A DNA stretch of 64,000 nucleotides from Klebsiella phage FKP3. The stretch lies in the sequence record PP895363.1. The stretch is one strand, 5' to 3'. Shown one piece after another: positions 1 to 64,000 of this stretch; the stretch's first letter is position 1; the number at the start of each line of letters is the position of its first letter. Made by a program: the position numbers and the translations under genes. The notes under the pieces are model-generated. The model was not told the DNA's origin. It saw only the letters and a program-made list of their open reading frames with translations, and did not search any database.

Positions 1-792
1 CAGCAGGAATGTTACCGTGGATATCTTCGATATAAGTAACACCATCCCACTCGAATACCTGAACGTCCATATTACCGCTTAGACGGTCGCGTAGCAGGTT
101 AGGAGTACCTTGGTAGTACTGATACGCCTGACGAACGAATGGAGAGTTCACCAGAGACGCGAAGAATTTGCGTGAACACAGTGCAACGATACGAGTTGCA
201 GTAGAACCGTCTTGCTTTGTATCAATGATATAAGCACGAGCTTCTGCTTCAACAGTTGCTGCTGGAGAAACAGTAGTTGACGCGAAATCAATCGGTACAA
301 CTTTCTGAGTTGCGCCCCATTCAGTGTACCAGTTGTACGCTGAGTTTACGCTACCATCAGTACCGACATAAGCAGTACCCATTACAGCATTTGCGAAGAT
401 GGTTTCTTTTGTTTTAGCAACGTCACGCAGGATTTGAGCCATGTAACGGTTAACAACTTCCGCTTCAGTACGCAGTTGATCATTAATACCAGCCATAGCG
501 AAGCTACGGAAGGACTGAATGTCTTGTGCTTTGATGTTCTTATCCAGAGGGAAGAACGGAATACGGAATACTTTAACAGTTGGCTGAGCCATAGTAAGGA
601 AGTTACGTTCCCCACCACGTTCACGTGCTGGGATCAGTCCGTCATTCACTTTCTCTTTACCGACTTCAATAGCGGTAGTTTGGTGATAGTAAGTGTCGAA
701 CAGACCTAAACTTGAAATAAGAGTGTCAGGAGAGTCCTGTAGCTCAATCATTGGGCTAAAGTCAACAACCTGATCCAGAATAATAGCTGGCA
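1..792 (-). CDS. major capsid protein, partial; the gene continues past the left edge of the window
   Basis: Minus-strand ORF starting ATG at 790-792 with SD AAAGGAG; translation MPAIILDQVVDFSPMIELQD... is open to position 1; last gene of the head module. Confidence 0.5.
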
Positions 793-817
793 TGTAAAAT
801 CTCCTTTATAATAATAA

Positions 818-1210
818 TTAAGAAGTGAAAACGACTTTTTCAGTCAGTTTCAGATCATGAGTTTCGAGAGCGGCGACACCAGCATCGTCAATCAGAGAAC
901 CGTTGCTGTAATAAACTGCAAAACGGTTAAGAGTTAGATCGCGAACACCAACAACTGCTGTAAATGTTTCACCAACTGCTACATCGTCAATACTGAACAG
1001 TGCATCAGTCCAAAGCAGAACTTTTACAGCATCAGCAGCGCTTGCAGCTTCAGTGTTATCTGCACCAAGTACAGAACCGATACGCATGGTAGCAGTTTTA
1101 ACAAGGTTGATTTCACGAACGCAATGTCCAAGGTCAGAGCTAAATACACCACCCAGAACTAGGAATCCGAATTCCTGGCGGTAGTTTTGTAATGTAATTC
1201 CTGTTGCCAT
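818..1210 (-). CDS. head decoration-like or hypothetical head protein, 130 aa
   Basis: Small ORF between the scaffold/protease and capsid genes; SD AGGAGA upstream. Confidence 0.3.
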   Translation of the reverse strand: MATGITLQNYRQEFGFLVLGGVFSSDLGHCVREINLVKTATMRIGSVLGADNTEAASAADAVKVLLWTDALFSIDDVAVGETFTAVVGVRDLTLNRFAVYYSNGSLIDDAGVAALETHDLKLTEKVVFTS

Positions 1211-1228
1211 TAATTAAATCTCCTAAGA

Positions 1229-2356
1229 TTATTTCTGGGCGTGTTGTTTCAGAAGGTTAGCTTTTTGCTGAATGAGTTCAGAAGCACTTTTAGCAACCAG
1301 TTCAGGATTAGAAGCTTCTACCCCAATCTCTTTGCCAAACTCTTTCTTAACTGCTTCAATTTCTTCACGAGCTTTACTGAAAGCTTTAACTACAGTTTCT
1401 GCAACTTCGTTATTTTCAATAAGGTATTTTACGAGAGTTTCTACTTTATCTTCTTCTACGAATTCGTAAGATTTGATAACTAGAGTGTAGTCATTTTCGA
1501 TACGAGCGGCTTCTGCTTTTAATAGTTCTTCAGCCTGAGCACGTGCTTTTTGAATTTCTTCCTGAGCTTCAGCCTGAGCCTGAGCTTTAGCATCAGCGGC
1601 TGCTTTTTCTACTGCTTCTGCAATCTGGGCTTTAATCAGATCTTGGAATTCAGCAGATTTCAGGAATTCTTCTTTGTTAATATTATCCAAAGGGGTATCT
1701 CCTTTATTTAGTTCATTTGTGTTTGCAGATGATTGTTTATTGTCTTCTGCTGGGTGATCCTCTGCAATCACAGAGTTGTTATTGGTGCGAGCTGAATGAG
1801 CTTTCACCAGATAATCTTTAACATGTGCATGTTTTAAAGCACCTTTAACAAGGCTACCTAAAGCATCATCAATTAAGTTATCAAAGAAGTCTACAGATAC
1901 TAAAACATCACCTTCAACTACTTGGTAATCTGTTGTCTGAACTACTGGATTTGCAACGTCACCTACTTCTACAAGTAGTCCGTTAATAGTAAAATCAGTA
2001 GAGAACATTCCGTAATCACTACAGAAAATAACAATACCATTATCGAAATCAGCATCAACAACATATACCCAATCCCAACCCATTTCGTATTTTTCACGAA
2101 CGGCTTCATTCAGGAGAGTCATTAACTGTCCGAAATAGGATTTACGTAATTCAGTAACGTCTTCGCCCATATCTTCTAGAGCTTTCAGTTTTTCTAAACT
2201 GATATCTGGTTTATCACCAGACTTAAATAATAGAGGGGTATTAAAACCAGAAGCTGCACCACCTTGGAAATCGAAGGTATATGCGATGTGCGCTCCGCAT
2301 GAGTCTTCCGTAGCTTTACCCGAAAAGTCTACGTCAGCTAAATATGTATGTGCCAC
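1229..2356 (-). CDS. prohead protease / scaffolding fusion protein (putative)
   Basis: 375 aa; the C-terminal half is Ala/Glu/Lys-rich coiled coil (AEAVEKAAADAKAQAQAEAQEEIQKARAQAEELLKAEAA), typical of scaffold; it sits between portal and capsid. Confidence 0.4.
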   Translation of the reverse strand: MAHTYLADVDFSGKATEDSCGAHIAYTFDFQGGAASGFNTPLLFKSGDKPDISLEKLKALEDMGEDVTELRKSYFGQLMTLLNEAVREKYEMGWDWVYVVDADFDNGIVIFCSDYGMFSTDFTINGLLVEVGDVANPVVQTTDYQVVEGDVLVSVDFFDNLIDDALGSLVKGALKHAHVKDYLVKAHSARTNNNSVIAEDHPAEDNKQSSANTNELNKGDTPLDNINKEEFLKSAEFQDLIKAQIAEAVEKAAADAKAQAQAEAQEEIQKARAQAEELLKAEAARIENDYTLVIKSYEFVEEDKVETLVKYLIENNEVAETVVKAFSKAREEIEAVKKEFGKEIGVEASNPELVAKSASELIQQKANLLKQHAQK

Positions 2357-2358
2357 GT

Positions 2359-2838
2359 TTAATCCTTCTTAACTATTCTACCCATTGCACCAATACTCAA
2401 ACCTTTAAGAATACCATCTTTTCTTGCTTGATATAGTTCTGGATCGTAGAATTGTATTTTGACGAGTGGTGTACCTTCAACCACAAATTCATCTCCAATA
2501 TAACAGTCCACCTCATTAACCCATGCTTTGACAGGTTTAAATTTATCTGTATTTTTAAGATGGCCTAAATTACCACTAACATTGGAAATATTTTGATTAA
2601 AGTTGTCAACCATTTTTCTAATCTCAAGATCAGACATACGTTCACCATGTAGGTCATCGTATTCAGGTGGACAGTACATTACTTCGATAACCTGCATTTT
2701 TTCTTCATCAAACTTATTCTGTTTAATTACTTGCGCAGGTGTTTCTTCTGGAGTAGAATCTTGTTGAGATGGGGGAGTATCTTTCGTTCCGCTGAACGCT
2801 TTAAATAGTTCCCAAAGAGAGTCTTTATTAAGTTCCAT
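2359..2838 (-). CDS. hypothetical head-module protein, 159 aa
   Basis: ORF in the morphogenesis operon between the portal and the protease/scaffold genes. Confidence 0.3.
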   Translation of the reverse strand: MELNKDSLWELFKAFSGTKDTPPSQQDSTPEETPAQVIKQNKFDEEKMQVIEVMYCPPEYDDLHGERMSDLEIRKMVDNFNQNISNVSGNLGHLKNTDKFKPVKAWVNEVDCYIGDEFVVEGTPLVKIQFYDPELYQARKDGILKGLSIGAMGRIVKKD

Positions 2839-2923
2839 AATGTTCCTTATAAAAACAAATATCCCATAAGTCTTAGTCTACAGGATATTTGTTTATTTGT
2901 CAATACCTAATTTAAAAAATTTT

Positions 2924-4495
2924 TTAATTTGATAAATTGGCAGCAGATGGGTCTAAAGAAGATACACTTGTAGATGTTCCATTTCCAGCACCAGCGGCTA
3001 ATCCATCCCCAGCTCTTGAAGTTTTATCAGGCATATATGTTGCCAAGAACTCTTGGAACTTATCCTCGTCAGCCACAATATCATCAGGAATACGATAAGA
3101 TAGGCCACACATCTCAAAGAATTCGTTTAACACCTGTGGTGTTAATGGTATTGCTCCTGCTGCAACAAGTTGCTGGATAGCTTTAGCATTGACTTCAAGA
3201 TCAGGATCACCAATATCATTACTCTTGAACTTAGGCATATCTTCATCAGATAAAAATATGTTGTTCATGCGTAATAGTTGGGGAATTACTTGAGTATTTA
3301 AAGCTTCTGTGATAATGTCTACATCACGTTCTATAAAATGGGATAGGAGTGTTTGTTTATTATCTGCAAGAGAAAAACTACCACCCTCTCCATCTCCCAT
3401 GATAAGAACACTAGCACCAAACCTATTATAGATATCTAATTTACGTTGTTTTATTAATGCCTGTGTATCAAATTGCTTACCATTACCTTCCACACCCTGG
3501 AAATGCAAGTCATATTGACGCATAGAGGTGTTTTCATAAATGTCTGAAGGGAGAACCATATAAGATTGCTCACCTGCGTGTAGGTTAGCTATATTGGCTT
3601 GTAGCACTCTGAGAGATTGTGCTTCGTCACCTTCAGGGTTTAATGATGCCCTATTTAGAATATCACTAGGAACTAATAGAACGGGCATACCGCCTAAGTC
3701 TTTAGATACACCAACAACCTCAAACTCTTGGATTAAAGATTTTTCACGCCAAGACCTGTAAACTGCCAAGAGAGGACTAACTCCTAATGGAGTATTTTCT
3801 GTAATGTTTGTACCCAGATACAGAACCTTACTCATAGGTATTTCTTTGCGTCCAATGAGATTAGGATTAATATTTCCTACAGAGGTAAGCATTGAATTGG
3901 TGATATTCTGATTTACTGTAAGAATTGTACGACCATCATCAGAATAAGTGAAAGGTTGTACTGGATCAATTGTATCTTGTGGTCTGAATGCAAGTTTAAC
4001 AATACGCCAATAACCAAAATACGGGCTTTTCGGATCTTCATCAAGTTCATAAACTTTCTCTGCAAAAGCAAAACCAAACTGTTTATAGGTTAATAAAGAT
4101 CTAACATATTGTCTTAATGTTCCATTCATATTTCTTAGACAATAATCTACAAATTTTGCAGCTTGTCTTGATTTTTTTGAATTTACATTACTTGTAATAG
4201 TAAAATCAAAGAATGCTCTATCTACAAAGATGTAAGTAGCATCTAACGCGGTAGCTACATCTGGGTCTTCCCCCATTTCTTTGAAGGTACGGATATTTTC
4301 TGGAAAACGAGTCTCATATGGCTGCATGAAATTAGTGAAAGCCTTAATAGAATTAAGACCAATAGTACCAATTTCAGGAGAGAGTACCAGACTTTTTTCT
4401 TTCTCCAAAGATTGTGTTGGAGATAAGGCTGCTTTATTTACCTGCCCTTTATTCCAGTAATCCGACTTTTTCGTATATTTACGTTTTCCTGTCAC
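2924..4495 (-). CDS. portal protein
   Basis: 523 aa ORF immediately downstream of the terminase; size and position are typical of a portal; C-terminus is Gly/Ser-rich. Confidence 0.5.
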   Translation of the reverse strand: MTGKRKYTKKSDYWNKGQVNKAALSPTQSLEKEKSLVLSPEIGTIGLNSIKAFTNFMQPYETRFPENIRTFKEMGEDPDVATALDATYIFVDRAFFDFTITSNVNSKKSRQAAKFVDYCLRNMNGTLRQYVRSLLTYKQFGFAFAEKVYELDEDPKSPYFGYWRIVKLAFRPQDTIDPVQPFTYSDDGRTILTVNQNITNSMLTSVGNINPNLIGRKEIPMSKVLYLGTNITENTPLGVSPLLAVYRSWREKSLIQEFEVVGVSKDLGGMPVLLVPSDILNRASLNPEGDEAQSLRVLQANIANLHAGEQSYMVLPSDIYENTSMRQYDLHFQGVEGNGKQFDTQALIKQRKLDIYNRFGASVLIMGDGEGGSFSLADNKQTLLSHFIERDVDIITEALNTQVIPQLLRMNNIFLSDEDMPKFKSNDIGDPDLEVNAKAIQQLVAAGAIPLTPQVLNEFFEMCGLSYRIPDDIVADEDKFQEFLATYMPDKTSRAGDGLAAGAGNGTSTSVSSLDPSAANLSN

Positions 4496-4592
4496 TTGTT
4501 TCCCCTAAGTCGTTTTACAAAAGATAATCTGCCCTAGAAAAGGGCAGATCTATAAAAGTACTTTACCATACTTTTAATACTTTTGTCAATCT

Positions 4593-5756
4593 TTATCTTG
4601 ATCTTATTTTATAAGGTTGACCAAAAGATGCCCTACTTCCACTAGACATTTTACCATATCCTGTGGTAGCTCCTAGTGGCGTAGGAATGGCTACAGCCTT
4701 GAATACAGCCTCTTTCATCAGTGTATTAAAACAAGATGCCGCAGCATCCGGGATATCGTCTTTGAGTGTTGCAGTAGACCTCTCTCCATTGAAAGATTCT
4801 AATTCTTTATAAAAGTGATCTAAAGTTTCTTTATTTGGGAAAGAGTCTTCAACAATATATACAAAACCATTTTGACAAGCACTACTAAAAGGCATAAAAC
4901 GCTGTAGTTTCTTTTTGTTCCCTGGCATTGCATCAGGTTTTACAATGAAACCTTCAGAAATAAGCTTCTTAGCAGATTCTGTATATTCAATCAAACCTGC
5001 ACCAGATGGGTCTTTAGGAAGAACTACAATAACCTCATCTCCATCAATTTTACATTGATTAAGAATCAAATTATCTCGTTCACCCGGTAATCTTCTAAAT
5101 CTACCAAAGATTTTACTTTTCTCATCTACTGCATCGTAATCATAATCTCCGAAGATATAGACATTACCATCAGTATCTTTACCCATTTTGACAGACGTGG
5201 TATAGTCTGGATAACGATACGATTCTGTCGGAACAGATACAGCTTTATCCCATGCTCGCATATACTTCATATTATTTGGCACATCTGAATATTTAATTAC
5301 ATGCAACCATTCTCTATTGAAGAAACTTTCTTCTTGTGCTCTTGCAAACCAACACCCATCTAAGAGCTGTGCTCTTTTCACTGCGGTTTGTGCTTTCAGA
5401 GAGGCTAGATATTTAGGATTAAGACGTATAAGCTCTGGATTATCAAATATAGTTCCGCCGATAAATACAAAGCTCTGCGGTTCGATAGTAACTATTTCGC
5501 CTGTATTTGGGTTTTCCATGAAGCAGTTTTCAGGATACTTTTCCTTTAGTTCTTCTGGGTCTTCTGCAAATACCGGTTCATCATTTACAATAAGAAAATA
5601 TAGTTGTTTACCACACATGTCGTCGCGTGGAAATCCTGCTTCATCTAGATAAGGTAATACCCAATTAATAACCCAACTATCTGCATCTGGGTTACAGGTG
5701 CATAGCATAAAAGATGTTGCAGACTCAGAACGTAAACGACCAAGAAGGTAAAGCAT
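4593..5756 (-). CDS. terminase large subunit, exon 2 (motif III plus RNase H-like nuclease domain)
   Basis: Translation contains the coupling motif (FMLCTCNP) and a nuclease-domain-like C-terminus; no SD before the annotated ATG; the reading frame stays open about 40 nt upstream into the intron. Confidence 0.6.
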   Translation of the reverse strand: MLYLLGRLRSESATSFMLCTCNPDADSWVINWVLPYLDEAGFPRDDMCGKQLYFLIVNDEPVFAEDPEELKEKYPENCFMENPNTGEIVTIEPQSFVFIGGTIFDNPELIRLNPKYLASLKAQTAVKRAQLLDGCWFARAQEESFFNREWLHVIKYSDVPNNMKYMRAWDKAVSVPTESYRYPDYTTSVKMGKDTDGNVYIFGDYDYDAVDEKSKIFGRFRRLPGERDNLILNQCKIDGDEVIVVLPKDPSGAGLIEYTESAKKLISEGFIVKPDAMPGNKKKLQRFMPFSSACQNGFVYIVEDSFPNKETLDHFYKELESFNGERSTATLKDDIPDAAASCFNTLMKEAVFKAVAIPTPLGATTGYGKMSSGSRASFGQPYKIRSR

Positions 5757-7112
5757 TTCATATTGTGTGAAATGTGTCCTGGTGTTCGAGAAGGCACGTT
5801 ACGACCTTCCCCGAGATTACTCTCTGCTGCATGTTTCCATGCAGAGCAGACTATATCATCATCCATTAGGATGCCTTGCGCTTCGCCTCACTTGAGGCTA
5901 CTCTACTCACTTCCGTATTTCTACGTGCTTTCGATAGTCGTTAAACTTTACACCACACAAACTAAAAATTATAATCCTTGGATACTTCTGTAAAAGTTTT
6001 CCTAGATTTTATTCCGTACACTCTCTGATAGTTTAGGTGTTCACTGCAATGCATCTTAACTATTGCACCACATTTAAAACCTTTCTCTAACATCTCGCAT
6101 ATCCATTTAACTGTCTCTACTGATAAGGTAGCTGGTCGCGTCAGATTGAAAGTATAATCTTTCACTATGTCTGCAAATATAGCCTTCCTTTTAATATTTC
6201 GTACTGTGTGATAAGCTACACCAACTGTTTCAGAAACATCTTTCGGACTCAAGCCCTCTTCTAAAAGCTCACAGATCGTTCTTACTTCATGTTCTGTCAT
6301 ATTAGTATTTGGACTATTTATACCAGCAGCTTTTACATGTAAACCTGTGTCATAAGCATGTTGTACGTTCTGAGAACAACTTACCCATTCCAAATTACTA
6401 GGATGATAATTCATTTTATTTCCATCCTTATGGTTTACTTGTTTGTACTCCTCTGGAGAAGGATTCTCTACAAAGATTTCAGCCACTATGACATGGAGAG
6501 ATTTTGTAGTTCTGCGTCCTGTATCAGTAGTCATTGCAACAGCAGGATAACCTCCTCTATTACAACGAATAGTTAATTTATTATTTAGTTTTGTACTAAA
6601 GATTTCATAATTATCAGTCATATGATACTTAGAAAATCCTTTTATTTCATGCATTTTCACCTCCTGCTAACATTAGGAGTTTGCATGGTGTCTTAGCTTG
6701 GTATTGCCCTCGTCTCTACGTTAGGGGTTTCACCAAATTCACAAGGTTTTCGATACATGTTCCCATGTAAAGGCTCTAAAAATCAAAGCTCGTCGAAACC
6801 GACCATACTGTATTGTGTACCTTGCAGTACGTGTTGATTTACTTAGCATATAGGTAAATCGGAGGATTCCTCCTCACCCTTTATGTTACCATAAAGATCA
6901 GACCATATCATAACCCACGTCCTATGGGTTGTTGGCGCTTGGAGATCGCTTGATCCCTACTCTACTTACAAGCTTTAGCATCTTGCGTCTTGCTTTCGAT
7001 GGTCGTTGCACCTTACTCCGAAGAGTCTTGGCTCAGGATTGTCCTCACAATGAGGAGTTTCCCTGAATTCACCAACTTATTCAACATACATTACTGTATG
7101 AGGCCACCAAGT
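5757..7112 (-). mobile_element. probable group I intron with an embedded HNH homing endonuclease, splitting the terminase large subunit gene
   Basis: About 450 nt and about 200 nt of non-coding RNA-like sequence flank a free-standing HNH ORF. The 3' segment has P7-like GACUA...UAGUC strands and a GNRA-capped hairpin (CUGCAUG-GAAA-CAUGCAG) resembling P9. Confidence 0.5.
5962..6660 (-). CDS. HNH homing endonuclease (HNH_3 / NUMOD type)
   Basis: Motif HVIVAEIFVENP...VNHKDGNKMNYHPSNLEWVSCSQNVQHA; strong SD AGGAGGTGAAA before the ATG; lies inside the terminase interruption. Confidence 0.7.
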   Translation of the reverse strand: MKMHEIKGFSKYHMTDNYEIFSTKLNNKLTIRCNRGGYPAVAMTTDTGRRTTKSLHVIVAEIFVENPSPEEYKQVNHKDGNKMNYHPSNLEWVSCSQNVQHAYDTGLHVKAAGINSPNTNMTEHEVRTICELLEEGLSPKDVSETVGVAYHTVRNIKRKAIFADIVKDYTFNLTRPATLSVETVKWICEMLEKGFKCGAIVKMHCSEHLNYQRVYGIKSRKTFTEVSKDYNF

Positions 7113-7976
7113 TTAATGGTTAGTTTCCGCTGTTACGTTATCATTTTCTAAGTGGTCGAATTTTAATGTTCCACCTCCGGTAGCTCTGAACTCCATTTCC
7201 ATAGCTTGTTCACGAACATGTGGCTGAAGTTTCAGATATAGCTTTTTAGCTTCTGTAAATAACCCACCAGGCTTACGTAGAGCTGTTGTATTTTTACGGA
7301 ATAGGATTCCGCCAAACAGTGGGTCTTTGCAAGCATATTTTAAAGCTTTCAGCAGGAGTAGACGAGACTTGCCGCTATTCCCAGTAACGAAGATATGATC
7401 GCCACGTCTAAAGACAACATAACTGCTTGGAGTTTCAAAACAATATTTTTTATCATCACTTGTCATTACCTCGTGTATTTTTAGATAAGTGTTAGTTTTA
7501 CCTGAGATATTAAATGGTACTCTTTTACCGAAAGGATTTTCTACATACCCTCTAAGTGGTTCTCCTGCTTGCTGCAATGCAATAAGATCTCCAACTAAAA
7601 TCTCAAAATGTTTTTTAGATTTTTTCTTTTTATAGAATACAAACCTGTGTTCCATACTAAGTTCTTGGAATAAACCCACACCATTTGTTATTCTATATAA
7701 GTTATCTTTTGTATCATACTCTACAAAGTATGGACTAACTAACTCCAGTTTCCTGTTTCTTGGATTGTATTGATAAATATCTTCTCCCGAGTATTGATCA
7801 ATTCTCTTCCATCCTGCTGGTGTTAAATACTCTGTCTCTGCTGTAACGCATCCCGCAGCACCCCCATAAATCATTACCTCTGGCATTAAATCCATTGCTA
7901 ATGTTTGTTTACCCGGTTGAGCTTTTACTTCAATCTCAATATTTGCTAAGTTTGTCTTAACTGGTTTACGTGCCAA
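7113..7976 (-). CDS. terminase large subunit, exon 1 (ATPase N-terminus; contains a mini-intein in the Walker A motif)
   Basis: ...MIYGGAAG|C(intein)...N|SGKSRLLLL reconstitutes the Walker A motif GAAGSGKS; the ORF ends at a stop inside the intron. Confidence 0.6.
   Translation of the reverse strand: MARKPVKTNLANIEIEVKAQPGKQTLAMDLMPEVMIYGGAAGCVTAETEYLTPAGWKRIDQYSGEDIYQYNPRNRKLELVSPYFVEYDTKDNLYRITNGVGLFQELSMEHRFVFYKKKKSKKHFEILVGDLIALQQAGEPLRGYVENPFGKRVPFNISGKTNTYLKIHEVMTSDDKKYCFETPSSYVVFRRGDHIFVTGNSGKSRLLLLKALKYACKDPLFGGILFRKNTTALRKPGGLFTEAKKLYLKLQPHVREQAMEMEFRATGGGTLKFDHLENDNVTAETNH
7377..7850 (-). other. mini-intein (158 aa) inserted in the terminase P-loop
   Basis: Starts at Cys43 (CVTAETEYLTPAGWKRIDQ, resembling intein block A ClxxDTxIxTPxGW); ends ...DHIFVTGN followed by Ser+1; removing it restores GGAAG-SGKS. 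Confidence 0.5.
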
Positions 7977-7984
7977 AGTTCCTC

Positions 7985-8314
7985 CTATTTAGAAATGATT
8001 CCGGCATCTTGCAACGTTTTTATGTATGCTTGCAATGCCATCAGCTTTTGTCTATCCTTTTCCCATAAGGCATTGTTCTTTGTTTGATTATCTACAACCT
8101 CAGATCTAGAGACGCCTTTTGTAATTTGAGTTTGTGTATACACTACAGGTGTTTCTGGAGATTCCAGGTTGCTCTGCTCAGGACTGGCTATTGCCTCTTT
8201 TGCAACAGCTTTGCACTCATCAATGAGAACTGGTTGGGAATGATTTGTTGATGATGTGCAGCCCGTTATCATTAGGGGCAAAGCAAGACATGCTGCCAGT
8301 AGTAGTTTTTGCAT
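7985..8314 (-). CDS. outer-membrane spanin-like lipoprotein (o-spanin)
   Basis: N-terminus MQKLLLAACLALPLMITGC is a lipobox signal; overlaps the 3' end of the upstream transmembrane/coiled-coil ORF (the Rz/Rz1 architecture). Confidence 0.4.
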   Translation of the reverse strand: MQKLLLAACLALPLMITGCTSSTNHSQPVLIDECKAVAKEAIASPEQSNLESPETPVVYTQTQITKGVSRSEVVDNQTKNNALWEKDRQKLMALQAYIKTLQDAGIISK

Positions 8315-8660
8315 ATTCTTTAGCCTCTTGTTGGAGTTCAGTTTCTTTTTTCGATAACTTCTCTTTTAGAATTTCAGTATCATTTGAAAGCTTGGCTATT
8401 GTATTATTCAACTGAGATCTATCTGCATCCGCTTTAGCTTGTAATGTATCAAAGTCTTGTTTAGCTTTCGCTTGTTGAATTTGTTGTGTTTGTTGCTCTT
8501 TAGCAACCCCTGCATTATAACCGTCTTCATAAATACTGTTTTTAATATGTATTGCACCAAATACGATAACTAACAGGAGAATAACTCCTATTACAAGATA
8601 CCTAATCGTCTTGTTGTTCTTTATCGTATTCAGTAAAGATATTAGTAAGCTCATCTTCAT
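8220..8660 (-). CDS. inner-membrane spanin-like protein (i-spanin): N-terminal transmembrane segment plus periplasmic coiled coil
   Basis: Transmembrane IRYLVIGVILLLVIVFGAI followed by a Gln/Lys/Glu-rich coiled coil; overlaps the lipoprotein ORF. Confidence 0.4.
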   Translation of the reverse strand: MKMSLLISLLNTIKNNKTIRYLVIGVILLLVIVFGAIHIKNSIYEDGYNAGVAKEQQTQQIQQAKAKQDFDTLQAKADADRSQLNNTIAKLSNDTEILKEKLSKKETELQQEAKEYAKTTTGSMSCFAPNDNGLHIINKSFPTSSH

Positions 8661-8686
8661 TTACTCTAAATTTAGGTATTGTGGAA

Positions 8687-8890
8687 TTATTGATAATTTT
8701 CTTCACTTCCATTGGTTTCGCTTTCGTCAAGATCTGTTCCCATTGTTCTGTTGTAATCATTCAATTCTTCCTCAATATTCCAGTTACGGGTATAATCGTT
8801 TTTCTTATCTCTGTGTGCTGAAGCACGATTATAGTCATGTTTTGCTACATAGTTTCTCATATAGTATCCTCCTACATTTGATCTTATCAT
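8687..8890 (-). CDS. hypothetical protein, 67 aa
   Basis: ORF with SD GGAGGATACT upstream. Confidence 0.25.
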   Translation of the reverse strand: MIRSNVGGYYMRNYVAKHDYNRASAHRDKKNDYTRNWNIEEELNDYNRTMGTDLDESETNGSEENYQ

Positions 8891-9023
8891 AGAATCAGTA
8901 TAAAAAGCAAGCTTTTTAAAAATAAAAAATCCCCTAACCTTTCGGAGAGGGGCGTTAAATAACGAGGAGGAGGGAGCAAAGCTCCCAAGAGAGGAGAAGT
9001 GTATCTTTAATGATTGTTAAAGA

Positions 9024-9311
9024 TTAAATAGATATTTTATGAGGTGGGGCATCCTGCGGATCGTCAATTTCTTCACTTTCTGCGTAGTGTTCTTCCATCC
9101 AACCTTCAACCTGTTCTTTAATGGTTTTAGCTGCTTGGAATTTTAGATTCTTAGGAGCATCTTTATCATCAATCAGATCGACAATATACTGTGCTGCCTC
9201 AACATACTTGTCTGCAAATAATTCCTTTACTTTTGCTTCCGCTGCAATCATTGCATAAATTTGTTGCATTTCTGCTGTGGGTCTTCCACGACCACGTTTA
9301 ATTTTTGCCAT
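9024..9311 (-). CDS. hypothetical basic/acidic protein, 95 aa (possibly DNA-binding)
   Basis: N-terminus MAKIKRGRGRPTAEMQQ; SD AGGAGGCTAAT upstream. Confidence 0.3.
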   Translation of the reverse strand: MAKIKRGRGRPTAEMQQIYAMIAAEAKVKELFADKYVEAAQYIVDLIDDKDAPKNLKFQAAKTIKEQVEGWMEEHYAESEEIDDPQDAPPHKISI

Positions 9312-9377
9312 ATTAGCCTCCTAATATTCATTCTATCATGAAACTATTAGTTTGTAAAGTATTAAATGTAAGATAAC

Positions 9378-9403
9378 AAAAAACCCGCCGAAGCGGGTTG
9401 ATT
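9378..9403 (-). terminator. rho-independent terminator for minus-strand transcripts (the hairpin can form in both orientations)
   Basis: aaaaCCCGCcgaaGCGGGttgatt; on the minus strand the stem is followed by TTTTTTGTT. Confidence 0.5.
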
Positions 9404-9480
9404 ATTTGCGTTAAGAGACGCAACCCTCTATTCTTAGAAGGAACTAGGCATGTTCTTCGAAGATACCCGCTGGGCGAGTT

Positions 9481-9556
9481 TGGTACTCCGAACTGGACTC
9501 GAACCAGTGTTTGACGATTATCAGTCGCCTGTTCTTGCCATCTGAACTATCAGAGT
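9481..9556 (-). tRNA. tRNA-Ile (anticodon GAU)
   Basis: Acceptor ACTCTGA/TCGGAGT-A-CCA, T-arm ACTGG-TTCGAGT-CCAGT, anticodon loop CTGATAA; CCA encoded. Confidence 0.6.
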
Positions 9557-9677
9557 ATGAATGTGTGGGCTAGTCTCTTAGCCCTATGCTATACTTGTCT
9601 CTTACAGACTGACGTAGCACACGTGCAGCGACCCTTCATATTTATTTTACATCTACAGAAGGTCATTAGATAGATTT

Positions 9678-9765
9678 GGCAGCAAAGCGAGGAGTCGAAC
9701 CCCTTAGTCTGTGGTTTGGAGCCACATAGAGCGCCATGCTCATTTAAACTTGCTCGGCTATTGTT
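9678..9765 (-). tRNA. tRNA-like gene; the anticodon stem-loop TGTGG-CTCCAAA-CCACA suggests Trp (CCA), but the D-arm and acceptor stem are irregular
   Basis: T-arm AGGGG-TTCGACT-CCTCG, 3' end CTTTGCT-G-CCA; the 5' acceptor has mismatches. Confidence 0.3.
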
Positions 9766-9844
9766 TGGAGTCAGGGGCGGGAGTCGAACCCGCAATCTTG
9801 AGCATATGAAACTCACATGGTAAATCCATTCCACCACCCTGCGC
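9766..9844 (-). tRNA. tRNA with CAU anticodon (Met, fMet or Ile2-like); the acceptor end has two mismatches
   Basis: T-arm GCGGG-TTCGACT-CCCGC, anticodon stem-loop TGAGT-TTCATAT-GCTCA, 3' CCCTGAC-T-CCA. Confidence 0.4.
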
Positions 9845-10282
9845 ATTATTTGGTAGTAACTAAGAGAATCAAACTCTTCTCACAACGCCGTATGAAAGCG
9901 TTCGAAACATCAGCTTCACAGTTACTTTTAATTAAACACGATGAATAATTTTAACTGTCTCGCCTTTATCATTCATCAAATAAGCACTTTCATCTTTGTG
10001 TATGAAGGTGGTAGAACTTCCGCTGATAACGCTGGCAATAACACTATCTGGCTTTTGATAGCCTTCAAAATGGTATTGGACTTTTATGTTACCATCGAGT
10101 TCTATATAATGTTCTTCTTCATCTACATCAAAAGGTACTGAATCATAAATTTTTGTCCCTTGTGGGAACTTACGAATAATTTTTAATGTGTACATAATGC
10201 TTCCTTAGTAGTATTTAGTATTAAATAAATGTGCCGTCCCAAGCCGAACGGCGATTAGTGTTATTGCTTGGCATTGATAATA

Positions 10283-10357
10283 TGGTACTTCCTACAGGAA
10301 TCGAACCTATGACGCTCACCGTGTAAAGATGACGTTCTGCCATTGAACTAAGGAAGT
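10283..10357 (-). tRNA. tRNA-Val (UAC)
   Basis: Acceptor ACTTCCT/AGGAAGT-A-CCA, anticodon loop TTTACAC, T-loop TTCGATT. Confidence 0.6.
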
Positions 10358-10430
10358 ATGGCGGGGATTTCCCGCACTGTCTATCGCGATATGGACTCCG
10401 ACAGTGTTCTCGGTTAAATACCCCATTATT

Positions 10431-10517
10431 TGGTGCTTCAGGTGAGACTCGAACTCACAATCCTCTAGGGCGCTGGCTTCTAAGACCAGAGTGTATATCC
10501 ATTTCCACCACTGAAGC
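10431..10517 (-). tRNA. tRNA-Leu (UAG), class II
   Basis: Acceptor GCTTCAG/CTGAAGC-A-CCA, anticodon loop CTTAGAA, 13-nt variable arm, T-arm GTGAG-TTCGAGT-CTCAC. Confidence 0.6.
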
Positions 10518-10648
10518 ATTATTTAGTATAGGTTAAGAGTTGTATCGGCCCTCTTCTTAAACGGTGAAAGGAAAGTTTGGTTTTTCTCCAAACGTGCTAA
10601 CACCTTTTACATCCACTCTAAGTCATCGGACGCAACCTATATTTTTTT

Positions 10649-10727
10649 TGGTGGAGCCGGAGAGAATCGAACTCTCAACAGGAAAGGTGCAAACCTCCCT
10701 CGCTACCTTAGTACATGCAACCCCAAA
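10649..10727 (-). pseudogene. degenerate tRNA-like element (good T-arm and 3' CCA but no matching 5' acceptor strand)
   Basis: GAGAG-TTCGATT-CTCTC then CGGCTCC-A-CCA; no complementary GGAGCCG upstream. Confidence 0.25.
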
Positions 10728-10856
10728 TTTTTGCGCCCCTTTGTAGTGAATGTCTTTAAGCGGAGTCTTTAATGCAAGCAATAAATTTACTCACACACTT
10801 AATCTTAGACCTACTCAGATGGACGGCTTTAGCATGGCGTCCCATACCTTCTTAAT

Positions 10857-10932
10857 TGGCACGGATGGAAGGAGTCGAACCTCCGGCGCAGGGCTTCGTA
10901 AACCCTCGTTCTGTCCACTGAACTACACCCGT
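10857..10932 (-). tRNA. tRNA-Arg (ACG)
   Basis: Acceptor ACGGGTG/CATCCGT-G-CCA, anticodon loop TTACGAA, T-loop TTCGACT. Confidence 0.6.
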
Positions 10933-11061
10933 ATAATACTTTGCCTAAAACGCCACAACTTGTTTGGTCTTGCACCGTGTCAGTTGCTATTTATCGGTAG
11001 AATTTGAGCCATTAACCTGAGCGAATATTTGTCATGGTTGTCACACCATCAAGGCAAAACT

Positions 11062-11136
11062 TGGTGCAACCTACAGGTATCGAGCCTGTCTATCTGCCTT
11101 TTCAGGGCAGCACTCATCCATCTAAGTCAAAGTTGC
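11062..11136 (-). tRNA. tRNA-Phe (GAA)
   Basis: Acceptor GCAACTT/AGGTTGC-A-CCA, anticodon stem-loop CTGCC-CTGAAAA-GGCAG, T-loop CTCGATA. Confidence 0.6.
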
Positions 11137-11276
11137 ATATTATTAATTGTCATCATGGAAACCGAAAATCCACGCCATATCAACTCGAAGTTAAAAATCC
11201 TTGACTTCGGCACCATCTGGTGCTGGCTAGGCACTACCTAGCAGGACAGTCACAAAATCGTGACGATGACAAAATT

Positions 11277-11354
11277 TGGTCTCCGTAGAAAGATTTGAAC
11301 TTTCGACCCCACCGCCCCAAACGGCATACTCTGACCAGGCTGAGCTACACGGAG
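11277..11354 (-). tRNA. tRNA-Pro (UGG)
   Basis: Acceptor CTCCGTG/TACGGAG-A-CCA, anticodon loop TTTGGGG, T-arm GAAAG-TTCAAAT-CTTTC. Confidence 0.6.
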
Positions 11355-11439
11355 ATAATACTTTCGAGGAGATCTCACCCTATACAGCAAAACCGTATAC
11401 TATCTGTCAGGGTTACTGTATACTGTGCTCCTCTGAATT

Positions 11440-11515
11440 TGGCTGGGGATCTTGGAATCGAACCAAGTCGATGACGAGTTCAAAGCCCGTCGCCTTCCCA
11501 TTTGGCTAATCCCCA
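11440..11515 (-). tRNA. tRNA-Gln (UUG)
   Basis: Acceptor TGGGGAT/ATCCCCA-G-CCA, anticodon loop CTTTGAA, T-arm CTTGG-TTCGATT-CCAAG. Confidence 0.6.
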
Positions 11516-11522
11516 ATTAAAC

Positions 11523-11611
11523 TGGTATAGTGGACGGGATTCGAACCCGCAAGGTAGTTTCCTACTCTAGATTGAAAGTCTAGCTACTTCGACCGATTTG
11601 TATACCACTAT
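11523..11611 (-). tRNA. class II (long variable arm, 3-bp D-stem) tRNA with an apparent UUC anticodon; non-canonical identity
   Basis: Acceptor ATAGTGG/CCACTAT-A-CCA perfect, anticodon stem-loop CTAGA-CTTTCAA-TCTAG, variable arm GTAG-GAAA-CTAC, T-arm GCGGG-TTCGAAT-CCCGT. Confidence 0.4.
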
Positions 11612-11730
11612 ATAAAATTATTTAAAAAGGAATGCTAGAACTTGAAGGAGAAAACCATGAGCGAAAAGAGAAAGTTTTCTAACATTCCTGTCTAAATAAT
11701 CTTGAAATAATCACTTTGTTCAAGAGTTGT

Positions 11731-11807
11731 TGGTGCGGGTGACAGGATTCGAACCTGCGACGAACTGGGTGGAAGCCAGACACTCTACCAGACTGAGTTA
11801 CACACGC
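11731..11807 (-). tRNA. tRNA-Gly (UCC)
   Basis: Acceptor GCGTGTG/CACCCGC-A-CCA (one mismatch), anticodon loop CTTCCAC, T-arm GCAGG-TTCGAAT-CCTGT. Confidence 0.5.
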
Positions 11808-11831
11808 ACTGATTAAGAACTCTACAATATT

Positions 11832-11861
11832 ACTCTACTACATTTTAATACTTATTGTCAA
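11832..11861 (-). promoter_or_regulatory. sigma70-like promoter on the minus strand (TTGACA-N18-TAGAGT) reading into the tRNA genes
   Basis: Minus-strand sequence TTGACAataagtattaaaatgtagTAGAGT. Confidence 0.35.
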
Positions 11862-12056
11862 GTGTTAATTTAAAATTGTGAGACAGTGACGGATATCTCA
11901 TAGATGACTAATCCTACGTCCGGCTTAAGCAAGGCGACGATATCGTACACCTTCTCGTCGATTGGCAGGAGCCGTTCCTCCTGAATTACTATCTAGCATC
12001 TGAGATGAAGACAGCCTCACCAATCAACCTACTCCCAGTCACGGTTTCAGAACTTC

Positions 12057-12132
12057 TGGTGCTCCAAGTAGGTTTCGAACCCACGACCCCATGCTTACAA
12101 GGCAAGTGCTCTACCAACTGAGCTATTGAAGC
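12057..12132 (-). tRNA. tRNA-Thr (UGU)
   Basis: Acceptor GCTTCAA/TTGGAGC-A-CCA, anticodon loop CTTGTAA (one U-U pair in the stem), T-arm GTGGG-TTCGAAA-CCTAC. Confidence 0.5.
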
Positions 12133-12349
12133 AAATAGTATTTTATTATTGAAAGGTATTCCACCATAATATCAAGGTTTGCCGATGCAGTAGTTCGGGA
12201 ACTAGACAATGCCGCTTACGCGCTGGTTATCTCAATTCAAACCCACTGCAAACCGTGGTAGTTGAGGCCAGTTTCTTTTCCACTTGTTTCCACTTATAAG
12301 TCTTAACCAGACCGGGATACGGGCTTATAAGATCATCAATAATAAAATT

Positions 12350-12434
12350 TGGCGATGGATCAAGGATTTGAACCTTGCTGGAGATTTCTCTCACGGATTA
12401 ACAGTCCGCCGCCCAACCACTAGGCCAATCCATC
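12350..12434 (-). tRNA. Ser-like class II tRNA (G73, 3-bp D-stem, long variable arm) with an apparent GUU (Asn-decoding) anticodon
   Basis: Acceptor GATGGAT/ATCCATC-G-CCA, anticodon stem-loop GCGGA-CTGTTAA-TCCGT, variable arm GAGA-GAAA-TCTC, T-arm CAAGG-TTCAAAT-CCTTG. Confidence 0.4.
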
Positions 12435-12511
12435 ATTATTCTTTGTTAAGAGTAGGCGCGTATTCCGTCGCCTCGTGTTATTTTCTCCTGTTTCCAGGCT
12501 CCCTTTAGAGC

Positions 12512-12587
12512 AGCGGGCAGGGAGAATCGAACTCCCTTAGCATCTTTCAGCAAACCCGAAGGTCATTGTCTAGCCACGACCACCCGC
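12512..12587 (-). tRNA. tRNA-like gene, fold unresolved (good T-arm; acceptor pairs via G-U; no clean anticodon arm found by eye)
   Basis: GGGAG-TTCGATT-CTCCC, 3' TGCCCGC-T without an encoded CCA, 5' GCGGGTG. Confidence 0.3.
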
Positions 12588-12624
12588 ACAGTTATGTGTA
12601 CCTCTAAAGCTCTCTTAACTAATC

Positions 12625-12708
12625 TGGTGTGGGTAGATGGATTCGAACCACCGCGCCTTTCGGATCTGATTTACAGTCAGGTGCATTCAGCCACTCTGCC
12701 ATACCCAC
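12625..12708 (-). tRNA. tRNA-Tyr (GUA), class II
   Basis: Acceptor GTGGGTA/TACCCAC-A-CCA, anticodon loop CTGTAAA, long variable arm, T-arm GGTGG-TTCGAAT-CCATC. Confidence 0.55.
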
Positions 12709-12782
12709 ATTATCTGGTGTGGTACTTGTTACTGATTCTTCTGACGATACAGATACCTCTCATATAACTTTCCCACATTATC

Positions 12783-12859
12783 TGGTACGCCGGAAAGGAT
12801 TCGAACCTTTATTCCTCTCGTTAAAAGCGAGATGCCTTATCCAGTTTAGCTACCGACGC
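12783..12859 (-). tRNA. tRNA-Lys (UUU)
   Basis: Acceptor GCGTCGG/CCGGCGT-A-CCA (G-U pairs), anticodon stem-loop TCTCG-CTTTTAA-CGAGA, T-arm AAAGG-TTCGAAT-CCTTT. Confidence 0.6.
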
Positions 12860-12967
12860 ATAAATATTTTTTAAGATAGCAACCGCTTAACGATTGCTAT
12901 AAGTTAAGGTTACTTTTAAACAATAAATCAATCACCAATAACATCCTTGCTATCTTAAAAAACACTT

Positions 12968-13053
12968 TGGCGGAAGAGGGGAGGGTTGAACTCCCACGCC
13001 CTTTCGGACGGCAGTTTAGCAAACTGCTATGGCTACCATTTCATCACTCTTCC
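12968..13053 (-). tRNA. tRNA-Ser (GCU), class II
   Basis: Acceptor GGAAGAG/CTCTTCC-G-CCA, anticodon stem-loop GCAGT-TTGCTAA-ACTGC, long variable arm, T-arm GGGAG-TTCAACC-CTCCC. Confidence 0.6.
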
Positions 13054-13057
13054 TAAA

Positions 13058-13507
13058 TTAATTTCCTTTCGTTCTGTATTTGATGGCTCTTTTTTCAGGA
13101 TCGTAGTTTTGTTTTCTTCTTTCCTGTTCGAGCAATCTTGCTTGTCTATATGCAACAGAACATTCTTCACAACGGCAACCTCTTTTTTGATACGCATAAC
13201 TTGTACCGTGAACGATAGGTTTTTCAACCCTGTTTATTACCGTCCCAGTTTCACTTACACGTCTTGCTGCCGCAGAGTTACAGCTATGATGGCTATAACT
13301 AATATTCTCTAACCCAAAGAACATCTTATCTGGTTCCTCTGAATATCTCCAAGGAACAATGTGTTCAATGCTATAATTGTCTTCGTTCATCTCTTTACCA
13401 CAATGGTAACAAGAAGTTCTTCCTGTCTCGACAATCATTTGCCACATGAGTTTTCTTATCAGAATGTTTCGCGCTTTTCCCATCGACATACCTAACTCGT
13501 CGCTCAC
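13058..13507 (-). CDS. HNH endonuclease embedded in the tRNA cluster
   Basis: Motifs CYHCGK...EHIVPW...HHSCN; likely GTG start at 13507 with SD AAGGAG (the ORF track extends to 13555, which overlaps the pseudo-tRNA). Confidence 0.55.
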   Translation of the reverse strand: MSDELGMSMGKARNILIRKLMWQMIVETGRTSCYHCGKEMNEDNYSIEHIVPWRYSEEPDKMFFGLENISYSHHSCNSAAARRVSETGTVINRVEKPIVHGTSYAYQKRGCRCEECSVAYRQARLLEQERRKQNYDPEKRAIKYRTKGN

Positions 13508-13526
13508 GATACACTCCTTATAAATT

Positions 13527-13605
13527 GGCGCGACTGACGATACTCGAACTCGCATTCTCTCCTGTGACAGGGGAGTACCATTACCTAGCCAGCCCCGCGA
13601 CTATA
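13527..13605 (-). pseudogene. degenerate tRNA-like element
   Basis: TTCGAGT T-loop motif and a 3' ...GTCGCG-CCA, but no complementary acceptor and the anticodon region forms a triloop hairpin. Confidence 0.2.
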
Positions 13606-13607
13606 AT

Positions 13608-13733
13608 TTATAAATCTGGTCGTTCATCTCTGTTAACTAAACGGATACCACCGTCAGATAAAACTTCAAGTTTTGAATATTGATAAACTACGACCTTGTT
13701 ATCACTCATTGTTACTCCGGTTAATACAAGCAT
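13608..13733 (-). CDS. small hypothetical protein, 41 aa
   Basis: SD AGGAGATTATAATG; MLVLTGVTMSDNKVVVYQYSKLEVLSDGGIRLVNRDERPDL. Confidence 0.3.
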   Translation of the reverse strand: MLVLTGVTMSDNKVVVYQYSKLEVLSDGGIRLVNRDERPDL

Positions 13734-13751
13734 TATAATCTCCTAAGTTTG

Positions 13752-13841
13752 TGGCGGAAGATAACGGAGTCGAACCATCACCATATCGCTACAGCGGGCT
13801 GGTTTTCAAGACCAGTTGCGTACCGCTACGCCCTATCTTCC
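13752..13841 (-). tRNA. tRNA-Ser (UGA), class II
   Basis: Acceptor GGAAGAT/ATCTTCC-G-CCA, anticodon stem-loop CTGGT-CTTGAAA-ACCAG, long variable arm. Confidence 0.55.
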
Positions 13842-13856
13842 ACATCTATACTTACT

Positions 13857-13886
13857 ACTCTATCATACTTTTCAATCAGTTGTCAA
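13857..13886 (-). promoter_or_regulatory. sigma70-like promoter on the minus strand (TTGACA-N18-TAGAGT)
   Basis: Minus-strand sequence TTGACAactgattgaaaagtatgaTAGAGT; the -35 hexamer also lies in an inverted repeat TTGTCAA...TTGACAA. Confidence 0.35.
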
Positions 13887-13917
13887 GAAAAACTTTCCAC
13901 CTTTTTTGACAATTATT

Positions 13918-13992
13918 TGGTAGAGCCACTAGGAATCGAACCTAGACTGTAGAGTTAGAAGCTCCATTTGCTATCCATTACAACATAGCTCC
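13918..13992 (-). tRNA. tRNA-Arg (UCU)
   Basis: Acceptor GGAGCTA/TGGCTCT-A-CCA (G-U pairs), anticodon stem-loop TGGAG-CTTCTAA-CTCTA, T-arm CTAGG-TTCGATT-CCTAG. Confidence 0.5.
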
Positions 13993-14006
13993 ATTTATTT
14001 AGGCCA

Positions 14007-14036
14007 ACTATAACACACACTATTCGTTATTGTCAA
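14007..14036 (-). promoter_or_regulatory. sigma70-like promoter on the minus strand (TTGACA-N18-TATAGT)
   Basis: Minus-strand sequence TTGACAataacgaatagtgtgtgtTATAGT. Confidence 0.4.
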
Positions 14037-14189
14037 GCTCTTTTTTAATTTCTTTTTTAGCTTTCTGACGTTCAGTAGCTTTACACACTTCTTGCCAAGA
14101 GTCGTACTCATCTCCTTTACGATAGCCACGGCTACGACAAAGAGAACATAGACAACCTTCTTGACTATATTTCAAACCATGAGGTTTCA
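14020..14189 (-). CDS. small Cys-rich protein, 56 aa
   Basis: SD AAGGAAACTC-ATG; MKPHGLKYSQEGCLCSLCRSRGY... Confidence 0.3.
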
Positions 14190-14198
14190 TGAGTTTCC

Positions 14199-14450
14199 TT
14201 AGATTATCAGAGTTTTAAACTTAATGCAAATGATTTTCTTCTTACCGCCTACATACTGCCAATGATGTATCTCCGCAGCTACTTCTAGGGAAGTTCCTAC
14301 TTCACGGTAGGCGTGAGTGATTACATCAATCCAGTATTCACAATCAGGCTGATAAATCATACTGTAGTGCTTATCAATCAACGTATTGATACCGCCGCAA
14401 TCTCCAATTGTCTTACGCCACGGTGTACTCTTCATAACAAACTTTTCCAA
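14199..14450 (-). CDS. hypothetical protein, 83 aa (may start at the internal ATG at 14436)
   Basis: ORF overlapping the upstream small ORF through an ATGA junction. Confidence 0.3.
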   Translation of the reverse strand: MEKFVMKSTPWRKTIGDCGGINTLIDKHYSMIYQPDCEYWIDVITHAYREVGTSLEVAAEIHHWQYVGGKKKIICIKFKTLII

Positions 14451-14572
14451 GTTTTATCAGGAATTTCTGATGGAGGAATCTTACCTTCTGTCTTGGCTTT
14501 ATCGTCTACTGCTTTTTTAATAGCTTGAACCTGTGCCTCGGTTAAAGGGCCATCATCTTTTTCGTATGCCAT
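14433..14572 (-). CDS. small hypothetical protein, 46 aa
   Basis: Strong SD TAGGAGAAATATA-ATG; MAYEKDDGPLTEAQVQAIKKAVDDKAK... Confidence 0.3.
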
Positions 14573-14787
14573 TATATTTCTCCTATTTATTATCAAAACA
14601 CATAAAGGAGGACAATGATCAGGTGACGTTTGCCAACGCCCTGCCGAAGTTTAGAGATGGTTGCAAATCATCCCCAACCGCATCACTGGTTTAAACTCAC
14701 ATGATCAGTGCTTGTTTCTGGATACTCACACGCCCATACGTGCAGACAGTTTTAACGCCAATCAATGCCTTTCTTTATATGTTCTGT

Positions 14788-14912
14788 ATGGTTGACTGCT
14801 ACAGGACTTGAACCTGTTTCTCTTCGCGCGGATTTACGTTGTACCAACATGTGAGGAATCGAACCTCTCCACTACCCTACCGAAGCGCATATACCTATCA
14901 TGCTCATACAGT
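14788..14912 (-). pseudogene. two adjacent degenerate tRNA-like remnants (T-arm-like motifs without full cloverleafs)
   Basis: ACAGG-TTCAAGT-CCTGT...CAACCA and GAGG-TTCGATT-CCTC; no complementary acceptors at the correct distance. Confidence 0.2.
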
Positions 14913-14914
14913 CA

Positions 14915-14990
14915 TTGGAGGATGATATGGGATTTTAACCCATCTAATACTGTTTTGCAGACAGTCTCCTAGACACTCGGACAATCATCC
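14915..14990 (-). tRNA. tRNA-Cys (GCA)
   Basis: Acceptor GGATGAT/ATCATCC-T-CCA, anticodon stem-loop ACTGT-CTGCAAA-ACAGT, T-arm ATGGG-TTAAAAT-CCCAT. Confidence 0.55.
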
Positions 14991-14999
14991 CATTGAAAA

Positions 15000-15077
15000 T
15001 GGTGTGACTGGTGGGGCATGATCCCACATCATCTCCTTCACAGGGAGAAACGTTAACCAGCTTACGCTCACAGTCAC
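15000..15077 (-). tRNA. tRNA-His (GUG) with an atypical T-loop (ATCATGC) and a G at position -1
   Basis: Acceptor GTGACTG/CAGTCAC-A-CCA, anticodon stem-loop TCTCC-CTGTGAA-GGAGA, T-stem GTGGG/CCCAC. Confidence 0.45.
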
Positions 15078-15285
15078 CATTGATTTTGCAGTTGCTATTC
15101 TCCTTAAACACCGCACATACGGTATTAAGCAGAATAACTTTCGTGCTGCTTCACGATGTGGAGTTCCCCACATTGAAGTTTGTTCACACTTGTCACAGTG
15201 CTTCTCTTCCGAGTAAACCACTCTCGTAGTTGCTGACAAACAACTCGTAAAATATATTCTCGTAAGAACATATATTGCGAGAGTT

Positions 15286-15426
15286 TGGCACCAGGAGGAG
15301 GAATCGAACACTCCTAATCAGGTCATGACTCCTGACTATCTCAAACCAAACACTGTTGTGTCGGCTATTGCATAATAGCGAGCGCTCACTCCTATGCAGA
15401 CCTTCACCAGTGTCGAGATCCTGGTA
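15286..15426 (-). other. about 140-nt tRNA-like element: complementary acceptor strands (ACCAGGA ... TCCTGGT-G-CCA) separated by about 125 nt, with a T-loop-like TGTTCGATTC and internal hairpins; possibly an interrupted or insert-containing tRNA
   Basis: Sequence inspection only; no canonical cloverleaf fits. Confidence 0.2.
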
Positions 15427-15431
15427 TTGTT

Positions 15432-15520
15432 TGGTGCGGGTAGTGGGAGTCGAACCCACAGGAGGAAACCCTCCGAGGGATTTTAAATCCCTTGCGTACT
15501 GCCAATACCGCCATACCCGC
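15432..15520 (-). tRNA. tRNA-Leu (UAA), class II
   Basis: Acceptor GCGGGTA/TACCCGC-A-CCA, anticodon stem-loop AGGGA-TTTAAAA-TCCCT, long variable arm, T-arm GTGGG-TTCGACT-CCCAC. Confidence 0.6.
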
Positions 15521-15531
15521 ATTAAATTTAG

Positions 15532-15606
15532 TGACCCCCGGAGGATTCGAACCTACCTACCTCTCGATTATGAGTCGATTGCTCATACCTAATGAGCTTG
15601 AGGGCC
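15532..15606 (-). tRNA. tRNA with CAU anticodon (Met, fMet or Ile2), no encoded CCA
   Basis: Acceptor GGCCCTC/GGGGGTC-A (G-U pairs), D-stem GCTC/GAGC, anticodon loop CTCATAA, T-loop TTCGAAT. Confidence 0.45.
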
Positions 15607-15652
15607 AAAGAAGTATTACTTTAACATAAAATAATACTTCGTGTCAACACTT

Positions 15653-15928
15653 TTAAGCGAAATTTTTAAATTCTTCATCATCCTTGCGGCTAAGAAGAGC
15701 ATAAATAAGTGCCAACACAGTTTCTTGACTACGAGGTAAACCCATCTCATCGAGAAGTAAATCTATGTTTAAAATCTCTTTATCTTTAGCTGCGTCTTCA
15801 CGCAGAAGCAATGAACCGTCTGCTTGCTCTACAAACATGCTTTCAGGATTAAAAATAAAAAATGTATTTTCATCTTGATCCGTAATCAAATGCTTAAGTA
15901 GTCCACTAACATCAATCTGCTCTTCCAT
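15653..15928 (-). CDS. hypothetical acidic protein, 91 aa
   Basis: ORF with SD GGAGGAGAAAATT upstream. Confidence 0.3.
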   Translation of the reverse strand: MEEQIDVSGLLKHLITDQDENTFFIFNPESMFVEQADGSLLLREDAAKDKEILNIDLLLDEMGLPRSQETVLALIYALLSRKDDEEFKNFA

Positions 15929-15980
15929 AATTTTCTCCTCTGTTTAGAATCTTATCAAAAGATTACAATGCTTGTCAATA

Positions 15981-16247
15981 CTAATTTGTATCTATTTCAT
16001 CATCACCATTTGACATAGTTAAAAATAAATCTGTAATACCTTGATGTTGATATGCCCTTTCGGGGCTATCATCAAATGCCAAGCCTGTACAAATTGAACA
16101 AAGATCTGATTCCTGGATAAGACCATTCTTATCTCGTTTGGAGTGATTCTTTAATAATCTATTACAGGCTCGACACCTAAAATAAAAGTTGTGTTGTTTC
16201 ATAAAACCTTCGTGAACCCGATAGGGTGATAATCGGCTTCTCCTCAC
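15981..16247 (-). CDS. hypothetical Zn-ribbon protein, 88 aa
   Basis: CRACN...CSIC cysteine pairs. Confidence 0.3.
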   Translation of the reverse strand: MRRSRLSPYRVHEGFMKQHNFYFRCRACNRLLKNHSKRDKNGLIQESDLCSICTGLAFDDSPERAYQHQGITDLFLTMSNGDDEIDTN

Positions 16248-16280
16248 TTTTATCTTAACACGAAGGTTTCATTTCGTCAA

Positions 16281-17999
16281 CTATTTCACTTCAATCAAAT
16301 GATTCATAACCTCTTTATCCAGACGAGCACGGATATCGTTGAAATCTTCATCACGACCGTTCACCTGGGGAATTAATACATTCCCGTTACGGAAGATGGG
16401 TTGAAGCAGGTTATCTTCATCATTAATCTCTTCAAACGAGATGTTATCCACTTGATGCAGGATACCATCTTTACGAACAACCTTGATGAATCCTTTCGCA
16501 GAGCGTTTACTTGGGTCTGTTTTCGGTTCTTTGCTCACCATGATTTCGTAATCGTCAATGAAGCAGCCAGTCGCTTTCACAGCCATACCAAAGGTATCAC
16601 GAGTGTTAAACTGATAGGTGAAGCTACCAACGCCGAATACGATGTTTGAAGAAGCAAAACCCTTTTCTTTGAGACGTTTAAGAATTTCGATCTCACGCTC
16701 AACAGTGATAGAATCCCCGTAAATCATGCCGATGTGAGTATCCAGCACTTTATAGCCTTTGCTGTTCACTTCACCACCAAAGATTTCCCACAATACTTGG
16801 ATGGAACCTACAGCCTCATGGCGTGGAATCTGTTGACATTCTGCGTCAATAACCCAAGTCTGAGTCGTTAATGAATAACGGGGTTCAAAATAACCATTTT
16901 TTGTACTAACCAAAAGGTCTTCAACTTCATATGGTTTAATGTTTTCCAGTTCTTCTTCACTAACAATGTTGTATCCCGCAACTACTTTAACCGGATCACC
17001 AGAATCAGGACGAACAACCAAACGACCATTACGCATCATGATTTCTTCTTTCAGTTCCGGCAGAATACGAGTGAGCACAGCCCAGTAATCGTAAGAGTCT
17101 GCAACATAAGAGCAGAAACCTTCCGGCACAATGTCTCGGATGAAAGTCAGAAGGAATTCCTTCTCAGCCAGATAACGGAGGCCATCTACATCACCTGCTA
17201 AGTGAGGGAAATGCTCTTCCAGATCTTTTACGATACGACTGATATTGGTAGTTGCAACAGAGTGTTCAGAAGCAGGGATACTACCAGCTACAAACTGATC
17301 ATCATCAATACCATAGTATTCGTGGACAGCTTCAATACCCAAGATGTTATCTGTACCAGTGAACGACGCTAGGTGAGCGATGCCACTCTTATACCCGTCT
17401 TCTACGGTGGACAAACCACGCAGACTGAAATCATGACACTGGAAGTTAACGTGATCCACGTTGTCACAGGTTGCCAGGGCGTAGGACATTGCCACACGCT
17501 TATACTGGAACGCAGCGGTTGCGTTGGTGATCGTTTTCCAGCTTTCGGTTGACATAAGTGTTTCGATGTAGTTAGTCACCCAGAAGAATTTCTCTACGGT
17601 GTTATGGATGGTATACACCGGAATACCAATCGGTGACAGAATACCTTCCGGCAGAGCGCGGATTTCAACTGGCAGATAACCCAGATCGTGAAGTTCACCC
17701 CAACATTCTGCTGATGGTGCAGCAGCGCCAAGTGCGTTTTTGGACATACGAGCAAATTTCTTCACAGCAGCTCCACGCTTCATCTTGAAGAATTTCTTCC
17801 ACATTCCAACCATTGAGTCCATTACCATGCGGCGCAGACCCAAGACAATAACGCCACGAGCATTCTTATCAGCGTAATGAGCAAAGTTTTTGTCATTACG
17901 TGGTGTCAGGTTAGAGAAGATTAGCTTTGTGTTCTGGTTGTACATCGGCTTGTGACCAGGTTTATACCAATCAGCAGCGAACGGTGCAAAAATTTCCAT
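16281..17999 (-). CDS. nicotinamide phosphoribosyltransferase-family protein (Nampt/NadV-like; candidate Namat of the NARP1 pathway)
   Basis: 572 aa; N-terminal DWYKPGHKPMY resembles the Nampt TDSYKxxH motif; paired with a Prs-like gene. Confidence 0.6.
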   Translation of the reverse strand: MEIFAPFAADWYKPGHKPMYNQNTKLIFSNLTPRNDKNFAHYADKNARGVIVLGLRRMVMDSMVGMWKKFFKMKRGAAVKKFARMSKNALGAAAPSAECWGELHDLGYLPVEIRALPEGILSPIGIPVYTIHNTVEKFFWVTNYIETLMSTESWKTITNATAAFQYKRVAMSYALATCDNVDHVNFQCHDFSLRGLSTVEDGYKSGIAHLASFTGTDNILGIEAVHEYYGIDDDQFVAGSIPASEHSVATTNISRIVKDLEEHFPHLAGDVDGLRYLAEKEFLLTFIRDIVPEGFCSYVADSYDYWAVLTRILPELKEEIMMRNGRLVVRPDSGDPVKVVAGYNIVSEEELENIKPYEVEDLLVSTKNGYFEPRYSLTTQTWVIDAECQQIPRHEAVGSIQVLWEIFGGEVNSKGYKVLDTHIGMIYGDSITVEREIEILKRLKEKGFASSNIVFGVGSFTYQFNTRDTFGMAVKATGCFIDDYEIMVSKEPKTDPSKRSAKGFIKVVRKDGILHQVDNISFEEINDEDNLLQPIFRNGNVLIPQVNGRDEDFNDIRARLDKEVMNHLIEVK

Positions 18000-18067
18000 T
18001 TGTTTCTCCTTTCTCTTGTTTGTTTCGATGGGAGAAGATTAATTCATCCTCTCCATAAAGTCAACAA

Positions 18068-18643
18068 TTATTCGACAGAATCTTCAACTTTTATACGCAA
18101 GAATGTACAACCTCTATGTGATCTACGTTTACCCAAGCAAACATCACTAACCAATCTAAAATCGAAACCAGCTTCTTCCAGCTCTTTGTTACCATTGCAG
18201 ATATGAATTATTTCATTCTCTGCACTTATTACAAAAGTCGTGTATAAAAGTCTTGCAGCCTTTCTACCAGTATGGATTGTTTTTAAACCAGTATCTATGG
18301 CATGTTTCTGATTTTCTTGGTTCGTTGACCATTCTAAGTTGTCCTTATGATTGTTCTCCTTATTACCATCCTTATGATTAACCTGTCTTTTGTTCATGGG
18401 GTTTGGTACAAAAGCCTCGGCAACTAATCTGTGAACTCTAAAGCGCTTTGACTTTCTGTTTACTGACAAATAAACATTCAAATACCCATACTTATCTCTT
18501 GAAGGTTGTAAAACACAACCTGTGTAGAGCAGAGGTTTGCCAGTATCACTACGGTATACTATACGATCAAGAGAACGGATAGTACCGTCATCACCTACTT
18601 CGTAGAACCCCTCATAGCCGGGAATAGCAACAAATTCTGTCAT
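18068..18643 (-). CDS. HNH homing endonuclease (HNH_3/NUMOD) inserted between the Nampt-like and Prs-like genes
   Basis: HRLVAEAFVPNP...VNHKDGNKENNHKDNLEW; paralogous to the intron-borne HNH at 5962-6660. Confidence 0.65.
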   Translation of the reverse strand: MTEFVAIPGYEGFYEVGDDGTIRSLDRIVYRSDTGKPLLYTGCVLQPSRDKYGYLNVYLSVNRKSKRFRVHRLVAEAFVPNPMNKRQVNHKDGNKENNHKDNLEWSTNQENQKHAIDTGLKTIHTGRKAARLLYTTFVISAENEIIHICNGNKELEEAGFDFRLVSDVCLGKRRSHRGCTFLRIKVEDSVE

Positions 18644-19566
18644 TTAACTATTAACTTCTGTAGCATTTCTTGGTTCTCCACTAAAATACCTTTGGTATTA
18701 CGACCATGTATGTTATTTCCCCAAGCATTAAAACAATGAATGGAGTCTATGATGCCATCAAAAATATCTATTCCTTTACCAAAGATGCCGTGTGTCACAT
18801 ACAGTTCTACACGCCCTGCATTTCTCTCCTTAAGAAGTTTACCTAATGCAAGGAATGTTCCACCGTTATCACAAATATCGTCCACAATCATAAGGTTTGC
18901 ACCGTGGAAGTCTTGCACACTGATATCTGTGCGAATGATGTCTCCAGTCGCCGTATCACGAATCTTATCTGCACAATGTACAGGAAGCTCCATACGTTTA
19001 GCCAGTTTGAAGATTTTCTTCAACGCTCCACCATCTGGGCTAACCAACTCAAAATTCTCCATACGTAGTTTCCATTTTAAAACATGGAAAGCAATCTCAT
19101 CTTGAGAAATGGCATCCAGATTGGTAATCACTGCTGGTGTCACTTCACTGTGTGGGTCAGCCACCAATACACGAGAGAACTCCAAGATGTTTAGAAGACG
19201 AGCAAACGACTTAACACCAAACGCCTCACCTTTCTCGCAGTAACGATCTTGTCGTGCATACGGAACGTATAGGGAAAACAGTTCAATTGGTTTTGGATTG
19301 AATCGTAAGATTTCGTCCAAAGCATCCTTCACCATTACCACAGCCATAAAATCATCTGAGGAACGGATATCTTGGTGAACTTCTACTTTTTGAATAGTAG
19401 TTAAGTCAATGAAAGAATATTTGAAAGCCTCCATATCAATCTTCACATGCACTTCACCACCGGAGAAGGTGAACACCTTTACTGAAATATCATTATCGTG
19501 ACCCCACTGGTCAATAACATTAATCTTCATCTTCTTCCTCCGATTCTTCCATTGCTTCAATTTCAC
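18640..19566 (-). CDS. ribose-phosphate pyrophosphokinase-family protein (Prs-like; candidate Adps of NARP1)
   Basis: PYARQDR, VADPHSE and MIVDDICDNGGT motifs of PRPP synthetase. Confidence 0.6.
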   Translation of the reverse strand: MKLKQWKNRRKKMKINVIDQWGHDNDISVKVFTFSGGEVHVKIDMEAFKYSFIDLTTIQKVEVHQDIRSSDDFMAVVMVKDALDEILRFNPKPIELFSLYVPYARQDRYCEKGEAFGVKSFARLLNILEFSRVLVADPHSEVTPAVITNLDAISQDEIAFHVLKWKLRMENFELVSPDGGALKKIFKLAKRMELPVHCADKIRDTATGDIIRTDISVQDFHGANLMIVDDICDNGGTFLALGKLLKERNAGRVELYVTHGIFGKGIDIFDGIIDSIHCFNAWGNNIHGRNTKGILVENQEMLQKLIVK

Positions 19567-19771
19567 TCAGACGATCAAGGATTGCCTCAGCCTGTTCCCA
19601 GAAAGCATCATAGGCTCTACGCTCACGTGGGGATAGCTGTGAAGGTGTGAAATCATCTTCATACATCTTGTTGATGATATCTTGCATATCATTCGATGTG
19701 TTCTCGAACATACAATAACTCATGTTTGGCATATCTTTCTCCTTCTTTAGTTGATAGACGCTAGTGTACAT
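19520..19771 (-). CDS. hypothetical acidic protein, 83 aa
   Basis: First gene of the minus-strand operon, next to the divergent AT-rich region. Confidence 0.3.
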   Translation of the reverse strand: MYTSVYQLKKEKDMPNMSYCMFENTSNDMQDIINKMYEDDFTPSQLSPRERRAYDAFWEQAEAILDRLSEIEAMEESEEEDED

Positions 19772-19779
19772 AGCTAGAC

Positions 19780-20020
19780 ACCATAGGTCAATAGTTATTT
19801 ATAAATTAATAATTAATTAATAGTAAATTAATTATTGATTATATAATCTACTTATACTATAGTACTGTCATTGAGTAACATAACAGATCTATGATACTCT
19901 GTACAATACATATAGTATATACACATAACAAACACTAGAATCTCCCCTCGCTTCGCTCGGCGAACTTCGTGTTTAGGGTAGCATATATAAAAACAAAAGT
20001 CAATACTGCAAAGGAGAAAA
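19780..20020. promoter_or_regulatory. AT-rich divergent intergenic region with TAATTAA-type repeats (likely divergent promoters)
   Basis: taaattaataattaattaatagtaaattaattattgattatataatc; separates the minus-strand and plus-strand gene blocks. Confidence 0.35.
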
Positions 20021-20161
20021 ATGAAAATTAATTTAGACCAAGTAAAAGACCTCACACCTAAGTATAAGAGAGGTGGTGCATCACGCCGTAGAACGCTCCG
20101 TGAGGGCATTGACAAGCCACGGCTAGTGGTTTATCATCCAGAGAAAGAAAACGGCTCATAA
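20021..20161 (+). CDS. small basic protein, 46 aa
   Basis: SD AAAGGAGAAAA-ATG; MKINLDQVKDLTPKYKRGGASRRRTLREG... Confidence 0.35.
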   Translation: MKINLDQVKDLTPKYKRGGASRRRTLREGIDKPRLVVYHPEKENGS

Positions 20162-20179
20162 CGCGATACAGGAGGTCTG

Positions 20180-20482
20180 ATGGACTTTACACATACAACT
20201 TTGATAGGAGAGCTTCGCGGATTCTATAACGGTGAAGCTTTCTGTGCTGCTTTCCATGACGATGATATGTCGGTGGAATGGAAGCAATTGGAGTTTATCT
20301 TAGAAAAAGCAAATACAATGCTTGACTTCGACCACGTAGAGTGGTACGTTGGTAACTCTGTTAAGGTAGTTGGTTTGGATCGTAATCAGATCATCGACCT
20401 TGATTGCAAATTAATCAACTTCCAATTTGGGAACAAAATTCCCTTGGAACGACAACTACAACTTGTTTGTGAGGAGAAATGA
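20180..20482 (+). CDS. hypothetical protein, 100 aa
   Basis: ORF with SD CAGGAGG. Confidence 0.35.
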   Translation: MDFTHTTLIGELRGFYNGEAFCAAFHDDDMSVEWKQLEFILEKANTMLDFDHVEWYVGNSVKVVGLDRNQIIDLDCKLINFQFGNKIPLERQLQLVCEEK

Positions 20483-20700
20483 TGAGCGAATATGAAAAAG
20501 GTGTATGGTATAGTTGGGGTATCGATGGTGATAAAGAACCTTATTTCCCAGTACCAGAAGGTACGTTAGTATCCGTGATCCATCGAGACGGACAATTATT
20601 TACCAATGTGCGTACAGGCAGGGATGAGGCAGAAGAATGGTGGATTGATGAAAATAATCCTTGGCCTGGTGATATCATGTCTTTCCTAGTGGAGGAATAA
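20479..20700 (+). CDS. hypothetical protein, 73 aa
   Basis: ATGA-overlapped with the upstream ORF. Confidence 0.35.
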   Translation: MMSEYEKGVWYSWGIDGDKEPYFPVPEGTLVSVIHRDGQLFTNVRTGRDEAEEWWIDENNPWPGDIMSFLVEE

Positions 20701-20701
20701 T

Positions 20702-20887
20702 ATGGCTCCTATTTATCGTGTGACATTAGGGGGTATTCATGATGTTAAACAAACACACAACTATGCAGAGGCCAAAGAACATTTTCTTATTTGGGTTGCT
20801 GAGTTGATTGAGTGGGGTGAAGTGACATATAATAGTGTTACTCTCACAGCAGATCATGTTCCTGTTTTGGAGTATATGCGAAAATGA
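20702..20887 (+). CDS. hypothetical protein, 61 aa
   Basis: Tightly packed ORF. Confidence 0.3.
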   Translation: MAPIYRVTLGGIHDVKQTHNYAEAKEHFLIWVAELIEWGEVTYNSVTLTADHVPVLEYMRK

Positions 20888-21123
20888 GTAAATTTCCGCT
20901 TACAGGTGTTATCTACTCTTGTGTGGGTAAAGGTGGATTGTATTCAGTGGTTAGTTTCCCTTCCCCTGCTGGCGTATCCAAGGTGTTTGATCCTATTGTA
21001 ATCTACGAAGACCTTCATAGTGGTACACAATACTGGCGTTTCCAGGGAGACTTCTTAGATCGTATGGAGGTGGTGAGTGGCGAAAACACCGAAGAAGCAA
21101 TCCGCTCGAAAACCCGCTACTAA
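20884..21123 (+). CDS. hypothetical protein, 79 aa
   Basis: ATGA overlap. Confidence 0.3.
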   Translation: MSKFPLTGVIYSCVGKGGLYSVVSFPSPAGVSKVFDPIVIYEDLHSGTQYWRFQGDFLDRMEVVSGENTEEAIRSKTRY

Positions 21124-21400
21124 GCGAGCATCACCATCTGCACCGAAACCTAAGTTTGACACGGAGGCATTTGTCTTTGACACACCGATTGAGAAGATTG
21201 AAGAGGCGCTCCAACGCTTTGAAGAGCAGGAGGCAGATCCTATGGCTGAACCTCTCACGCAGGATCAACTCTACTGGTGGGGATGGTGGGAATTGCACAT
21301 GCCAGAGGCAAAAAGACGTGGCATGACTACAGTTCCAATCTGTGCGAAAGAATCTGCGGTATTGGGACTTTATGAGAAACCGAGAGGCAGGAAGAAATGA
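21077..21400 (+). CDS. hypothetical basic protein, 107 aa (GTG start)
   Basis: GTG start preceded by GGAGGTG; N-terminus Lys/Ala/Pro-rich. Confidence 0.3.
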   Translation: MAKTPKKQSARKPATKRASPSAPKPKFDTEAFVFDTPIEKIEEALQRFEEQEADPMAEPLTQDQLYWWGWWELHMPEAKRRGMTTVPICAKESAVLGLYEKPRGRKK

Positions 21401-22068
21401 GGCTAGTTCATGGCATAGGTATAAATGATGCAGATCATAGAATAACCGTAAATGAGATGATAGGTGGCAAATTAAAACAAACTTGGATTTGTCCTTACTA
21501 CTCAACTTGGAAAGGTATTTTAATGCGCACAAAAGAATCATTTTGGTTAAAGAATCCTACCTATCATGGGTGTAAAATAAATAAAGACTGGTTAAGATTT
21601 TCTAACTTCGAAACCTGGCTAAAGGAACAACCTAGCCATGCCGAGTGGTTAGCCAATCCTAAAGATTGGGCGGTGGATAAAGATTTTGTATTCCCTGGAA
21701 ATAAGACTTATTCCGCAGAAACTTGTTGCCTTTTGCCGCGCTATGTGAATAATGCACTCTTAGATAGTTCCTCTATTCGTGGAGAGTATCCGCTTGGTGT
21801 TTCTTATCACAAGCAACATAAAAAATTATACAGCTCTATAAAGATAGAGGGTAAACAACATTTCCTTGGCTTACATTCTGATACTAAAGAAGCTCATAAG
21901 GCTTGGCAAGTAGCTAAGATAGACGCGCTGAAAGGTATCCTTACAAGATACAGAAAGGAGAATCATTATGATACTCGTATTTGTCTAAGATTGTTGGATG
22001 AAATTTACTTAATTGAAGAGGATGTTAAGAATGCAAGAGAAACAAAAAGGTTTGGTCGTATGGCTTGA
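21397..22068 (+). CDS. AP2-domain DNA-binding protein (homing-endonuclease-associated type), paralogue of 54778-55428
   Basis: PLGVSYHKQHKKLYSSIKIEGKQHFLGLHSDTKEAHKAWQVAK is an AP2-like fold; CxYxxW...NPTYxxC...WLRFSNF is shared with the paralogue. Confidence 0.45.
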   Translation: MRLVHGIGINDADHRITVNEMIGGKLKQTWICPYYSTWKGILMRTKESFWLKNPTYHGCKINKDWLRFSNFETWLKEQPSHAEWLANPKDWAVDKDFVFPGNKTYSAETCCLLPRYVNNALLDSSSIRGEYPLGVSYHKQHKKLYSSIKIEGKQHFLGLHSDTKEAHKAWQVAKIDALKGILTRYRKENHYDTRICLRLLDEIYLIEEDVKNARETKRFGRMA

Positions 22069-22393
22069 TGATTTACGTGATCCTAAAGACTACGGCTACC
22101 CAGAGGCTATCTGGGTTAAATCCGCACAAGAGATCTGGAGCTTGTATCTCACTCTTCAGGTGAGGAGCATGACGAACGAAGTGACAGAAATGCACTTTGA
22201 TAATGACCTCGGTACTGGAGCAGATGGGTATTACGTATTCACCAGACTGGAGAGCATGATTGCTGCGGGAGGTTTTAAAGGTTTGCAGACCATCTATGTG
22301 CATACATCCAATCCGGCGGCTGCACAGAAGTTCATGCTGGCAAAGGAGCATCTTGCTAGTTACGGTATCGAACTGATTCGTAAACACTATTGA
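22031..22393 (+). CDS. hypothetical protein (about 120 aa)
   Basis: ORF 22013..22393 in the track; the internal ATG at 22031 avoids the overlap. Confidence 0.3.
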   Translation: MQEKQKGLVVWLDDLRDPKDYGYPEAIWVKSAQEIWSLYLTLQVRSMTNEVTEMHFDNDLGTGADGYYVFTRLESMIAAGGFKGLQTIYVHTSNPAAAQKFMLAKEHLASYGIELIRKHY

Positions 22394-22403
22394 GGAACCA
22401 AAC

Positions 22404-22535
22404 ATGTACGTTATCTGGGTAGATGAAGGTGATGGGTGGTATATCTATAAAGAAACAAATCATTGGCCTGATGTGCAGAAAGCCCTTGACTGTTTCGATT
22501 ATTGTTACTATGATTCACACTTTGAAGACGAATAG
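22404..22535 (+). CDS. small hypothetical protein, 43 aa
   Basis: SD AGGAACCAAAC-ATG. Confidence 0.25.
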   Translation: MYVIWVDEGDGWYIYKETNHWPDVQKALDCFDYCYYDSHFEDE

Positions 22536-22549
22536 ACAGGAGAAATAAC

Positions 22550-22717
22550 ATGTGGAATAAACCAGCACAAGGTCAACTTCCTTACCCACATCAGGTGGTG
22601 ATTGCCATTACACCAGAAGGAAAAGAAGCGGAGATGTATCGTATTGGTAATCTTTGGTTCCCTGTCGGTGACACATGTTATGTCTACTGGACACCTGAAA
22701 TGTGGAGGGCTAAGTGA
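22550..22717 (+). CDS. small hypothetical protein, 55 aa
   Basis: SD AGGAGAAATAAC-ATG. Confidence 0.3.
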   Translation: MWNKPAQGQLPYPHQVVIAITPEGKEAEMYRIGNLWFPVGDTCYVYWTPEMWRAK

Positions 22718-23064
22718 AGGATAATATTTGCTACCAACATCTCTATTGGATACATGATGAAGAGACTTACACACAACGTGTCATTGTATGTGCGGCTAAC
22801 AAATACACCCTGACAACTGGGGAAGAACTGGTCGTACCATGTGTCAGACACGCAAATCCGGTATTATCACAACAGATAAAGGTGTTGATGGATACTGGAT
22901 TGTTGGCTAAGTCCTATTGTCATCCAGATGATCAAGGGTTTATTGACCAATACTATAATTGGTGGAATCGTGCAGATGCATTTATTATTGCAGATCATGC
23001 TAATCAAATTGATTATGACAGAAATGGTCATTATCGTGAGTTATTTAGTGAGGGGCTATATTAA
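22714..23064 (+). CDS. hypothetical protein, 116 aa
   Basis: ATGA overlap. Confidence 0.3.
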   Translation: MKDNICYQHLYWIHDEETYTQRVIVCAANKYTLTTGEELVVPCVRHANPVLSQQIKVLMDTGLLAKSYCHPDDQGFIDQYYNWWNRADAFIIADHANQIDYDRNGHYRELFSEGLY

Positions 23065-23555
23065 TGAGAGATATTCTTACAGAACTTGGAGTAAACCACT
23101 GTAGTCATAAGCTTGAAGATGACTGGTTAGATTTTTATGCTCTTAATTACGCTCAAGCACGTAAGAGCTTTAGTGAAGCTTTATCTCATGTTCAAGAATT
23201 ATTTGATGTAAAAGAAGATGAGGTATTGGCTAAAACATACACAATCAGTTCTTATGATTACACTAACCCTGAGTTTATGTTAAAATTTTGGAGAGATGTT
23301 AATCAGTTCATTAAAGAAAATACATCAAAGGATTGGAGTTTTTCCTGTATTACTGTTGAAGATACTGAAAAATTCCTAGACCAATATGATGACTTTGGTG
23401 AAGATTGTAAAGAAATTAGTGTTTATGCTTATGTTAAAAGCTTTGACCAGTTTACATCACAAGAGCAAAAAGATGCAATCAATACAATGAGGTATTATGA
23501 GATGAAGCTGAAAGAAGCAAAAGAAAATTTAGATCGCTATAAAAAAGGTGTTTAA
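23064..23555 (+). CDS. hypothetical protein, 163 aa
   Basis: ORF. Confidence 0.3.
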   Translation: MRDILTELGVNHCSHKLEDDWLDFYALNYAQARKSFSEALSHVQELFDVKEDEVLAKTYTISSYDYTNPEFMLKFWRDVNQFIKENTSKDWSFSCITVEDTEKFLDQYDDFGEDCKEISVYAYVKSFDQFTSQEQKDAINTMRYYEMKLKEAKENLDRYKKGV

Positions 23556-24105
23556 CATGTATTTAACTTCAGACCTGCATTTCATGCATAAACGTATTAG
23601 GGAGTTTGCTCCTAGTTTTAGACCGTGGGAAACTCTGGAAGAAATGACAGAGGCTCTTATTACAGCTTGGAACGAAAAAGCAAAAACACCGGGCACAAAA
23701 ATGTATCATCTTGGGGATTTCTGTTTTAGTACGCCAGAAGAAACAGATTTCATTGCTTCCCGTTTAAACGGCGACATTACCTTCATCGTTGGGAACCATG
23801 ACTACTCAAAACACCGCGAAGTTCTTGAAAAGTATGGTGAAGTGAAGTATTATGAAGAGGTGAAGTATAAAAAGAAATTTTTTGTTCTTTTTCACTATCC
23901 TGTTGCATCATGGAATAAACAAGGCCGTGGTTCATTTCATTTACATGGCCACTCACATGGTAGTTTCCCGGATGAAGCTTACGGTAGGATGTTAGATGTT
24001 GGTTGGGATGCTCACGGAAAGATCTTGCATTTTGACGAAGTGATTGAAATTCTAGAGGGTAGGGAAGTTAAGGTCATTGACCATCATAAGATTATTAAGG
24101 GATAA
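23548..24105 (+). CDS. calcineurin-like metallophosphoesterase (possible 2',3'/3'-phosphatase of an RNA-repair set)
   Basis: GDFCF...GNHDY...GHSHG phosphoesterase motifs; immediately upstream of the RNA ligase and kinase genes. Confidence 0.45.
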   Translation: MFNMYLTSDLHFMHKRIREFAPSFRPWETLEEMTEALITAWNEKAKTPGTKMYHLGDFCFSTPEETDFIASRLNGDITFIVGNHDYSKHREVLEKYGEVKYYEEVKYKKKFFVLFHYPVASWNKQGRGSFHLHGHSHGSFPDEAYGRMLDVGWDAHGKILHFDEVIEILEGREVKVIDHHKIIKG

Positions 24106-24322
24106 TATGAAGTATATTACAGCGTTGCTCCTACTCATATCTTTCCAAGTTTTAGCAGATGAAAACTCTAAAGATGTATTTTTGTTTATACCTAAAACTG
24201 ATGAAATCTTTGAGGTTAAAACTTACGATGGAAAACAGTTATGGTGTTATGTCTCTGATAAGTTAATCACGAGATTGACTATAAAATGTTTTGATAAAAA
24301 CTTTGATAAGGAAAGGAAATGA
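24077..24322 (+). CDS. small secreted/membrane protein
   Basis: MKYITALLLLISFQVLADE signal-like N-terminus. Confidence 0.3.
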   Translation: MTIIRLLRDNMKYITALLLLISFQVLADENSKDVFLFIPKTDEIFEVKTYDGKQLWCYVSDKLITRLTIKCFDKNFDKERK

Positions 24323-25242
24323 AATTTAATGTCGATGACTTGGTAGCTAAAAAGTTAGTCACGAAAAAGACTTATACCGAAGGCCCGTTCGCGGGTCTGT
24401 CTGTGCTGAAGTATAAGAACAATGTGTTCTGGGATAACCTCTGGCATACAGATCCTCGTCTACTGGAATGCCGTGGGATGGTTGTTGATGCAGAAGATAA
24501 CGTTGTGATCTGGCCTTTCACAAAGATTTTCAACCGTTTTGAGAATGGAACAAACTTACCACTTGATCAGCAGGTTGTGTGCGTTCGTAAAGTTAATGGC
24601 TTTATGGCAACTGCTGCGGTACGTGGTGAAAAACTTCTTGTGTCAACAACAGGAACCTTGGATTCCGAGTTCTCCACTCTTGCACGGAAACATCTTGACG
24701 AACTTAAGTTTGACCGTGTGGCGTTTCCAGAGAATTTCACATTTATCTTTGAAATCTGTGATAGGAGTGATCCGCACATCGTAGCTGAGGAAGAAGGGGC
24801 ATATCTTATTGGTGTCCGTGACCTTGCTTTGAACGGTGTTATGGTGGAAGAACATAAGCTTGATCGTATTGCTGAGGTTATTGGCGCAAAGCGACCTACA
24901 TGGGGTGTTGTTCCTTTTGGTGATGTGGTCTATAATGTCCAGCATGTCCAGCATGAGGGTTATGTCATCCGTAATATCGGAACAGATGAAGAAAACAGCG
25001 AACTTCTTATGAAAATCAAATCTCCACATTACTTGGCGAAAAAATTCCTGATGCGCGGAGGGGATAATAAATGGGATATGATTTGGGATAATCCACAAGA
25101 AGCAAGGAAACGTATTGACGAGGAATACTATTCACTGTTAGAGTGGCTACGTTTCGCTTTTGAAAAAGAAGAATGGAAATCTTTAGATTCCCAAGCCCGA
25201 AGAGAGAAAATCGAAACTTACTTTGAGAGAGGAGAAGGATGA
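24319..25242 (+). CDS. RNA ligase-like nucleotidyltransferase (putative)
   Basis: 307 aa; KVNGF nucleotidyltransferase motif I-like; followed by a P-loop kinase, as in T4 rnlA/pseT. Confidence 0.4.
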   Translation: MKFNVDDLVAKKLVTKKTYTEGPFAGLSVLKYKNNVFWDNLWHTDPRLLECRGMVVDAEDNVVIWPFTKIFNRFENGTNLPLDQQVVCVRKVNGFMATAAVRGEKLLVSTTGTLDSEFSTLARKHLDELKFDRVAFPENFTFIFEICDRSDPHIVAEEEGAYLIGVRDLALNGVMVEEHKLDRIAEVIGAKRPTWGVVPFGDVVYNVQHVQHEGYVIRNIGTDEENSELLMKIKSPHYLAKKFLMRGGDNKWDMIWDNPQEARKRIDEEYYSLLEWLRFAFEKEEWKSLDSQARREKIETYFERGEG

Positions 25243-25643
25243 AAACACTTATTATTTTACGTGGTGTGTCTGGTGCTGGTAAGTCCACAGTGGCAGATAT
25301 GTTGGCAGAAGATTTGTGGCCTATCTGTGAAGCAGACAAATTTCATTACACTCAGGATGGTGTTTACGATTGGAAACCTGAGAATGTTCATGCAGCACAT
25401 AAATGGTGCCAAGATAAGGTAAAGGAGGCGATGGAACAGGGTTTACTTAAGATTATCGTATCGAATACATCCACCACGCAGAAAGAACTTGCTCCTTATC
25501 AGGATTTAGCAGAAGAGTACGAATATCAGGTGGTAAGCTTAGTTGTAGAAAACCGTCATGGGAATAACTCTATCCATAATGTTCCACAGAATATTCGTGA
25601 TGCTCAAGAAAAACGTTTACGTGATTCCTTAAAATTACAGTAG
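25239..25643 (+). CDS. P-loop polynucleotide kinase-like protein
   Basis: LRGVSGAGKST Walker A; 134 aa. Confidence 0.45.
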   Translation: MKTLIILRGVSGAGKSTVADMLAEDLWPICEADKFHYTQDGVYDWKPENVHAAHKWCQDKVKEAMEQGLLKIIVSNTSTTQKELAPYQDLAEEYEYQVVSLVVENRHGNNSIHNVPQNIRDAQEKRLRDSLKLQ

Positions 25644-25654
25644 GAGGAATAATA

Positions 25655-25816
25655 ATGGTAACAACGTATGTATTGTTTGCAATTTTCTATTCTGGTAATG
25701 GTAATTCAACTTATCAGGCAGATTTTAACTCGCAAGGGGCTTGCATTATGGCGTTAGAGGAAGGCAAGCGTGAAAGGGTTTTTGATAATGGTATGTGTGT
25801 GCCGAAGGGGTGAGAA
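25655..25816 (+). CDS. small membrane protein, 53 aa
   Basis: SD GGAGGAATAATA-ATG; hydrophobic N-terminus. Confidence 0.25.
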
Positions 25817-26058
25817 TGAATATTCCAGATGATTTTTATACCCACGAGAACTCGTGGAGAAAGGCTCTTGAACGTCTTATCGAACTGGAGCCTGTAACTG
25901 GTGAACCTGATGAAGATAACCGTGGGTTTTGGGAACATGAATTACGTGCATTCAATCACGCTTATGAGCAACTTCATAAGGGTTGTCCCCATGATGGTGC
26001 TACCTACTATGATATGAGTGGGCGTGAACGCTGTGGAATGTGTGGAGGTGATATTTGA
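25795..26058 (+). CDS. hypothetical protein, 87 aa
   Basis: ORF; C-terminal CGMCGG. Confidence 0.3.
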   Translation: MCAEGVRMNIPDDFYTHENSWRKALERLIELEPVTGEPDEDNRGFWEHELRAFNHAYEQLHKGCPHDGATYYDMSGRERCGMCGGDI

Positions 26059-26240
26059 GAAAACTTATTGTACCGTGGCTCTATTGCCCTTGTGGGAGCA
26101 GTAAGATTGAAGTAGAGACTGAAAAAGGTGATGAGTTATACCTCTATTATGGCGACAAAGTGAAATGCCTTGTTTGCGGAAATGAAGGTGAAATTGAAAC
26201 AGATGATTGCTGCGCGTATGCAGTGTGGGAGGATGAATGA
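26055..26240 (+). CDS. Zn-ribbon protein, 61 aa
   Basis: CPCG...CLVCG cysteine pairs. Confidence 0.3.
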   Translation: MRKLIVPWLYCPCGSSKIEVETEKGDELYLYYGDKVKCLVCGNEGEIETDDCCAYAVWEDE

Positions 26241-26461
26241 GTACAGCTATTTATGTAAGAGGCGTGAGTGAGCACGAGCAATGCCTTTTCTCTTTTGGGG
26301 AAGGTGTAGAGATTGAAGATATGTATCAAGAGATTTGCGAAGTCTTGGATAATGAAGGATTCACAATTGTAAACTCATTCCTCGTTACCTCATCAGAATA
26401 TTTAGAGGTTGATTTAACACAGATGATGTTTAGTGTCCAAGAAACAGTTTTTGATTGGTAA
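26237..26461 (+). CDS. hypothetical protein, 74 aa
   Basis: ORF. Confidence 0.3.
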   Translation: MSTAIYVRGVSEHEQCLFSFGEGVEIEDMYQEICEVLDNEGFTIVNSFLVTSSEYLEVDLTQMMFSVQETVFDW

Positions 26462-26470
26462 GGAGAAATA

Positions 26471-27589
26471 ATGCTGCAATTAAATCCTACATTGTATGGT
26501 AAAGACACCAAAGGTAATATTAAAGAATGGTCTGTCTATACGGATGGTGCAACTGTTACAGTTGGTCATGGTCGTCTTGGTGGAAAGATTACTACGAAAT
26601 CCTATGAAGCAGAAGCTAAAAATGTTGGTCGATCCAATGAAACTACACCAGAAGAGCAAGCGGAATTAGAAGCTTTGGCAAAATGGACGAAGCAGCTTAA
26701 ACGCGGATATTACCACACCATTGAGGAAGCACAAGATCACGAACCCTTTACACCGATGAAGTGCCAGGATTATAAGGACTTCTCTCATAAAGTGCGTTTC
26801 CCAGGATATGCGCAATACAAGTTGAATGGTTTACGTTCTATGATTAACGATGATGGTGAATGCCTATCAAAAGCTGGTGAAGTGTATACACTTCCTGAAC
26901 ACTGGACTAAAATTCCTGAGTTCATTCAGGAAGATTTTGGGTATCCTTTAGATGGTGAAGTGTTTGCTGGCTTGGGTGTTCTGAGTCTGCAAGTCATCAA
27001 TGGAGCATGGAAGAAGTATAAGGCTGGTATCACTGAGCAATTAGGCTACTATGTATATGATATTCCTGTACCAGATCTACCATTCAAGAAGCGTGTAGAG
27101 TTCTTGAAAGACTTAGCAGAAATGGTTGTACAGGCTGGCTTAGAAGACCTTATTCATGTTGTGCATTCTGAGTACATTGAAAACCAAGAGCAGTTAGACG
27201 ATTTTTATGCAAAAGCTTTGGAAGATAAAGCCGAAGGTATCGTGTATCGCAACGAAGACGGTATCTATGAGTTCGGTAAACGTTCCTATGATGTTATCAA
27301 ACGTAAACCTCGTGGTAATATGGAAGTAAAAGTAACGGGTATGACTGTTGATAAAAATGGTGATGGGGTATTGACAGGGATCACAAAAGATGATAAGATT
27401 GTCGAGTTCCTAATGAGGAAAGATTCACATCCTACCATTAACTATCGCAAAGCCGATAACGCTTCGCAACTTATCGATCAATTTGTAGAAATTGAATATG
27501 AAGAATTATCTGACGCCGGGATTCCTACAAAACCAGTTGGTGTTCGTCTAAGAGAGATGATTGACGGGACATGGGAACCTGCCGAATAA
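26471..27589 (+). CDS. ATP-dependent DNA ligase-like protein (motif I is KLNGLR rather than KxDGxR)
   Basis: 372 aa; YKLNGLRSM nucleotidyltransferase motif; size similar to T7-type ligases. Confidence 0.4.
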   Translation: MLQLNPTLYGKDTKGNIKEWSVYTDGATVTVGHGRLGGKITTKSYEAEAKNVGRSNETTPEEQAELEALAKWTKQLKRGYYHTIEEAQDHEPFTPMKCQDYKDFSHKVRFPGYAQYKLNGLRSMINDDGECLSKAGEVYTLPEHWTKIPEFIQEDFGYPLDGEVFAGLGVLSLQVINGAWKKYKAGITEQLGYYVYDIPVPDLPFKKRVEFLKDLAEMVVQAGLEDLIHVVHSEYIENQEQLDDFYAKALEDKAEGIVYRNEDGIYEFGKRSYDVIKRKPRGNMEVKVTGMTVDKNGDGVLTGITKDDKIVEFLMRKDSHPTINYRKADNASQLIDQFVEIEYEELSDAGIPTKPVGVRLREMIDGTWEPAE

Positions 27590-27599
27590 GGAGGTAGAA

Positions 27600-27779
27600 T
27601 GTTTTACATTATTATGTTTGTGTTGTTTATTATCGCTATCGGTATTATAACCCTTGCGGAACAAGAAAGAAAAACTATTCCAGTACTAATCGCTCGTGTT
27701 ATAGTTGCAGCTATGTCTGGGATTGGTTTTGGCATAGTTGCATATGCCCTAGCACAATATATTTCTGATTTAATTTAAG
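27600..27779 (+). CDS. small membrane protein, 59 aa
   Basis: SD GGAGGTAGA-ATG; two predicted transmembrane segments. Confidence 0.3.
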
Positions 27780-27787
27780 GAGAAAGA

Positions 27788-28510
27788 GTGATTACAGATT
27801 TTTATAAACCTATTAAAGCCGATAATCAATTTTTCATTGACGCTGCTAAACATGTTATTGCATGGAATGCTAAAGCACGAGGAGGAGAAACTCCTGAGTT
27901 TACCAATGAAATGTTTATTGCACAGTTAGGATATGTCAGAGAAGAGTTAAAAGAATTTCAAGACGCTGCGAAGATTAACGATCATGTTGAACTTTTGGAT
28001 GCTGCCGCAGATGTTTTTGTAGTAGCTAGTTACCTAGTTTTTATGTTTACTAGTGAAGAAAATCTTGAAAAGATTTTAAGCACAGGTGTTGGTGATGTTT
28101 TCCCTGAAACAGTGTATGATGAATTTCTTTTATATGAGAAAGAAATGTCCACTGAGGTACAAATTATCCCTCTTACTATAGCTATGCTACGCATGGCAAG
28201 AGACACTCTAGTCCGTTCTAAGTACAACTACAAAAAAGTTGTTAAAGAAGTATTACGGAGTAATGACTCCAAATACCCAACTCGCAAACAACTTCTGGCA
28301 GTGTGGGAGACTAAGGACATTGATTTTGCGCTGGAGCAAGAATGTGCTGCAATCGAGGAGCGTAATAAGGATCGTCAAGAAGGTGCGTATACTGGTGTAC
28401 ATGCCACCTACAATGAGAAACAGAAAGTTTATGTGTTTTTTGATGATAAAGGGAAGATCATGAAACCTTCTACCTTTTCTAAACCTGATATTAAAAGTAT
28501 TGTAGGCTAA
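27788..28510 (+). CDS. MazG-like nucleoside triphosphate pyrophosphohydrolase (putative)
   Basis: EELKEFQDA...DHVELLDAAADVFVV E/D-rich helix motifs. Confidence 0.4.
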   Translation: MITDFYKPIKADNQFFIDAAKHVIAWNAKARGGETPEFTNEMFIAQLGYVREELKEFQDAAKINDHVELLDAAADVFVVASYLVFMFTSEENLEKILSTGVGDVFPETVYDEFLLYEKEMSTEVQIIPLTIAMLRMARDTLVRSKYNYKKVVKEVLRSNDSKYPTRKQLLAVWETKDIDFALEQECAAIEERNKDRQEGAYTGVHATYNEKQKVYVFFDDKGKIMKPSTFSKPDIKSIVG

Positions 28511-28547
28511 CTTTATGCCCCTTCGGGGGTAATGTTTGGAGGAAACC

Positions 28548-28832
28548 GTGTTTGAACAAAATCAAATTTTCGAGAACGGATTAGTACAGGTTATTCAAAA
28601 CCTCAAACGTGCAGGTATCGAAGACATTACAACAGAAGTTGTTGGATTGCATAGTGGCAACAAACACATGAAGTTCCGTTTCCATACTGAAGCACAGTGG
28701 TTAGCTGATCCTGCTAATAAAGTAAATGAAGCTGTGTGCCTATTTGGTAAGACTTACAAGGGTGAGTACAAGATGCCTGACTATATCGTGACCTATGAGA
28801 AGGTACAGTATTTCGTTGTTGAAGTGAAATAA
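28548..28832 (+). CDS. hypothetical protein
   Basis: GTG start with SD GGAGGAAACC (the track starts at TTG 28536). Confidence 0.3.
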   Translation: MFEQNQIFENGLVQVIQNLKRAGIEDITTEVVGLHSGNKHMKFRFHTEAQWLADPANKVNEAVCLFGKTYKGEYKMPDYIVTYEKVQYFVVEVK

Positions 28833-28841
28833 GGAGAAACT

Positions 28842-29726
28842 ATGTTTGCTAAAAAATTCAAATCTGCCCTTCCGCTGGCTGCTGCCGAAGGTCTGTCTAT
28901 TGCCGAACTAAATAACATCACTGATCGTCCTCTGGACTTCGTGATTGCAGAAGGTCAGCAAGCTCATACAATTGGCCTCGTTAAGTTTGAGGATGACCAA
29001 TCTTATGTGAAAGAGTTTAACGGTTTGCAACTGATCAACGTTGGTCAATCTATCAAGAAAGTGAACAAGAAAAAAGTGAAACGCCTGGTTGCTGCTAAGA
29101 TTAAACAGATGGAAGAAGACCATGCTATCGATAATCCAGGCATTGAGTTCTTCCTCGACAAAGAAAGCAAGAAAGCTATTGAAGCTGATGTTATTTTCTC
29201 TCTCCTCCCGGAGACAGAGGCAGATGATTTCTACAACTACGTAGTGCTTGATACTGAGATGGACATTCTGTACGTTATTAATGGTAGTAAGAAAGTCAGC
29301 GAGGAAATTACTGCATTCCTGCGTGATGTTCTGGGTAGTTTTGCAGTTATGGGTTTTGGTGTCCATGAAGACCTTATTGTAAAAGGTTTTGGTGAGATTT
29401 TAGAGACTCATGAATTTGAGCGTCTAACTCTTGGCAACTACATCAAACTGGAAGATGATGAAGGTATCGTTGTCTGGAGCAAAGAATCCCTGTATGACTC
29501 TAAAGCTCTAGAGCTGAAAGAAGATGGCAAATCTGTTCAGGCTATTGGTCTGGAGTACGATGGTGTTGTCAACTTCATTGTGGATAAAGATTTCCGTCTG
29601 AGCGGAATCAAGTTCCCGAAATACTTCAACGACGAGGAAGGTAGTATCGAAGCAGCAGTCCTACTGTGCTTCAAAGAGGTACGTGGTATGCTCGAAGATC
29701 TGGCTGGGGCTACTTTTAAAAAATAA
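28842..29726 (+). CDS. RdgC-like recombination-associated protein
   Basis: 294 aa; FSLLPETEADDFYNYVVLDTEMDILYVINGSKKVSEEITAFLRDVLGSFAVMGF resembles the RdgC core. Confidence 0.45.
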   Translation: MFAKKFKSALPLAAAEGLSIAELNNITDRPLDFVIAEGQQAHTIGLVKFEDDQSYVKEFNGLQLINVGQSIKKVNKKKVKRLVAAKIKQMEEDHAIDNPGIEFFLDKESKKAIEADVIFSLLPETEADDFYNYVVLDTEMDILYVINGSKKVSEEITAFLRDVLGSFAVMGFGVHEDLIVKGFGEILETHEFERLTLGNYIKLEDDEGIVVWSKESLYDSKALELKEDGKSVQAIGLEYDGVVNFIVDKDFRLSGIKFPKYFNDEEGSIEAAVLLCFKEVRGMLEDLAGATFKK

Positions 29727-29734
29727 CGCTTGAC

Positions 29735-29800
29735 TTACTGACTTCGTTTGTGTTAACATGCCCTCCTACTTAGTTAGGTGGGCATTATGAGGATAATATT
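29735..29800 (+). promoter_or_regulatory. putative promoter (TTGACT...TTAACAT) plus 5'-UTR hairpin ATGCCC...GGGCAT
   Basis: cgcTTGACTtactgacttcgtttgtgTTAACATgccctcctacttagttaggtgggcat. Confidence 0.3.
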
Positions 29801-30010
29801 ATGAAGAACATTCTACTTGTTTTATTATTAATCACAAGTGCTTCTGCAAAAGCAGGGCAAATAACCATTCCAAATTCAGGAGAAACTGTGAGTGGTGATA
29901 CAAAAGTTTGTTTCTATTCTAACTCAAATTATGACTTCACCTACGAAGTATCTGTAAATCGTCAATGTCCATATACAAAGACATTTTCAACCGACGAGGA
30001 TGATGAATAG
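29801..30010 (+). CDS. small secreted protein, 69 aa
   Basis: Signal peptide MKNILLVLLLITSASAKAG. Confidence 0.35.
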   Translation: MKNILLVLLLITSASAKAGQITIPNSGETVSGDTKVCFYSNSNYDFTYEVSVNRQCPYTKTFSTDEDDE

Positions 30011-30022
30011 GAGGGTAATATC

Positions 30023-31135
30023 GGCTACATATTAATAGAGCCGGAAGATTTACATAAGTATATTGATGAAAATACAACACTTGTAATTGACTATGATCAG
30101 ATTGCTTTCCAAGCAGCATCTGCTTTAGAGAAACGTTCAATCAGAGTTATACACAAATCTTCTGGGAACACAAAAGAGTTTGATAAACGTACCGATTTTT
30201 GGGGAAGTAGTAAAACAACCATTGGGGGTTGGTTAGGAGCTTTAAATAGCTCAAGAGAGAAGGCAGGCAAAAAAACTTTCTCAAAAGAAGATTTTGACAT
30301 TGAAGATGTTCAAGTTGCTCCTGACAATATTGCATTCACTTTTCAAGCAGCAAAAACAAAAATCGGTGGTATTTTAGACCATCTAAAAGTAACAAAATAC
30401 CGTGGCATTATCGGTGTAGGTAAAACATTCCGGCATTTATTCCAAATGCCAACAGAATACAAATCTGAAAGATCTGAAATAAAACCCTTACAATTATCTG
30501 AGACTAAAAATTACCTTGTTGAGCAGCATAACGGGGATGTGGTTACAGGTATTGAAGCAGATGATGAACTTGAAAAATTCGGTTTTACTGGATACTTAGA
30601 TTATCGTAAAACAGGAAAATTCTCATATATCGTTTGTTCTATTGATAAGGACAGCTTATCCACTCCTAGCTTACTATTCAACTTCTATAAAGAAGATGGC
30701 GTGTTTAAAACACCTCAGATAATTCTGATAGATGACTCTATCGGAGATATTTGGGTAGTAGAAAAAAGTAAAAAGAAAGAGGTTAAGGGTTGGGGTAGTT
30801 ATTGGTTAGCATATCAGATGCTTATGGGAGATAAAACAGATAGTATCCGTCCATACCAAGATTTTGATATTAAATTTGGCGATATGACATGTTATAAATT
30901 AATATCCCAGTGTAAAACCCAAGCAGAATTATTCCAAACCGTAAAAGATCAATACTATGAATGGTTCCCTACAGGAGTTACTTTTACATCTTTCGATGGA
31001 GTAGATGTATATCTGACTACTGATGAATGGCTAGAAATAATATTTCAATTGGTTTATATGAAACGTTGGGATAAAGATGAAACGACATTTGAGAGTATGC
31101 TACAAAGCTATATCTCAAAAGAGGAGGAAGTTTGA
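30023..31135 (+). CDS. rnh: RNase H / 5'-3' flap exonuclease (T4 rnh-like FEN); no canonical start codon, possible AUC/AUA initiation
   Basis: TLVIDYDQIAFQAASAL (T4: ICLIDFSQIALSTAL), GIEADDELE (T4: KYEADDHIA) and SIDKDSL (T4: SSDGDF); the frame is open from the upstream TAG with no ATG/GTG/TTG before M at 30446; SD AGGAGGG at 30009-30015. Confidence 0.5.
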   Translation, partial: GYILIEPEDLHKYIDENTTLVIDYDQIAFQAASALEKRSIRVIHKSSGNTKEFDKRTDFWGSSKTTIGGWLGALNSSREKAGKKTFSKEDFDIEDVQVAPDNIAFTFQAAKTKIGGILDHLKVTKYRGIIGVGKTFRHLFQMPTEYKSERSEIKPLQLSETKNYLVEQHNGDVVTGIEADDELEKFGFTGYLDYRKTGKFSYIVCSIDKDSLSTPSLLFNFYKEDGVFKTPQIILIDDSIGDIWVVEKSKKKEVKGWGSYWLAYQMLMGDKTDSIRPYQDFDIKFGDMTCYKLISQCKTQAELFQTVKDQYYEWFPTGVTFTSFDGVDVYLTTDEWLEIIFQLVYMKRWDKDETTFESMLQSYISKEEEV

Positions 31136-32100
31136 GTAAGTTAACAAATGAACAGAAAATCGAAATTGCATCGATGAAAGCTGCGGGTTATTCTTCCCGA
31201 CATATCGCAGCCAAGGTGCTAGGAAGCTCTAGTAGAAAAAGTACAGTAAACGACTTTCTTGCGAGACAAGAAAGCGTTAGTGAGATTAAAGATATTCCTG
31301 ATGGAATTAAGCAACCTGTGATAAAAATTATTGATGTGGAAACAGCACCAGAAATTGTATATAGTTTCCGCCGTTTCAAAGCTTTTATTTCGCCAGATCA
31401 AGTTATTAAACGCGGCTACCTGTTGTCTTATTCTATCTCTGATCTCTACACCGGAGAAGTTGAAGGTAAAAATTTAACTTCATACCCGTTGTTCGATATC
31501 GATCATACAGATGATTGGGAATTATGTCAAGACTTATGGCAGATTCTAGATGATGCTGATGTGGTTGTCGCACATAATGGGTATAAGTTTGATAGAGCCT
31601 ACATTAATCAAAGATTTGCTTATCATGGTATGAAACCACCATCTACGTATGTTGTTGTAGACACATTGAAAGCAGCCAAGAAACAGTTTGCGCTACCATC
31701 CAACTCATTAAAAGAAATGGGTGCATACTTTGAAACAGAGAGCGAAAAGCTAGATAATGAAGGATTCCCACTGTGGAAAGCTTGTTGCGAAGGGGATAGA
31801 AGTGCTTTCGAACGTATGCAAACATATAATGACGGGGATGTAGTTTCATTACGTGATTTGTATATTAAAATCTTGGCGTGGATTCCTCAACATCCTAATC
31901 TGTCAGCTTATTACGAAGACGAGAATGTTCGTTGTCCTCGTTGTGGGAAGGATCATTTAGAAATTGTACCTGGTAAGTTTTATCATACCACGGTAAGTAC
32001 ATTCCAAGTGTTGCGCTGCTCCTCTTGCAACAGCTTGTCTCGTGGGCGTATTAACCTACGTAATAAAGAAAAACGTGCCAATACAACTATTGGTATCTAA
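31132..32100 (+). CDS. DnaQ/DEDDh-family 3'-5' exonuclease with C-terminal zinc ribbon
   Basis: IDVETAP (exo I), VVAHNGYKFD (exo II) and YNDGDVV (exo III) motifs; CPRCG...CSSCN. Confidence 0.5.
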   Translation: MSKLTNEQKIEIASMKAAGYSSRHIAAKVLGSSSRKSTVNDFLARQESVSEIKDIPDGIKQPVIKIIDVETAPEIVYSFRRFKAFISPDQVIKRGYLLSYSISDLYTGEVEGKNLTSYPLFDIDHTDDWELCQDLWQILDDADVVVAHNGYKFDRAYINQRFAYHGMKPPSTYVVVDTLKAAKKQFALPSNSLKEMGAYFETESEKLDNEGFPLWKACCEGDRSAFERMQTYNDGDVVSLRDLYIKILAWIPQHPNLSAYYEDENVRCPRCGKDHLEIVPGKFYHTTVSTFQVLRCSSCNSLSRGRINLRNKEKRANTTIGI

Positions 32101-32106
32101 CACACA

Positions 32107-32130
32107 GGGGCTTCGGCCCCTTTCTTATTT
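32107..32130 (+). terminator. rho-independent terminator
   Basis: GGGGCttcgGCCCC followed by tttcttattt. Confidence 0.45.
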
Positions 32131-32140
32131 AGGAGATTAT

Positions 32141-32539
32141 ATGTCTGATGCATTAAACATTCAAATAGATGGCACGCATTACAAACGTCTTAAAATGCAG
32201 CCTCTGGAACTAGCCTACTTGGTGGGTGGGACGCCTTGTTTTACTAAGCTTGCAAAATATCTTGTTCGTGATAAAGGGGATCGTAGGATTAACCTTGACA
32301 AAGCTATCCATTGCATTAAAATTGAAGAGCAAATCAATGAAACTGCTACTTACCATGTTCTAGACTGCTATCCAACCCTTTCTAACTATGCTAAAAAAGA
32401 CCAAGCCCAGATGGTAATCAACATGTACTCTGATGACCCTTTTATACAAGCGGCTTTAAAAGCAATGCTTAATCAAGATTACAGAGCTGCTGTCCTAGAG
32501 GTGGAAGCTCTTAAGAGGTCACTAGATGGCGGAGAGTAA
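32141..32539 (+). CDS. hypothetical protein (132 aa)
   Basis: SD TTAGGAGATTAT-ATG. Confidence 0.3.
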   Translation: MSDALNIQIDGTHYKRLKMQPLELAYLVGGTPCFTKLAKYLVRDKGDRRINLDKAIHCIKIEEQINETATYHVLDCYPTLSNYAKKDQAQMVINMYSDDPFIQAALKAMLNQDYRAAVLEVEALKRSLDGGE

Positions 32540-32714
32540 ACAATACAAGGAAGGAGATGTTTATCATATTTATAATAAAAGAAAAAGCAAACTTCTTCAT
32601 ACTATTGTTATCCCCGAACATATGTGTAAATCAGGTTTAGATAGAATGCTATTTTTCAAATATAACATTCCACCGGGTGATTATTCAGCAGAGAAGGTAG
32701 GTAGTAGTGAATAA
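32526..32714 (+). CDS. hypothetical protein, 62 aa
   Basis: ORF. Confidence 0.25.
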   Translation: MAESKQYKEGDVYHIYNKRKSKLLHTIVIPEHMCKSGLDRMLFFKYNIPPGDYSAEKVGSSE

Positions 32715-33279
32715 AGAACCAAAAATAATGTGGGGAGAAGGAACTCCCTGGAAAACACAAGCAGAATTTTATACATATATAAGAGGGTGTTTACGAAAAG
32801 CATGGATGAGACACCCCAATAAAATAAGAAAAATCAATGCAGTTAGATTCAAAGTAGATAGACTTGACAAAGATGGTAATGTCATGTTAGATAAGAAAAC
32901 AGGTAAGCCAAAGCAAATATGGAATTGCACTTGTGATATCTGTGGTCATACAGGTAAAATGGCAGACTTCCAAGTAGATCATATCCATCCAGCTAAAGCC
33001 TTAACATGCTATGAGGATTTACCAGGATTTGTTCTACGTCTTCTATATGTCAAAGAAGAAGATTTGCGTATCCTGTGTAAACAGTGTAATGCAATACATG
33101 CTTATGCAGATAAGCATGGGATTTCTTTTGAAGAAGCTAGGATAGAGAAAGAAGCAATTGCTTTGTGTTCGGCTAAAAAAGATAAAGCTTGGCTTACAAA
33201 GCGTGGGGTTATTCCCGCCAGTACAATAATTAAGCGAAGAAAACAGATAGTTGAAATTTTGCTTGCATCTAAGTCTTAA
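32707..33279 (+). CDS. HNH nuclease
   Basis: CTCDICGHTG...QVDHIHPAK...CKQCNAIH. Confidence 0.5.
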   Translation: MNKEPKIMWGEGTPWKTQAEFYTYIRGCLRKAWMRHPNKIRKINAVRFKVDRLDKDGNVMLDKKTGKPKQIWNCTCDICGHTGKMADFQVDHIHPAKALTCYEDLPGFVLRLLYVKEEDLRILCKQCNAIHAYADKHGISFEEARIEKEAIALCSAKKDKAWLTKRGVIPASTIIKRRKQIVEILLASKS

Positions 33280-33309
33280 GAGAGTAATATAAGCCCCACA
33301 GACGGGGCT

Positions 33310-33921
33310 TTGAGGAGAAACATGAGAATCGTTTGTGATTGTGATTTAGTAATAGCTCCGGCTGATGTTGCCTGGCTTGCCTGGTTGAATGCTGTAAGTG
33401 GTGATAATGTGGTATTGCCAACATCTGGCAAAGATGCACTTTATAACCTAGCCGATTACTTCCCAGACTTCGAAAAAAGGTTTGGTATTGATCCGCACTC
33501 ATTCTGGGATAATCAGCATCTCTACGACACAATGGGTACAGTGCCAGGTAGCGTGAACACTCTTAACTATCTGGGTAAGGCTGGAGATACTCTTCTTATC
33601 GCAAGCCATACAAAGGGTGGACATTTTAGTTCCAAATATCGTTATATAAAGCGTAACCTTCCTGAATTTGATTTTGGGAGAGGCACAGGTAATGGCTTCT
33701 TCGCAACCAAGGAGAAATACTTACTACCTTGTGATATAACAATTGATGATCGGGCAGAAAATCTTGTGCTATTCCCGGATCATGTTGTAAAGATATACTT
33801 TAATACTATTTACGAAGACCCATTTTTAGAAGAATTAAAAGCACTACCAAATGTATTGATAACTTCAATTGAAGATCCTTGGAAGGATATCTTTAATGTT
33901 GTGGACATTTATCATAAATAA
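33310..33921 (+). CDS. HAD-family 5'(3')-deoxyribonucleotidase (putative)
   Basis: N-terminal VCDCDLVIA (the DxD motif of HAD phosphatases); 203 aa. Confidence 0.35.
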   Translation: MRRNMRIVCDCDLVIAPADVAWLAWLNAVSGDNVVLPTSGKDALYNLADYFPDFEKRFGIDPHSFWDNQHLYDTMGTVPGSVNTLNYLGKAGDTLLIASHTKGGHFSSKYRYIKRNLPEFDFGRGTGNGFFATKEKYLLPCDITIDDRAENLVLFPDHVVKIYFNTIYEDPFLEELKALPNVLITSIEDPWKDIFNVVDIYHK

Positions 33922-33930
33922 GGAGAAACA

Positions 33931-34878
33931 ATGCCAGATATTAGCGCAAAAGTAATTGCTCATTCACATAATGGGCGTGGAAATGAAATCATCACCTTCG
34001 AGTTGGAATATCCTCGAATCATCCATAGCGAGTTAATGACACATCGCTTATTCAGTAGAAATGCTGCTTCTAGCCGCGCAATTCCAGTAAAAACACTAAT
34101 TGAAATGGTTAGAAATGAACCTGCAATGCCTTATCGGTTTGGGGCTAATCAACCAGGTATGCAAGATAAGGGCGTAGAACACGATGGTATTGTGGGTGCA
34201 GGATACACTGGTCGTGAATGGTGGAAATTGGCTGCTCTTAGTGCAGCACGTTTTGCAGAGGAACTAGCAGAAGCTGGTTATCATAAGCAGATTGCTAATC
34301 GTCTCCTAGAGCCGTTCCAGAGAATGAAAACAGTACTCACTGCAACAGAGTATGAAAACTTTTGGTGGCTGCGTGTAGACGCTGATGCTGATCCGACTAT
34401 CGAAGCTCTTGCTATTGCGATGCACAAAGAGTATGAAGCATCTGAACCAGAACTGTTGCAACCCGGACAATGGCATACGCCTTATGTCTATCATTCAACA
34501 GATATTAAAGGTAATTTTGCTGGATATTACATCTTAGATGAAAATGGTGAATGGCCTGTAGATTTGACACTGGAAGAAGCGAAGTCTATTTCAGCTTCCT
34601 GTTGTGCTCAGGTGAGTTATCGTCGTCTAAACTCTACTAAAGATAAGGCTTTGGATATCTATGGACGTTTACTGACTGGTCGTAAGGTACATGCTTCTCC
34701 ATTTGAGCATCAGGGAACACCTATGGAAGAAATAGATGGGTATAAAAATATGCAGGAATACAAGTGTGGTTGGGAAGACGGGGTAACACATATGGATCGA
34801 GATGGTGATTTATGGTCTGCAAACTTTAAAGGATGGATTCAACATCGTCAGCTTTTGGATAACCACACCAAGTGGTAA
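33931..34878 (+). CDS. thyX: flavin-dependent thymidylate synthase ThyX
   Basis: ELMTHRLFSRNAASSRAIP carries the ThyX RHRxxxxxxxSxR signature. Confidence 0.65.
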   Translation: MPDISAKVIAHSHNGRGNEIITFELEYPRIIHSELMTHRLFSRNAASSRAIPVKTLIEMVRNEPAMPYRFGANQPGMQDKGVEHDGIVGAGYTGREWWKLAALSAARFAEELAEAGYHKQIANRLLEPFQRMKTVLTATEYENFWWLRVDADADPTIEALAIAMHKEYEASEPELLQPGQWHTPYVYHSTDIKGNFAGYYILDENGEWPVDLTLEEAKSISASCCAQVSYRRLNSTKDKALDIYGRLLTGRKVHASPFEHQGTPMEEIDGYKNMQEYKCGWEDGVTHMDRDGDLWSANFKGWIQHRQLLDNHTKW

Positions 34879-34884
34879 TTTAAG

Positions 34885-34966
34885 TATTGACTTTTACTTG
34901 AGATTAATGTAAGATAGCATAACGTTGGGAGAGCTATAGCTCTCCTTTGGAGAATAAGGAGAATTT
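34885..34966 (+). promoter_or_regulatory. putative promoter (TTGACT-N17-TAAGAT) plus palindromic 5'-UTR hairpin GGAGAGCTATAGCTCTCC
   Basis: taTTGACTtttacttgagattaatgTAAGATagc...gggagagctatagctctcc. Confidence 0.35.
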
Positions 34967-35380
34967 ATGTCACTAATTAATACAACCACTTGGGCGACCG
35001 TAAGCATGTCTACCATCAAAGCTACACCTATCTGGCAGAAAAAAGAACAGGAAAATAATGGCACAATCCCAAATTCAGAATATTCTAATGTGTTACGAGC
35101 TGCTCTCGTTATGTTAGGTATGCCTGAAAATGGACATTACACTGTTGAGCGCGATATGAATATTCGTAGTAATAATAATCGTCGTGTTGTTTATGCTAAA
35201 ACCACTTTATTTACTTTCCCTGTAGATGCAAATTGTCTATTTAAACGTGTATATCAAAACAATGACATTTTACATTTTGGAGAAGAAGAATTCGAAGGTT
35301 GGGGTGTTTCTCATATTAAAATGGAAGACTTTGGAAATGAACATGATCCGTCACGTAATGATGATGGCTCTGATTTCTAA
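34967..35380 (+). CDS. hypothetical protein, 137 aa
   Basis: SD AAGGAGAATTT-ATG. Confidence 0.3.
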   Translation: MSLINTTTWATVSMSTIKATPIWQKKEQENNGTIPNSEYSNVLRAALVMLGMPENGHYTVERDMNIRSNNNRRVVYAKTTLFTFPVDANCLFKRVYQNNDILHFGEEEFEGWGVSHIKMEDFGNEHDPSRNDDGSDF

Positions 35381-35641
35381 TTGAGAGGCCAAATGACCGA
35401 AAGTAATAAATATGAAGGTTGTGATATTGAAGTTTACTTTGATGAAAGTATTGGCTGTAATGTCACAGTAATTAAAGACACATCTAAACGATTATCCCCT
35501 AAAAGACAAGAAGCAGATCGTAAAGCTAAAGAAAAAGGTTTTCAAGATATTACTCATTTTGAAGGATTCTTATATGCAAATGGCTTATATAACGAAATGA
35601 AAACAGGGTATGATGTAGATGTTTTAAATATGCATAATTAA
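35381..35641 (+). CDS. hypothetical protein, 86 aa
   Basis: ORF. Confidence 0.3.
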   Translation: MRGQMTESNKYEGCDIEVYFDESIGCNVTVIKDTSKRLSPKRQEADRKAKEKGFQDITHFEGFLYANGLYNEMKTGYDVDVLNMHN

Positions 35642-35651
35642 TGGAGTAGAA

Positions 35652-37901
35652 GTGATTCGATACGTAACCAAATCTAATGGAAAGAAAGAAGAGTTTAATC
35701 CCGAGAAACTTCGTAAATGGTCTGAATTCGCTGCTGGAAAACTAAACTGGTCTGAAATTGAATTAGAAGCTGTAAAACGTTGTTATGATGGGGTGTCAAC
35801 ACGCGATCTGCATAAGGCAATGATCTCTGCGTGTATTGACAAGAAAACTCAAGCATATAGTGATATGGCTGGTCGATTACTTCTTGGTATGATTTATAAG
35901 CAGGCACATGGGGGATACCACAGTATCCCTTCCCTGAATGATTTCTATAGAGATATGGTGAGCCAAGGCCACTGGATCAAAATGGATTATACCGAAGAAG
36001 AAATTAAAGAAATCGGCAAGATTGTTAAACACGATAAGAACTTGGGCTATGGTTACTCTGTTCTTCGCCAAATGTCAGATAAATACTTAGTTAAAGATGC
36101 CGTGAACGATATTGTTCATGAATCTCCACAGTTCTTATTTATCGGTGTGGCAATGAAGGTAATGGAAATCCAGCCAAAGGAACGACGCATCGAAGATATT
36201 AAGCGCCTGTACACCTATGTCAGCGATCTTAAAATCAATCTGCCGTCACCTTATCTGACGACACTGCGTACTCCTATTCCGGGCAGTGCTTCTTGTTGTT
36301 TGTTCCGTGCAGACGATACAGCAGAATCGTTGGCTATTGCAAACTATCTTGCGCACGAGTATACTCTGAATAACGCTGGTATTGGTGTTAACCTTCAGAC
36401 TCGTGCTACGGGACAAGGAGTTAAGAAAAACCGTATTATTCACGGTGGATTACTTCCCTATTTGAAGTGGATGGAAGATAGTGTTGGTGCTTCAAAACAG
36501 GCAAGTCGTGGTGGTAGTGCTACCGTCACATACACTATCTTGGAACCAGATTTTGATGACTTAATCCGTATCAAGAATCCAACAACTCCAGTTGACAAGC
36601 GTGTAGATAAGTTAGATTATTCTGTTGTGGTTAACCGTTCCTTCCTGCGTCGTGCAGCGAAAGGTGAAGAATGGATGTTGGTAAGTTGTGATGATGCTCC
36701 AGAACTCTACGAGGCTCTTTATAAGAGCGAAGAAGAGTTTGATGAGGTTTATGACCGTGTTAGTCGTAAACGTATTAAAAAGAAATTCGTTAAAGCTCGT
36801 GACCTATTGACGGAGATTATTATTCAACGTGCAGAAACAGGACGTATTTATATGTTCTTTGCTGACAACGTAAATAATCACACACCGTTTATTGATACCG
36901 TGTATCAGTCAAACCTGTGTCAGGAAATTTTCCTGCCGACGAAAGCATTCCATAAGATGACGGATCTTTTCACTGGTGATAATACTGAGGATCAGGAATT
37001 AGCTTTGTGCTTCCTATCTTCTATCGTTGCTGGTAGAGTTAAACCGGAAGAGTATGAAGATGTCGCTTACTATACCGTATTGACAATCGACAACGTTATT
37101 GAGACAATGGTTTACCCATTCAAGCACAATGAGATCACAGCGAAAGCTCGTCGTTCCATCGGTGTTGGGATTACAAACCTCGCTCATTATCTCGCAAGTA
37201 ACTTCGCGACATATTCTGACCCTTATGGTAAGAAACTGATTCACGAGTTAGCTGAACGCCACTATTTCTGGTTGGCAAGTGCATCTCTTCGCTTGGCGAA
37301 AGAGAAAGGTAATGCAGAATGGATTGACAAAACCAAATGGCCTCAAGGTTGGCTCCCAATTGACACCTACTCAAAAGCGGTAGACGATATTGGCAACTTT
37401 GAGTTGAAACACGATTGGGAAGGATTACGCCAGGAGATTATTGCCCAGGGTGGTATCCGCAATAGCGTATTAACCGCTATTGCACCAAACGAATCAAGTA
37501 GCCTAGTGAGTAACACTACTAACTCTGTATATCCAGTACGTGACACAATCATGTATAAACAGAGTCAGAAAGGTAATGTATTGTTCATTGTACCTGACTA
37601 CGAAAAGCTGAAGACTGTTTATCAGAGTGCATGGGATACTCCTGCAAAAGATATTGCGGAAATGTACGGATTGTTAACTAAATTCATGGATCAGGGTATT
37701 TCCTGTGACGAATGGGTTGACTATTCGAAAATGGATGGTGGTCGTCTATCTATTAAAGCTCAGATGCAATTTATCTTTACATTTGCTAAGTTAGGTGGTA
37801 AGTCTCTTTACTATCTGAATAGTAAAACTAAGTCAGCCGAATCTTTGGCTCAAGAGGATTCTGGTTTTGATGAAGATGGTTGTTCCGCTTGCAAGATGTA
37901 G
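35652..37901 (+). CDS. nrdA: ribonucleoside-diphosphate reductase alpha subunit (class Ia)
   Basis: 749 aa; N-terminal ATP-cone, catalytic core motifs, C-terminal redox-active CSACKM. Confidence 0.75.
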   Translation: MIRYVTKSNGKKEEFNPEKLRKWSEFAAGKLNWSEIELEAVKRCYDGVSTRDLHKAMISACIDKKTQAYSDMAGRLLLGMIYKQAHGGYHSIPSLNDFYRDMVSQGHWIKMDYTEEEIKEIGKIVKHDKNLGYGYSVLRQMSDKYLVKDAVNDIVHESPQFLFIGVAMKVMEIQPKERRIEDIKRLYTYVSDLKINLPSPYLTTLRTPIPGSASCCLFRADDTAESLAIANYLAHEYTLNNAGIGVNLQTRATGQGVKKNRIIHGGLLPYLKWMEDSVGASKQASRGGSATVTYTILEPDFDDLIRIKNPTTPVDKRVDKLDYSVVVNRSFLRRAAKGEEWMLVSCDDAPELYEALYKSEEEFDEVYDRVSRKRIKKKFVKARDLLTEIIIQRAETGRIYMFFADNVNNHTPFIDTVYQSNLCQEIFLPTKAFHKMTDLFTGDNTEDQELALCFLSSIVAGRVKPEEYEDVAYYTVLTIDNVIETMVYPFKHNEITAKARRSIGVGITNLAHYLASNFATYSDPYGKKLIHELAERHYFWLASASLRLAKEKGNAEWIDKTKWPQGWLPIDTYSKAVDDIGNFELKHDWEGLRQEIIAQGGIRNSVLTAIAPNESSSLVSNTTNSVYPVRDTIMYKQSQKGNVLFIVPDYEKLKTVYQSAWDTPAKDIAEMYGLLTKFMDQGISCDEWVDYSKMDGGRLSIKAQMQFIFTFAKLGGKSLYYLNSKTKSAESLAQEDSGFDEDGCSACKM

Positions 37902-37907
37902 TATCAA

Positions 37908-37930
37908 GGGGCGAAAGCCCCTTTATTTTT
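37908..37930 (+). terminator. rho-independent terminator (hairpin also compatible with readthrough attenuation)
   Basis: GGGGCgaaaGCCCC followed by tttattttt. Confidence 0.45.
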
Positions 37931-37942
37931 CTAAGGAGGATT

Positions 37943-38272
37943 ATGAATTCTATAATCGTATTGTCTGGAGTAACCAAGTTACTACCGCTCAAGAATTATG
38001 TCTTGGTTGACCCAAAAGATTTCACATTGGATTGGTGTTGTCAGTTTATCGGAGGAACGGATTTTACTAGTGCGGAGATCTGGGAATCTTTTGACTCTAA
38101 GGCAACTGCATATACGCTCTCCAGAGTAAGAACCTATGGTTCAGAATTTAGTGTGCTACTAACACAAAGTGTGTGGGATGGTTTGGAAGAATACTATCGA
38201 GAATATGGTGTCAAAGAGAGTGAGATAGAAGTGTTAAAATCATGGTGTGATATAGTGGAGGATTTAAAATAA
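37943..38272 (+). CDS. hypothetical protein between nrdA and nrdB (109 aa)
   Basis: SD TAAGGAGGATT-ATG. Confidence 0.3.
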   Translation: MNSIIVLSGVTKLLPLKNYVLVDPKDFTLDWCCQFIGGTDFTSAEIWESFDSKATAYTLSRVRTYGSEFSVLLTQSVWDGLEEYYREYGVKESEIEVLKSWCDIVEDLK

Positions 38273-39357
38273 TGGCAGCAATTAACCTACATAACGAAAC
38301 TTATAAAGAGGGTAAATACCCTGTCTTCTTAGGTGAACAACTGGGAATTTTCGATTCTATCAACGTCACCTATCCTGAAATGCATCGTTTGTACAAACTA
38401 CAAAAGGCCCAAGATTGGGATGAAAATGAAGTCAACTTAGATCAAACAAGAAAAGACTTCGTAGCGTGTTCTGCAAATAACTACGATGTGATGATAAAGA
38501 ACCTGTCGTTCCAGTGGGAGAATGATTCCCTGGCGAAATCTATTATCACGTTGTTCGCTCCGTTCCTGAGTAATAACGAAGCTTGTGCGATGATGATGAA
38601 GCAGTCTGAAATTGAAGTGCTTCACGCTCTCACTTACTCTGAAATTATCCGTCAGTGTATTCCAAATCCAAACGAAGTGATTGAACAAATCATGGAGAAT
38701 GACCGTATTTTCCAGCGTATGGGTGTTGTGGAAGAAGTTATGTCCGAACTGTATGAAGCTGGTCACAAATACGCCCTTGGTGAATTGGAAGCAAATGACG
38801 ACCTGCGTCTGCTGATCCTCAAAGGTATGATTGCTCTAATTGGTCTGGAAGGTATTCAGTTTATTTCTTCTTTCTCTGCAACATTTGCTTTAGCAGAGCA
38901 ACAATTGTTCGTTGGTGCATGTAAGCTGATTCAGAAAATTATGTTGGATGAGGTATTGCATGTTAAGATGGATTATGCTATTATTGACGCGCTGATGAAA
39001 GAACCTGAATGGAAGAAAGTTTATGAAGATAACATTGAAGAGCTGACTGGTATTCTGGATACTATTATTGCCCAAGAAGAAGATTGGTGCGATTACCTGT
39101 TCAGTGAAGGACGTGTTATTGTTGGCCTGAATGCTGAGCTGTCAAAACAATGGGTTTACTTCAATGCTGCACCTATTTATCGTCGTTTAAAGATGAAACA
39201 CAAATTCCGTGCTCCAAAACAAACCCCTTTAGCCTGGATGGATGTGTGGCTAAACCCGGATCAAATTCAAGCAGCAGCCCAAGAGATTCAGCGTACTGAT
39301 TATAAACTTAATTCAGCAAATAAAGATATTTCTGATGATGAAGAGTTTGATTTTTGA
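38272..39357 (+). CDS. nrdB: ribonucleoside-diphosphate reductase beta subunit
   Basis: 361 aa ferritin-like protein; acidic C-terminal tail DDEEFDF for alpha-subunit binding. Confidence 0.7.
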   Translation: MAAINLHNETYKEGKYPVFLGEQLGIFDSINVTYPEMHRLYKLQKAQDWDENEVNLDQTRKDFVACSANNYDVMIKNLSFQWENDSLAKSIITLFAPFLSNNEACAMMMKQSEIEVLHALTYSEIIRQCIPNPNEVIEQIMENDRIFQRMGVVEEVMSELYEAGHKYALGELEANDDLRLLILKGMIALIGLEGIQFISSFSATFALAEQQLFVGACKLIQKIMLDEVLHVKMDYAIIDALMKEPEWKKVYEDNIEELTGILDTIIAQEEDWCDYLFSEGRVIVGLNAELSKQWVYFNAAPIYRRLKMKHKFRAPKQTPLAWMDVWLNPDQIQAAAQEIQRTDYKLNSANKDISDDEEFDF

Positions 39358-39366
39358 GGAGAAAAC

Positions 39367-39570
39367 ATGATTGAATTTGAAGACGCTAGTATAATTTCAG
39401 AATTAGTTGTTGAGGAAGGTGGTGCTGTTGACTTTGTGTCTAATGATGGAAGTCTTAAGAAAGGTTACTCCATATTCGTCAAATCAGAAGAATCAGGAGA
39501 TATTTTTGAGTTGGTGTTATCAGAACTAGAGTTGAAAACTATGCTTAAACAGATTAAAGAGGAGTTATAA
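39367..39570 (+). CDS. hypothetical acidic protein, 67 aa
   Basis: ORF. Confidence 0.3.
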   Translation: MIEFEDASIISELVVEEGGAVDFVSNDGSLKKGYSIFVKSEESGDIFELVLSELELKTMLKQIKEEL

Positions 39571-39896
39571 TGGGAATTGATATTGGCTGGAAAATGATTC
39601 AAGGTGCTCCTTTCTCAGTTTGGGAGCAAGCATTAGGAGATAATGAAGAAGTTGTTGAAGGATATGATGGGGATTTCACTTGGTTCCTATATGATTGTCT
39701 TAAAGTAGTTTCTGCTTCTCCTTATTATGATGCTGCTCAAGAAGATTGTATGTTTGGTGTTGAACTAGCTGGCGGGGATTATGCAAAAGATATAGATTTG
39801 AAATTCCTTACTGTAAAGGCTGAAGAAATTGCTAAAGAACTTAAAGAGAAATATGGAATTGAGACAACAACCATTTGCAGTCAAAATGTTTGGTAA
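39570..39896 (+). CDS. hypothetical protein, 108 aa
   Basis: ORF. Confidence 0.3.
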   Translation: MGIDIGWKMIQGAPFSVWEQALGDNEEVVEGYDGDFTWFLYDCLKVVSASPYYDAAQEDCMFGVELAGGDYAKDIDLKFLTVKAEEIAKELKEKYGIETTTICSQNVW

Positions 39897-39907
39897 GAGG
39901 GGTAAGA

Positions 39908-40477
39908 GTGGAGAATACTCATAACGTAAGAGAGACAGGTATTGAAGGTCTCCTAATAATCACACCTAGAGTATTTGCTGATGACCGAGGATTTTTTCTA
40001 GAATCTTTTAATCAAGCTCGTTATGATACTCTTATTGGAAAATATACATTTGTTCAAGACAATCATTCTCGTTCTTCAAAAGGAGTCCTGCGTGGACTCC
40101 ACTATCAAGAAACAAATCCTCAAGGTAAGTTGGTGCGATGCACAAGTGGCATGGTCTTTGACGTAGCTGTTGATTTGCGTGAAGGTAGTCCGACCTTTGG
40201 AGAGTGGGAGGGTGTGGTACTTAGCGAACAAAACAAGGTGCAGTTCTGGATTCCACCAGGCTTCGCCCACGGTTTCGTTGTGGTTTCTGATACTGCCGAC
40301 TTCGAGTACAAATGCACTGAATATTACGATCCTACGTCAGAGCGTAGCCTCGCTTGGAATGATCCAGATGTGGCTGTTGATTGGGGATTTGACCTCATCT
40401 TTAATGATGACTACTTTAAGCCTATCTTGTCCCAAAAAGACCGAGAGGCTAAAACGTTAAGGGAGATCTTTGGATGA
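39908..40477 (+). CDS. rmlC: dTDP-4-dehydrorhamnose 3,5-epimerase homologue (RmlC-like cupin)
   Basis: High similarity to E. coli RmlC by eye: FADDRGFFLESF, VQDNHSRSSKGVLRGLHYQ, QGKLVRC, VFDVAVDLREGSPTFG, WIPPGFAHGF; GTG start with SD GAGGGG. Confidence 0.6.
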   Translation: MENTHNVRETGIEGLLIITPRVFADDRGFFLESFNQARYDTLIGKYTFVQDNHSRSSKGVLRGLHYQETNPQGKLVRCTSGMVFDVAVDLREGSPTFGEWEGVVLSEQNKVQFWIPPGFAHGFVVVSDTADFEYKCTEYYDPTSERSLAWNDPDVAVDWGFDLIFNDDYFKPILSQKDREAKTLREIFG

Positions 40478-41316
40478 AACGTTACTTAGTATTGGGAGCG
40501 CAAGGACAATTAGGCCAAGCACTCAAGAAAGTGAAACCCGATGACGTGGAACTCATCAGACCTGATCGTAAACGCAGCGACATTACCAATTTTGAGCAAA
40601 TCCGTAACTTGATTATTGATGAGATGCCAGATGCAGTTATTAACTGTGCAGCTTACACGGATGTTGACAAAGCAGAAGATAACATTCAAGCGGCTTTAGA
40701 AGTAAATGCTTATGGTGCGGCTAATATTGCTAAAATTTGTAGTGAATTGCACATTGATTTAATCCACATTTCGACTGATTATGTTTTTGATGGTTCATTC
40801 CCTGGTATTGAAGGTGCTCAGACCAATCCTTTGAACGTATACGGTTATTCCAAACGTTTTGGTGAGGAATTAGTTCATGCCGTTCATCCTGGGGCATTAA
40901 TTATTCGTACTGCTTCGGTATACAGTGAGTTTGGCAATAACTTCCTCAAAACACTGTTAAGTCGTTATAACGCAGGTCAGAGGGAGTTTGATGTGATCTG
41001 TGATCATTATTCCTGCCCAACATATGCTCCTGATCTTGCTGAGACGATTTTTACTATGCTGGAGTACGGGGTTGGTGCTAGGATATATCATTATGCAGGC
41101 AAGGACTATTTAAGTTGGTATGACTTCGCTACAAATATTTTCTGCGAAATAGATACGACAGTTAAAGTGAATCCAATATCTGCTTCGCAATATAATTCCA
41201 AGGCACCACGTCCTGCTAAATCTTATCTTGAAACCAAAGGCTTTCTGAATCCAAAACCAGTAGTCTGCGGTATTAATGAATCACTGAAAGTTCTATTAAA
41301 TAAGGAGAGAGAATGA
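40474..41316 (+). CDS. rmlD: dTDP-4-dehydrorhamnose reductase homologue (RmlD-like)
   Basis: VINCAAYTDVDKAE, HISTDYVFDG, NPLNVYGYSKRFGE motifs as in RmlD. Confidence 0.6.
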   Translation: MKRYLVLGAQGQLGQALKKVKPDDVELIRPDRKRSDITNFEQIRNLIIDEMPDAVINCAAYTDVDKAEDNIQAALEVNAYGAANIAKICSELHIDLIHISTDYVFDGSFPGIEGAQTNPLNVYGYSKRFGEELVHAVHPGALIIRTASVYSEFGNNFLKTLLSRYNAGQREFDVICDHYSCPTYAPDLAETIFTMLEYGVGARIYHYAGKDYLSWYDFATNIFCEIDTTVKVNPISASQYNSKAPRPAKSYLETKGFLNPKPVVCGINESLKVLLNKERE

Positions 41317-41579
41317 ATTTTGTAATCTACGGTAAACCTGACTGCCAATTCTGCAACATGGCTAAACAACTGTTGGAGATGAGAGGTCAGGATTTTAAAT
41401 ATCTTACCTTGGATGAAGATTATTCTCTAGACCACATGCAAGCAGTGGTCATAGAGAAAACAGGAGTTCCACCACGCACTTTTCCTCAGATTCTAGTACA
41501 GGAAGATGCTGACGTGGACTATAAACACGTAGGAGGTTTTACAGAACTACGTGAATTCATGGCTCAGATTGCGGAGTAA
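41313..41579 (+). CDS. glutaredoxin/NrdC-like redoxin
   Basis: 88 aa; active site CQFC near the N-terminus. Confidence 0.55.
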   Translation: MNFVIYGKPDCQFCNMAKQLLEMRGQDFKYLTLDEDYSLDHMQAVVIEKTGVPPRTFPQILVQEDADVDYKHVGGFTELREFMAQIAE

Positions 41580-41583
41580 CAAT

Positions 41584-41729
41584 ATGAAAGGTAAACAAAA
41601 ACGTAAGATCTTTTCTCGTGCTTTAGCAGCAGAGCTTAAGTCCCACACTAAGAAAACAAAACCGAAACGTGAACCAACTCAAGAACACATGCTTTTTGAT
41701 GTTCTGGATCATGGTGAGGTTGACGCATA
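41584..41729 (+). CDS. small basic protein, 48 aa
   Basis: MKGKQKRKIFSRALAAELKSHTKKTKPKREPTQ... Confidence 0.25.
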
Positions 41730-41737
41730 AGGAAAAC

Positions 41738-42238
41738 ATGGCTAGAGTAGTAGATGAGTTTGATATGCTTCGCTTAGATGAAGGCTTAAAGCTAACTGTC
41801 TATAAAGATACCCTTGGGTATTGGACAATTGGTATTGGGCATCTTTTAACAAAAGTCAAAGATAAAGCAGTGGCTATTGCTGAACTGGATAAGCTAGTAG
41901 GTCGTAAGACCAATGGAGTTATCACTGAAGCAGAAGCACGTGCTATATTCCGAGATGATGTTGATAAGGCAACTAAGCAAATCAAACAGAGTAAGATCCT
42001 GTCTCCTATCTACGATAAGGTAACTCCTATTCGTAAAATGGCAATCATCAATATGGTATTCCAAATGGGGATTGCTGGAGCAGAATCTTTCCAAAATAGC
42101 TTGACATTAGTTAGTAATTCGTACTATACTCAGGCTGGTACTAACTTACGGAAGAGTAAGTGGTACAAACAAACGCCTAATCGTGCAGAGCGAGTAATCA
42201 AGGTTCTAACCTCTGGAACACTTGATGCTTACAACTAA
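41738..42238 (+). CDS. T4 e-type lysozyme (endolysin)
   Basis: MARVVDEFDMLRLDEGLKLTVYKDTLGYWTIGIGHLLTK and NMVFQMGIAG closely match T4 lysozyme; start at the internal ATG at 41738. Confidence 0.7.
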   Translation: MARVVDEFDMLRLDEGLKLTVYKDTLGYWTIGIGHLLTKVKDKAVAIAELDKLVGRKTNGVITEAEARAIFRDDVDKATKQIKQSKILSPIYDKVTPIRKMAIINMVFQMGIAGAESFQNSLTLVSNSYYTQAGTNLRKSKWYKQTPNRAERVIKVLTSGTLDAYN

Positions 42239-42274
42239 CAAAGGGGCGTAAGCCCCTTATTAAGGAGCGGTACT

Positions 42275-43030
42275 ATGGGAAATAAACCAGCAAAAACTCG
42301 TCGTCAAGAGTTAGCAAACAATGATAAACGCGAAAGTCGCTACGCACAAAAGGCTGTAGGAAATGACGACTATCGTTTAGACGAATTTTATCCTACCGAA
42401 GCGCAACAAGACATTGTACATAGTATGGTGTGGAATGATTTGACTATCGTTACTGCCCCAGCAGGTACTGGTAAAACATCCACAGCCCTATGGAAAGCAC
42501 TACAAATGCTCCGTGCAGGAGACTATCGTAAACTTATCTTCCTTAAAAATCCAACGGAAGTCGGTGATGACCAGATTGGTTTTTTATCAGGGGATAAAAC
42601 AGACAAACTGGCAGCCCACTATGATTCAACGAAACGCATCTTCCAGCAGTTCATGACCGCGAATAAGCTAGAAAATGATATTTCTTCTGGTAAGATTGAG
42701 CTTAATATTCCGAACTACATGCTTGGTGCCACCCTGGATAACTCCATTGTTTTAATTGATGAAGCACAGCTCATGTCCCCGGATACTTTAAAGCTTCTCG
42801 TTGAGCGAGCAGGTATTAATACTCATGTTGTTGTTCTTGGAGATATTAGGCAAACATATGCTATTAAGAAACGTCCTAATGGTCTAAAAGATCTTCTAGA
42901 CCATCTCGTACCAGAAGATGAGTATGGTGATAGACAACCTATCGTAGACTTTATCGGTTATGTAGAAATGTCCTCGGATGAAAACAAACGTTCTCGTCTT
43001 TCTAAGTTGATGACAGACGTTTATAAGTGA
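42275..43030 (+). CDS. phoH: PhoH-like ATPase
   Basis: Walker A TAPAGTGKTS; 251 aa. Confidence 0.6.
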   Translation: MGNKPAKTRRQELANNDKRESRYAQKAVGNDDYRLDEFYPTEAQQDIVHSMVWNDLTIVTAPAGTGKTSTALWKALQMLRAGDYRKLIFLKNPTEVGDDQIGFLSGDKTDKLAAHYDSTKRIFQQFMTANKLENDISSGKIELNIPNYMLGATLDNSIVLIDEAQLMSPDTLKLLVERAGINTHVVVLGDIRQTYAIKKRPNGLKDLLDHLVPEDEYGDRQPIVDFIGYVEMSSDENKRSRLSKLMTDVYK

Positions 43031-43068
43031 TAATAATAAGGCAAGGACGCCACTTTTAAGGAGAGATA

Positions 43069-43560
43069 ATGGTTTTTGTTGAGATTGATAAGAATGGAAT
43101 AGACGAGTGTTATCAAGCAGGGTTAGTAAAACCCAATGAGTTTAGACAAATTTGTAGTAATCTTATCGAGCAGGAAATATCTTTAAGATTAGAAAATCTG
43201 ACTTTAAGACAAAAATTTAAAATGTTTTTATCGTGGATTACAAATAAAAATTATATTTTAAGCTACTATCAAGAACTTTCTGATAGTAATGGGAGCTTAC
43301 TTGAGTGTATAATAGATATAGCAGGCTCAACTCCTGAGCTTCTTCTTTTAGATGAAGAAGAGAGTAAACTATTGTTCTTAAGTAATATATTCCATAAAAA
43401 ATCTTTGCTAGTGAGAGAATGCAGTGATTTACTGAATCATCCTCTGGCAGTATCCAGTAAAATAACAGTAGATAAAGAAACATTGCGAGCCATTGATTAT
43501 TTAAGAAAATACACTAATGGTGGCAAAGCTGTTCTTAAAACACTTCAGGAGGAGAAATAA
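43069..43560 (+). CDS. hypothetical protein, 163 aa
   Basis: ORF. Confidence 0.3.
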   Translation: MVFVEIDKNGIDECYQAGLVKPNEFRQICSNLIEQEISLRLENLTLRQKFKMFLSWITNKNYILSYYQELSDSNGSLLECIIDIAGSTPELLLLDEEESKLLFLSNIFHKKSLLVRECSDLLNHPLAVSSKITVDKETLRAIDYLRKYTNGGKAVLKTLQEEK

Positions 43561-43561
43561 T

Positions 43562-44188
43562 ATGACAACAATTATTGCAACAAGAAATAAAATCCTTAGT
43601 GATGGTAAAGTGACTGTAGGCTCCAGAGTAGATCAATACAATTTTAAAAAAGTAAGAAAAATTGGTGATTATCTTGTAGGTGGTGCAGGTCGTTTATCTT
43701 CTATTTTAACTTTTTTCTCTTGGTTTGAACAAAACCTACAATGCCAAGCCGCACAGGAAGCTATTCCAGGTTTAATGATTCAATCTGATCCAGACAAAGA
43801 AGATGAAGAATTTGTAGCACTTGTTGTTCATCCCGATGGTAAAATTTTTATTCATGAAGGAAACAATCCAGCACGTGCAATGCCGATAGAAGCTGAATAC
43901 TACGCTGTAGGAAGTGGAGCAGATTACGCTTTAGCAGCATTAGATAGTGGCGCTACACCAGAAGTTGCAATGGATGTCGCTAAACTGAGGGATGCTTTTT
44001 CTGGAGGAGATACCTTCACAGAAGAGCAAAAAGTTCCCGTGGATATTACTGACGAGGATCTCCGTGGATTCACCCGAGCACAACTTTTAAATCTCCTCCT
44101 TACAGGTAGCCCTGATGGCGAAGAAGGGGATAGAATTCTGGCTGAAGGCTCAGATGAGACAGACGCATCAAGTAGTGTAGACAACTAA
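43562..44188 (+). CDS. HslV-like N-terminal nucleophile (proteasome beta-type) peptidase with acidic C-terminal extension
   Basis: MTTIIATRNKILSDGKVTVG...KVRKIGDYLVGGAG parallels E. coli HslV ([21 protein letters not shown]...VKKVRRL...AGFAG); Thr right after Met. Confidence 0.45.
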   Translation: MTTIIATRNKILSDGKVTVGSRVDQYNFKKVRKIGDYLVGGAGRLSSILTFFSWFEQNLQCQAAQEAIPGLMIQSDPDKEDEEFVALVVHPDGKIFIHEGNNPARAMPIEAEYYAVGSGADYALAALDSGATPEVAMDVAKLRDAFSGGDTFTEEQKVPVDITDEDLRGFTRAQLLNLLLTGSPDGEEGDRILAEGSDETDASSSVDN

Positions 44189-44192
44189 TAAA

Positions 44193-44212
44193 AATGCCCT
44201 TCGGGGCATTTT
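44193..44212 (+). terminator. rho-independent terminator
   Basis: ATGCCCttcgGGGCAT followed by tttaagg. Confidence 0.4.
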
Positions 44213-44223
44213 AAGGAGGAGAT

Positions 44224-44658
44224 ATGTTACCTATCCCAGTAGAGTTTTTTGATAAACAAGTATATGCTTATCAGCAAACATGTAAGCGTGCTGAAAATTA
44301 TTTAAGTTATCTTTCTAACAAGCGTTACGTTTTAACTGAGAAGTTAAGTTGGTGGAGAACACGCCAATGGGAGGTTAATGCTTTTGGAGAAATGATGCAC
44401 GTTGTTGGTTCTCTCGATAATGCCATAGAATGGCTACTTCAAGAAGATAAGATATCTCCTTTAGATTATCAACTACTCAAGTTCTATGAATACTCTGATA
44501 TGGTAGATGCTTTATTAGAAGTATTAAAAGCGCGTGAGGAAAATCAGGTAATTCCTGTATCTCTGGAGGAGTTTCAGGTTCTTATGGATATTAGCTCCTT
44601 TGAGGAAGATCCTGATTTAACTAAAGAGGATATTTTAGAAATTGGCAAACAACTATGA
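44224..44658 (+). CDS. hypothetical protein, 144 aa
   Basis: ORF. Confidence 0.3.
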   Translation: MLPIPVEFFDKQVYAYQQTCKRAENYLSYLSNKRYVLTEKLSWWRTRQWEVNAFGEMMHVVGSLDNAIEWLLQEDKISPLDYQLLKFYEYSDMVDALLEVLKAREENQVIPVSLEEFQVLMDISSFEEDPDLTKEDILEIGKQL

Positions 44659-45151
44659 AAGGCCGGATAATGATTTTTATCCTACCCCACAAAAGTGTAT
44701 AGATAGTTTATTCGGTATTATAGATTTTAAAAATCTTGTGGAAGAGGGATGGACTTTTGCTGAACCTTGTAGAGGTTTAGCAAATGCTATCTATCAGCAT
44801 TTTCCAGAAGGATCTGAATATTGTGAGTTAGATGAGGGGATAGATTATTTTAATAGTAGTTGGAAGAGAAAGCCAGATGCTATTATCACAAATCCTCCAT
44901 TTAAACTGGCATTACAATTCTTAGAGAAGAGTCTACAAGAATGTGATGTATGTATATACCTCCTTCGTTTAGGATTCTTAGAATCCAAGAAACGTAGGGA
45001 GTTTCATAAAAATAATCCCCCTAATCATTTGATCGTTTTGTCAGAAAGACCCTCTTTTGTTGGTGGCGGGACAGATAAAACAGCATATGCGTGGTATGTT
45101 TATGACCCTAAGAATCGTCTAGGGCTTACACAACCTTTCTATTTTGTATGA
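44642..45151 (+). CDS. DNA N6-adenine methyltransferase (putative)
   Basis: DFYPTP, EPCRGLANA (motif I-like) and NPPF (motif IV). Confidence 0.5.
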   Translation: MANNYERPDNDFYPTPQKCIDSLFGIIDFKNLVEEGWTFAEPCRGLANAIYQHFPEGSEYCELDEGIDYFNSSWKRKPDAIITNPPFKLALQFLEKSLQECDVCIYLLRLGFLESKKRREFHKNNPPNHLIVLSERPSFVGGGTDKTAYAWYVYDPKNRLGLTQPFYFV

Positions 45152-45386
45152 GGAGAAACTAATGGAATCAACTTTTAATTTTAACATCTCGCTTATCTTT
45201 ACAGAAGATGATGACTTGAGCCTTAATATCACTACAGATTCAGACGGTATTGAAACTATTCAACAAGCAGCAATTTCTATGTTCTTCAAAGAAGCTATGA
45301 CGGCACAAACAGAAAGCATGGCTGGACTGGCTATAGAGTACGGGAAGATTGCTAAAAGTCTTCAGGATGAACGAGATAACTACTAG
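45144..45386 (+). CDS. hypothetical protein, 80 aa
   Basis: ORF. Confidence 0.3.
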   Translation: MYEEKLMESTFNFNISLIFTEDDDLSLNITTDSDGIETIQQAAISMFFKEAMTAQTESMAGLAIEYGKIAKSLQDERDNY

Positions 45387-45394
45387 GAATAAAA

Positions 45395-45598
45395 ATGCCA
45401 TACAGTTATTACTTAGTGTACACTAATGAAAGTACTAAGAAGGACACGGGAACTAATGTCTACGCTGCTAATGAACAGCAAGCAAAAGATATTGGTGCTG
45501 TTCTTCTGTCACGTATAACAGGAAAGAATATCACTCCTGATAAAGTTTTTGTTGATGAAGAATCAACTATTCAGGAAGATGATATCACAACCACTTGA
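45395..45598 (+). CDS. hypothetical protein, 67 aa
   Basis: ORF. Confidence 0.3.
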   Translation: MPYSYYLVYTNESTKKDTGTNVYAANEQQAKDIGAVLLSRITGKNITPDKVFVDEESTIQEDDITTT

Positions 45599-45647
45599 CA
45601 TACGATGAAGAGTAGTGCATACTCTTCATAAATAGCAGGAGGGCATT

Positions 45648-46310
45648 ATGAAATACGTACTTTATCATCGTCTATCTAAAAGAAAACAACAAGGTAATCA
45701 ATACGGTATTGAAGCTCAAGAGATTGACATTCAAAGATTTCTTGATACTCAAGAAGATTGCACTGTTATTGGTAGTTTTGCTGAGTACTATACGGGTAAA
45801 GGCGACTGGCGTCAGCGTAGGGAACTTGTTAAAGCTGTTAACCTATGTAAGCAAACAGGAGCCACCTTAGTTGTTGCTAAGGTTGACCGTTTAGGACGTA
45901 ACACAGCATCCGTTGCAGCTTTGCTGGAAATGATACAAGTGCGTGTAGCTACAATGCCTTCCGCAGAAAACATGATCATTAATATTCTTGCAGTTCTTGC
46001 AGAAGAGGAAGCAAAAGGAATCTCTGATCGTGTTAAGAAAAGTTTAAAAGTAGCTAAAGAGAAAGGCACTCTCTTAGGTGCTGCTAATGAAAAATACCAT
46101 AGAACAGATTACTCGAAGAAGGAACATACTAAGTACTCTTTGGAGTGGGCAGAAGAATTTAAACCATTGTTAACTGCATACAGATCTCAAAACATGCCAT
46201 TTTTAACTATTTCAAAAAGGTTAAATGAGGCAGGCAAAAAAACAATAAGAGGTGCAGCTTTCGATGCAAAAGCAGTACAACGTTTATGTCACAAATTAGA
46301 AATAAGTTGA
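45648..46310 (+). CDS. small serine recombinase (resolvase/invertase family)
   Basis: YHRLSKRKQQ (catalytic Ser motif YxRxSxxxQ) and LVVAKVDRLGRN (resolvase signature); 220 aa with a C-terminal HTH-like region. Confidence 0.55.
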   Translation: MKYVLYHRLSKRKQQGNQYGIEAQEIDIQRFLDTQEDCTVIGSFAEYYTGKGDWRQRRELVKAVNLCKQTGATLVVAKVDRLGRNTASVAALLEMIQVRVATMPSAENMIINILAVLAEEEAKGISDRVKKSLKVAKEKGTLLGAANEKYHRTDYSKKEHTKYSLEWAEEFKPLLTAYRSQNMPFLTISKRLNEAGKKTIRGAAFDAKAVQRLCHKLEIS

Positions 46311-46516
46311 GGAGACCTATGGAATCATTACACGAAGAACAAATTACAAAAACGTTCTTATCTATGCGAGAAGCACTTGATTATATCCAGTTTATCGCAA
46401 AAGATAGGGTTTTAATAGAAACTTCTCCAAATGGTTGGAATGTTTCTTATATGGCAACCAGATGTACTGTAACATCTCCTACGGAAGGAAGTACTGAGGT
46501 AGATGTTACTAGTTAA
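46286..46516 (+). CDS. hypothetical protein, 76 aa
   Basis: ORF. Confidence 0.3.
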   Translation: MSQIRNKLRRPMESLHEEQITKTFLSMREALDYIQFIAKDRVLIETSPNGWNVSYMATRCTVTSPTEGSTEVDVTS

Positions 46517-46525
46517 GGAGCACAT

Positions 46526-47098
46526 ATGCCTTTGGCTTTTAATGGTAAAATAAACACAGACAGCATCTTAAAAGCTGTCGCAATCCTACAAAATAATTTT
46601 AAAACTTATAATCTACCTATTTGTGTAGACTTTGATCATGTCTTTGATCAGAATTCTCCTACTAAGTGTATAGCTCGTAGTAATATTGATAATCCAAAAG
46701 AGAATTTGTTTTATGTAACAAATCCTTCTCAAGCTGTTATTAATCAAGTAAGATCTGGGTTATTGACGAGTGGTAAGTACTTTTCATTACTTCCTTGTCG
46801 ATCATTATCTTTAGAAGATACAACACACTATTCAAATAGTTTAATAGTAACTGCATATGTTGTAGCAGAAACAGATCCTATCGCAGAACTTGCAAGAGAA
46901 GTAAAATCATTGTATAATGCTATGGGGATAGCATATACTATATTTACATGCGAGGATATGACTCATTGTATGGAGTTCATTGTAAATGGTATTGTTGTAT
47001 GTCGTGTGGAATGCTATGCAGTAAATGAGAAATATATAGCTGTTGCAACTGTTATTGTCGAGCCTACCTTCAGCTACGCTGTTGGAATGACTTATTGA
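46526..47098 (+). CDS. hypothetical protein, 190 aa
   Basis: ORF. Confidence 0.3.
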   Translation: MPLAFNGKINTDSILKAVAILQNNFKTYNLPICVDFDHVFDQNSPTKCIARSNIDNPKENLFYVTNPSQAVINQVRSGLLTSGKYFSLLPCRSLSLEDTTHYSNSLIVTAYVVAETDPIAELAREVKSLYNAMGIAYTIFTCEDMTHCMEFIVNGIVVCRVECYAVNEKYIAVATVIVEPTFSYAVGMTY

Positions 47099-47107
47099 GG
47101 AGAAAAA

Positions 47108-47844
47108 GTGAAACTTTATGAATTTATTAAATTGGAGGATGATAAAGACTTATTTATCATAGGGGATTTACACGGATGTTACGATCTCTATAAAAAGGAG
47201 AAAGAGTTTTAGGAATTAGAGATACAGATTATGTTATTTCTCTCGGAGATCTTACTGACAGGGGTAAACAAAATCTGCGATGTGTAATTGAATTCACACG
47301 TAAGTCTAACCGTTTTGCTATCCGTGGTAATCATGAAGATATGCTAATTAAAGGCATGTTAGAAGGTAGTAGAGATTACTATGAATGTTGGTATCAGAAT
47401 GGTGGTCATACTGTTTGGAGTGAGCTTGGGGAAGATGGTGTTAGTCTACTAGCGACAATGGTAGAAAATCTCCCCGTTGTTTTAGTAGTAGAACATAGAG
47501 GTAAAAAGTTAGCATTTATACATGGAGGTTATCCTTCTGCTTATGAATATTTACCAGTAATAGAGATACCTAATCTAGGATTATCTAAGGAAAAGGAAAA
47601 TATTTTTGCAGAGTCTTTAATGTGGGATAGGGATATGATTTCCTGTGCTCAGGAGGGGATTTCTTTGCCTGAAGTATTAGGCGTAGACTATGTGTTTCAT
47701 GGTCACTCTTATGTACCTGAACCATTAATAAATGCTAATCGTATATACATGGACACAGGAAGTGTATTCAATAACAACCTCACCTTCACATATTTTAATA
47801 TGGAAGGAGAATTACAATTTTATTCAACTCTTGAGGAGGATTAG
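47108..47844 (+). pseudogene. lambda-type Ser/Thr protein phosphatase interrupted by a frameshift in a short A-run (or a sequencing error or programmed shift)
   Basis: GTG start with SD GAGGAG: VKLYEFIKLEDDKDLFIIGDLHGCYDLYKKEKEF* then, in the -1 frame, ...GIRDTDYVISLGDLTDRG...RGNHE...; the frame change lies in tataAAAAggagaaag around 47190-47205. Confidence 0.5.
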
Positions 47845-47863
47845 TGGTTACAATCAATAATAG

Positions 47864-48013
47864 CCAACTCAAAGATGAACACAACTATTGTCCACATTGT
47901 GGCGGGTTAGTTAACTTCAAAGAATGTCGTGTTCTTTTGGTTAGCCCTCCGATCAGACAATACTATTGCTCAAGCTGCCACAAAGTGGCAATATCTATTA
48001 GAGGAGATTAAAT
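47864..48013 (+). CDS. Zn-ribbon protein, 50 aa
   Basis: GTG start after GAGGAGGA; CPHCG...CSSCH. Confidence 0.3.
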
Positions 48014-48266
48014 GTACAAAATAACAATCAAAGAAACTGTCGGTGAAGTGACTAAAGAAACCACTATCGAGACAGACAACCTTGAATTAGCCAAAGAGAT
48101 TTTGGTATCCGAGGAAATTATCAAAGTGGAGACAGATGTCCCTAATGAAAGCATTGATCCAGATGTAACGAAGCTAAGAGACATTTGGAAACAGCAAATC
48201 GAAGATATTTGGAAAAATCCACAAATACCTTATACTCTAGGTAATCCTTTTACTGTTACCTGTTAA
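48012..48266 (+). CDS. hypothetical acidic protein, 84 aa
   Basis: ORF. Confidence 0.3.
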   Translation: MYKITIKETVGEVTKETTIETDNLELAKEILVSEEIIKVETDVPNESIDPDVTKLRDIWKQQIEDIWKNPQIPYTLGNPFTVTC

Positions 48267-48275
48267 GGTGACATT

Positions 48276-48848
48276 ATGCAAGGATTATTTTATACTGGTG
48301 TAGGAAGTAGAGATATTTCCGATGAAGAATGGGATATAATGGTTGCTGTTGCTAAATGGTTAGCACAGTGGCTTAAGTTAAGATCAGGTAAGGCAGGAGG
48401 CTCCGATTCTGCATTCGAGTATGGTGTGTCCTTGTCCAACTTTCCTGATAATAAAGAAATTTACATTCCGTGGCCTAAATTTGAAGGTAATGAAATAGCA
48501 GGGGAGAAAATTTGTCTTGACAGCCCTGATACAATGAACTACGCTATAAGCGTTAAATATGCAAAAGAAATACACCCAGCTTGGGATAGATTATCTCAAG
48601 GGGCTAAGAAATTGCATCAACGTAATGTTCATCAGGTGCTAGGGAGAGATTTAGAAAATCCTGTTCCCTCTTTATTTTTATTGGCTTGTTCAGATGTAGA
48701 TAAAAATGGGGATGCAAAAGGAGGGACTAGAACTGCATGGATGTTAGCAAAACAGTTTAATATCCCTTGCTTTAACATACGAGGTAAAAGTAAACGGGAA
48801 ATCTTTGAATTCATTAAACCTATTCTAGAGGAGACAATTAATGCTTGA
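48276..48848 (+). CDS. Rossmann-fold DprA/Smf-like (SLOG-type) protein (putative)
   Basis: YTGVGSRDISDEEW glycine-rich motif; 190 aa. Confidence 0.25.
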   Translation: MQGLFYTGVGSRDISDEEWDIMVAVAKWLAQWLKLRSGKAGGSDSAFEYGVSLSNFPDNKEIYIPWPKFEGNEIAGEKICLDSPDTMNYAISVKYAKEIHPAWDRLSQGAKKLHQRNVHQVLGRDLENPVPSLFLLACSDVDKNGDAKGGTRTAWMLAKQFNIPCFNIRGKSKREIFEFIKPILEETINA

Positions 48849-49362
48849 AGCATGTCTGAGAGGAGGAGAACGTACTAATGTGAGTCATATGCATCACGAT
48901 CTCGTAGATTTAACTAAGACTATCCAAGGGCGTGTACGAGATACCCTTCACCAAGGTACTCGTTTTGTTATGGACAAAGTAGACTTTCTTTATCATAATT
49001 GCGATGTCTTCTTGACACGAGATAATGTTGCATATACTATTCCATTTTATCCGCTAGATAAAGATTTAAGTCAACAAGAGATTGAAGATATTAATCTTCA
49101 TTTCTTAGGGTATGTTCCATTTGAAAACACTGTACTACAAACATTCACTACCGTGATGGTGAATGAGATTTTACGTGCAATTGTTCGTGAGTTAGATAAC
49201 GGAGCACAAAAAGTAGCTGTGCATTTTGCTCCTGCTGATACTATCCAGTATGCAGGGACTACAGCGTATCCTTTATATGGGTTCATTTCAAATAATACCC
49301 TGCAAATGGAAACTTCTTTCTTCATTGAAATTATTAAAGAATCAGAAGGAGTGAACAAATGA
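48841..49362 (+). CDS. hypothetical protein, 173 aa
   Basis: ORF. Confidence 0.3.
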   Translation: MLEACLRGGERTNVSHMHHDLVDLTKTIQGRVRDTLHQGTRFVMDKVDFLYHNCDVFLTRDNVAYTIPFYPLDKDLSQQEIEDINLHFLGYVPFENTVLQTFTTVMVNEILRAIVRELDNGAQKVAVHFAPADTIQYAGTTAYPLYGFISNNTLQMETSFFIEIIKESEGVNK

Positions 49363-49517
49363 AAACTATCGAGCAACTGATTGCAGAAAAGTTAGAAGAA
49401 GCTATTGTTATGGCTCGTGCTGAGGGTTTAGGGCATGATTATTTCAACATTGCTTTAGAAGATGGGGAAAATGTTGAAGTAAATGTTTCTTGGCGTAGTT
49501 CTTCTTATGATTGTTAA
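49359..49517 (+). CDS. small acidic protein, member 1 of the W-x-SSS-x-C C-terminal-tail family (52 aa)
   Basis: SD GAAGGAGTGAACAA-ATG; ends ...VNVSWRSSSYDC*. Confidence 0.4.
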   Translation: MKTIEQLIAEKLEEAIVMARAEGLGHDYFNIALEDGENVEVNVSWRSSSYDC

Positions 49518-49532
49518 CTAGGGGAGGGTTGT

Positions 49533-49817
49533 ATGGCAGGCTTAGAACATTCTTTTGTGGAGTCTTGGGAAGGCTGGGATGAGGTAGGTAGTGCTGGTGA
49601 TCTTTGTTTTTATGATTGTAAACTTCTACCGCATATCCAAGATATTGCTCCCGAAGGTACAAAGCATACAGTCATGATTTTTCTAATGAGTGAATCAACT
49701 GTACAATTTGATTTTTATTCACACTATGGGGATGAAGACCGTTGCGACGGTTACTTAGGAAGTAAAGCATTTAAAATTAAAGCAGTATTGGAAGAGGAGA
49801 TACCTTGTGAAGAATAA
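49533..49817 (+). CDS. hypothetical acidic protein, 94 aa
   Basis: ORF. Confidence 0.3.
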   Translation: MAGLEHSFVESWEGWDEVGSAGDLCFYDCKLLPHIQDIAPEGTKHTVMIFLMSESTVQFDFYSHYGDEDRCDGYLGSKAFKIKAVLEEEIPCEE

Positions 49818-50229
49818 ATATGTGGCTGGGCAAGTATTCGAAGATAATTGGGGTGATGAAGTAGCTCGCATTGTGTTTGCTGATGGTGTTTGGTCTAGTG
49901 ATGAAGATCAAGCAGCATATCTGGAGGAAGTTGGAGAACTTCCTAACGATCTTGTATCTCCAATTCTTTATGAATTTATGTATCACGACGAGTATGTAGA
50001 CGGTACTCGATCTATTAAAGAGTTTGTAAGGGAAAATGGTTTAATCGATGTAGCAGAACGGGAACAGAAAGATCGTGAACGTCAGCATATTATTGATACC
50101 TTAGTTGCAATGGGTGTTGATACTTCAGACTTCATCGTCTCAGAAGGCCGTGCATATATTGGAGCACAAGAATGTGAAGATTATATTCAAGGGACTCATG
50201 CCTGGTGCTCTAGTAGCATGACTTGTTAA
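49807..50229 (+). CDS. acidic protein, family member 2 (140 aa)
   Basis: Ends ...GTHAWCSSSMTC*. Confidence 0.4.
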   Translation: MKNKYVAGQVFEDNWGDEVARIVFADGVWSSDEDQAAYLEEVGELPNDLVSPILYEFMYHDEYVDGTRSIKEFVRENGLIDVAEREQKDRERQHIIDTLVAMGVDTSDFIVSEGRAYIGAQECEDYIQGTHAWCSSSMTC

Positions 50230-50238
50230 GGGGATAAA

Positions 50239-50676
50239 ATGTATAATAACATTGACAACCTTCGTGTAGGTGAAGATTACTACGATCTGAGTAGCGGCGA
50301 ATATAAATTTACCGTTTTGTTCTTGGGTGATGAAGATGAGCGGCTTCATGTGGAAGGTATTCCTCTCGAAGTTAAACCTTATTGGACAGATGATTACATG
50401 CTGACCACATGGGCTTATAACAAAGAGACTATGGAACCTATTCAGGAAGATGCAATCTATGATTATTGCTACAACAATGTTATGGTGAGTAAAGAACGCC
50501 TGGATGAAATCAACACTGCTAAACAGGTGCTGATGAATCTCTGGGAAGAATCTGGTATCCAAGAACCTTTCGTCTACGAAGACGGAAAGTTTAGTGTAGG
50601 TAAAGAGCAAGTTCTTTCAGCGCACATTAACGCTGGATATGAGCATGGTTGGATTTCAAGTAGTATTTGCTGGTAA
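50239..50676 (+). CDS. acidic protein, family member 3 (145 aa)
   Basis: Ends ...EHGWISSSICW*. Confidence 0.4.
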   Translation: MYNNIDNLRVGEDYYDLSSGEYKFTVLFLGDEDERLHVEGIPLEVKPYWTDDYMLTTWAYNKETMEPIQEDAIYDYCYNNVMVSKERLDEINTAKQVLMNLWEESGIQEPFVYEDGKFSVGKEQVLSAHINAGYEHGWISSSICW

Positions 50677-50691
50677 TAATAGGAGATAAAA

Positions 50692-50886
50692 ATGAGTGAA
50701 TTTAAAACAGTAAGTGAAGCAGTAGCTGCCGCATATGCAGCACTAGAAGAAGCGCAGCGCCTGTCTCTGGAAACTGGAGAGGGTTTCAGTTTTAACCCAG
50801 CTTACGGTATGGGTGGTTGCTTTGACCCAGAAGAAGAAAATGAGTATACTGGTGATAACTGGTTCCCGTCTTCTCTTGGTTGTTAA
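50692..50886 (+). CDS. acidic protein, family member 4 (64 aa)
   Basis: Ends ...GDNWFPSSLGC*. Confidence 0.4.
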   Translation: MSEFKTVSEAVAAAYAALEEAQRLSLETGEGFSFNPAYGMGGCFDPEEENEYTGDNWFPSSLGC

Positions 50887-50895
50887 GGAGATAAA

Positions 50896-51120
50896 ATGAG
50901 TCGAGATATTGACGCTGTAATGGCAAAAGCTTTAGAAGCGCAGAAGACCATCCGTGAACTTGAAGAACTAGCTCATCAGAACGATTTCGGTTTTGAGATC
51001 ACTTGTAGCGGAGAAATGACCTTCGAAGATTGGCAGTCTTCTGATTGTTTTGGCGAAGGAAATTCCGAAACGTTTGGAGTGTACGCAGATGGATCAGTCT
51101 GGGTCACGTCCAGTTGCTAA
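50896..51120 (+). CDS. acidic protein, family member 5 (74 aa)
   Basis: Ends ...DGSVWVTSSC*. Confidence 0.4.
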   Translation: MSRDIDAVMAKALEAQKTIRELEELAHQNDFGFEITCSGEMTFEDWQSSDCFGEGNSETFGVYADGSVWVTSSC

Positions 51121-51184
51121 TGAATTGCTCTGGTCATTCCTGATGCCAGAGCTAAACTTAATCGCAGAAGCAGAGGAGAAGAAA

Positions 51185-51454
51185 ATGGAAAAACGTGATT
51201 ACGATAAAGAAATTCAAGAGCTGACTAAAGCCGCAGAAGAATATGTGGAGACGGTGAAAGATCAGATCGCCGCTTTGGCTGACGAGGGTGGTGTACAAGC
51301 CTACTGGGGTGAATATGGGGAAAATGGACAAACATATTATCCTAAAGGTACAGATATTGAAGAATATTACCTGGGCTGGCGAGCAAGTGAATATGCCGAT
51401 GAGGAAGGTAAACTAACTCAAGGTATCTGGGTGTCTTCTTCAGAAATGTGTTAA
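51185..51454 (+). CDS. acidic protein, family member 6 (89 aa from the internal ATG with SD GAGGAGAAGAAA)
   Basis: Ends ...TQGIWVSSSEMC*; the track ORF 51050..51454 is in the same frame. Confidence 0.4.
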   Translation: MEKRDYDKEIQELTKAAEEYVETVKDQIAALADEGGVQAYWGEYGENGQTYYPKGTDIEEYYLGWRASEYADEEGKLTQGIWVSSSEMC

Positions 51455-51465
51455 ATGACAAGAAC

Positions 51466-51492
51466 CCGCTTCGGCGGGTTTTTTATTGTCTA
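51466..51492 (+). terminator. strong rho-independent terminator
   Basis: ACCCGCttcgGCGGGT followed by tttttatt. Confidence 0.6.
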
Positions 51493-51555
51493 AGTATTGA
51501 CATTGGTTATAATACTAAGTAAACTCTATCTATCATTTAAGAGAGGAGAAACATT
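51493..51555 (+). promoter_or_regulatory. putative promoter (TTGACA ... TAAACT) upstream of 51556
   Basis: tatTGACAttggttataatactaagTAAACTctatc. Confidence 0.3.
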
Positions 51556-52485
51556 ATGATTATGGTTGGTAGCCGTGGTTTAGAGATTCAATTAGAACGG
51601 GAGGCTAAGAAATTTTATCGCCCTTGTCTTGATCTTGACTTTCTTTGCACAGAGAAGGAGTGGAGTATAGCATTCATCCGTTACACCCACGAAGAAGGGG
51701 TTGAGCTTGTGGAACGTACTGGCAACAAAGGTCATGTCAAACTAACAGATGGGACACATATCGAGTTTGATATTGCTCAACCGGGCGATAGCACAGATAT
51801 TCTGATCCAATATTGCAAGGCAAGCCCACAGAGTATGTTCCTTAACAACGGTGATTTCGTGGCTCCGGTAGATGTTCTGTATCTTCTGAAAATGAGTCAT
51901 CGTTATAAGAAGAACAGTCCACACTTTTTCAAGACCATGAACGACATTCATTTCATGCGCTCTCTTGGGGCTAAAATTCCGCCGGAGTTAGAAGAAGTAT
52001 TCAAACTGCGTGAGAAAGAAACCTATAACTATTCTCACCCAAACCTGGATGTGAAGAGCAAAGACTTCTTCAAAGGCGACGAAGTACCATATGTGTACGA
52101 TCACGACACCATTCACGAAGCGGTGGCAGTGCTCGGTGTTCCTGCATACAAATCGTATATGAAAGATGATAGCGAAGTGATGACCTCCAAAGAGAAGTTC
52201 TTTGAGCAGGAGAATCATATCCGTCTTCTCGGTGTGTACGAAGAAAGCTGTGTCTTAGCACTGGAACGTTCGCAGATCCCTTTTAATTTTGAAGTTCCTG
52301 CTCGTCAGAGTTTTGTTATGGCTTTGAGCAAGGTTTGCACCTCTATAACGTCAGGCTGGTTTAGGGAATATGCCTACGAAAATTTCCACGTAGTTATGAA
52401 GTTCTACGAATCTATGGGTGAGGATGATTATATTGAGCGTTTCAAGGCTAACAGTCACATGGTTAAACCATTTCAAGGAGATTGA
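51556..52485 (+). CDS. hypothetical protein, 309 aa
   Basis: SD GAGAGGAGAAACATT-ATG. Confidence 0.35.
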   Translation: MIMVGSRGLEIQLEREAKKFYRPCLDLDFLCTEKEWSIAFIRYTHEEGVELVERTGNKGHVKLTDGTHIEFDIAQPGDSTDILIQYCKASPQSMFLNNGDFVAPVDVLYLLKMSHRYKKNSPHFFKTMNDIHFMRSLGAKIPPELEEVFKLREKETYNYSHPNLDVKSKDFFKGDEVPYVYDHDTIHEAVAVLGVPAYKSYMKDDSEVMTSKEKFFEQENHIRLLGVYEESCVLALERSQIPFNFEVPARQSFVMALSKVCTSITSGWFREYAYENFHVVMKFYESMGEDDYIERFKANSHMVKPFQGD

Positions 52486-53175
52486 ATGAGTAGAGTAGTA
52501 TGGTCGTTGTTTGACGGTAGTGGTATCATGGTACTGCCTTGGGCAGAAGCAGGGTATCGCTGTTTCTGCTTTAACGCTGAGAATGGAGATCATGGTTCCT
52601 ATGAGAGCAGGGTTCGCCACCCTTTAATCACTTATGTTGACTGTTGGATTGATAAAGATTTCAACCCCGAAGGTTTTTATCTAGACCTCTGTCATCCAAT
52701 CAATAAACCAAATATTATTTTCGGATTTCCTCCTTGCACGATGTTAGCTGGTAGTGGAGAACAACACGAGCGTACTGTGGAGGAAATCCAAGAAGCCTTA
52801 GAGAACGTCCGTATTGTCGAAACTCTGGGAGATAAATACAGCGTGCCGTGGATGATTGAGAACCCAGTGGGTAAACTATCCACATTATGGCGTAAACCGG
52901 ATTATTACTTCGATCCATATGAGTTTGGTGGTTATCTCCGTAAAGAGGAAGGTAGTTATCATCCTAAGATGCCAGCACAGGATGCTTATACGAAGAAAAC
53001 TTGTCTTTGGGTGGGAAATGGTTTTATCTTCCCGGAGAAACGTGCTGTAGAACATATTGGCTTCTTTTGGGCCTGGAAATATTTAGGTGGGAAGAGCCAG
53101 AAAACTAAACAGTTGCGATCTCTCACCCCTCGTGGTTTTGCTCGCGCAGTATTCGAAGCTAATAGAGGTGTATAA
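52486..53175 (+). CDS. short DNA cytosine-5 methyltransferase-like protein (229 aa)
   Basis: LFDGSGIMVLPWAEAGY (motif I-like FxGxG), GFPPCTMLAGSG (motif IV PC) and ENPVGKL (motif VI ENV-like); too short for a canonical target-recognition domain. Confidence 0.4.
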   Translation: MSRVVWSLFDGSGIMVLPWAEAGYRCFCFNAENGDHGSYESRVRHPLITYVDCWIDKDFNPEGFYLDLCHPINKPNIIFGFPPCTMLAGSGEQHERTVEEIQEALENVRIVETLGDKYSVPWMIENPVGKLSTLWRKPDYYFDPYEFGGYLRKEEGSYHPKMPAQDAYTKKTCLWVGNGFIFPEKRAVEHIGFFWAWKYLGGKSQKTKQLRSLTPRGFARAVFEANRGV

Positions 53176-53330
53176 TGGAGGCCGTAGTAGCACTGTTAGA
53201 GCTATTGTCAAAGTTTACCAGTGACCCGACTATATTTAAATATCGATGGATAAAATATACTACATGGTTGCTGGTATCTTTGCTATGCTTAGCAGGAATA
53301 TTAAGTTTATATTACTAAGATAATTTCTAC
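53175..53330 (+). CDS. small membrane protein, 51 aa
   Basis: SD AGGTGTATA-ATG; hydrophobic C-terminal half. Confidence 0.25.
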
Positions 53331-53339
53331 GGAGGTAGT

Positions 53340-53522
53340 ATGGCAGAACCAGTGACACTAGAAGATGGGAAGATTGAAACATTTATTTTAACAGTAGGCG
53401 GAAAAGAATTTAGTTGTAAGTGCGGTTGTAATTGTTTCCATAAACCGGACAATACTAAATTAAACATATATGAGTGTAACAGTTGCAAAACTCGTTACAA
53501 AAGTTTGGAGAGCAAACAATGA
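53340..53522 (+). CDS. Zn-ribbon protein, 60 aa
   Basis: CKCGCNC...CNSC cysteine pairs. Confidence 0.3.
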   Translation: MAEPVTLEDGKIETFILTVGGKEFSCKCGCNCFHKPDNTKLNIYECNSCKTRYKSLESKQ

Positions 53523-54178
53523 CAAAGAAACTGGTGGCGTATCAAGTTGATCGCGATGATTACGAAGGTAGCGTAGTTGTATTTGACTCTAACGGTTTGG
53601 CAGCTCGCCGTCGTGGAGCTTGTATGCTCGATATTGGCGGCGATGACGAATATTGCCGCGTCCATCGTGTGAAAGAATTTGACCAATATGCAGAAAAGGG
53701 TTATGTTCCTTATAAAGCTTTTTTGGAGCATGGTTGGTGGATGTACTCTGCACATGATAACAAAGAACTGCGCGAAGCTTGGGAAGGATATAATGGCGAA
53801 GAGGAAAACGATGATTACTACACGTATATCTATGATCCTCTGAAACTCGTGTTTTTCCAGAACGAACAGGGTGTTTGGTTGGATTGGGATGAGATGGAAC
53901 GTCATGCCTATTACATCAACGAGGCGAAAGATCGTCTTGATTGGTGGATTGAAACAGTCATGCGTTGCTATCCACAGCTCACCTTTACCAAGTTTGAGGG
54001 TGGCCCTGGACGTATCACTCACACTGCGGAATACACTTTCCCTGGTGCGAAGTATGGTGGTCATGTTCGTTGGGATTGGAAAGAAGGTGTAACCCCAGAC
54101 CCGAAGGAAGACTTCTCCTGTTGGATTGCTAATGGAGACAAAGAAACATTTGACAACTACATGAAAACTGTGGTATAG
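53483..54178 (+). CDS. hypothetical protein, 231 aa
   Basis: ORF. Confidence 0.3.
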   Translation: MQNSLQKFGEQTMTKKLVAYQVDRDDYEGSVVVFDSNGLAARRRGACMLDIGGDDEYCRVHRVKEFDQYAEKGYVPYKAFLEHGWWMYSAHDNKELREAWEGYNGEEENDDYYTYIYDPLKLVFFQNEQGVWLDWDEMERHAYYINEAKDRLDWWIETVMRCYPQLTFTKFEGGPGRITHTAEYTFPGAKYGGHVRWDWKEGVTPDPKEDFSCWIANGDKETFDNYMKTVV

Positions 54179-54193
54179 TGTTCAAAATTAATA

Positions 54194-54222
54194 AAAGCCC
54201 CTTTTTTGGGGCTTTATTTGTA
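54194..54222 (+). terminator. rho-independent terminator
   Basis: AAGCCCCtttttttGGGGCTT followed by tatttgt. Confidence 0.5.
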
Positions 54223-54811
54223 TGGAGGATTTATGGAATTTGATGATATGTTGGCTTATGAGGAGGCTTGTGTGAAAGAGGCACTATCTTTACCAGATTT
54301 AGAGATTACAATTACTGTCTATGACACTTTCTCAGATTGTGAAACCTGTGGTTCATATGGTAGCACTGTTCTAGAAGTAGATGGTGATCTAGGTATAACA
54401 GTCAGTGGTGATCACGCAGGTTGTTTTGGTAGTAACGACGATGGTAGCTATTACGATATTGCTCAGTGGATTAACACTAAGCTCGAAGAACATGGTCGTC
54501 CAGTTCCTACGCTACTGACACCGGAAGCCAAGGATCAAGCTGACGAGGAATACTACGCACAAGCTGCTTTGGTGAAGTATGATTACAACCACCCTTCTTT
54601 AGAGGCATTAGGTCATAAAGCGGGTTGCCTTTCAGATGCTTTTGACGCATACTACACGTTAGATAACCTAAGACGTTTGTACGCAGCTTTTGGTCTGATT
54701 ATCCATGACGACTACAAAGCTGATGAAATTTACAGTGCCAGTGATTGGGGTGATTATAATGACGATGAGGAGGAAGAATGCCAAGAGATTCCTTACGACC
54801 AAGGAAGTTAA
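54206..54811 (+). CDS. hypothetical acidic protein, 201 aa
   Basis: ORF. Confidence 0.3.
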   Translation: MGLYLYGGFMEFDDMLAYEEACVKEALSLPDLEITITVYDTFSDCETCGSYGSTVLEVDGDLGITVSGDHAGCFGSNDDGSYYDIAQWINTKLEEHGRPVPTLLTPEAKDQADEEYYAQAALVKYDYNHPSLEALGHKAGCLSDAFDAYYTLDNLRRLYAAFGLIIHDDYKADEIYSASDWGDYNDDEEEECQEIPYDQGS

Positions 54812-55428
54812 GGTATGGGGTAGCCATTAACGATGCACCCTACAAAGTAAGAGAGAATGGAACCCTCTGCCCTATTTATACTTGTTGGGATAACATGCTT
54901 AAACGGTGCTATGATCCTATAGTGCAGAATAAACACCCCACGTATACTGATTGCACAGTCTGTGAAGAATGGTTGCAATTTTCCAATTTCCATGCTTGGA
55001 TGGTTAGCCAAGATTGGGAAGGTAAGGAGTTAGATAAAGATTTACTTAGCGGGGAAAGTAAGGTGTACTCTCCTACTCACTGCTGCTTCTTACCAAAACA
55101 CATTAACTCTACCATAAAAGATGTTAAAACTGGCTCCCTCCCGTTAGGTGTGAGTTACAAACAAAGATCTTCGGACATGACACAAGAATTAAAACGCCCC
55201 TACCAAGCCCGAATCTCCGTTGGTGGTAAGAGAAAACAATTAGGGGTGTTCGAAACTGCGCTTGAAGCACACCGCGCATGGCAACTTGCTAAAGTTGAAG
55301 TATTAAGAACTTTAGCTTTGGATTTAGAGCCTATCTTGTCCCAAGCTATGTTACAACTTGGACAGCAAATAATGGGAGACTACATGACAGGAATAGAAAC
55401 AACAAAATTAACAAGGAGGCCAAAATGA
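54778..55428 (+). CDS. AP2-domain DNA-binding protein, paralogue of 21397-22068
   Basis: LPLGVSYKQRSSDMTQELKRPYQARISVGGKRKQLGVFETALEAHRAWQLAK (AP2-like) plus a shared N-terminal CxYxxW...NPTYxxC...EWLQFSNF block. Confidence 0.45.
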   Translation: MPRDSLRPRKLRYGVAINDAPYKVRENGTLCPIYTCWDNMLKRCYDPIVQNKHPTYTDCTVCEEWLQFSNFHAWMVSQDWEGKELDKDLLSGESKVYSPTHCCFLPKHINSTIKDVKTGSLPLGVSYKQRSSDMTQELKRPYQARISVGGKRKQLGVFETALEAHRAWQLAKVEVLRTLALDLEPILSQAMLQLGQQIMGDYMTGIETTKLTRRPK

Positions 55429-56237
55429 GAAGACTTTTGATCGTGAGCGGTGCTGGACTTAGCGCCGATAGCGGTGTGCGTACATTTCGTACCGATACCG
55501 ATAGTGGGAAAGCACTATGGGACGAGTATGATCTTGCTGAAGTGTGTGATATTGGTGCATTCCAAGCTGGCTATCGCCGCCGTACATCCCCTGATGTGCC
55601 TGTTGTAGGTGGTATTGATGATGACGGGATGGATTTGTACGAGAAGACCAACAATTTCTACAACAAGCGTCGTGTAGAACTAGCAACTGTAGAGCCTAAC
55701 GCAGCTCACTTGCAAATTGCTAAATGGTTTGCAATGGCTCCTGAGCGTGTCTACAACATCACGACTAACGTTGATGATCTGTTGGAACGTGCTGGTGTGG
55801 CTCGTGAATCTGTACTCCATGTTCACGGCTATTTACCTGAGATCCGTTATCGTTTAGAGCCTAGTTCTCAAGAAACACTGGTGGACGTTGGCTACGCTCA
55901 TGTGGATATCGACGCATTCCACTGGGTTAAACCTAATGTTGTGTTCTTCGGTGAGGCTGCACCTCTTTACACCGACATGTATGCACTATTCGATACTTTA
56001 ACTGCTCAGGATATGGTGATTGTAGTTGGCTGCTCTAACCAAGTAATCAACTTTAACTGGGAACTGTTTCCTGCGCTAAACATGGGAACCAAGATGATCG
56101 TTGTTAACCCCGGCTTGAATTATCTTGAACAAAACCTCTATGAAGAAAGGGGAGTCGTTGTTTACTATGCAGGAGCTGCTGAGACCTTCAGCAATGCACA
56201 TTTCATTAAGATGGTGGAAGATCATCTGAATGGATAA
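55425..56237 (+). CDS. Sir2-family (sirtuin/CobB-like) NAD-dependent protein
   Basis: LLIVSGAGLSADSGVRTFR matches the Sir2 signature GAGISxxSGIPxFR; later VVGCSNQV as in sirtuins. Confidence 0.55.
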   Translation: MRRLLIVSGAGLSADSGVRTFRTDTDSGKALWDEYDLAEVCDIGAFQAGYRRRTSPDVPVVGGIDDDGMDLYEKTNNFYNKRRVELATVEPNAAHLQIAKWFAMAPERVYNITTNVDDLLERAGVARESVLHVHGYLPEIRYRLEPSSQETLVDVGYAHVDIDAFHWVKPNVVFFGEAAPLYTDMYALFDTLTAQDMVIVVGCSNQVINFNWELFPALNMGTKMIVVNPGLNYLEQNLYEERGVVVYYAGAAETFSNAHFIKMVEDHLNG

Positions 56238-56242
56238 TGAAA

Positions 56243-56266
56243 GGGGCGAAAGCCCCTTTTCTTTTA
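56243..56266 (+). terminator. rho-independent terminator ending the plus-strand block
   Basis: GGGGCgaaaGCCCC followed by ttttctttt. Confidence 0.55.
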
Positions 56267-56342
56267 ATAGCGTCTGTAACGCTCTAAAACGCACTCTAAG
56301 CGCTTTTAGTGTAAAGTAGTACATCGAGTCATGTTACATATA

Positions 56343-56380
56343 GAAAAGCCCTCAGAAACGCGCTGAGGGCTTTATTTTAT
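56343..56380. terminator. bidirectional terminator hairpin
   Basis: GCCCTCAGaaacgcgCTGAGGGC followed by tttatttta; A-run upstream. Confidence 0.45.
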
Positions 56381-56450
56381 TCATCACTAAAGTAACCTGC
56401 AATGAGTACAACGATTACCAGTATTACTAACACTCCTTCCCAAAATCCTA

Positions 56451-56675
56451 TCAATGTACCCCCTTAGTATATAGTTCAATAACTAAATCATCATAATCGG
56501 ATATCCTAGCAATCTGATCTGTATGAAGGTAAACCTCTTGGTAATGATGAATCTTACTAATCAATACACAATGCCATAACCCATCTTGCATCTTTTCTCC
56601 AACATGAACCCCTACACTAAATGGGAAAGGATTATCTACTAAGAAAGCCATACACCCTTCATTAATCTCTAACAT
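56451..56675 (-). CDS. hypothetical protein, 74 aa
   Basis: ORF. Confidence 0.3.
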   Translation of the reverse strand: MLEINEGCMAFLVDNPFPFSVGVHVGEKMQDGLWHCVLISKIHHYQEVYLHTDQIARISDYDDLVIELYTKGVH

Positions 56676-56886
56676 AATTCCTCCTTAGTTCATCTAAGAC
56701 ATCTTCAAACTCGTCTGGGGTGAAATGAAATAGTCGTGAAGATAGCTCCTGGATGAGTTCTTCCATTGCAATATCTTCTAGTAGAGGTTGTTCGTCTTTC
56801 AGATAACGATTAGTCCACCCACAACCACAATTTCCCCCTGCAACATAGTTATTACACACTTGACAGTATAAGTAAAGACCATCCAT
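56662..56886 (-). CDS. hypothetical Zn-binding protein, 74 aa
   Basis: CQVCNNYVAGGNCGCG. Confidence 0.3.
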   Translation of the reverse strand: MDGLYLYCQVCNNYVAGGNCGCGWTNRYLKDEQPLLEDIAMEELIQELSSRLFHFTPDEFEDVLDELRRNYVRD

Positions 56887-56930
56887 AAAATTCCCCTATA
56901 AGAAAACCCGCACTGGGCGGGTTTATTTTA

Positions 56931-57683
56931 TTAGTGACTACGTGTTTTGAACTTATTGTCTTTTCCAAACCATTGACAAGAAGCTTTTACTTGACCCTGT
57001 TCATCGAAGAAGTAACTGTGATGAGCCTCTTTACCGGTGATATCAATCCAATCAATGCTAGTAGAAGGGATAGTAACATTCTCACGAATAACCAAGCCGT
57101 CTACATTACGTTCGGATGTTACAGCAACAACTTTATCTTCCGCACGTACAACAATATTAACTACACGTTTAGTCAAATGACTAGAACCATCCCGGTAAGA
57201 AATATAAACTTTAGTTTGTGTCTGTTTCTTAGGCTTTTGTTTTACTTTAGTCTTTGATTCTTTTTGTTCAATTAAAAGAAGATCAGCATCGCGGTAACTA
57301 TTAATTAAACCATTTCCCCATTTAACAGTGATCCCTAAATGGCCACGGTCAAGATCACGTTGGTCATAACGAGTAACTGTACCTACTACATCAAGAGGAT
57401 TAGAGCTTTCTTTTTTGCCGGAGCGAGAGTCAACCCATTCGCTTTTAGGATTCAGAAAAACTTTACTACCTACCTTTAAGGATTTAATTCGATTGTCTTT
57501 TTCAGAAACTGTATCTTCAATCAGTTCTACATTGCCCTTAGAAAAATACCAAAATCCATCGTTAAACGTGTTTTTAATATCAAGGGCTACACCAACGTCG
57601 TAATCCTGAACAACATCAAAAACTTTACCAACTACCTGAGCATCAAAACTATAACCTGCTGGACTAATAACTTTTGCTTTCAT
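56931..57683 (-). CDS. hypothetical protein, 250 aa
   Basis: ORF; terminator-like hairpin ACCCGCactgGGCGGG downstream at 56893-56925. Confidence 0.35.
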   Translation of the reverse strand: MKAKVISPAGYSFDAQVVGKVFDVVQDYDVGVALDIKNTFNDGFWYFSKGNVELIEDTVSEKDNRIKSLKVGSKVFLNPKSEWVDSRSGKKESSNPLDVVGTVTRYDQRDLDRGHLGITVKWGNGLINSYRDADLLLIEQKESKTKVKQKPKKQTQTKVYISYRDGSSHLTKRVVNIVVRAEDKVVAVTSERNVDGLVIRENVTIPSTSIDWIDITGKEAHHSYFFDEQGQVKASCQWFGKDNKFKTRSH

Positions 57684-57691
57684 ATTTTCTC

Positions 57692-57982
57692 CTATTTATT
57701 CTCTTTAGTAAAATAAAACTGTTCAAACTCATAACGAGTAACAATCTCCATAGCATTCTTAGTACCATATCCTAAGTACGGTTCAGGTAGCACTCTGTTA
57801 TTAAACAGACAGTCTTGGCCTCGCATATAAATATTATTCTCTGGGCTTACTGAGATATAATCTTTACTCAGGGATGAGAACTTTATCTCCCCGTCATCAT
57901 CCCTTACCACGACAAGAGCATACATAGGCCAATCTAAGCCTTTATCTTTCAGTTTATCATAAACTTCTTGTACGAGTTCCAT
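57692..57982 (-). CDS. hypothetical protein, 96 aa
   Basis: ORF. Confidence 0.3.
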   Translation of the reverse strand: MELVQEVYDKLKDKGLDWPMYALVVVRDDDGEIKFSSLSKDYISVSPENNIYMRGQDCLFNNRVLPEPYLGYGTKNAMEIVTRYEFEQFYFTKENK

Positions 57983-57983
57983 A

Positions 57984-58367
57984 CTATCTCCTCAATTTGT
58001 GTTTTTCCAGTCTTGTTACTTTTATTCTTTTTGCTTTATCTTGTTCAAAGCACACTTGAGTTCGACCAAACTTCACATACCGTGAATCCACTTCCCACAC
58101 CTCCAGCATAGCGCCTTGCTTGCAACTAGCAGAAAACATCTCTGGATCAAACCAATTGTACAGTTGGCTCATTGAAGAGAAAGCAAAGCGGTGGTGGTCT
58201 TCAACATCTCGGATACCATCGTCAGTAGGACGAGGATGCTGTTCATCCATCATCCCAATGTCTCGGTTGATTGCGTTGCTTACAGCTTGGCTCATGGTAA
58301 CACCAGGTTTTACTTCTGTGTAGTAGAAACCTTTACCGTCCTTCCCTGCCACACGCCACAACTTCAT
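57984..58367 (-). CDS. hypothetical protein, 127 aa
   Basis: ORF. Confidence 0.3.
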   Translation of the reverse strand: MKLWRVAGKDGKGFYYTEVKPGVTMSQAVSNAINRDIGMMDEQHPRPTDDGIRDVEDHHRFAFSSMSQLYNWFDPEMFSASCKQGAMLEVWEVDSRYVKFGRTQVCFEQDKAKRIKVTRLEKHKLRR

Positions 58368-58486
58368 TTCATGAGTCTCGGTAAAATAAGACCAAGAACC
58401 ATCCCTGCAATTAAAGCAGCAATCAAACTATATTTAGCAGCTCCGAAGATAACCAAGACTGCAATTATGATCACAATTATTGACAT
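58364..58486 (-). CDS. small hydrophobic membrane peptide, 40 aa
   Basis: SD GAGGAGATAAT-ATG; MSIIVIIIAVLVIFGAAKYSLIAALIAGMVLGLILPRLMK. Confidence 0.3.
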   Translation of the reverse strand: MSIIVIIIAVLVIFGAAKYSLIAALIAGMVLGLILPRLMK

Positions 58487-58513
58487 ATTATCTCCTCAAA
58501 TAGTGAACTATTC

Positions 58514-58669
58514 TTCTTCCGGTTTATCTCGGTTTGGGGAATATACATGGGATGGATTGAAACCTTTAAAACTGCCTCGGCCTTTGCGAGGACAATTGAA
58601 AGTCTTAGCTTGATGATCTCCAAATGACTTACCACAATGCGTACACTTAAAATTAGTTTCAGTAAACAT
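58514..58669 (-). CDS. Zn-ribbon protein, 52 aa
   Basis: SD AGGAGAATTAC-ATG; CTHCG...CPRKG. Confidence 0.3.
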
Positions 58670-58726
58670 GTAATTCTCCTTGTTTAGATAGGCTACACCT
58701 ATTAAAGAGTAGCCTTTGATAGTTTA

Positions 58727-58846
58727 AGCCTTATTAAAAGCTTCTTTAATTTTGCTGACTACTGTTTTAGCTGTACTAATTAAGTTATCTTGATATTTAT
58801 GTGCAAAATAACCTAACACAAACATAATAATGCCACTAATCATTTC
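58727..58846 (-). CDS. small membrane peptide, 39 aa
   Basis: SD AGGAGTAGAA-ATG. Confidence 0.25.
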
Positions 58847-58852
58847 TACTCC

Positions 58853-59485
58853 TTACTTATATGGATAAAATAACACACCTGAAGAGATCTCTTCAGCATA
58901 CACTTTATGATTACTTTCAATATACTTTAATTTCTCTGGCGTCTCAATATTAGGGACAGGGTTTTCCCCAAAAACATCTTCAGAATGTATGTAAGACAAC
59001 CCTCGCACAGGAAAGCCCCAAGCATTGTTATGTCCTGTTAAACCTGCCTGTAATGCTCTCCGAGATCGCCCTGCATCTTCATAACCATACCTGTTATACG
59101 CAATATTATAACCACCAATAACATCCATTGCAACCTTATCTTGATACACGAAACAACCTAATGCGCTAAACCAATATTGCATTTCTTTGTCACTAGATAC
59201 AAACTGACCACCAAATACTTCTGGAATAGCCATATAATGGATGTTATGCTCAGAAGCTTGAGTGATGAAATAATTTTCCCAACCAGGTTTTGTAGGGAAA
59301 CAATCATCATCCAATATAAAAATATGATCATAACCGTCAAAGTGCTCTAACACTTTATTACGAGCATGGCTTGGGCCTAAACGTTCCTTATCTGTGTAGA
59401 TAAAAACCCCATGTTCACTGTTTTCAAATAGTTTTCTATTAATCGTGCGAACACCCATAGTAATCACACCGATACCAATTTTCAT
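58853..59485 (-). CDS. GT-A fold glycosyltransferase (putative)
   Basis: MKIGIGVITMG...HARNKVL...DHIFILDDDCFP (DxD motif); the track ORF extends to 59545. Confidence 0.4.
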   Translation of the reverse strand: MKIGIGVITMGVRTINRKLFENSEHGVFIYTDKERLGPSHARNKVLEHFDGYDHIFILDDDCFPTKPGWENYFITQASEHNIHYMAIPEVFGGQFVSSDKEMQYWFSALGCFVYQDKVAMDVIGGYNIAYNRYGYEDAGRSRRALQAGLTGHNNAWGFPVRGLSYIHSEDVFGENPVPNIETPEKLKYIESNHKVYAEEISSGVLFYPYK

Positions 59486-59501
59486 TTTGCAATATCCTTC
59501 A

Positions 59502-59662
59502 TTAATTATTGGCTGCAATAATTGAGGTAATAGATCCAATAGCAAGACTCCCTAAAAAGACAGCAACACCATCGAGTCCATAATTAAATAGAACACTACC
59601 TCCACAAAGCATAAAGAATGATACCACAAATCCTACCAAAAACACAAGTGCTATTTTCATGT
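59502..59662 (-). CDS. small membrane protein, 51 aa
   Basis: ATGA overlap with the upstream gene; hydrophobic. Confidence 0.25.
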
Positions 59663-60028
59663 TTCAACTTCCTCCAGTTCACCAGCGTTGTTTAGCTGGT
59701 ACACAGCAATCACACGATCACCTCTCTCGGCGCACCAGCGATTAAACTTTATAGTATTTTCAATAAAAGCTTTAGCATCTTCTATGGTATTAAATATACA
59801 ATCTTCATTACCAGTGAATGTGTAACCTTGATAAGTGGCCCAATAAGGAAACAACCAAAGGAATTTTCGAGTCCGTTGAACAATATACACACTCTCTTCT
59901 TCAAACCGTTGTCGTTCTAAAATTCTATATTGTTTTGTCATACCACCATTCCTCCGCTTAGGATTTATCCGAGCGCCGAAGGCGCGATCTTTAGTATATA
60001 GCGATTTACTTCTGTGCGGTATCCGCAC
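59657..60028 (-). CDS. hypothetical protein, 123 aa
   Basis: ORF. Confidence 0.3.
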   Translation of the reverse strand: MRIPHRSKSLYTKDRAFGARINPKRRNGGMTKQYRILERQRFEEESVYIVQRTRKFLWLFPYWATYQGYTFTGNEDCIFNTIEDAKAFIENTIKFNRWCAERGDRVIAVYQLNNAGELEEVET

Positions 60029-60044
60029 ATTGTAAACGCTTAAA

Positions 60045-60376
60045 TCACCACCACCAGTGAATGATTACACGTTCACCGGGTTGAACGCCTTTGTGTTCAA
60101 GCCAGAAGTAGACTGCCGGGTAATTTTCAAAAAGATCCTCACCCAAGTTAGATTTGAGCATGTAAAAGTCATTACCAAGTTCGTAATCCTCCCACATCTG
60201 GATTACTTGTTTTTCAACTTCCACAGGGCAATCAGACCATTGTACATCAAAATACCATACTTTGGTTACAGAATCGTGACCATCAGAAGGTTTATTCCAT
60301 TTATTTCCGTAAGACGTATCTTTTCCAGACAGAGATGCAAGGTATTCCTTGCCTTGTGTGATAGTGAAACTCATAC
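60045..60376 (-). CDS. hypothetical protein (about 110 aa from the internal ATG)
   Basis: ATGA overlap with the upstream Zn-finger ORF. Confidence 0.3.
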
Positions 60377-60595
60377 GCGCACCACCAGCCCTGTGCCACC
60401 ACAAGGCACACAACTTTCTAATTGTCCTACAGCAACAGCTACCCAGCCTGTACCGCCGCAGTAAGGGCAAAATGTTTTTTCTTTTTTGTGAGTCATAAGC
60501 TCTTTCAGCGCTTCTGTAGGTGCTGCGGGTTCATTACACAGATCTTCAATCTGTGCAAAGGTTTCTTCACTCACTTCTTTAGACTTCTTAGCCAT
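60371..60595 (-). CDS. DnaJ-type CxxCxGxG zinc-finger protein, 74 aa
   Basis: CPYCGGTG...CVPCGGTG. Confidence 0.35.
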   Translation of the reverse strand: MAKKSKEVSEETFAQIEDLCNEPAAPTEALKELMTHKKEKTFCPYCGGTGWVAVAVGQLESCVPCGGTGLVVRV

Positions 60596-60604
60596 ATTAT
60601 CTCC

Positions 60605-60934
60605 TTAACTAAATATGTATATGCCAATCAGCAACAGGTAAGATACGATAGAAATGCCTATCAGAGTGCATCCACCTAAGCTCCGTAGGATCACCTTGAG
60701 CATAGGCGTCTCTAAATACATTTTCTCACAGTTTTTAAGGATTTGCACCCCAAAGTATAACACTATAGAGGCCAACACAAAGACACAAAAAGAGAATACA
60801 TCTAACATATGACCTCCAGCTATCAATCTTATCCTATTAATAGGAATTATCTGTTTTACTTTTGAGAAAAAACATGCTACCCTAGTATTATATACCGAGC
60901 GATAGCGAGGTAGTAGATTTGTTATGAGAAACAT
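60605..60934 (-). CDS. membrane protein, 109 aa
   Basis: Multiple hydrophobic segments. Confidence 0.3.
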   Translation of the reverse strand: MFLITNLLPRYRSVYNTRVACFFSKVKQIIPINRIRLIAGGHMLDVFSFCVFVLASIVLYFGVQILKNCEKMYLETPMLKVILRSLGGCTLIGISIVSYLLLIGIYIFS

Positions 60935-60939
60935 GTTAT

Positions 60940-61016
60940 GTTAATCTATCTACTACCTATTAACCAATTAACTAATAAACTAATTAATTATTACTAATTA
61001 ACTATCTATTTATTAA
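60940..61016. repeat. AT-rich region with TAATTAA / AACTAATTAA repeats
   Basis: ccaattaactaataaactaattaattattactaattaactatctatttattaattat. Confidence 0.35.
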
Positions 61017-61445
61017 TTATAGTTCTCCTCTCTGTACAGCTAGAGCCATACGTTTAATATCATGAGCTAAAGCTAAGGCTTCATCAACAGTGAAATGGAT
61101 TCCTTCTCCTGCATGTAGAAATCCATCCTTATAAATATCTCCTATACCAATGTATACATCTTCATAGACACTACGATCTAAGAGAAGTTTTACATCATGC
61201 TTACCAATATGCAGAGTAGCTTCTACAGGAGGTAGTTTTTCTTCCTCAACAATGCAATCTTCAGGATTAAGATAAAAATATTCAAGAATCTCTCCCCACT
61301 GGGTAGTCATATTTGCAATAACGTCTTCTTCTGTAAGATAAGTAATAATTCCAGTATCACCCGCCTGTACTCCGCTAAGAAGATAATCTTCAATGTTATT
61401 ACCTTGCGGTTGAAAAACAATCTTATCCCCTACTTTAAAATTCAT
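61017..61445 (-). CDS. hypothetical protein, 142 aa
   Basis: ORF. Confidence 0.3.
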   Translation of the reverse strand: MNFKVGDKIVFQPQGNNIEDYLLSGVQAGDTGIITYLTEEDVIANMTTQWGEILEYFYLNPEDCIVEEEKLPPVEATLHIGKHDVKLLLDRSVYEDVYIGIGDIYKDGFLHAGEGIHFTVDEALALAHDIKRMALAVQRGEL

Positions 61446-61455
61446 ATCTATTCTC

Positions 61456-61758
61456 CTATCTTGGGTTACGTGCTAACCATTCTATACGTGCGGCTTGGTA
61501 GTGTCTTCTTAATAAATCTGCTGGAAGATGATCTTCATCCTTTTTGTAGTAATCTCTATAGGCAGAGTATGCTCCTGCAAAACTTGCATGTCTGCATAAT
61601 AGTCTTAAATGTCTCATTGTCTCTTCATATGCTTTCTCTTCCTTTCTTAATTCTCTCATCAAGAAATGTGAAGCTATGGTGAGAATAAGCCATCCAAACA
61701 AACTTAACACTGAAATCACCAGAGCAAACTTAACTATATCATTCATTATGGAAGACAC
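61456..61758 (-). CDS. membrane-anchored protein, 100 aa
   Basis: N-terminal transmembrane segment ALVISVLSLFGWLILTIA. Confidence 0.3.
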   Translation of the reverse strand: MSSIMNDIVKFALVISVLSLFGWLILTIASHFLMRELRKEEKAYEETMRHLRLLCRHASFAGAYSAYRDYYKKDEDHLPADLLRRHYQAARIEWLARNPR

Positions 61759-61771
61759 CTTGTATGTAGCG

Positions 61772-62014
61772 TTAATGTTCTGTCACTATACCTGTTTCGA
61801 GAGTACGACGCAACATGTTTATGTCATGCTCAAGACACAATAGCACTAGATCTCTATCCCAACTTCCCATCAAATCTGTGCAAGCGGCTACCTCCTTGCC
61901 AATCCATGCTTCATCATGATACAGGGCTTCCAGATTGTTAAGCTCTGTAGAAATAGCGAATCTTTCATCTTCTGTAATTGGTGTACCCATACGTTGCTCA
62001 GTGAATATATTCAT
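61772..62014 (-). CDS. hypothetical protein, 80 aa
   Basis: ORF. Confidence 0.3.
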   Translation of the reverse strand: MNIFTEQRMGTPITEDERFAISTELNNLEALYHDEAWIGKEVAACTDLMGSWDRDLVLLCLEHDINMLRRTLETGIVTEH

Positions 62015-62022
62015 ATACTTCC

Positions 62023-62286
62023 TTATCTCATTAAAGAAAGGCTAATACCAGTTTTATTTTCAGTGGTATACGTAGTAGTTGCATACCATCTGCTATTCGT
62101 GCCTCTATTGTTGAATCTTTGATTAGTTAAATGGTTACGATGATAGTAGTGTACAACCCCTGTTTCTAGTAGATCAGGATCTTTCACCATTTTCTTCAAA
62201 TCATAGTAATAGGATTCGAAAGCTTTAGCTCTACACACTATGGCTTTACTCTTAACGTTTTGTAGCACTTTGTCTGCCAGAGTCAT
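62023..62286 (-). CDS. hypothetical protein, 87 aa
   Basis: ORF. Confidence 0.3.
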   Translation of the reverse strand: MTLADKVLQNVKSKAIVCRAKAFESYYYDLKKMVKDPDLLETGVVHYYHRNHLTNQRFNNRGTNSRWYATTTYTTENKTGISLSLMR

Positions 62287-62314
62287 ACTCTACCTCTCTA
62301 AGTTAATTACCTAG

Positions 62315-62566
62315 TCAGTTGTCTTGCTTATATCTTACATACCTCTGACAGTCCTTGTCAAGGAACTTTTCAGCATCTTTTTTGTATTTTAGATAGATAC
62401 ACTCTTCTGTTTGTACCTTCTGCTTATGTGCAGCACCACTTGCGAGTTCTGCCAGCTTATCACACACTACTAAAAAGAAAGCCCCTAAAACCCCAGCTAA
62501 AAACCAACACAGTATACGTCGCATAGCGCCTCCTAAGTAAGTGTCAACCCCATTAACAGGAAGCAT
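62315..62566 (-). CDS. membrane protein, 83 aa
   Basis: Transmembrane segment ILCWFLAGVLGAFFLVV. Confidence 0.3.
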   Translation of the reverse strand: MLPVNGVDTYLGGAMRRILCWFLAGVLGAFFLVVCDKLAELASGAAHKQKVQTEECIYLKYKKDAEKFLDKDCQRYVRYKQDN

Positions 62567-62696
62567 ACTGGAATTGGAATTAGTTGTAAAGCTCTTTCCT
62601 TCGGGGTAGAGTATTTATCTGCGTTGCTTATACAGCACCAAGCGATGTATGCGAACATACACATGATGACAAAAGATTGACTAACCATATATCCTC

Positions 62697-63197
62697 CTAA
62701 ACTGTGTAGTTACGGCGGCGCTGCTTTGCAGGCCGAGGCTTTAACTCAGCACATAAGTCCTCTGGTTGCATCCATTCGTGTGCATGGCGACAGTAGCTGT
62801 GCCACTTACCGTCTAAGTAGAGACAATCTTCGTCCACTGGAGCACAAGGTTTAATACGAATGTCTGTAAAACCTTTACTCACCCAATAGTTACGAATAGC
62901 CGGGTACATGTTTAAAACATTATCATAGTCCCATACACTCTCATCATTTAAACGGTACGCAGCAGGTAAAGTCTCCTCCTGTGGAATAACATTCATCAAG
63001 AATGTTATGGTTCCTAAACGAACATCTGAAATAGAATAATGTAACCTAACATGTGCGTTAATGAAGTCTTCTGCAAGTTCCGTTGTTGGGAGAGATATAT
63101 ACACATCATCGAAGGATGAAGTGCCACTTAACCAACAAGACTGGACTCGCCAATGGTAAACGGGATATTTATTCTCCATAAGGCCACCCAGAAACAT
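62697..63197 (-). CDS. hypothetical protein, 166 aa
   Basis: ORF. Confidence 0.3.
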   Translation of the reverse strand: MFLGGLMENKYPVYHWRVQSCWLSGTSSFDDVYISLPTTELAEDFINAHVRLHYSISDVRLGTITFLMNVIPQEETLPAAYRLNDESVWDYDNVLNMYPAIRNYWVSKGFTDIRIKPCAPVDEDCLYLDGKWHSYCRHAHEWMQPEDLCAELKPRPAKQRRRNYTV

Positions 63198-63366
63198 TCT
63201 CCAGTGGCTTATAGAAGTCGGCTATACGGCGTTTCGCTGTTTCAAGCTCTTCCATTGTGTCCAGCGCCTGAGTAATGAGAGTTTCAATATCTTTATCTGT
63301 TGCATCACAATCACCATCCATATTTAGCTGAAAAGCCCACTTCTCTAACTCTTCTTTACTGATCAT
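63169..63366 (-). CDS. hypothetical protein, 65 aa
   Basis: ORF. Confidence 0.3.
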   Translation of the reverse strand: MISKEELEKWAFQLNMDGDCDATDKDIETLITQALDTMEELETAKRRIADFYKPLENVSGWPYGE

Positions 63367-63517
63367 ATCTTCTCCTCAGAATATTTACGTACACCATGAT
63401 CAAAACCTGCTTCCCACTCATTAAATGGTCTACTCCCCACCCTGTACGGGTTACGACGATAGAATCGCCCATATGAAAGAGCATGGACAAATCCCTCAGC
63501 ATACCAAACACTACGCT
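63353..63517 (-). CDS. small protein, 54 aa
   Basis: ATGA overlap with the downstream ORF. Confidence 0.25.
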
Positions 63518-63532
63518 CTTTTTGCATGTTAA

Positions 63533-63724
63533 TCACCACTTAGTTTTGATGTAAACCCATAAAGCATCAAACATTTGCATCATTGCAAACATAGCCAAGC
63601 TATACGTTACAGCATCCCAACCATCATAATAATACACCCCGAACCCTGTGGCAATTGCACCATTAATCACCAGATTAATCGGAGGCGCCCCCATTTTCAA
63701 ATTTCCGCGAGTCCCAAATATCAA
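63533..63724 (-). CDS. small membrane protein, 63 aa
   Basis: Hydrophobic Gly-rich segments. Confidence 0.3.
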   Translation of the reverse strand: MIFGTRGNLKMGAPPINLVINGAIATGFGVYYYDGWDAVTYSLAMFAMMQMFDALWVYIKTKW

Positions 63725-64000
63725 TGAGAATCATTCTCATTATTATTATCATTCAATAACTTACGACACTTTTGGTCAAAGATTGACCGTATTCCATGCC
63801 CATCACGATAAACTGACAATAAATCCTTATAAATCAATGGTTTGGCAGTAATAAACATGTGTTTACAAGGTGCCAAATTGCCACAAAAGGCGACTGATAA
63901 CGATTCTCATGACAAATCCACTGTATAAGTGAACAGTATCATGCTGCGCATAGCATCAAACGGCTCGAAAATCAAGATAATTCCTAAAAATTTCTCTTTT

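Follow-up and report, generated by a model that had tools for sequence, protein, structure and literature searches.

Class II-shaped tRNAs with Asn and Glu anticodons in a Klebsiella phage are most likely cognate decoders

Introduction

tRNAs are divided into class I, with a short variable loop, and class II (Leu, Ser, bacterial Tyr and Sec), and this split is treated as nearly universal. Asn-type tRNAs are not known to have an extra helix. The window analysed here, a 64,000-nucleotide stretch of Klebsiella phage FKP3 (PP895363.1), contains two tRNA genes in which a long variable arm is combined with a Glu and an Asn anticodon. In a preliminary description, both were taken for Ser-like tRNAs that could be serylated and so decode Glu and Asn codons as Ser, or that could equally be pseudogenes. 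Which amino acid do such tRNAs carry, and what is the arm for? The answer favoured here, with modest confidence, is that both are functional cognate Asn and Glu elongator tRNAs with a selected arm, which likely serves to evade tRNA-cutting defences. The literature searches turned up no account of phage Asn or Glu tRNAs with such an arm.

Two tRNA genes with a long variable arm

Both genes were called by ARAGORN at exactly the coordinates first described and on the minus strand (Table 1). The anticodons stand as well: in the alignment to the covariance model of Rfam (RF00005), positions 34-36 are occupied by UUC and GUU, with no different triplet there. The Glu tRNA scores 56.1 bits and the Asn tRNA 54.9 bits (gathering score 29), and the extra bases of both fall in the variable region, where the model treats them as inserted. 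Single-sequence minimum free energy folding gave unremarkable z-scores for the two tRNAs (-1.3 and -2.0). As such folding is uninformative for tRNAs, covariance models and covariation were relied on instead.

Table 1. tRNA features of the window, with positions counted along the whole stretch
Feature	Position	Strand	Source	Remarks
tRNA array, 23 genes	9481..15606	all (-)	ARAGORN	Holds both long-arm genes
tRNA-Glu(UUC), 89 nt	11523..11611	(-)	ARAGORN + Rfam RF00005	7/5 cloverleaf, A73, encoded CCA, long variable arm
Variable region of tRNA-Glu, 16 nt	11551..11566	(-)	Sequence	A-GUAG-GAAA-CUAC-CUU; 4-bp stem, GAAA loop
Anticodon UUC of tRNA-Glu (plus-strand GAA)	11574..11576	(-)	ARAGORN, sequence, covariance model	Loop CUUUCAA
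tRNA-Asn(GUU), 85 nt	12350..12434	(-)	ARAGORN + Rfam RF00005	7/5 cloverleaf, G73, encoded CCA, long variable arm
Variable region of tRNA-Asn, 15 nt	12378..12392	(-)	Sequence	GAGA-GAAA-UCUC-CAG; 4-bp stem, GAAA loop
Anticodon GUU of tRNA-Asn (plus-strand AAC)	12400..12402	(-)	ARAGORN, covariance model	Loop CUGUUAA
tRNA-Tyr of the phage	12625-12708	(-)	ARAGORN	Neighbour of tRNA-Asn
tRNA-Ser(GCU), canonical	12968-13053	(-)	ARAGORN	
tRNA-Ser(UGA), canonical	13752-13841	(-)	ARAGORN	

The Glu tRNA has a 7-bp acceptor (AUAGUGG/CCACUAU, with A1-U72 and U2-A71) and a 3-bp D stem (UAC/GUA, with A11-U24 and with A13 and A22 unpaired), so that these elements and the GAAA hairpin are present as originally reported. 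For the Asn tRNA, with the acceptor GAUGGAU/AUCCAUC (G1-C72, A2-U71), the reported G73, arm and loop could be reproduced, but its D stem, described as 3 bp, is readable as 4 bp in the covariance model (GCCU/GGGC with U13-G22). From G26 through the whole anticodon arm, the Asn tRNA is identical to E. coli asnT (NC_000913.3) at 19/19 positions, and this arm and G73 are shared with the canonical bacterial tRNA-Asn. The class I architecture with a variable loop of 4-5 nt is absent, and a 15-nt region with a hairpin is found instead. Compared with canonical Asn and Glu tRNAs, the two genes thus have a hairpin variable region of 15-16 nt in place of the usual 4-6 nt. A BLAST search of both tRNAs against E. 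coli genomes (28 Gb) gave no match, an identity of 18-19 nt being too short for significance there.

The array that holds both genes has at least one decoder for each of 18 amino acids according to ARAGORN, and its gene order is the same in KP13-26, Tr1 and outra. The Glu and Asn slots are filled solely by the long-arm genes and no second copy is present. The canonical Ser(GCU) and Ser(UGA) genes noted earlier in the cluster were found by ARAGORN too. A tRNA(CUA) of KP13-26 was considered as an anticodon-shifted orthologue of the Cys or the His tRNA of the window and rejected, as it is similar to neither.

Conservation and covariation

On comparative evidence from sequence, both genes are functional RNAs and not pseudogenes: the orthologues keep the anticodons and the stems covary, with compensatory changes in each of them, the arm included. 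Because this covariation is seen across relatives, the features of both tRNAs are not due to chance.

Four Klebsiella phage records carry the Glu tRNA at 100% identity, and its counterpart in Citrobacter phage Tr1 is 86.5% identical. The window and Tr1 genes differ at 12 positions, eight of which make up four compensatory pairs, while one changes a G.U pair to A-U. The remaining three are unpaired positions of the D loop and of the variable region's 3' tail, and no stem is broken. In the arm, compensatory changes make the stem GAGG/CCUC in Tr1 and UCAC/GUGG in LR756502. Among 15 long Glu tRNAs, the pairs nearest to the loop are formed in 100%, 100% and 87% of the sequences, versus 40-45% after shuffling.

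Orthologues of the Asn tRNA, with a length of 82-86 nt, occur in phi92-like, phAPEC8-like and Seunavirus phages, in the T4-like CC31 and in the T5-like PR1, and the loop of the arm is GAAA in 5/6 of the orthologues that were retrieved by BLAST. The Asn gene of the BASEL phages PaulScherrer, EmilieFrey and JohannJBalmer, which grow on K-12, is 93% identical. In an alignment of 32 diverse long Asn tRNAs, 91.9% of the cells are paired as opposed to 57.2% in shuffled alignments, and none of 500 shuffles came as high. The pairs 54:63, 55:62 and 56:61 of this alignment (n=32) are formed in 97-100% of the sequences, with double changes in 15-17 of the 32 for each pair; the outermost pair is formed in 14/32. 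When 85 Asn and 15 Glu sequences are considered, the arm pairs are formed in 100%, 100% and 85-87%, compared to about 40-50% after shuffling. Different phage genera and families thus share these non-serine anticodons. The comparison with orthologues that had been suggested therefore yields no standard Ser anticodons in the related phages.

Long-arm tRNAs in viruses

Long-arm tRNAs of this type are found in T4-like, T5-like, phi92-like and huge phages, and thus in many phages that are unrelated. A scan of viral sequences with a long-arm pattern returned at least 120 loci, and the distinct long Asn tRNAs number at least 90; as the GAAA loop was part of the pattern, its prevalence in this large set is biased. 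With the same pattern, 185,579 species genomes gave 27 hits, all of them on contigs of metagenome-assembled genomes, and the real long Asn genes among these are mostly located inside dense tRNA arrays.

The arm is not restricted to Asn and Glu. It was also observed in Thr(UGU), Cys(GCA), initiator Met and Asp(GUC) tRNAs, each of which retains its own identity marks: U73 in 10/11 long Cys tRNAs, C2-G71 in 12/12 long Thr tRNAs, A73 in 8/8 long Met tRNAs (with the C1.A72 mismatch in 5/8), and, for long Asp, G73 in 3/4, G2-C71 in 4/4 and C38 in four examples. The frequency of the arm depends strongly on the isotype. It is carried by 17/55 of the Thr(UGU), 10/42 of the Cys, 7/75 of the Met and 2/54 of the Lys(UUU) tRNAs, and is absent from Ala (0/43), Arg (0/64), Gly (0/79), Pro (0/60) and Thr(CGU/GGU) (0/29).

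The closest structural relatives are the bacterial Ser, Leu and Tyr tRNAs, with which the stem-loop in the variable region is shared; many members of the family also have the 3-bp D stem and the large D loop. The geometry of the arm (3-4 bp and three unpaired 3' bases) is closest to that of tRNA-Tyr. In contrast to these class II tRNAs, the anticodons, discriminators and acceptor pairs of the two window tRNAs are of the Asn and Glu type and not of the Ser (G2-C71), Leu or Tyr (A73) type.

Amino-acid identity

Judged by these elements, the Asn tRNA most likely keeps Asn identity and the Glu tRNA most likely keeps Glu identity, with cognate charging appearing more secure for the former. In E. 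coli, GUU and G73 constitute the Asn identity set, which can be transplanted into another tRNA (PMC9976931). This set is present in the Asn tRNA of the window (G34, U35, U36 and G73). Of the distinct long Asn tRNAs listed, 86/90 have G73, and U-A and G-C each form the pair 1:72 in 44. The short phage Asn tRNAs are similar (U-A in 16/35, G-C in 16/35), unlike phage Tyr and phage Ser tRNAs, where U-A occurs in 3/56 and in none, respectively. In the nearest-class analysis, the class nearest to long Asn is most often tRNA-Tyr, slightly above short Asn, and this relation is reciprocal, but the class sizes confound it. The origin of the Asn arm is ambiguous from this analysis and its descent is not firmly claimed.

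The long Glu tRNAs resemble their short counterparts in A73 (16/18, versus 52/62 in short phage Glu) and in G1.U72 (12/18 versus 37/62), and short Glu is the nearest class for 11/18 of them (based on the D arm and on the acceptor plus T arm). The window Glu tRNA carries U34, U35, C36 and A37, and thus an anticodon loop of the GluRS type. However, it does not have the "augmented D helix" recognized by the E. coli GluRS: instead of U11-A24, U13-G22:A46 and the absence of nucleotide 47 (PMC9976931), it displays A11-U24, A13/A22 and a 16-nt variable region. This E. coli rule may not apply to the phage lineage, because the short tRNA-Glu of T5 has the same type of D arm. The D arms match (UAC-AAAUCGGUCGAA-GUA in the window, GAC-AAACUGGUAAA-GUC in T5), and the T arm and anticodon loop of the T5-type tRNA-Glu are likewise similar to those of the window.

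Possible roles of the variable arm

According to the proposal favoured here, the 85-nt tRNA would receive asparagine from the AsnRS of the host and read AAY codons, and the 89-nt tRNA would be a phage tRNA-Glu of the T5 type, with GAR as its codons. The GAAA-capped hairpin of 3-4 bp would be a selected add-on rather than a serine identity tag, making the phage copy structurally unlike the host isoacceptor, so that tRNA-targeting nucleases of the host or of a rival phage would fail to cut it. Class II tRNAs are already among the substrates of the synthetase, EF-Tu and the ribosome, which would still accept a long-arm tRNA. AsnRS, a class II synthetase, comes from the variable-loop side of the tRNA, where an added arm could interfere.

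We infer from analogy with known phage tRNAs that an anti-nuclease role is the most likely one for the arm. The AriB nuclease of PARIS cuts between positions 40 and 41 of three host tRNAs, Lys(UUU), Thr(UGU) and Asn(GUU), and T5 variants of all three rescue infection (PMC12409363). In SP15, the longer variable loop of its tRNA-Tyr is required to defeat Retron-Eco7 (PMC12673091), which acts through PtuAB. Like the genes of the window, these T5 and SP15 tRNAs are phage copies of host isoacceptors located in a tRNA array. The escape variants of T5, however, are of normal length (78 nt for Asn) and have point substitutions in the cut site. The Asn tRNA of the window combines the host cut site (UAAUC|C at the AriB site) with a whole added helix; it therefore differs there from the host tRNA in shape alone, and its resistance is putative.

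Several circumstantial observations touch on evasion. The targets overlap, the variable loop of SP15 provides a precedent, the arm is selective for certain isotypes, and a gene set for RNA end-healing and sealing lies 10 kb away in the same phage. On the other side, Lys(UUU) is a prime PARIS target and seldom carries the arm (2/54).

Since toxins are known for nearly all tRNA species, an overlap with the targets of nucleases counts for little as evidence. A broader version of the proposal is put forward tentatively and has somewhat less than an even chance of being right: both genes would belong to an undescribed, virus-specific and repeatedly evolved class of class II-shaped tRNAs (Asn(GUU), Thr(UGU), Cys(GCA), initiator Met, Glu(UUC) and Asp(GUC)) that keep their cognate identity. 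Their GNRA-capped arm would be a steric shield against nucleases such as AriB, a structural route that is unlike the point mutations of T5.

It is possible, though rather unlikely, that charging is cognate and that the arm has another use. It might be a handle for factors involved in modification, processing or selective delivery, a stabilizer of AT-rich, under-modified tRNAs, or a neutral legacy of a class II ancestor such as tRNA-Tyr, in which a single change converts GUA to GUU. Many long Asn, Thr and Cys tRNAs indeed have a D arm of the class II type (a 3-bp stem and an 11-nt loop), tRNA-Tyr is the commonest nearest class of long Asn and vice versa, and the arms of the phage's own Tyr and Ser(GCU) tRNAs are capped by the same GAAA tetraloop. 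A generic stabilizing role is at odds with the strong isotype selectivity and the restriction to viruses, and simple inheritance does not agree with an arm that was gained on two or more kinds of tRNA-Glu body. No binding protein emerged as a candidate for a handle, and a Pfam scan of 29 ORFs, with a minority of the small ones among them, showed no synthetase or tRNA-modifying enzyme able to use the arm.

A decoy function is improbable. The Asn tRNA would then mimic tRNA-Tyr and soak up nucleases that target the Tyr variable loop (Retron-Eco7 PtuAB, Septu), more than take part in decoding. The arm and D arm are Tyr-like and the loop CUGUUAA is close to the CUGUAAA of Tyr. PtuAB cuts the variable loop of tRNA-Tyr, with excess tRNA-Tyr neutralizing the toxicity (PMC12673091), and Septu cuts it too (PMC13096335). 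However, the phage has a tRNA-Tyr gene of its own close by, and the strict G73 and GUU, with U1-A72 in half of the family, indicate Asn charging. Nor does the idea account for long-arm tRNAs of the Glu, Cys, Thr and fMet types.

Noncognate charging and decay as unlikely alternatives

Charging by SerRS, as first suggested, would require the enzyme to read the long arm (and G73 in the Asn-anticodon tRNA), whereby Asn and/or Glu codons would partly be translated as Ser by a phage device for mistranslation or recoding. This is very improbable. In its favour, SerRS depends on G73 and the long arm and is blind to the anticodon (PMC9976931), and precedents exist in the form of allo-tRNAs (PMC5389517) and nev-tRNAs (PMC3333845). 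With its G73, G1-C72 and arm of 4 bp, partial serylation of the Asn tRNA is conceivable by analogy. A tRNA-Tyr whose arm was extended by two nucleotides, combined with A73G, is said to have accepted serine in vitro in the hands of Himeno et al. in 1990.

Bacterial tRNA-Ser keeps G73, G1-C72 and G2-C71, both pairs being conserved in E. coli and in most bacteria (PMC9976931). The second pair is found in 44/45 phage Ser tRNAs versus 34/90 long Asn tRNAs (among those listed) and is absent from both window tRNAs. The label Ser-like does not fit the Glu tRNA, with its A73, A1-U72, U2-A71 and T5-like tRNA-Glu body. The Asn tRNA combines G73 and G1-C72 with A2-U71 and a Tyr-like arm, and as G73 is the Asn discriminator too, this base does not tell the Ser reading from the Asn reading. 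Phage Ser arms mostly have 4-6 bp (range 3-8) and 0-1 unpaired 3' bases, while phage Tyr arms have 3-4 bp and three unpaired 3' bases. The long Asn arms (3-4 bp, 3-4 unpaired) follow the latter, and both window arms, with 4 bp and three unpaired 3' bases, are not of the Ser type. No common Ser set is seen across the long-arm isotypes, each of which has its own discriminator (U73 in Cys, A73 with C1.A72 in fMet), and the long-arm genes are the sole Glu and Asn genes in an array that otherwise has one gene per amino acid.

The codons argue in the same direction. When NAMPT was aligned with its orthologue in outra, a phage without the long Glu gene, window GAA/GAG codons corresponded to Glu in 28/40 cases and to Ser and Leu in one each, and AAC/AAT codons to Asn in 17/22 and never to Ser. 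This comparison thus revealed no recoding signature at Glu and Asn codons. Glu and Asn make up 7.6% and 4.8% of the codons in the phage, together about 12%, and serylation would therefore be very costly. The mistranslating device of the preliminary description is poorly supported.

Allo-tRNAs (Mukai et al. 2017, PMC5389517) are also bacterial or phage-associated, with a long variable arm and non-serine anticodons, but they have an 8/4 or 9/3 acceptor/T-stem, a tRNA-Sec-like D arm and Ser identity with G73 or U73. The window tRNAs, with a 7-bp acceptor, a 5-bp T stem and Asn and Glu marks, are ruled out as members of this group. The nev-tRNAs and other eukaryotic noncanonical V-arm-containing tRNAs (PMC3333845) have the class II shape and class I anticodons in common with them, but are eukaryotic, derived from tRNA-Leu and leucylated, whereas the window tRNAs are viral and have cognate identity elements.

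Leucylation of the Glu-anticodon tRNA, in the manner of the nematode nev-tRNAs, has only a slight probability. The E. coli LeuRS ignores the anticodon and the arm, and of the E. coli Leu identity set (A73, A15-U48, G18G19 and A20a; PMC9976931) all elements except A20a can be read in the Glu tRNA, along with A14 and a class II-like D loop. Position 20a is a C, though, and the same type of D loop and A73 (52/62) are common in short phage tRNA-Glu. Moreover, this tRNA occupies the sole Glu slot of the array, and Leu was found at just 1/40 Glu codons in NAMPT.

That both genes are pseudogenes decaying from Ser tRNAs, which only the unusual architecture would suggest, is almost certainly wrong in view of the perfect stems, the encoded CCA, the high covariance-model scores (56.1 and 54.9 bits), the anticodons kept across phage genera and families, and substitutions that are compensatory, with no disrupted stems or pairing-blind changes observed.

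Implications

Annotations should continue to list the two genes as tRNA-Asn and tRNA-Glu, and not flag them as Ser-like tRNAs, suppressors or pseudogenes. If the proposal is true, the split between class I and class II would have a clear exception in a large set of long-arm tRNAs (Asn, Glu, Thr, Cys, fMet and Asp) that is restricted to viruses and whose members keep their own identity marks. AsnRS, GluRS, ThrRS, CysRS and the initiation machinery would then tolerate an extra helix, which could be of use in the engineering of orthogonal or tagged tRNAs. If the arm does block defence nucleases, it would represent a second, structural form of tRNA protection in phages, recognizable from sequence alone.

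Two tRNA genes with an extra arm

The phage belongs to the subfamily Stephanstirmvirinae, among the relatives of phi92 and phAPEC8, and is 97% identical to Klebsiella phage KP13-26 over the region 11400-12600. Its tRNA array provides a near-complete set of one tRNA per amino acid. The tRNA-Glu(UUC) and tRNA-Asn(GUU) occupy the sole Glu and Asn slots, and ARAGORN detected no further Glu or Asn gene among the 23. A related Seunavirus has an ordinary short tRNA-Glu in the Glu slot, which argues that the long and short forms are functionally equivalent.

The Glu tRNA reads AUAGUGG-UA-UAC[AAAUCGGUCGAA]GUA-G-CUAGA[CUUUCAA]UCUAG in its 5' half, followed by A GUAG GAAA CUAC CUU-GCGGG[UUCGAAU]CCCGU-CCACUAU-A-CCA. 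The Asn tRNA reads GAUGGAU-UG-GCC[UAGUGGUUG]GGC-G-GCGGA[CUGUUAA]UCCGU, followed by GAGA GAAA UCUC CAG-CAAGG[UUCAAAU]CCUUG-AUCCAUC-G-CCA. Each carries a 4-bp, GAAA-capped hairpin in the variable region (the extra arm; tRNAs with such an arm are called long here). The threshold of the Rfam tRNA model is 29 bits. In its alignment UUC and GUU fall in the anticodon columns, with no other triplet taking their place, and the surplus bases form the variable region. The positions, anticodons and structures in the preliminary description were thus borne out by ARAGORN, Rfam and sequence reading, with the nuance that the Asn D stem can reach 4 bp through a U13-G22 pair (Rfam alignment). The canonical Ser(GCU) and Ser(UGA) genes are also both present (ARAGORN).

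Two tRNA-like remnants in the array received no ARAGORN call; each gives a weak match to the Rfam tRNA-Sec model (22.0 bits for 12512-12588 and 22.6 bits for 9682-9753, E about 0.7-0.9). The former combines a 7-bp acceptor-like pairing (GCGGGUG/CUGCCCGC) with a good T arm (GGGAG-UUCGAUU-CUCCC), and lacks a credible D arm, a credible anticodon arm and CCA. A 165-aa ORF between tRNA-Ser(GCU) and tRNA-Ser(UGA), tentatively an HNH-type endonuclease (Pfam HNH_5, 21.7 bits, below the 27.5-bit cutoff), lies exactly where KP13-26, the closest relative, has tRNA-Asp(GUC); ARAGORN found no tRNA-Asp in the window array. KP13-26 also has a CUA-anticodon tRNA that bears the annotation tRNA-Pyl and would decode amber stops. 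It is unlike the window Cys or His tRNA, and no tRNA with this anticodon was called in the window by ARAGORN.

The large terminase gene is split. The match of its N-terminal part to the uninterrupted terminase of phage outra ends exactly at residue 287, and a group I intron and an HNH endonuclease ORF lie between the two parts.

Features of the window and of the comparison sequences
Sequence	Feature	Position	Strand	Remarks
Window	Split large terminase gene	4593-7976	-	
Window	Terminase, C-terminal part	4593-5756	-	Terminase_6N/6C
Window	HNH endonuclease ORF	5962-6660		
Window	Group I intron	6879-7126		Rfam RF00028, 87.2 bits
Window	Terminase, N-terminal 287 aa	7113-7976	-	90% identity to outra residues 1-287
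Window	tRNA array	9481-15606	-	23 genes (ARAGORN)
Window	tRNA-like remnant	9682-9753	-	
Window	tRNA-Glu(UUC)	11523-11611	-	89 nt (ARAGORN); Rfam 56.1 bits
Window	tRNA-Asn(GUU)	12350-12434	-	85 nt (ARAGORN); Rfam 54.9 bits
Window	tRNA-like remnant	12512-12588	-	
Window	165-aa ORF	13058-13555	-	
Window	Nicotinate/nicotinamide phosphoribosyltransferase family protein (NAMPT)	16281-17999	-	PF04095
Window	ORF between NAMPT and PRPP synthase genes	18068-18643		HNH/NUMOD-type endonuclease look, by eye
Window	Likely ribose-phosphate pyrophosphokinase	18640-19566	-	Sequence only
Window	RNA end-healing and sealing set	22013-25643	+	
Window	Cyclic-phosphate-processing receiver domain	22013-22393	+	PF20274
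Window	Calcineurin-like metallophosphoesterase	23548-24105	+	
Window	T4 Rnl1-type RNA ligase	24319-25242	+	PF09511
Window	P-loop kinase	25239-25643	+	AAA_33
Window	ATP-dependent DNA ligase	26471-27589		
Window	SIR2-family protein	55425-56237	+	
KP13-26 (L001)	tRNA-Asp(GUC)	5124-5200		
KP13-26 (L001)	CUA-anticodon tRNA	7848-7922		
KE23 (L005)	tRNA-Leu(UAG/UAA) with short variable region	3804-3880, 419-496		
LR756502 (L007)	Glu/Tyr array	2996-3432		
IMG/VR L030	Long Thr(UGU)	5808-5892		
IMG/VR L030	Long Cys(GCA)	1179-1262		
IMG/VR L016	Long Met(CAU)	2302-2388		Initiator-type (C1.A72, A73)
IMG/VR L145	Long Asp(GUC)	2864-2951		
IMG/VR L037	Long Lys(UUU)	8996-9086		

Identity and charging

In E. 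coli the Asn identity set consists of the GUU anticodon and G73, and can be transplanted into tRNA-Lys (PMC9976931). Both elements are present in the window Asn tRNA. Its G26 and entire anticodon arm are identical to those of E. coli asnT (19/19; NC_000913.3). Among the matches listed, G73 occurs in 86/90 long Asn tRNAs, and pair 1:72 is U-A in 44/90 and G-C in 44/90, the same split as in short phage tRNA-Asn (16/35 each). The identity of the anticodon arm also keeps the contexts for queuosine-34 and t6A37.

The preliminary description regarded both tRNAs as Ser-like and possibly serylated. U-A at 1:72 is found in 3/56 phage Tyr tRNAs and in none of the phage Ser tRNAs, and bacterial tRNA-Ser conserves G1-C72 and G2-C71 (PMC9976931). 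The latter pair occurs in 44/45 phage Ser tRNAs versus 34/90 long Asn tRNAs among the matches listed; the window Asn tRNA has A2-U71. Its arm is also unlike that of phage Ser tRNAs, which is mostly 4-6 bp (range 3-8) with mostly 0-1 unpaired 3' bases. Long Asn arms among the matches listed have 3-4 bp and 3-4 unpaired 3' bases, as do phage Tyr arms.

The Glu tRNA has U34, U35, C36 and A37, but A73, A1-U72 and U2-A71, and so carries no Ser acceptor mark. The short tRNA-Glu of phage T5 has a similar D arm (GAC-AAACUGGUAAA-GUC, against UAC-AAAUCGGUCGAA-GUA here) and a similar T arm (GCGGG-UUCGAUC-CCCAC, against GCGGG-UUCGAAU-CCCGU here). A73 is shared by 16/18 long and 52/62 short phage Glu tRNAs, and G1.U72 by 12/18 and 37/62. 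For 11/18 long Glu tRNAs, comparisons of the D arm and of the acceptor together with the T arm both give short Glu as the nearest class. In a second long-Glu subgroup the D arm is the classical one of tRNA-Glu (GAC-UAGUGGCUUAG-GUC), so two distinct Glu bodies have acquired the arm. The 'augmented D helix' determinants of E. coli tRNA-Glu (U11-A24, U13-G22:A46 and no nucleotide 47; PMC9976931) are missing here; those of the D helix are missing in T5 tRNA-Glu as well. This makes Glu charging less secure than Asn charging, and A73 together with A15/U48 brings a small LeuRS risk.

A shared Ser identity would predict G73 and G2-C71 in all long-arm isotypes, and this was not seen. At the loci listed, Cys has U73 (10/11), Thr has C2-G71 (12/12) and Met has A73 (8/8) with the initiator's C1.A72 mismatch in 5/8. 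Asp has G73 (3/4), G2-C71 (4/4) and C38 in the four examples shown. The Asn tRNA is likely, with good confidence, to be a functional cognate decoder; the Glu tRNA is likely one as well, with a more modest degree of confidence.

A device that mistranslates Glu and Asn codons as Ser, as was proposed, is very unlikely. A lengthened tRNA-Tyr arm combined with A73G reportedly creates serine acceptance (work of Himeno et al. from 1990), so that some serylation of the Asn tRNA is conceivable. AsnRS, a class II enzyme, approaches its tRNA from the variable-loop side, and the arm might therefore interfere. When the window NAMPT was aligned to that of outra, which is without the long Glu gene (proteins 74% identical), its GAA/GAG codons stood opposite Glu in 28/40 cases and Ser in 1/40, and its AAC/AAT codons opposite Asn in 17/22 and Ser in 0/22. 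No sign of recoding at Glu or Asn codons was thus seen in this alignment. Glu and Asn codons make up 7.6% and 4.8% of all codons in the window's large ORFs (window GC 39.5%), so serylated decoders would affect one codon in eight.

The array is adjoined by NAD-related genes, and a SIR2-family gene lies further on. Together these genes may form a counter-defence based on NAD+ salvage.

Conservation and covariation

The long Asn gene is annotated as tRNA-Asn and conserved in several phage groups: phi92-like Escherichia phages (93% identity, 85 nt), phAPEC8-like phages (74%, 86 nt), Citrobacter phage Tr1 and a Salmonella Seunavirus. Four Klebsiella phage records contain the long Glu gene unchanged, and the Tr1 copy shares 86.5% identity with it. 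None of the 12 differences from Tr1 breaks a stem. Four pairs have undergone compensatory double changes (window to Tr1: 3:70 A-U to C-G, 50:64 C-G to U-A and two pairs of the arm), one change converts G.U to A-U, and three affect unpaired bases, two of them in the D loop and one in the variable region's 3' tail. Pseudogenes, the other reading offered earlier, are rejected by this conservation, the compensatory changes and the intact stems; the relatives' orthologues, labelled tRNA-Asn and tRNA-Glu in GenBank, carry no standard Ser anticodon that would imply decay.

Under the same GAAA loop, the Asn arm stem differs between phages: GAGA/UCUC (window), GAAC/GUUC (outra), GUUC/GAAC (phAPEC8) and GAGU/ACUC (KE23). 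In 85 GAAA-anchored long Asn sequences among the matches listed, the three loop-proximal pairs are formed in 100%, 100% and 85% (shuffled control: 42-52%), and in 15 long Glu sequences in 100%, 100% and 87%. A MAFFT alignment of 32 long Asn sequences has 91.9% of cells paired versus 57.2% after shuffling, with 0/500 shuffles as high, and sliding the partner column gives 32-45%. At pairs 54:63, 55:62 and 56:61 both sides have changed in 15-17/32 sequences each; the outermost pair forms in only 14/32. This strong covariation marks the arm as a 3-4-bp hairpin under selection.

Spread among viruses

BLAST with the Asn gene retrieved 82-nt tRNA-Asn genes in the T4-like Enterobacter phage CC31 and the T5-like Providencia phage PR1. 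With the Glu gene, BLAST found a tRNA-Glu(UUC) of 87 nt in Rhodococcus phage Trina and, in the 642-kb uncultured phage LR756502, one of 86 nt that neighbours a tRNA-Glu(UUC) of normal length (73 nt). In the latter phage, long and short tRNA-Glu(UUC) coexist in one alternating array, in the order long Glu(UUC), Tyr, short Glu(UUC), Tyr, Glu(CUC).

A pattern of anticodon loop, 8-12 nt, GAAA, 8-12 nt and T loop matched 22 Glu loci and at least 120 Asn loci in IMG/VR. ARAGORN and arm parsing of all loci left 18 different long tRNA-Glu(UUC) sequences and at least 90 different long tRNA-Asn(GUU) sequences, with very diverse stems. Among 185,579 bacterial and archaeal species (one genome each) only 27 matches were found, every one on a MAG contig; isolate genomes gave no match. 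Roughly 20 are real long Asn genes, mostly within phage-like tRNA arrays that hold 3-40 genes in 8 kb or less.

Other isotypes were tallied at the listed loci, which were chosen only for long Asn and are hence unbiased for the rest (long: variable region of at least 11 nt). The arm occurs in Thr(UGU) (17/55), Cys(GCA) (10/42), Met(CAU) (7/75), Asp(GUC) (3/54), Glu(UUC) (2/57) and Lys (4/87). It occurs in none of the Ala(UGC) (0/43), Arg (0/64), Gln (0/52), Gly (0/79), Phe (0/44), Pro (0/60) or Thr(CGU/GGU) (0/29) tRNAs. Phage arrays also hold a few long-arm Lys, Gln, Trp and Ile tRNAs, which like the other long isotypes retain the discriminator and acceptor marks proper to them, and locus L145 has five long-arm isotypes. 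Conversely, some phage tRNA-Leu have a short 5-7-nt variable region without the long arm (Leu(UAA) 8/35 and Leu(UAG) 11/36 among the IMG/VR loci), consistent with E. coli LeuRS not requiring it.

A possible role in defence evasion

Cleavage of tRNAs by host immune nucleases is by now well documented. The PARIS nuclease AriB cleaves E. coli tRNA-Lys(UUU), Thr(UGU) and Asn(GUU) between positions 40 and 41 and so depletes them, and T5 variants of tRNA-Lys, Thr and Asn with substitutions at the cut site rescue infection (PMC12409363). The window Asn tRNA keeps the host sequence U36-A-A-U-C/C41 at this site, so any escape must rest on shape and not on sequence; its extra arm begins three nucleotides beyond the cut. 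The SP15 tRNA-Tyr is a direct precedent for the variable region in nuclease evasion, as it defeats the Retron-Eco7 nuclease PtuAB only while its variable loop, which exceeds that of the host by 5 nt, is retained (PMC12673091). Septu, too, cleaves tRNA-Tyr in the variable loop (PMC13096335). Through an altered shape, the arm could shield phage tRNAs from the tRNA-cutting immune nucleases of the host. The isotype selectivity, high for Asn and Thr(UGU) and zero for many others, fits targeted rather than generic pressure. However, Lys(UUU), itself an AriB target, rarely has the arm (2/54 at the Asn-selected loci listed), and nearly every tRNA is attacked by one toxin or another. Defence evasion is thus plausible but unproven, and is put forward tentatively.

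About 10 kb from the array lies a gene set that resembles the tRNA end-healing and sealing system with which T4 counters anticodon nucleases; an ATP-dependent DNA ligase gene follows. T4 repairs PrrC-cut tRNA with such a tool-kit.

Relation to known tRNAs

The window tRNAs are neither allo-tRNAs, whose layout is 8/4 or 9/3 and whose identity is that of Ser (PMC5389517), nor nematode nev-tRNAs, which are Leu-derived and leucylated (PMC3333845). Full-text searches outside the subscription literature found no account or explanation of the extra arm of phage Asn and Glu tRNAs. By anticodon, discriminator base and body the two are tRNA-Asn and tRNA-Glu, yet both depart from the class I architecture that defines these isotypes everywhere else. 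Taken together, functional cognate tRNAs whose arm serves defence evasion are a slightly favoured reading. The finding would represent a virus-associated, class-II-shaped form of cognate tRNAs.

Follow-up and report, generated by a model that had tools for sequence, protein, structure and literature searches.

The locus of Klebsiella phage FKP3 described here is very likely a counter-defence operon of the NARP1 type (NAD+ reconstitution pathway 1) of a Stephanstirmvirinae Klebsiella phage that carries a free-standing homing-endonuclease gene between its two genes. In the analyzed stretch of 64,000 nt (below, the window), three intact minus-strand ORFs encode a Prs-like, a NUMOD4 + HNH_3, and a Nampt-like protein, and the positions listed for them in the initial annotation, 16281-17999(-), 18068-18643(-), and 18640-19566(-), proved to be exact. 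The features of the locus are as follows.

16281-17999, minus strand: namat, Nampt-like nicotinamide ADP-ribose transferase, 572 aa
16596-16628, minus strand: codons of the selectivity-clamp helix (SCH), GSFTYQFNTRD, in namat; translation checked
18000-18067, minus strand: spacer upstream of namat with the AAGGAG ribosome-binding site (RBS) inside; agrees with the relatives as far as 18072, where homology breaks
18068-18643, minus strand: HNH gene, free-standing I-HmuI-like homing endonuclease, 191 aa, with NUMOD4, HNH_3, and a C-terminal DNA-binding module
18073-18666, no strand assigned: segment without counterpart in the closest genomes (BLAST breakpoints versus phi1_175008 and KP2025)
18640-18867, minus strand: adps 3' end of imported, mosaic origin (codons 222-296 and stop codon), diverged from the closest relatives
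18640-19530, minus strand: adps, Prs-like ADP-ribose pyrophosphokinase, 296 aa from ATG 19530
18856-18882, minus strand: PP-loop codons DDICDNGGT of adps; translation checked; the recombination breakpoint lies here
19520-19771, minus strand: small ORF upstream of adps, 83 aa, phrog_26791, function unknown; overlaps the adps start by 11 nt

The Prs-like ORF had been given a length of 308 aa, which is that of the longest ORF, from GTG 19566. The start is likely to be ATG 19530, since a GGAGG motif lies 8-9 nt upstream of it, the homologues all start there, and the relatives are annotated at 297 aa. The 83-aa ORF, which together with its overlap is also present in the relatives, is probably the first gene of a leftward unit with adps. 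The HNH gene indeed lies between adps and namat, as had been described, but it does not fill a simple intergenic gap: its ATG and the TGA of adps overlap as ATGA at 18640-18643. Adps precedes namat at a distance of 641 bp, both genes being on the minus strand, and 79 of 80 IMG/VR Adps loci show this order and orientation. The Sir2-family ORF reported elsewhere in the window, at 55425-56237(+), is present as well (PF02146, 78 bits). It encodes a CobB-like sirtuin deacylase, not a defence-type SIR2, lies 36 kb from the gene pair, and is evidence neither for nor against the NARP1 reading.

The Nampt-like protein matches NAPRTase (PF04095, E = 1.3e-38), NCBIfam PRK09198 (450 bits, cutoff 405), and phrog_448 (608 bits). 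It scores 390 bits against PDB 9w5x/9w5w, which we took as the SpβL1 Namat structure since the residue numbering fits, and 177 bits against human Nampt. The Namat-specific SCH motif, described together with the SpβL1 structure (PMC12774641), was found with both aromatic residues kept (GSFTYQFNTRD in FKP3, GSFTYQYNTRD in SpβL1); the same position reads GAQTYQRNTRD in 9ke8 and GGALLQKVDRD in the Xanthomonas Nampt. The Nampt-like core was compared at the SpβL1 residues F189/R192, D215, the catalytic His, R306/D308, and G360-D361, and the FKP3 motifs HDFSLRG, FTGTD, ASEHS, RPDSGD, and IYGDS align with them. The selectivity-clamp loop (SCL), which in Namat supplies a stacking residue and has Arg, Lys, or Tyr at its third position, is PRNDKNFAHYADKNARG; its third residue is Lys as in Bas63 (PRSDKW), followed by Asn-Phe and not by Trp as in Bas63, and the loop is longer than that of SpβL1. 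The protein is 38% identical to Bas63 gp80, 74% to the alia protein, and 98-99% to those of the nearest Klebsiella phages.

The Prs-like protein contains the domains Pribosyltran, Pribosyl_synth, and Pribosyltran_N and matches phrog_619 with 281 bits, and it falls below every NCBIfam Prs cutoff (TIGR01251, 106 bits at a cutoff of 113). When the experimentally supported proteins of Bas63, ICP1, and FADO were made into a profile, the FKP3 protein scored 199.5 bits on it, versus 57.8 bits on a Prs profile of gammaproteobacterial sequences only; E. coli Prs scored the opposite way (84 and 675 bits, respectively). The split between phage Adps and Prs was recovered in 191 of 200 neighbor-joining bootstraps with the same, exclusively gammaproteobacterial Prs panel. 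Identity amounts to 40% with the ICP1 Adps and 34% with Bas63 gp79, and the key residues of ICP1 are kept as F22, R93, H127, D166, K189, D217-D218-I219-C220-D221, T225, and F226. Among these, K189 corresponds to the catalytic β-hairpin Lys (ICP1 K185), R93, H127, D166, D217, D218, and D221 to the acceptor-site residues R87, H121, D161, D212, D213, and D216 of ICP1, and F22 to the adenine-contacting F18. The position of ICP1 F92 is occupied by Cys in FKP3, phi1_175008, and alia, by Met in Bas63 and BIS47, and by Ser in FADO; as it differs even among validated Adps proteins, this position is not conserved. The PP loop, the catalytic donor-ATP binding loop of Adps (C215-S220 in ICP1; PMC13586617), reads CDNGGT in FKP3 with C220, D221, and T225 kept and N222 and G224 in place of the residues of the CDGGRT found in most homologues. 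In FADO (YGGT) and L064 (NGGT), the loop is likewise of an "xGGT" type.

Could the pair instead serve classical pyridine salvage, either NARP2-like or as auxiliary metabolism, with PRPP from the Prs-like enzyme, NMN from the Nampt-like enzyme, and NAD+ from a host or phage Nmnat? The public annotations as "ribose-phosphate pyrophosphokinase" and "nicotinamide phosphoribosyltransferase" point in this direction, as do the PRPP-dependent NMN synthesis that Namat enzymes retain to some extent in vitro and the NadR-like gene that adjoins the pair in the related Klebsiella phage FBKp34. Against it stand the SCH motif with both aromatic residues, the lead of about 140 bits of the Adps profile together with the scores below the Prs family cutoffs, the failure of SpβL1 Adps to form a measurable product in a Prs test with ribose-5-phosphate and ATP, and a published survey that places the Nampt homologues of Adps-less phages in a separate clade. 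Furthermore, no Nmnat, NatV, or NadR homologue was detected within the 64-kb window (tblastn with the FBKp34 NadR-like protein as query, best E = 2.4). NARP2 combines an Nmnat-type enzyme with a Nampt that lacks an Adps partner, and in FKP3 an Adps partner is present. We thus regard classical salvage as very improbable. The initial annotation had named two groupings that would speak for it; neither was seen, since the Prs homologue did not group with housekeeping (gammaproteobacterial) Prs and the Nampt homologue, with its SCH motif, is much closer to SpβL1 Namat than to Nampt.

The NARP1 assignment also agrees with a published survey. Osterman et al. listed the homologous proteins of phage alia (59% and 74% identical), the first as a homologue of Prs/Adps near Namat and the second as an "Adps-associated" Namat, and the JohannJBalmer homologues also appear in the tables of that study. 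Since the homologues of related coliphages have already been listed as NARP1, the FKP3 pair extends a known system by one more member. Deletion of the Bas63 gp79-gp80 operon led to sensitivity to SIR2-HerA, and deletion of the FADO NARP1 to sensitivity to DSR2 (Osterman et al., 2024). The identities of 34-40% to these and the other tested proteins suggest the same enzyme activities and counter-defence phenotype for FKP3. Where NAD+ is split into ADP-ribose and nicotinamide by a depleting defence (type I Thoeris, DSR1/2, SIR2-HerA, or similar), Adps would, by homology, transfer the β,γ-pyrophosphate of ATP to ADP-ribose, yielding ADPR-PP, and Namat would join ADPR-PP and nicotinamide so that NAD+ is restored.

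The HNH protein matches NUMOD4 (3.2e-08) and HNH_3 (4.1e-10) in Pfam, and over its full length it matches I-HmuI (PDB 1u3e; E = 1.6e-15), residues 4-181 being aligned with 3-168 of the latter. It has the I-HmuI-like combination of NUMOD4, a ββα-metal HNH motif with the catalytic His and Asn, and a C-terminal helix-turn-helix module, and the residues H71, N89-H90, D92, N97, N102, N111, and H114 are invariant across the clade found at adps-namat junctions. No Rfam intron was found at the gene; it is not intron-encoded. The HNH gene is absent from the closest genomes, which are 96-98% identical to FKP3. From these features, we classify it as a selfish homing-endonuclease gene with predicted homing activity, not as a component of the pathway.

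This HNH lineage is small and is found almost only at the adps/namat junction, in several phage lineages. Among 50,697 phage records, only 18 contain its C-terminal module, and adps is the immediate neighbour of each of the 15 full-coverage matches. None of the 41 IMG/VR loci that share just the catalytic half of HNH lie near NARP1. At least seven distinct phage groups share the three-gene layout adps-HNH-namat. Altogether, the slot between adps and namat is occupied in about 35 of 79 IMG/VR loci. Elsewhere, it houses members of two other, unrelated endonuclease families.

The slot is known to house functional accessory genes such as those for Adpp and RyDEP. The HNH gene might accordingly be a domesticated NARP1 accessory that is kept for a benefit, for example superinfection exclusion or locus amplification; the conservation of the clade under apparent purifying selection, DNA-binding module included, fits this, and according to one report (PMC13096335), SegB, a homing endonuclease of T-even phages, favours the amplification of anti-defence loci. 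We consider domestication unlikely: the domains are purely those of homing endonucleases with a full-length I-HmuI match and without a nucleotide-metabolism domain, the gene is patchily distributed among near-identical genomes, the unrelated endonucleases use the same slot, and the HNH gene is associated with a mosaic tract, a signature of homing.

This sharp, asymmetric tract is evident from the comparison with phi1_175008 and KP2025. The BLAST breakpoints at 18072/18073 and 18666/18667 delimit a cassette (18073-18666) that replaces a 242-bp segment of the closest genomes, comprising a 67-aa ORF unrelated to HNH and the last adps codons. Within adps, 78 of the 228 positions of the 3' tract differ from both nearest genomes, versus 14 of 663 elsewhere (Fisher p = 5e-37), and the maximum-likelihood breakpoint, 18867, lies in the PP-loop codons. 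At the protein level, the identity to phi1_175008 Adps drops from 97% for residues 1-206 to 66% for residues 207-296. The diverged 228-bp 3' end was probably co-converted with the HNH gene. In this view, a diverged donor phage, so far unsampled, would have supplied the HNH gene by recombination along with its own adps 3' end, and the 67-aa ORF would have been displaced. A 661-bp cassette query retrieved no phage record covering at least 80% of it at the DNA level, and no donor genome was found, the best candidate, L064, having a DNA identity of just 64-68%.

The position of the breakpoint and the variation among alleles point to the PP-loop codons as a candidate site for HNH targeting or immunity. 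The sequence DDICDGGRT is encoded by 45 of 70 HNH-minus and by 0 of 9 HNH-plus adps alleles (the alleles are not fully independent phylogenetically), all HNH-plus alleles have PP-loop substitutions, and in four of four close sister pairs the PP loop differs. We infer that adps alleles without HNH are nicked or cut within or close to the DDICDGGRT codons, and that the PP-loop substitutions would protect the alleles that carry it from their own enzyme. Alternatively, the crossover may lie in the DDICD codons simply because recombination resolved in the most conserved stretch. That a dedicated I-HmuI-like lineage has specialised on NARP1, recognising the conserved adps PP-loop codons and carrying along a cleavage-resistant adps 3' end of its own when it homes into the adps/namat junction, is a tentative proposal, to which we give somewhat less than even weight. 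If true, a specialised HNH lineage would carry alleles of counter-defence genes from one phage family to another and repeatedly impose substitutions on the catalytic loop of Adps; a selfish element would then shape how an anti-immunity enzyme evolves and perhaps how active it is.

The gene pair had been described as disrupted by the HNH gene. However, both ORFs are full length and retain their catalytic residues and RBSs (GGAGG before adps, AAGGAG before namat); the operon is thus interrupted, not inactivated, and judged from their sequences both adps and namat look functional. The HNH gene has no obvious Shine-Dalgarno motif of its own; it is coupled to adps by the ATGA overlap. A decaying operon, damaged by the altered PP loop of the imported adps 3' end or by polarity of HNH on namat, would be suggested by the two changes (G222N, R224G) in the donor-ATP binding element relative to the consensus of 45 of 70 alleles, and by the 644 bp by which namat has moved away from the adps stop codon. 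Indeed, because CDNGGT departs from the usual CDGGRT, the activity of Adps may be reduced. However, this loop reads CDGAAS in the Adps of ICP1, which is active, and SSYGGT in that of FADO, which was validated in vivo, so that the varied PP-loop positions seem to tolerate change, and the phosphate contacts of ATP at three loop positions have been described as backbone amides (PMC13586617). Neither gene has a frameshift or an internal stop, Namat is nearly identical to its relatives and has kept its own RBS, no terminator-like site was predicted on the minus strand between 15500 and 20300, and the same layout persists across distinct phage groups. A damaged operon therefore has a low probability, and we retain the reading of an interrupted, intact NARP1 operon.

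The tested NARP1 systems (gp79-gp80 of coliphage Bas63, also named JohannRWettstein; the Bacillus phages SpβL1 and FADO; and Vibrio phage ICP1; Osterman et al., 2024, with the Namat structure in PMC12774641 and the Adps structure in PMC13586617) are phage-borne and have the same adps-namat content, order, and strand as FKP3, which shares with them the Namat SCH and core and, in Adps, the catalytic Lys, the DDICD loop, and the ADPR-contact residues. The differences are the identity of just 34-40%, the distance between the genes, which is 33-45 bp in the tested systems, whereas the FKP3 pair is parted by a 576-bp HNH gene, and the PP loop (CDNGGT versus the known CDGGRT or CDGAAS). Compared with SpβL1 Namat (491 aa), the 572-aa FKP3 protein has two insertions, which are common to Bas63 (593 aa) and alia. 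A third gene in the operon is also known from NARP1-AP (Adps, the macro phosphatase Adpp, and Namat; Vibrio phage Gary) and, between or beside adps and namat, from the RyDEP-containing NARP1 locus of mycobacteriophage DyoEdafos. However, the cargo in FKP3 is a nuclease for which no part in ADPR chemistry is predicted. Neither a Macro nor a RyR domain was found in the slot or the flanking ORFs by Pfam and PHROG, searches less sensitive than the HHpred of the original Macro survey, and thus no Macro-domain gene within two genes of the pair, the arrangement that characterizes NARP1-AP.

With the HNH homing endonucleases of T-even phages, such as T4 MobE, a free-standing HNH between nrdA and nrdB that is linked to "intronless homing" (PMC2790892), the FKP3 gene has in common the location between two functionally linked genes, the presence/absence among close relatives, and the co-conversion-like replacement of a flank, and its fold and architecture match SPO1 I-HmuI (PDB 1u3e) over the full length. 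In contrast to MobE and I-HmuI, it resides in a counter-defence operon and not in a replication or nucleotide-reductase gene, and its target is a predicted one. The closest comparison is with the Stephanstirmvirinae relatives, that is, Klebsiella phages phi1_175008, KP2025, and KP13-26 and the Justusliebigvirus phages alia and JohannJBalmer. They have the orthologous locus in the same neighbourhood, with a tRNA array downstream and divergent early genes upstream, and differ in the slot between the two genes, which contains the unrelated 67-aa ORF in the Klebsiella relatives, an empty 71-bp spacer in alia, and the HNH gene together with a foreign adps 3' end in FKP3.

The three minus-strand ORFs and the Sir2 ORF of the initial annotation were confirmed on the sequence at the coordinates it had assigned:

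16281-17999, minus strand: namat, Nampt/NAPRTase family, 572 aa (PF04095, E 1.3e-38; PRK09198, 450 bits; phrog_448, 608 bits)
18068-18643, minus strand: HNH gene, 191 aa, with NUMOD4 and HNH_3 domains
18640-19566, minus strand: Prs-like ORF, 308 aa (Prs domain set; phrog_619, 281 bits)
55425-56237, plus strand: Sir2 ORF (PF02146, 78 bits)

The score of the Nampt-like protein exceeds the NCBIfam cutoff for PRK09198, which is 405. The Prs-like ORF had been placed correctly, but its length of 308 aa probably does not hold: the ATG at 19530, yielding 296 aa, is most likely the start of adps, because a GGAGG motif is located 8-9 nt upstream and all homologues begin there. The HNH gene indeed lies between the two genes, and its start codon overlaps the stop codon of the Prs-like gene as ATGA. 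The region is 96-98% identical to the Klebsiella phages KP2025, phi1_175008, and KP13-26, the genomes of which are about 149 kb in size (phi1_175008 is classed in Stephanstirmvirinae), and ~75% identical to Justusliebigvirus coliphages. An array of 23 tRNA genes (9481-15606, minus strand) is located directly downstream of the transcription unit.

In NAD+ reconstitution pathway 1 (NARP1), Adps makes ADPR-PP, which Namat joins with nicotinamide to form NAD+. The earlier proposal that the gene pair represents NARP1 rather than classical salvage was borne out for both proteins when the test named with it was run. The selectivity clamp helix, which is specific for Namat, has the motif GS-X-Φ1-X-Φ2-X-Φ3-TRD, with aromatic X residues that form stacking contacts with the ADPR-PP adenine (2026 Namat structure paper, PMC12774641). 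The translated window protein contains GSFTYQFNTRD at this position, compared with GSFTYQYNTRD in SpβL1 Namat, GAQTYQRNTRD in PDB 9ke8, and GGALLQKVDRD in Xanthomonas Nampt. The full-length protein has a score of 390 bits with SpβL1 Namat (chains 9w5x/9w5w) and of 177 bits with human Nampt; its catalytic-core motifs align with those of SpβL1 Namat, and it is 38% identical to Bas63 gp80. Two insertions (residues about 253-285 and 345-397) distinguish it from the 491-aa SpβL1 enzyme and are shared with Bas63 (593 aa) and alia (577 aa).

The Prs-like protein remains under every NCBIfam Prs cutoff (TIGR01251, 106 vs. 113; PRK01259, 89 vs. 297). Its identity is 34% with Bas63 gp79 and 40% with ICP1 Adps, for which ADPR/ATP-bound and product-bound structures have been solved (PMC13586617). 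All ICP1 residues common to validated Adps are retained, among them F22, R93, H127, D166, the catalytic K189, and D217-D218-I219-C220-D221. On an Adps profile built from only three experimentally supported proteins (Bas63, ICP1, and FADO), the window protein reaches 199.5 bits, compared with 57.8 bits on a profile of gammaproteobacterial housekeeping Prs, whereas E. coli Prs has the reverse pattern (84 vs. 675 bits). In a neighbour-joining tree, phage Adps and Prs were split in 191 of 200 bootstraps, and the other nine replicates probably failed due to saturated distances. The gene order is also conserved: namat follows adps on the same strand in 79 of the 80 IMG/VR loci with Adps relatives. 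The orthologues from alia and JohannJBalmer share 59% (Adps) and 74% (Namat) identity with the window proteins; the former is listed as a Prs/Adps homologue near Namat and the latter as "Adps-associated" Namat (Osterman et al., supplementary tables). No NadR/Nmnat-type gene was found within the 64-kb window, and NARP3, an unrelated system of NadR and PnuC, is not applicable. On all these grounds, from the clamp motif to the lack of NadR/Nmnat, we assign the pair to NARP1 with high confidence by sequence membership, from which we infer activity and phenotype. In FBKp34, a NadR-like protein with Nmnat and ribosylnicotinamide kinase parts (locus L010, 111-1157) adjoins the adps-HNH-namat operon, so that this phage may combine NARP1 with a NARP3-like route; a homologue of this protein was not found in the window.

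I-HmuI (1u3e, E 1.6e-15), the HNH nicking homing endonuclease of SPO1, matches the full-length HNH protein, the catalytic residues of which are intact. This protein is not intron-encoded, because its ORF shares bases with the stop codon of adps, and no Rfam intron is present in 15500-20300. The closest genomes lack the junction HNH: in phi1_175008 and KP2025, the slot between adps and namat is filled by a 67-aa ORF unrelated to HNH (5572-5775 in the phi1_175008 locus L001; 5548-5751 in locus L002), and in alia the slot is an empty 71-bp spacer. The 67-aa ORF is not a decayed HNH gene, as BLAST gives no similarity to HNH and no Pfam or PHROG family matches; an as yet uncharacterised role as a NARP1 accessory or in anti-defence is conceivable.

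Homology to the relatives stops at two points: 18072/18073, immediately beyond the end of the HNH gene, and 18666/18667. On the namat side, identity is ~100% up to the break, whereas the 3' 228 bp of adps (18640-18867) contain 78 mismatches (34%), compared with 14 (2.1%) in the other 663 bp (Fisher p = 5e-37). Correspondingly, Adps is 97% identical to that of phi1_175008 in residues 1-206, but only 66% in residues 207-296, and the outgroup alia resembles the relatives' version of this C-terminal part, not that of the window. The maximum-likelihood breakpoint is codon 222, within the catalytic PP loop that binds the donor ATP (DDICD|NGGT). Because the flanks are asymmetric and the relatives' version is alia-like, the HNH gene was probably acquired by recombination from a diverged, still unsampled donor and carried the 3' end of adps along. 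A DNA search with the HNH cassette and tblastn with the C-terminal 90 aa of Adps revealed no allele closer than that of the phage's own relatives (66%). The nearest HNH protein (60% aa identity), in the IMG/VR locus L064, is accompanied by the same DDICDNGGT loop, yet with a DNA identity of only 64-68% this locus is not the donor.

Full-length HNH homologues (41-60% identity) are located in the adps-namat junction of several unrelated phages, i.e., Klebsiella FBKp34, Pseudoalteromonas H101, Alteromonas PT11-V22, Erwinia Omen, the Pectobacterium Certreviruses phiTE, CB7, and DU_PP_I, and three IMG/VR contigs; Salmonella SeKF_13 has the same pattern, judged from the annotation of a namat gene at its HNH match. 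A search with just the C-terminal module, which presumably binds DNA, gives matches in only 18 of 50,697 phage records. All 15 matches with at least 90% coverage abut adps, 14 of them in the junction; in Aeromonas ZPAH1, the HNH gene lies just upstream of adps, and the three weak partial matches are elsewhere. About 4.3% of phage genomes have NARP1 (published survey, Osterman et al.). As a negative control, a whole-HNH search of IMG/VR gave 41 loci with similarity restricted to the generic catalytic half; none of them was near NARP1, and the search added no members to the junction clade. One lineage of endonucleases is apparently specific for the adps-namat junction site. This recurrent association was not part of the initial annotation; our literature search yielded no paper linking HNH endonucleases with NARP1, and genome papers name all three genes without comment.

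The loop DDICDGGRT is present exactly in 45 of 70 HNH-minus Adps alleles, versus none of nine independent HNH-plus alleles (Fisher p = 2.5e-4), a contrast to which incomplete phylogenetic independence of the alleles may contribute. In each of the four close sister pairs, the consensus loop is found in the HNH-minus allele and a substituted one in the HNH-plus allele:

HNH-plus alleles, their PP loops, and their HNH-minus sisters
Window: DDICDNGGT; sister phi1_175008
FBKp34: DDIADGAFT; sister BIS47
phiTE: DDLLDGGRT; sister L110
L097: DDICDRGRT; sister L084

These substitutions and the breakpoint at codon 222 suggest that the junction endonuclease may recognise the PP-loop-coding DNA of adps alleles lacking HNH, and that the alleles carried with HNH may be immune variants. 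The loop pattern and the breakpoint could also stem in part from recombination resolving in the most conserved stretch. An Adps tail motif, GRN..GI, occurs in five independent HNH-plus alleles, but as a marker of a mobile cassette it is suggestive only: the tail of the HNH-minus locus L110 is near-identical, and the pattern was picked after the fact.

The gene pair had been described as disrupted, which does not apply in the sense of inactivation. The two ORFs have their full length, Namat shares 98-99% identity with that of the relatives, and namat retains its AAGGAG ribosome-binding site and a conserved 68-nt leader. No terminator-like site was found on the minus strand around the operon, and the adps-HNH-namat layout is kept in many phages. 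Judged from sequence, a homing endonuclease specific for the junction, accompanied by a foreign adps 3' end, apparently interrupts the NARP1 operon without inactivating it. Because the FADO (YGGT) and ICP1 (GAAS) loops are functional precedents for NGGT, and backbone amides contact the ATP phosphates at three PP-loop positions, as described for ICP1 Adps (PMC13586617), we expect the window Adps to stay active.

The slot is occupied in about 35 of 79 IMG/VR loci and is a general cargo hotspot. In addition to the published cargos, the Adpp macro-domain phosphatase and RyDEP, it contains HAD-like proteins with DxDxT and macro-like proteins (both called by sequence motif; Pfam does not detect the latter), a nucleoside 2-deoxyribosyltransferase-like protein (Nuc_deoxyri_tr2, PF15891, 108 bits), an AAA ATPase, and a conserved 175-177-aa family without a Pfam match. 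These non-nuclease proteins (loci L068, L069, L073, L076, L080, L085, L090, L093, L094, L104, and L118) are candidate further NARP1 extensions. Two further endonuclease families, HNH_3+AP2 and GIY-YIG+NUMOD3, are present in this slot on different viral contigs (L129, 4588-5166; L138, 4341-5267), and therefore the junction attracts selfish nucleases of independent origin. In the Certreviruses phiTE (L012, 3551-5945), CB7 (L058), and DU_PP_I (L059), a second HNH splits namat into two ORFs of about 278 and 332 aa.

The window contains four HNH genes in all, the junction gene and the following:

21397-22068, plus strand: HNH-type homing endonuclease gene (phrog_953, 247 bits), specific to the window phage
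13058-13555, minus strand: HNH endonuclease gene
5962-6660, minus strand: HNH endonuclease gene

At the first, homology to phi1_175008/KP2025 ends at 21396 and returns at 22045-22061, with 148-461 bp of the relatives replaced. One of the latter two lies within the tRNA array (phrog_23251); in the other, the HNH_3 core shares 38% identity with the junction HNH. The strand opposite to adps encodes an RNA-repair-like cluster (22013-27589) at a distance of about 2.5 kb from this gene:

22013-22393, plus strand: cREC_REC "cyclic-phosphate processing" domain protein (Pfam)
23548-24105, plus strand: calcineurin-like phosphoesterase
24319-25242, plus strand: T4-type RNA ligase
25239-25643, plus strand: AAA_33 kinase
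26471-27589, plus strand: ATP-dependent ligase

The first is annotated as "nudix hydrolase" in phi1_175008, for which Pfam gives no support; as pure speculation, it might act on ADPR-cyclic-phosphate, a decay product of ADPR-PP. The Sir2 protein (best PDB match 1s5p, E 8e-18; phrog_2162, 336 bits) is predicted to be a CobB-like sirtuin deacylase, not a ThsA/DSR-type defence NADase. Being CobB-like and 36 kb from the NARP1 pair, it was set aside as evidence for a functional partner or a defence gene, and it would consume NAD+ in a phage that also rebuilds it.

If true, the proposed mechanism would clearly illustrate how, in nature, a homing endonuclease drives mosaicism within an anti-defence operon, and the cleavable and resistant adps alleles would form a ready-made pair for experiments. 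The assignment can be used to predict which therapeutic Klebsiella phages escape SIR2-, TIR-, or DSR-type NAD+-depleting defences. A specialist may be surprised only by the PP-loop pattern and the association of the endonuclease with NARP1. The gene pair itself is not new biology: the operon is a new member of the already known NARP1 system, and it extends the NARP1 carriers, roughly 4% of all sequenced phages, by one more phage of Klebsiella.
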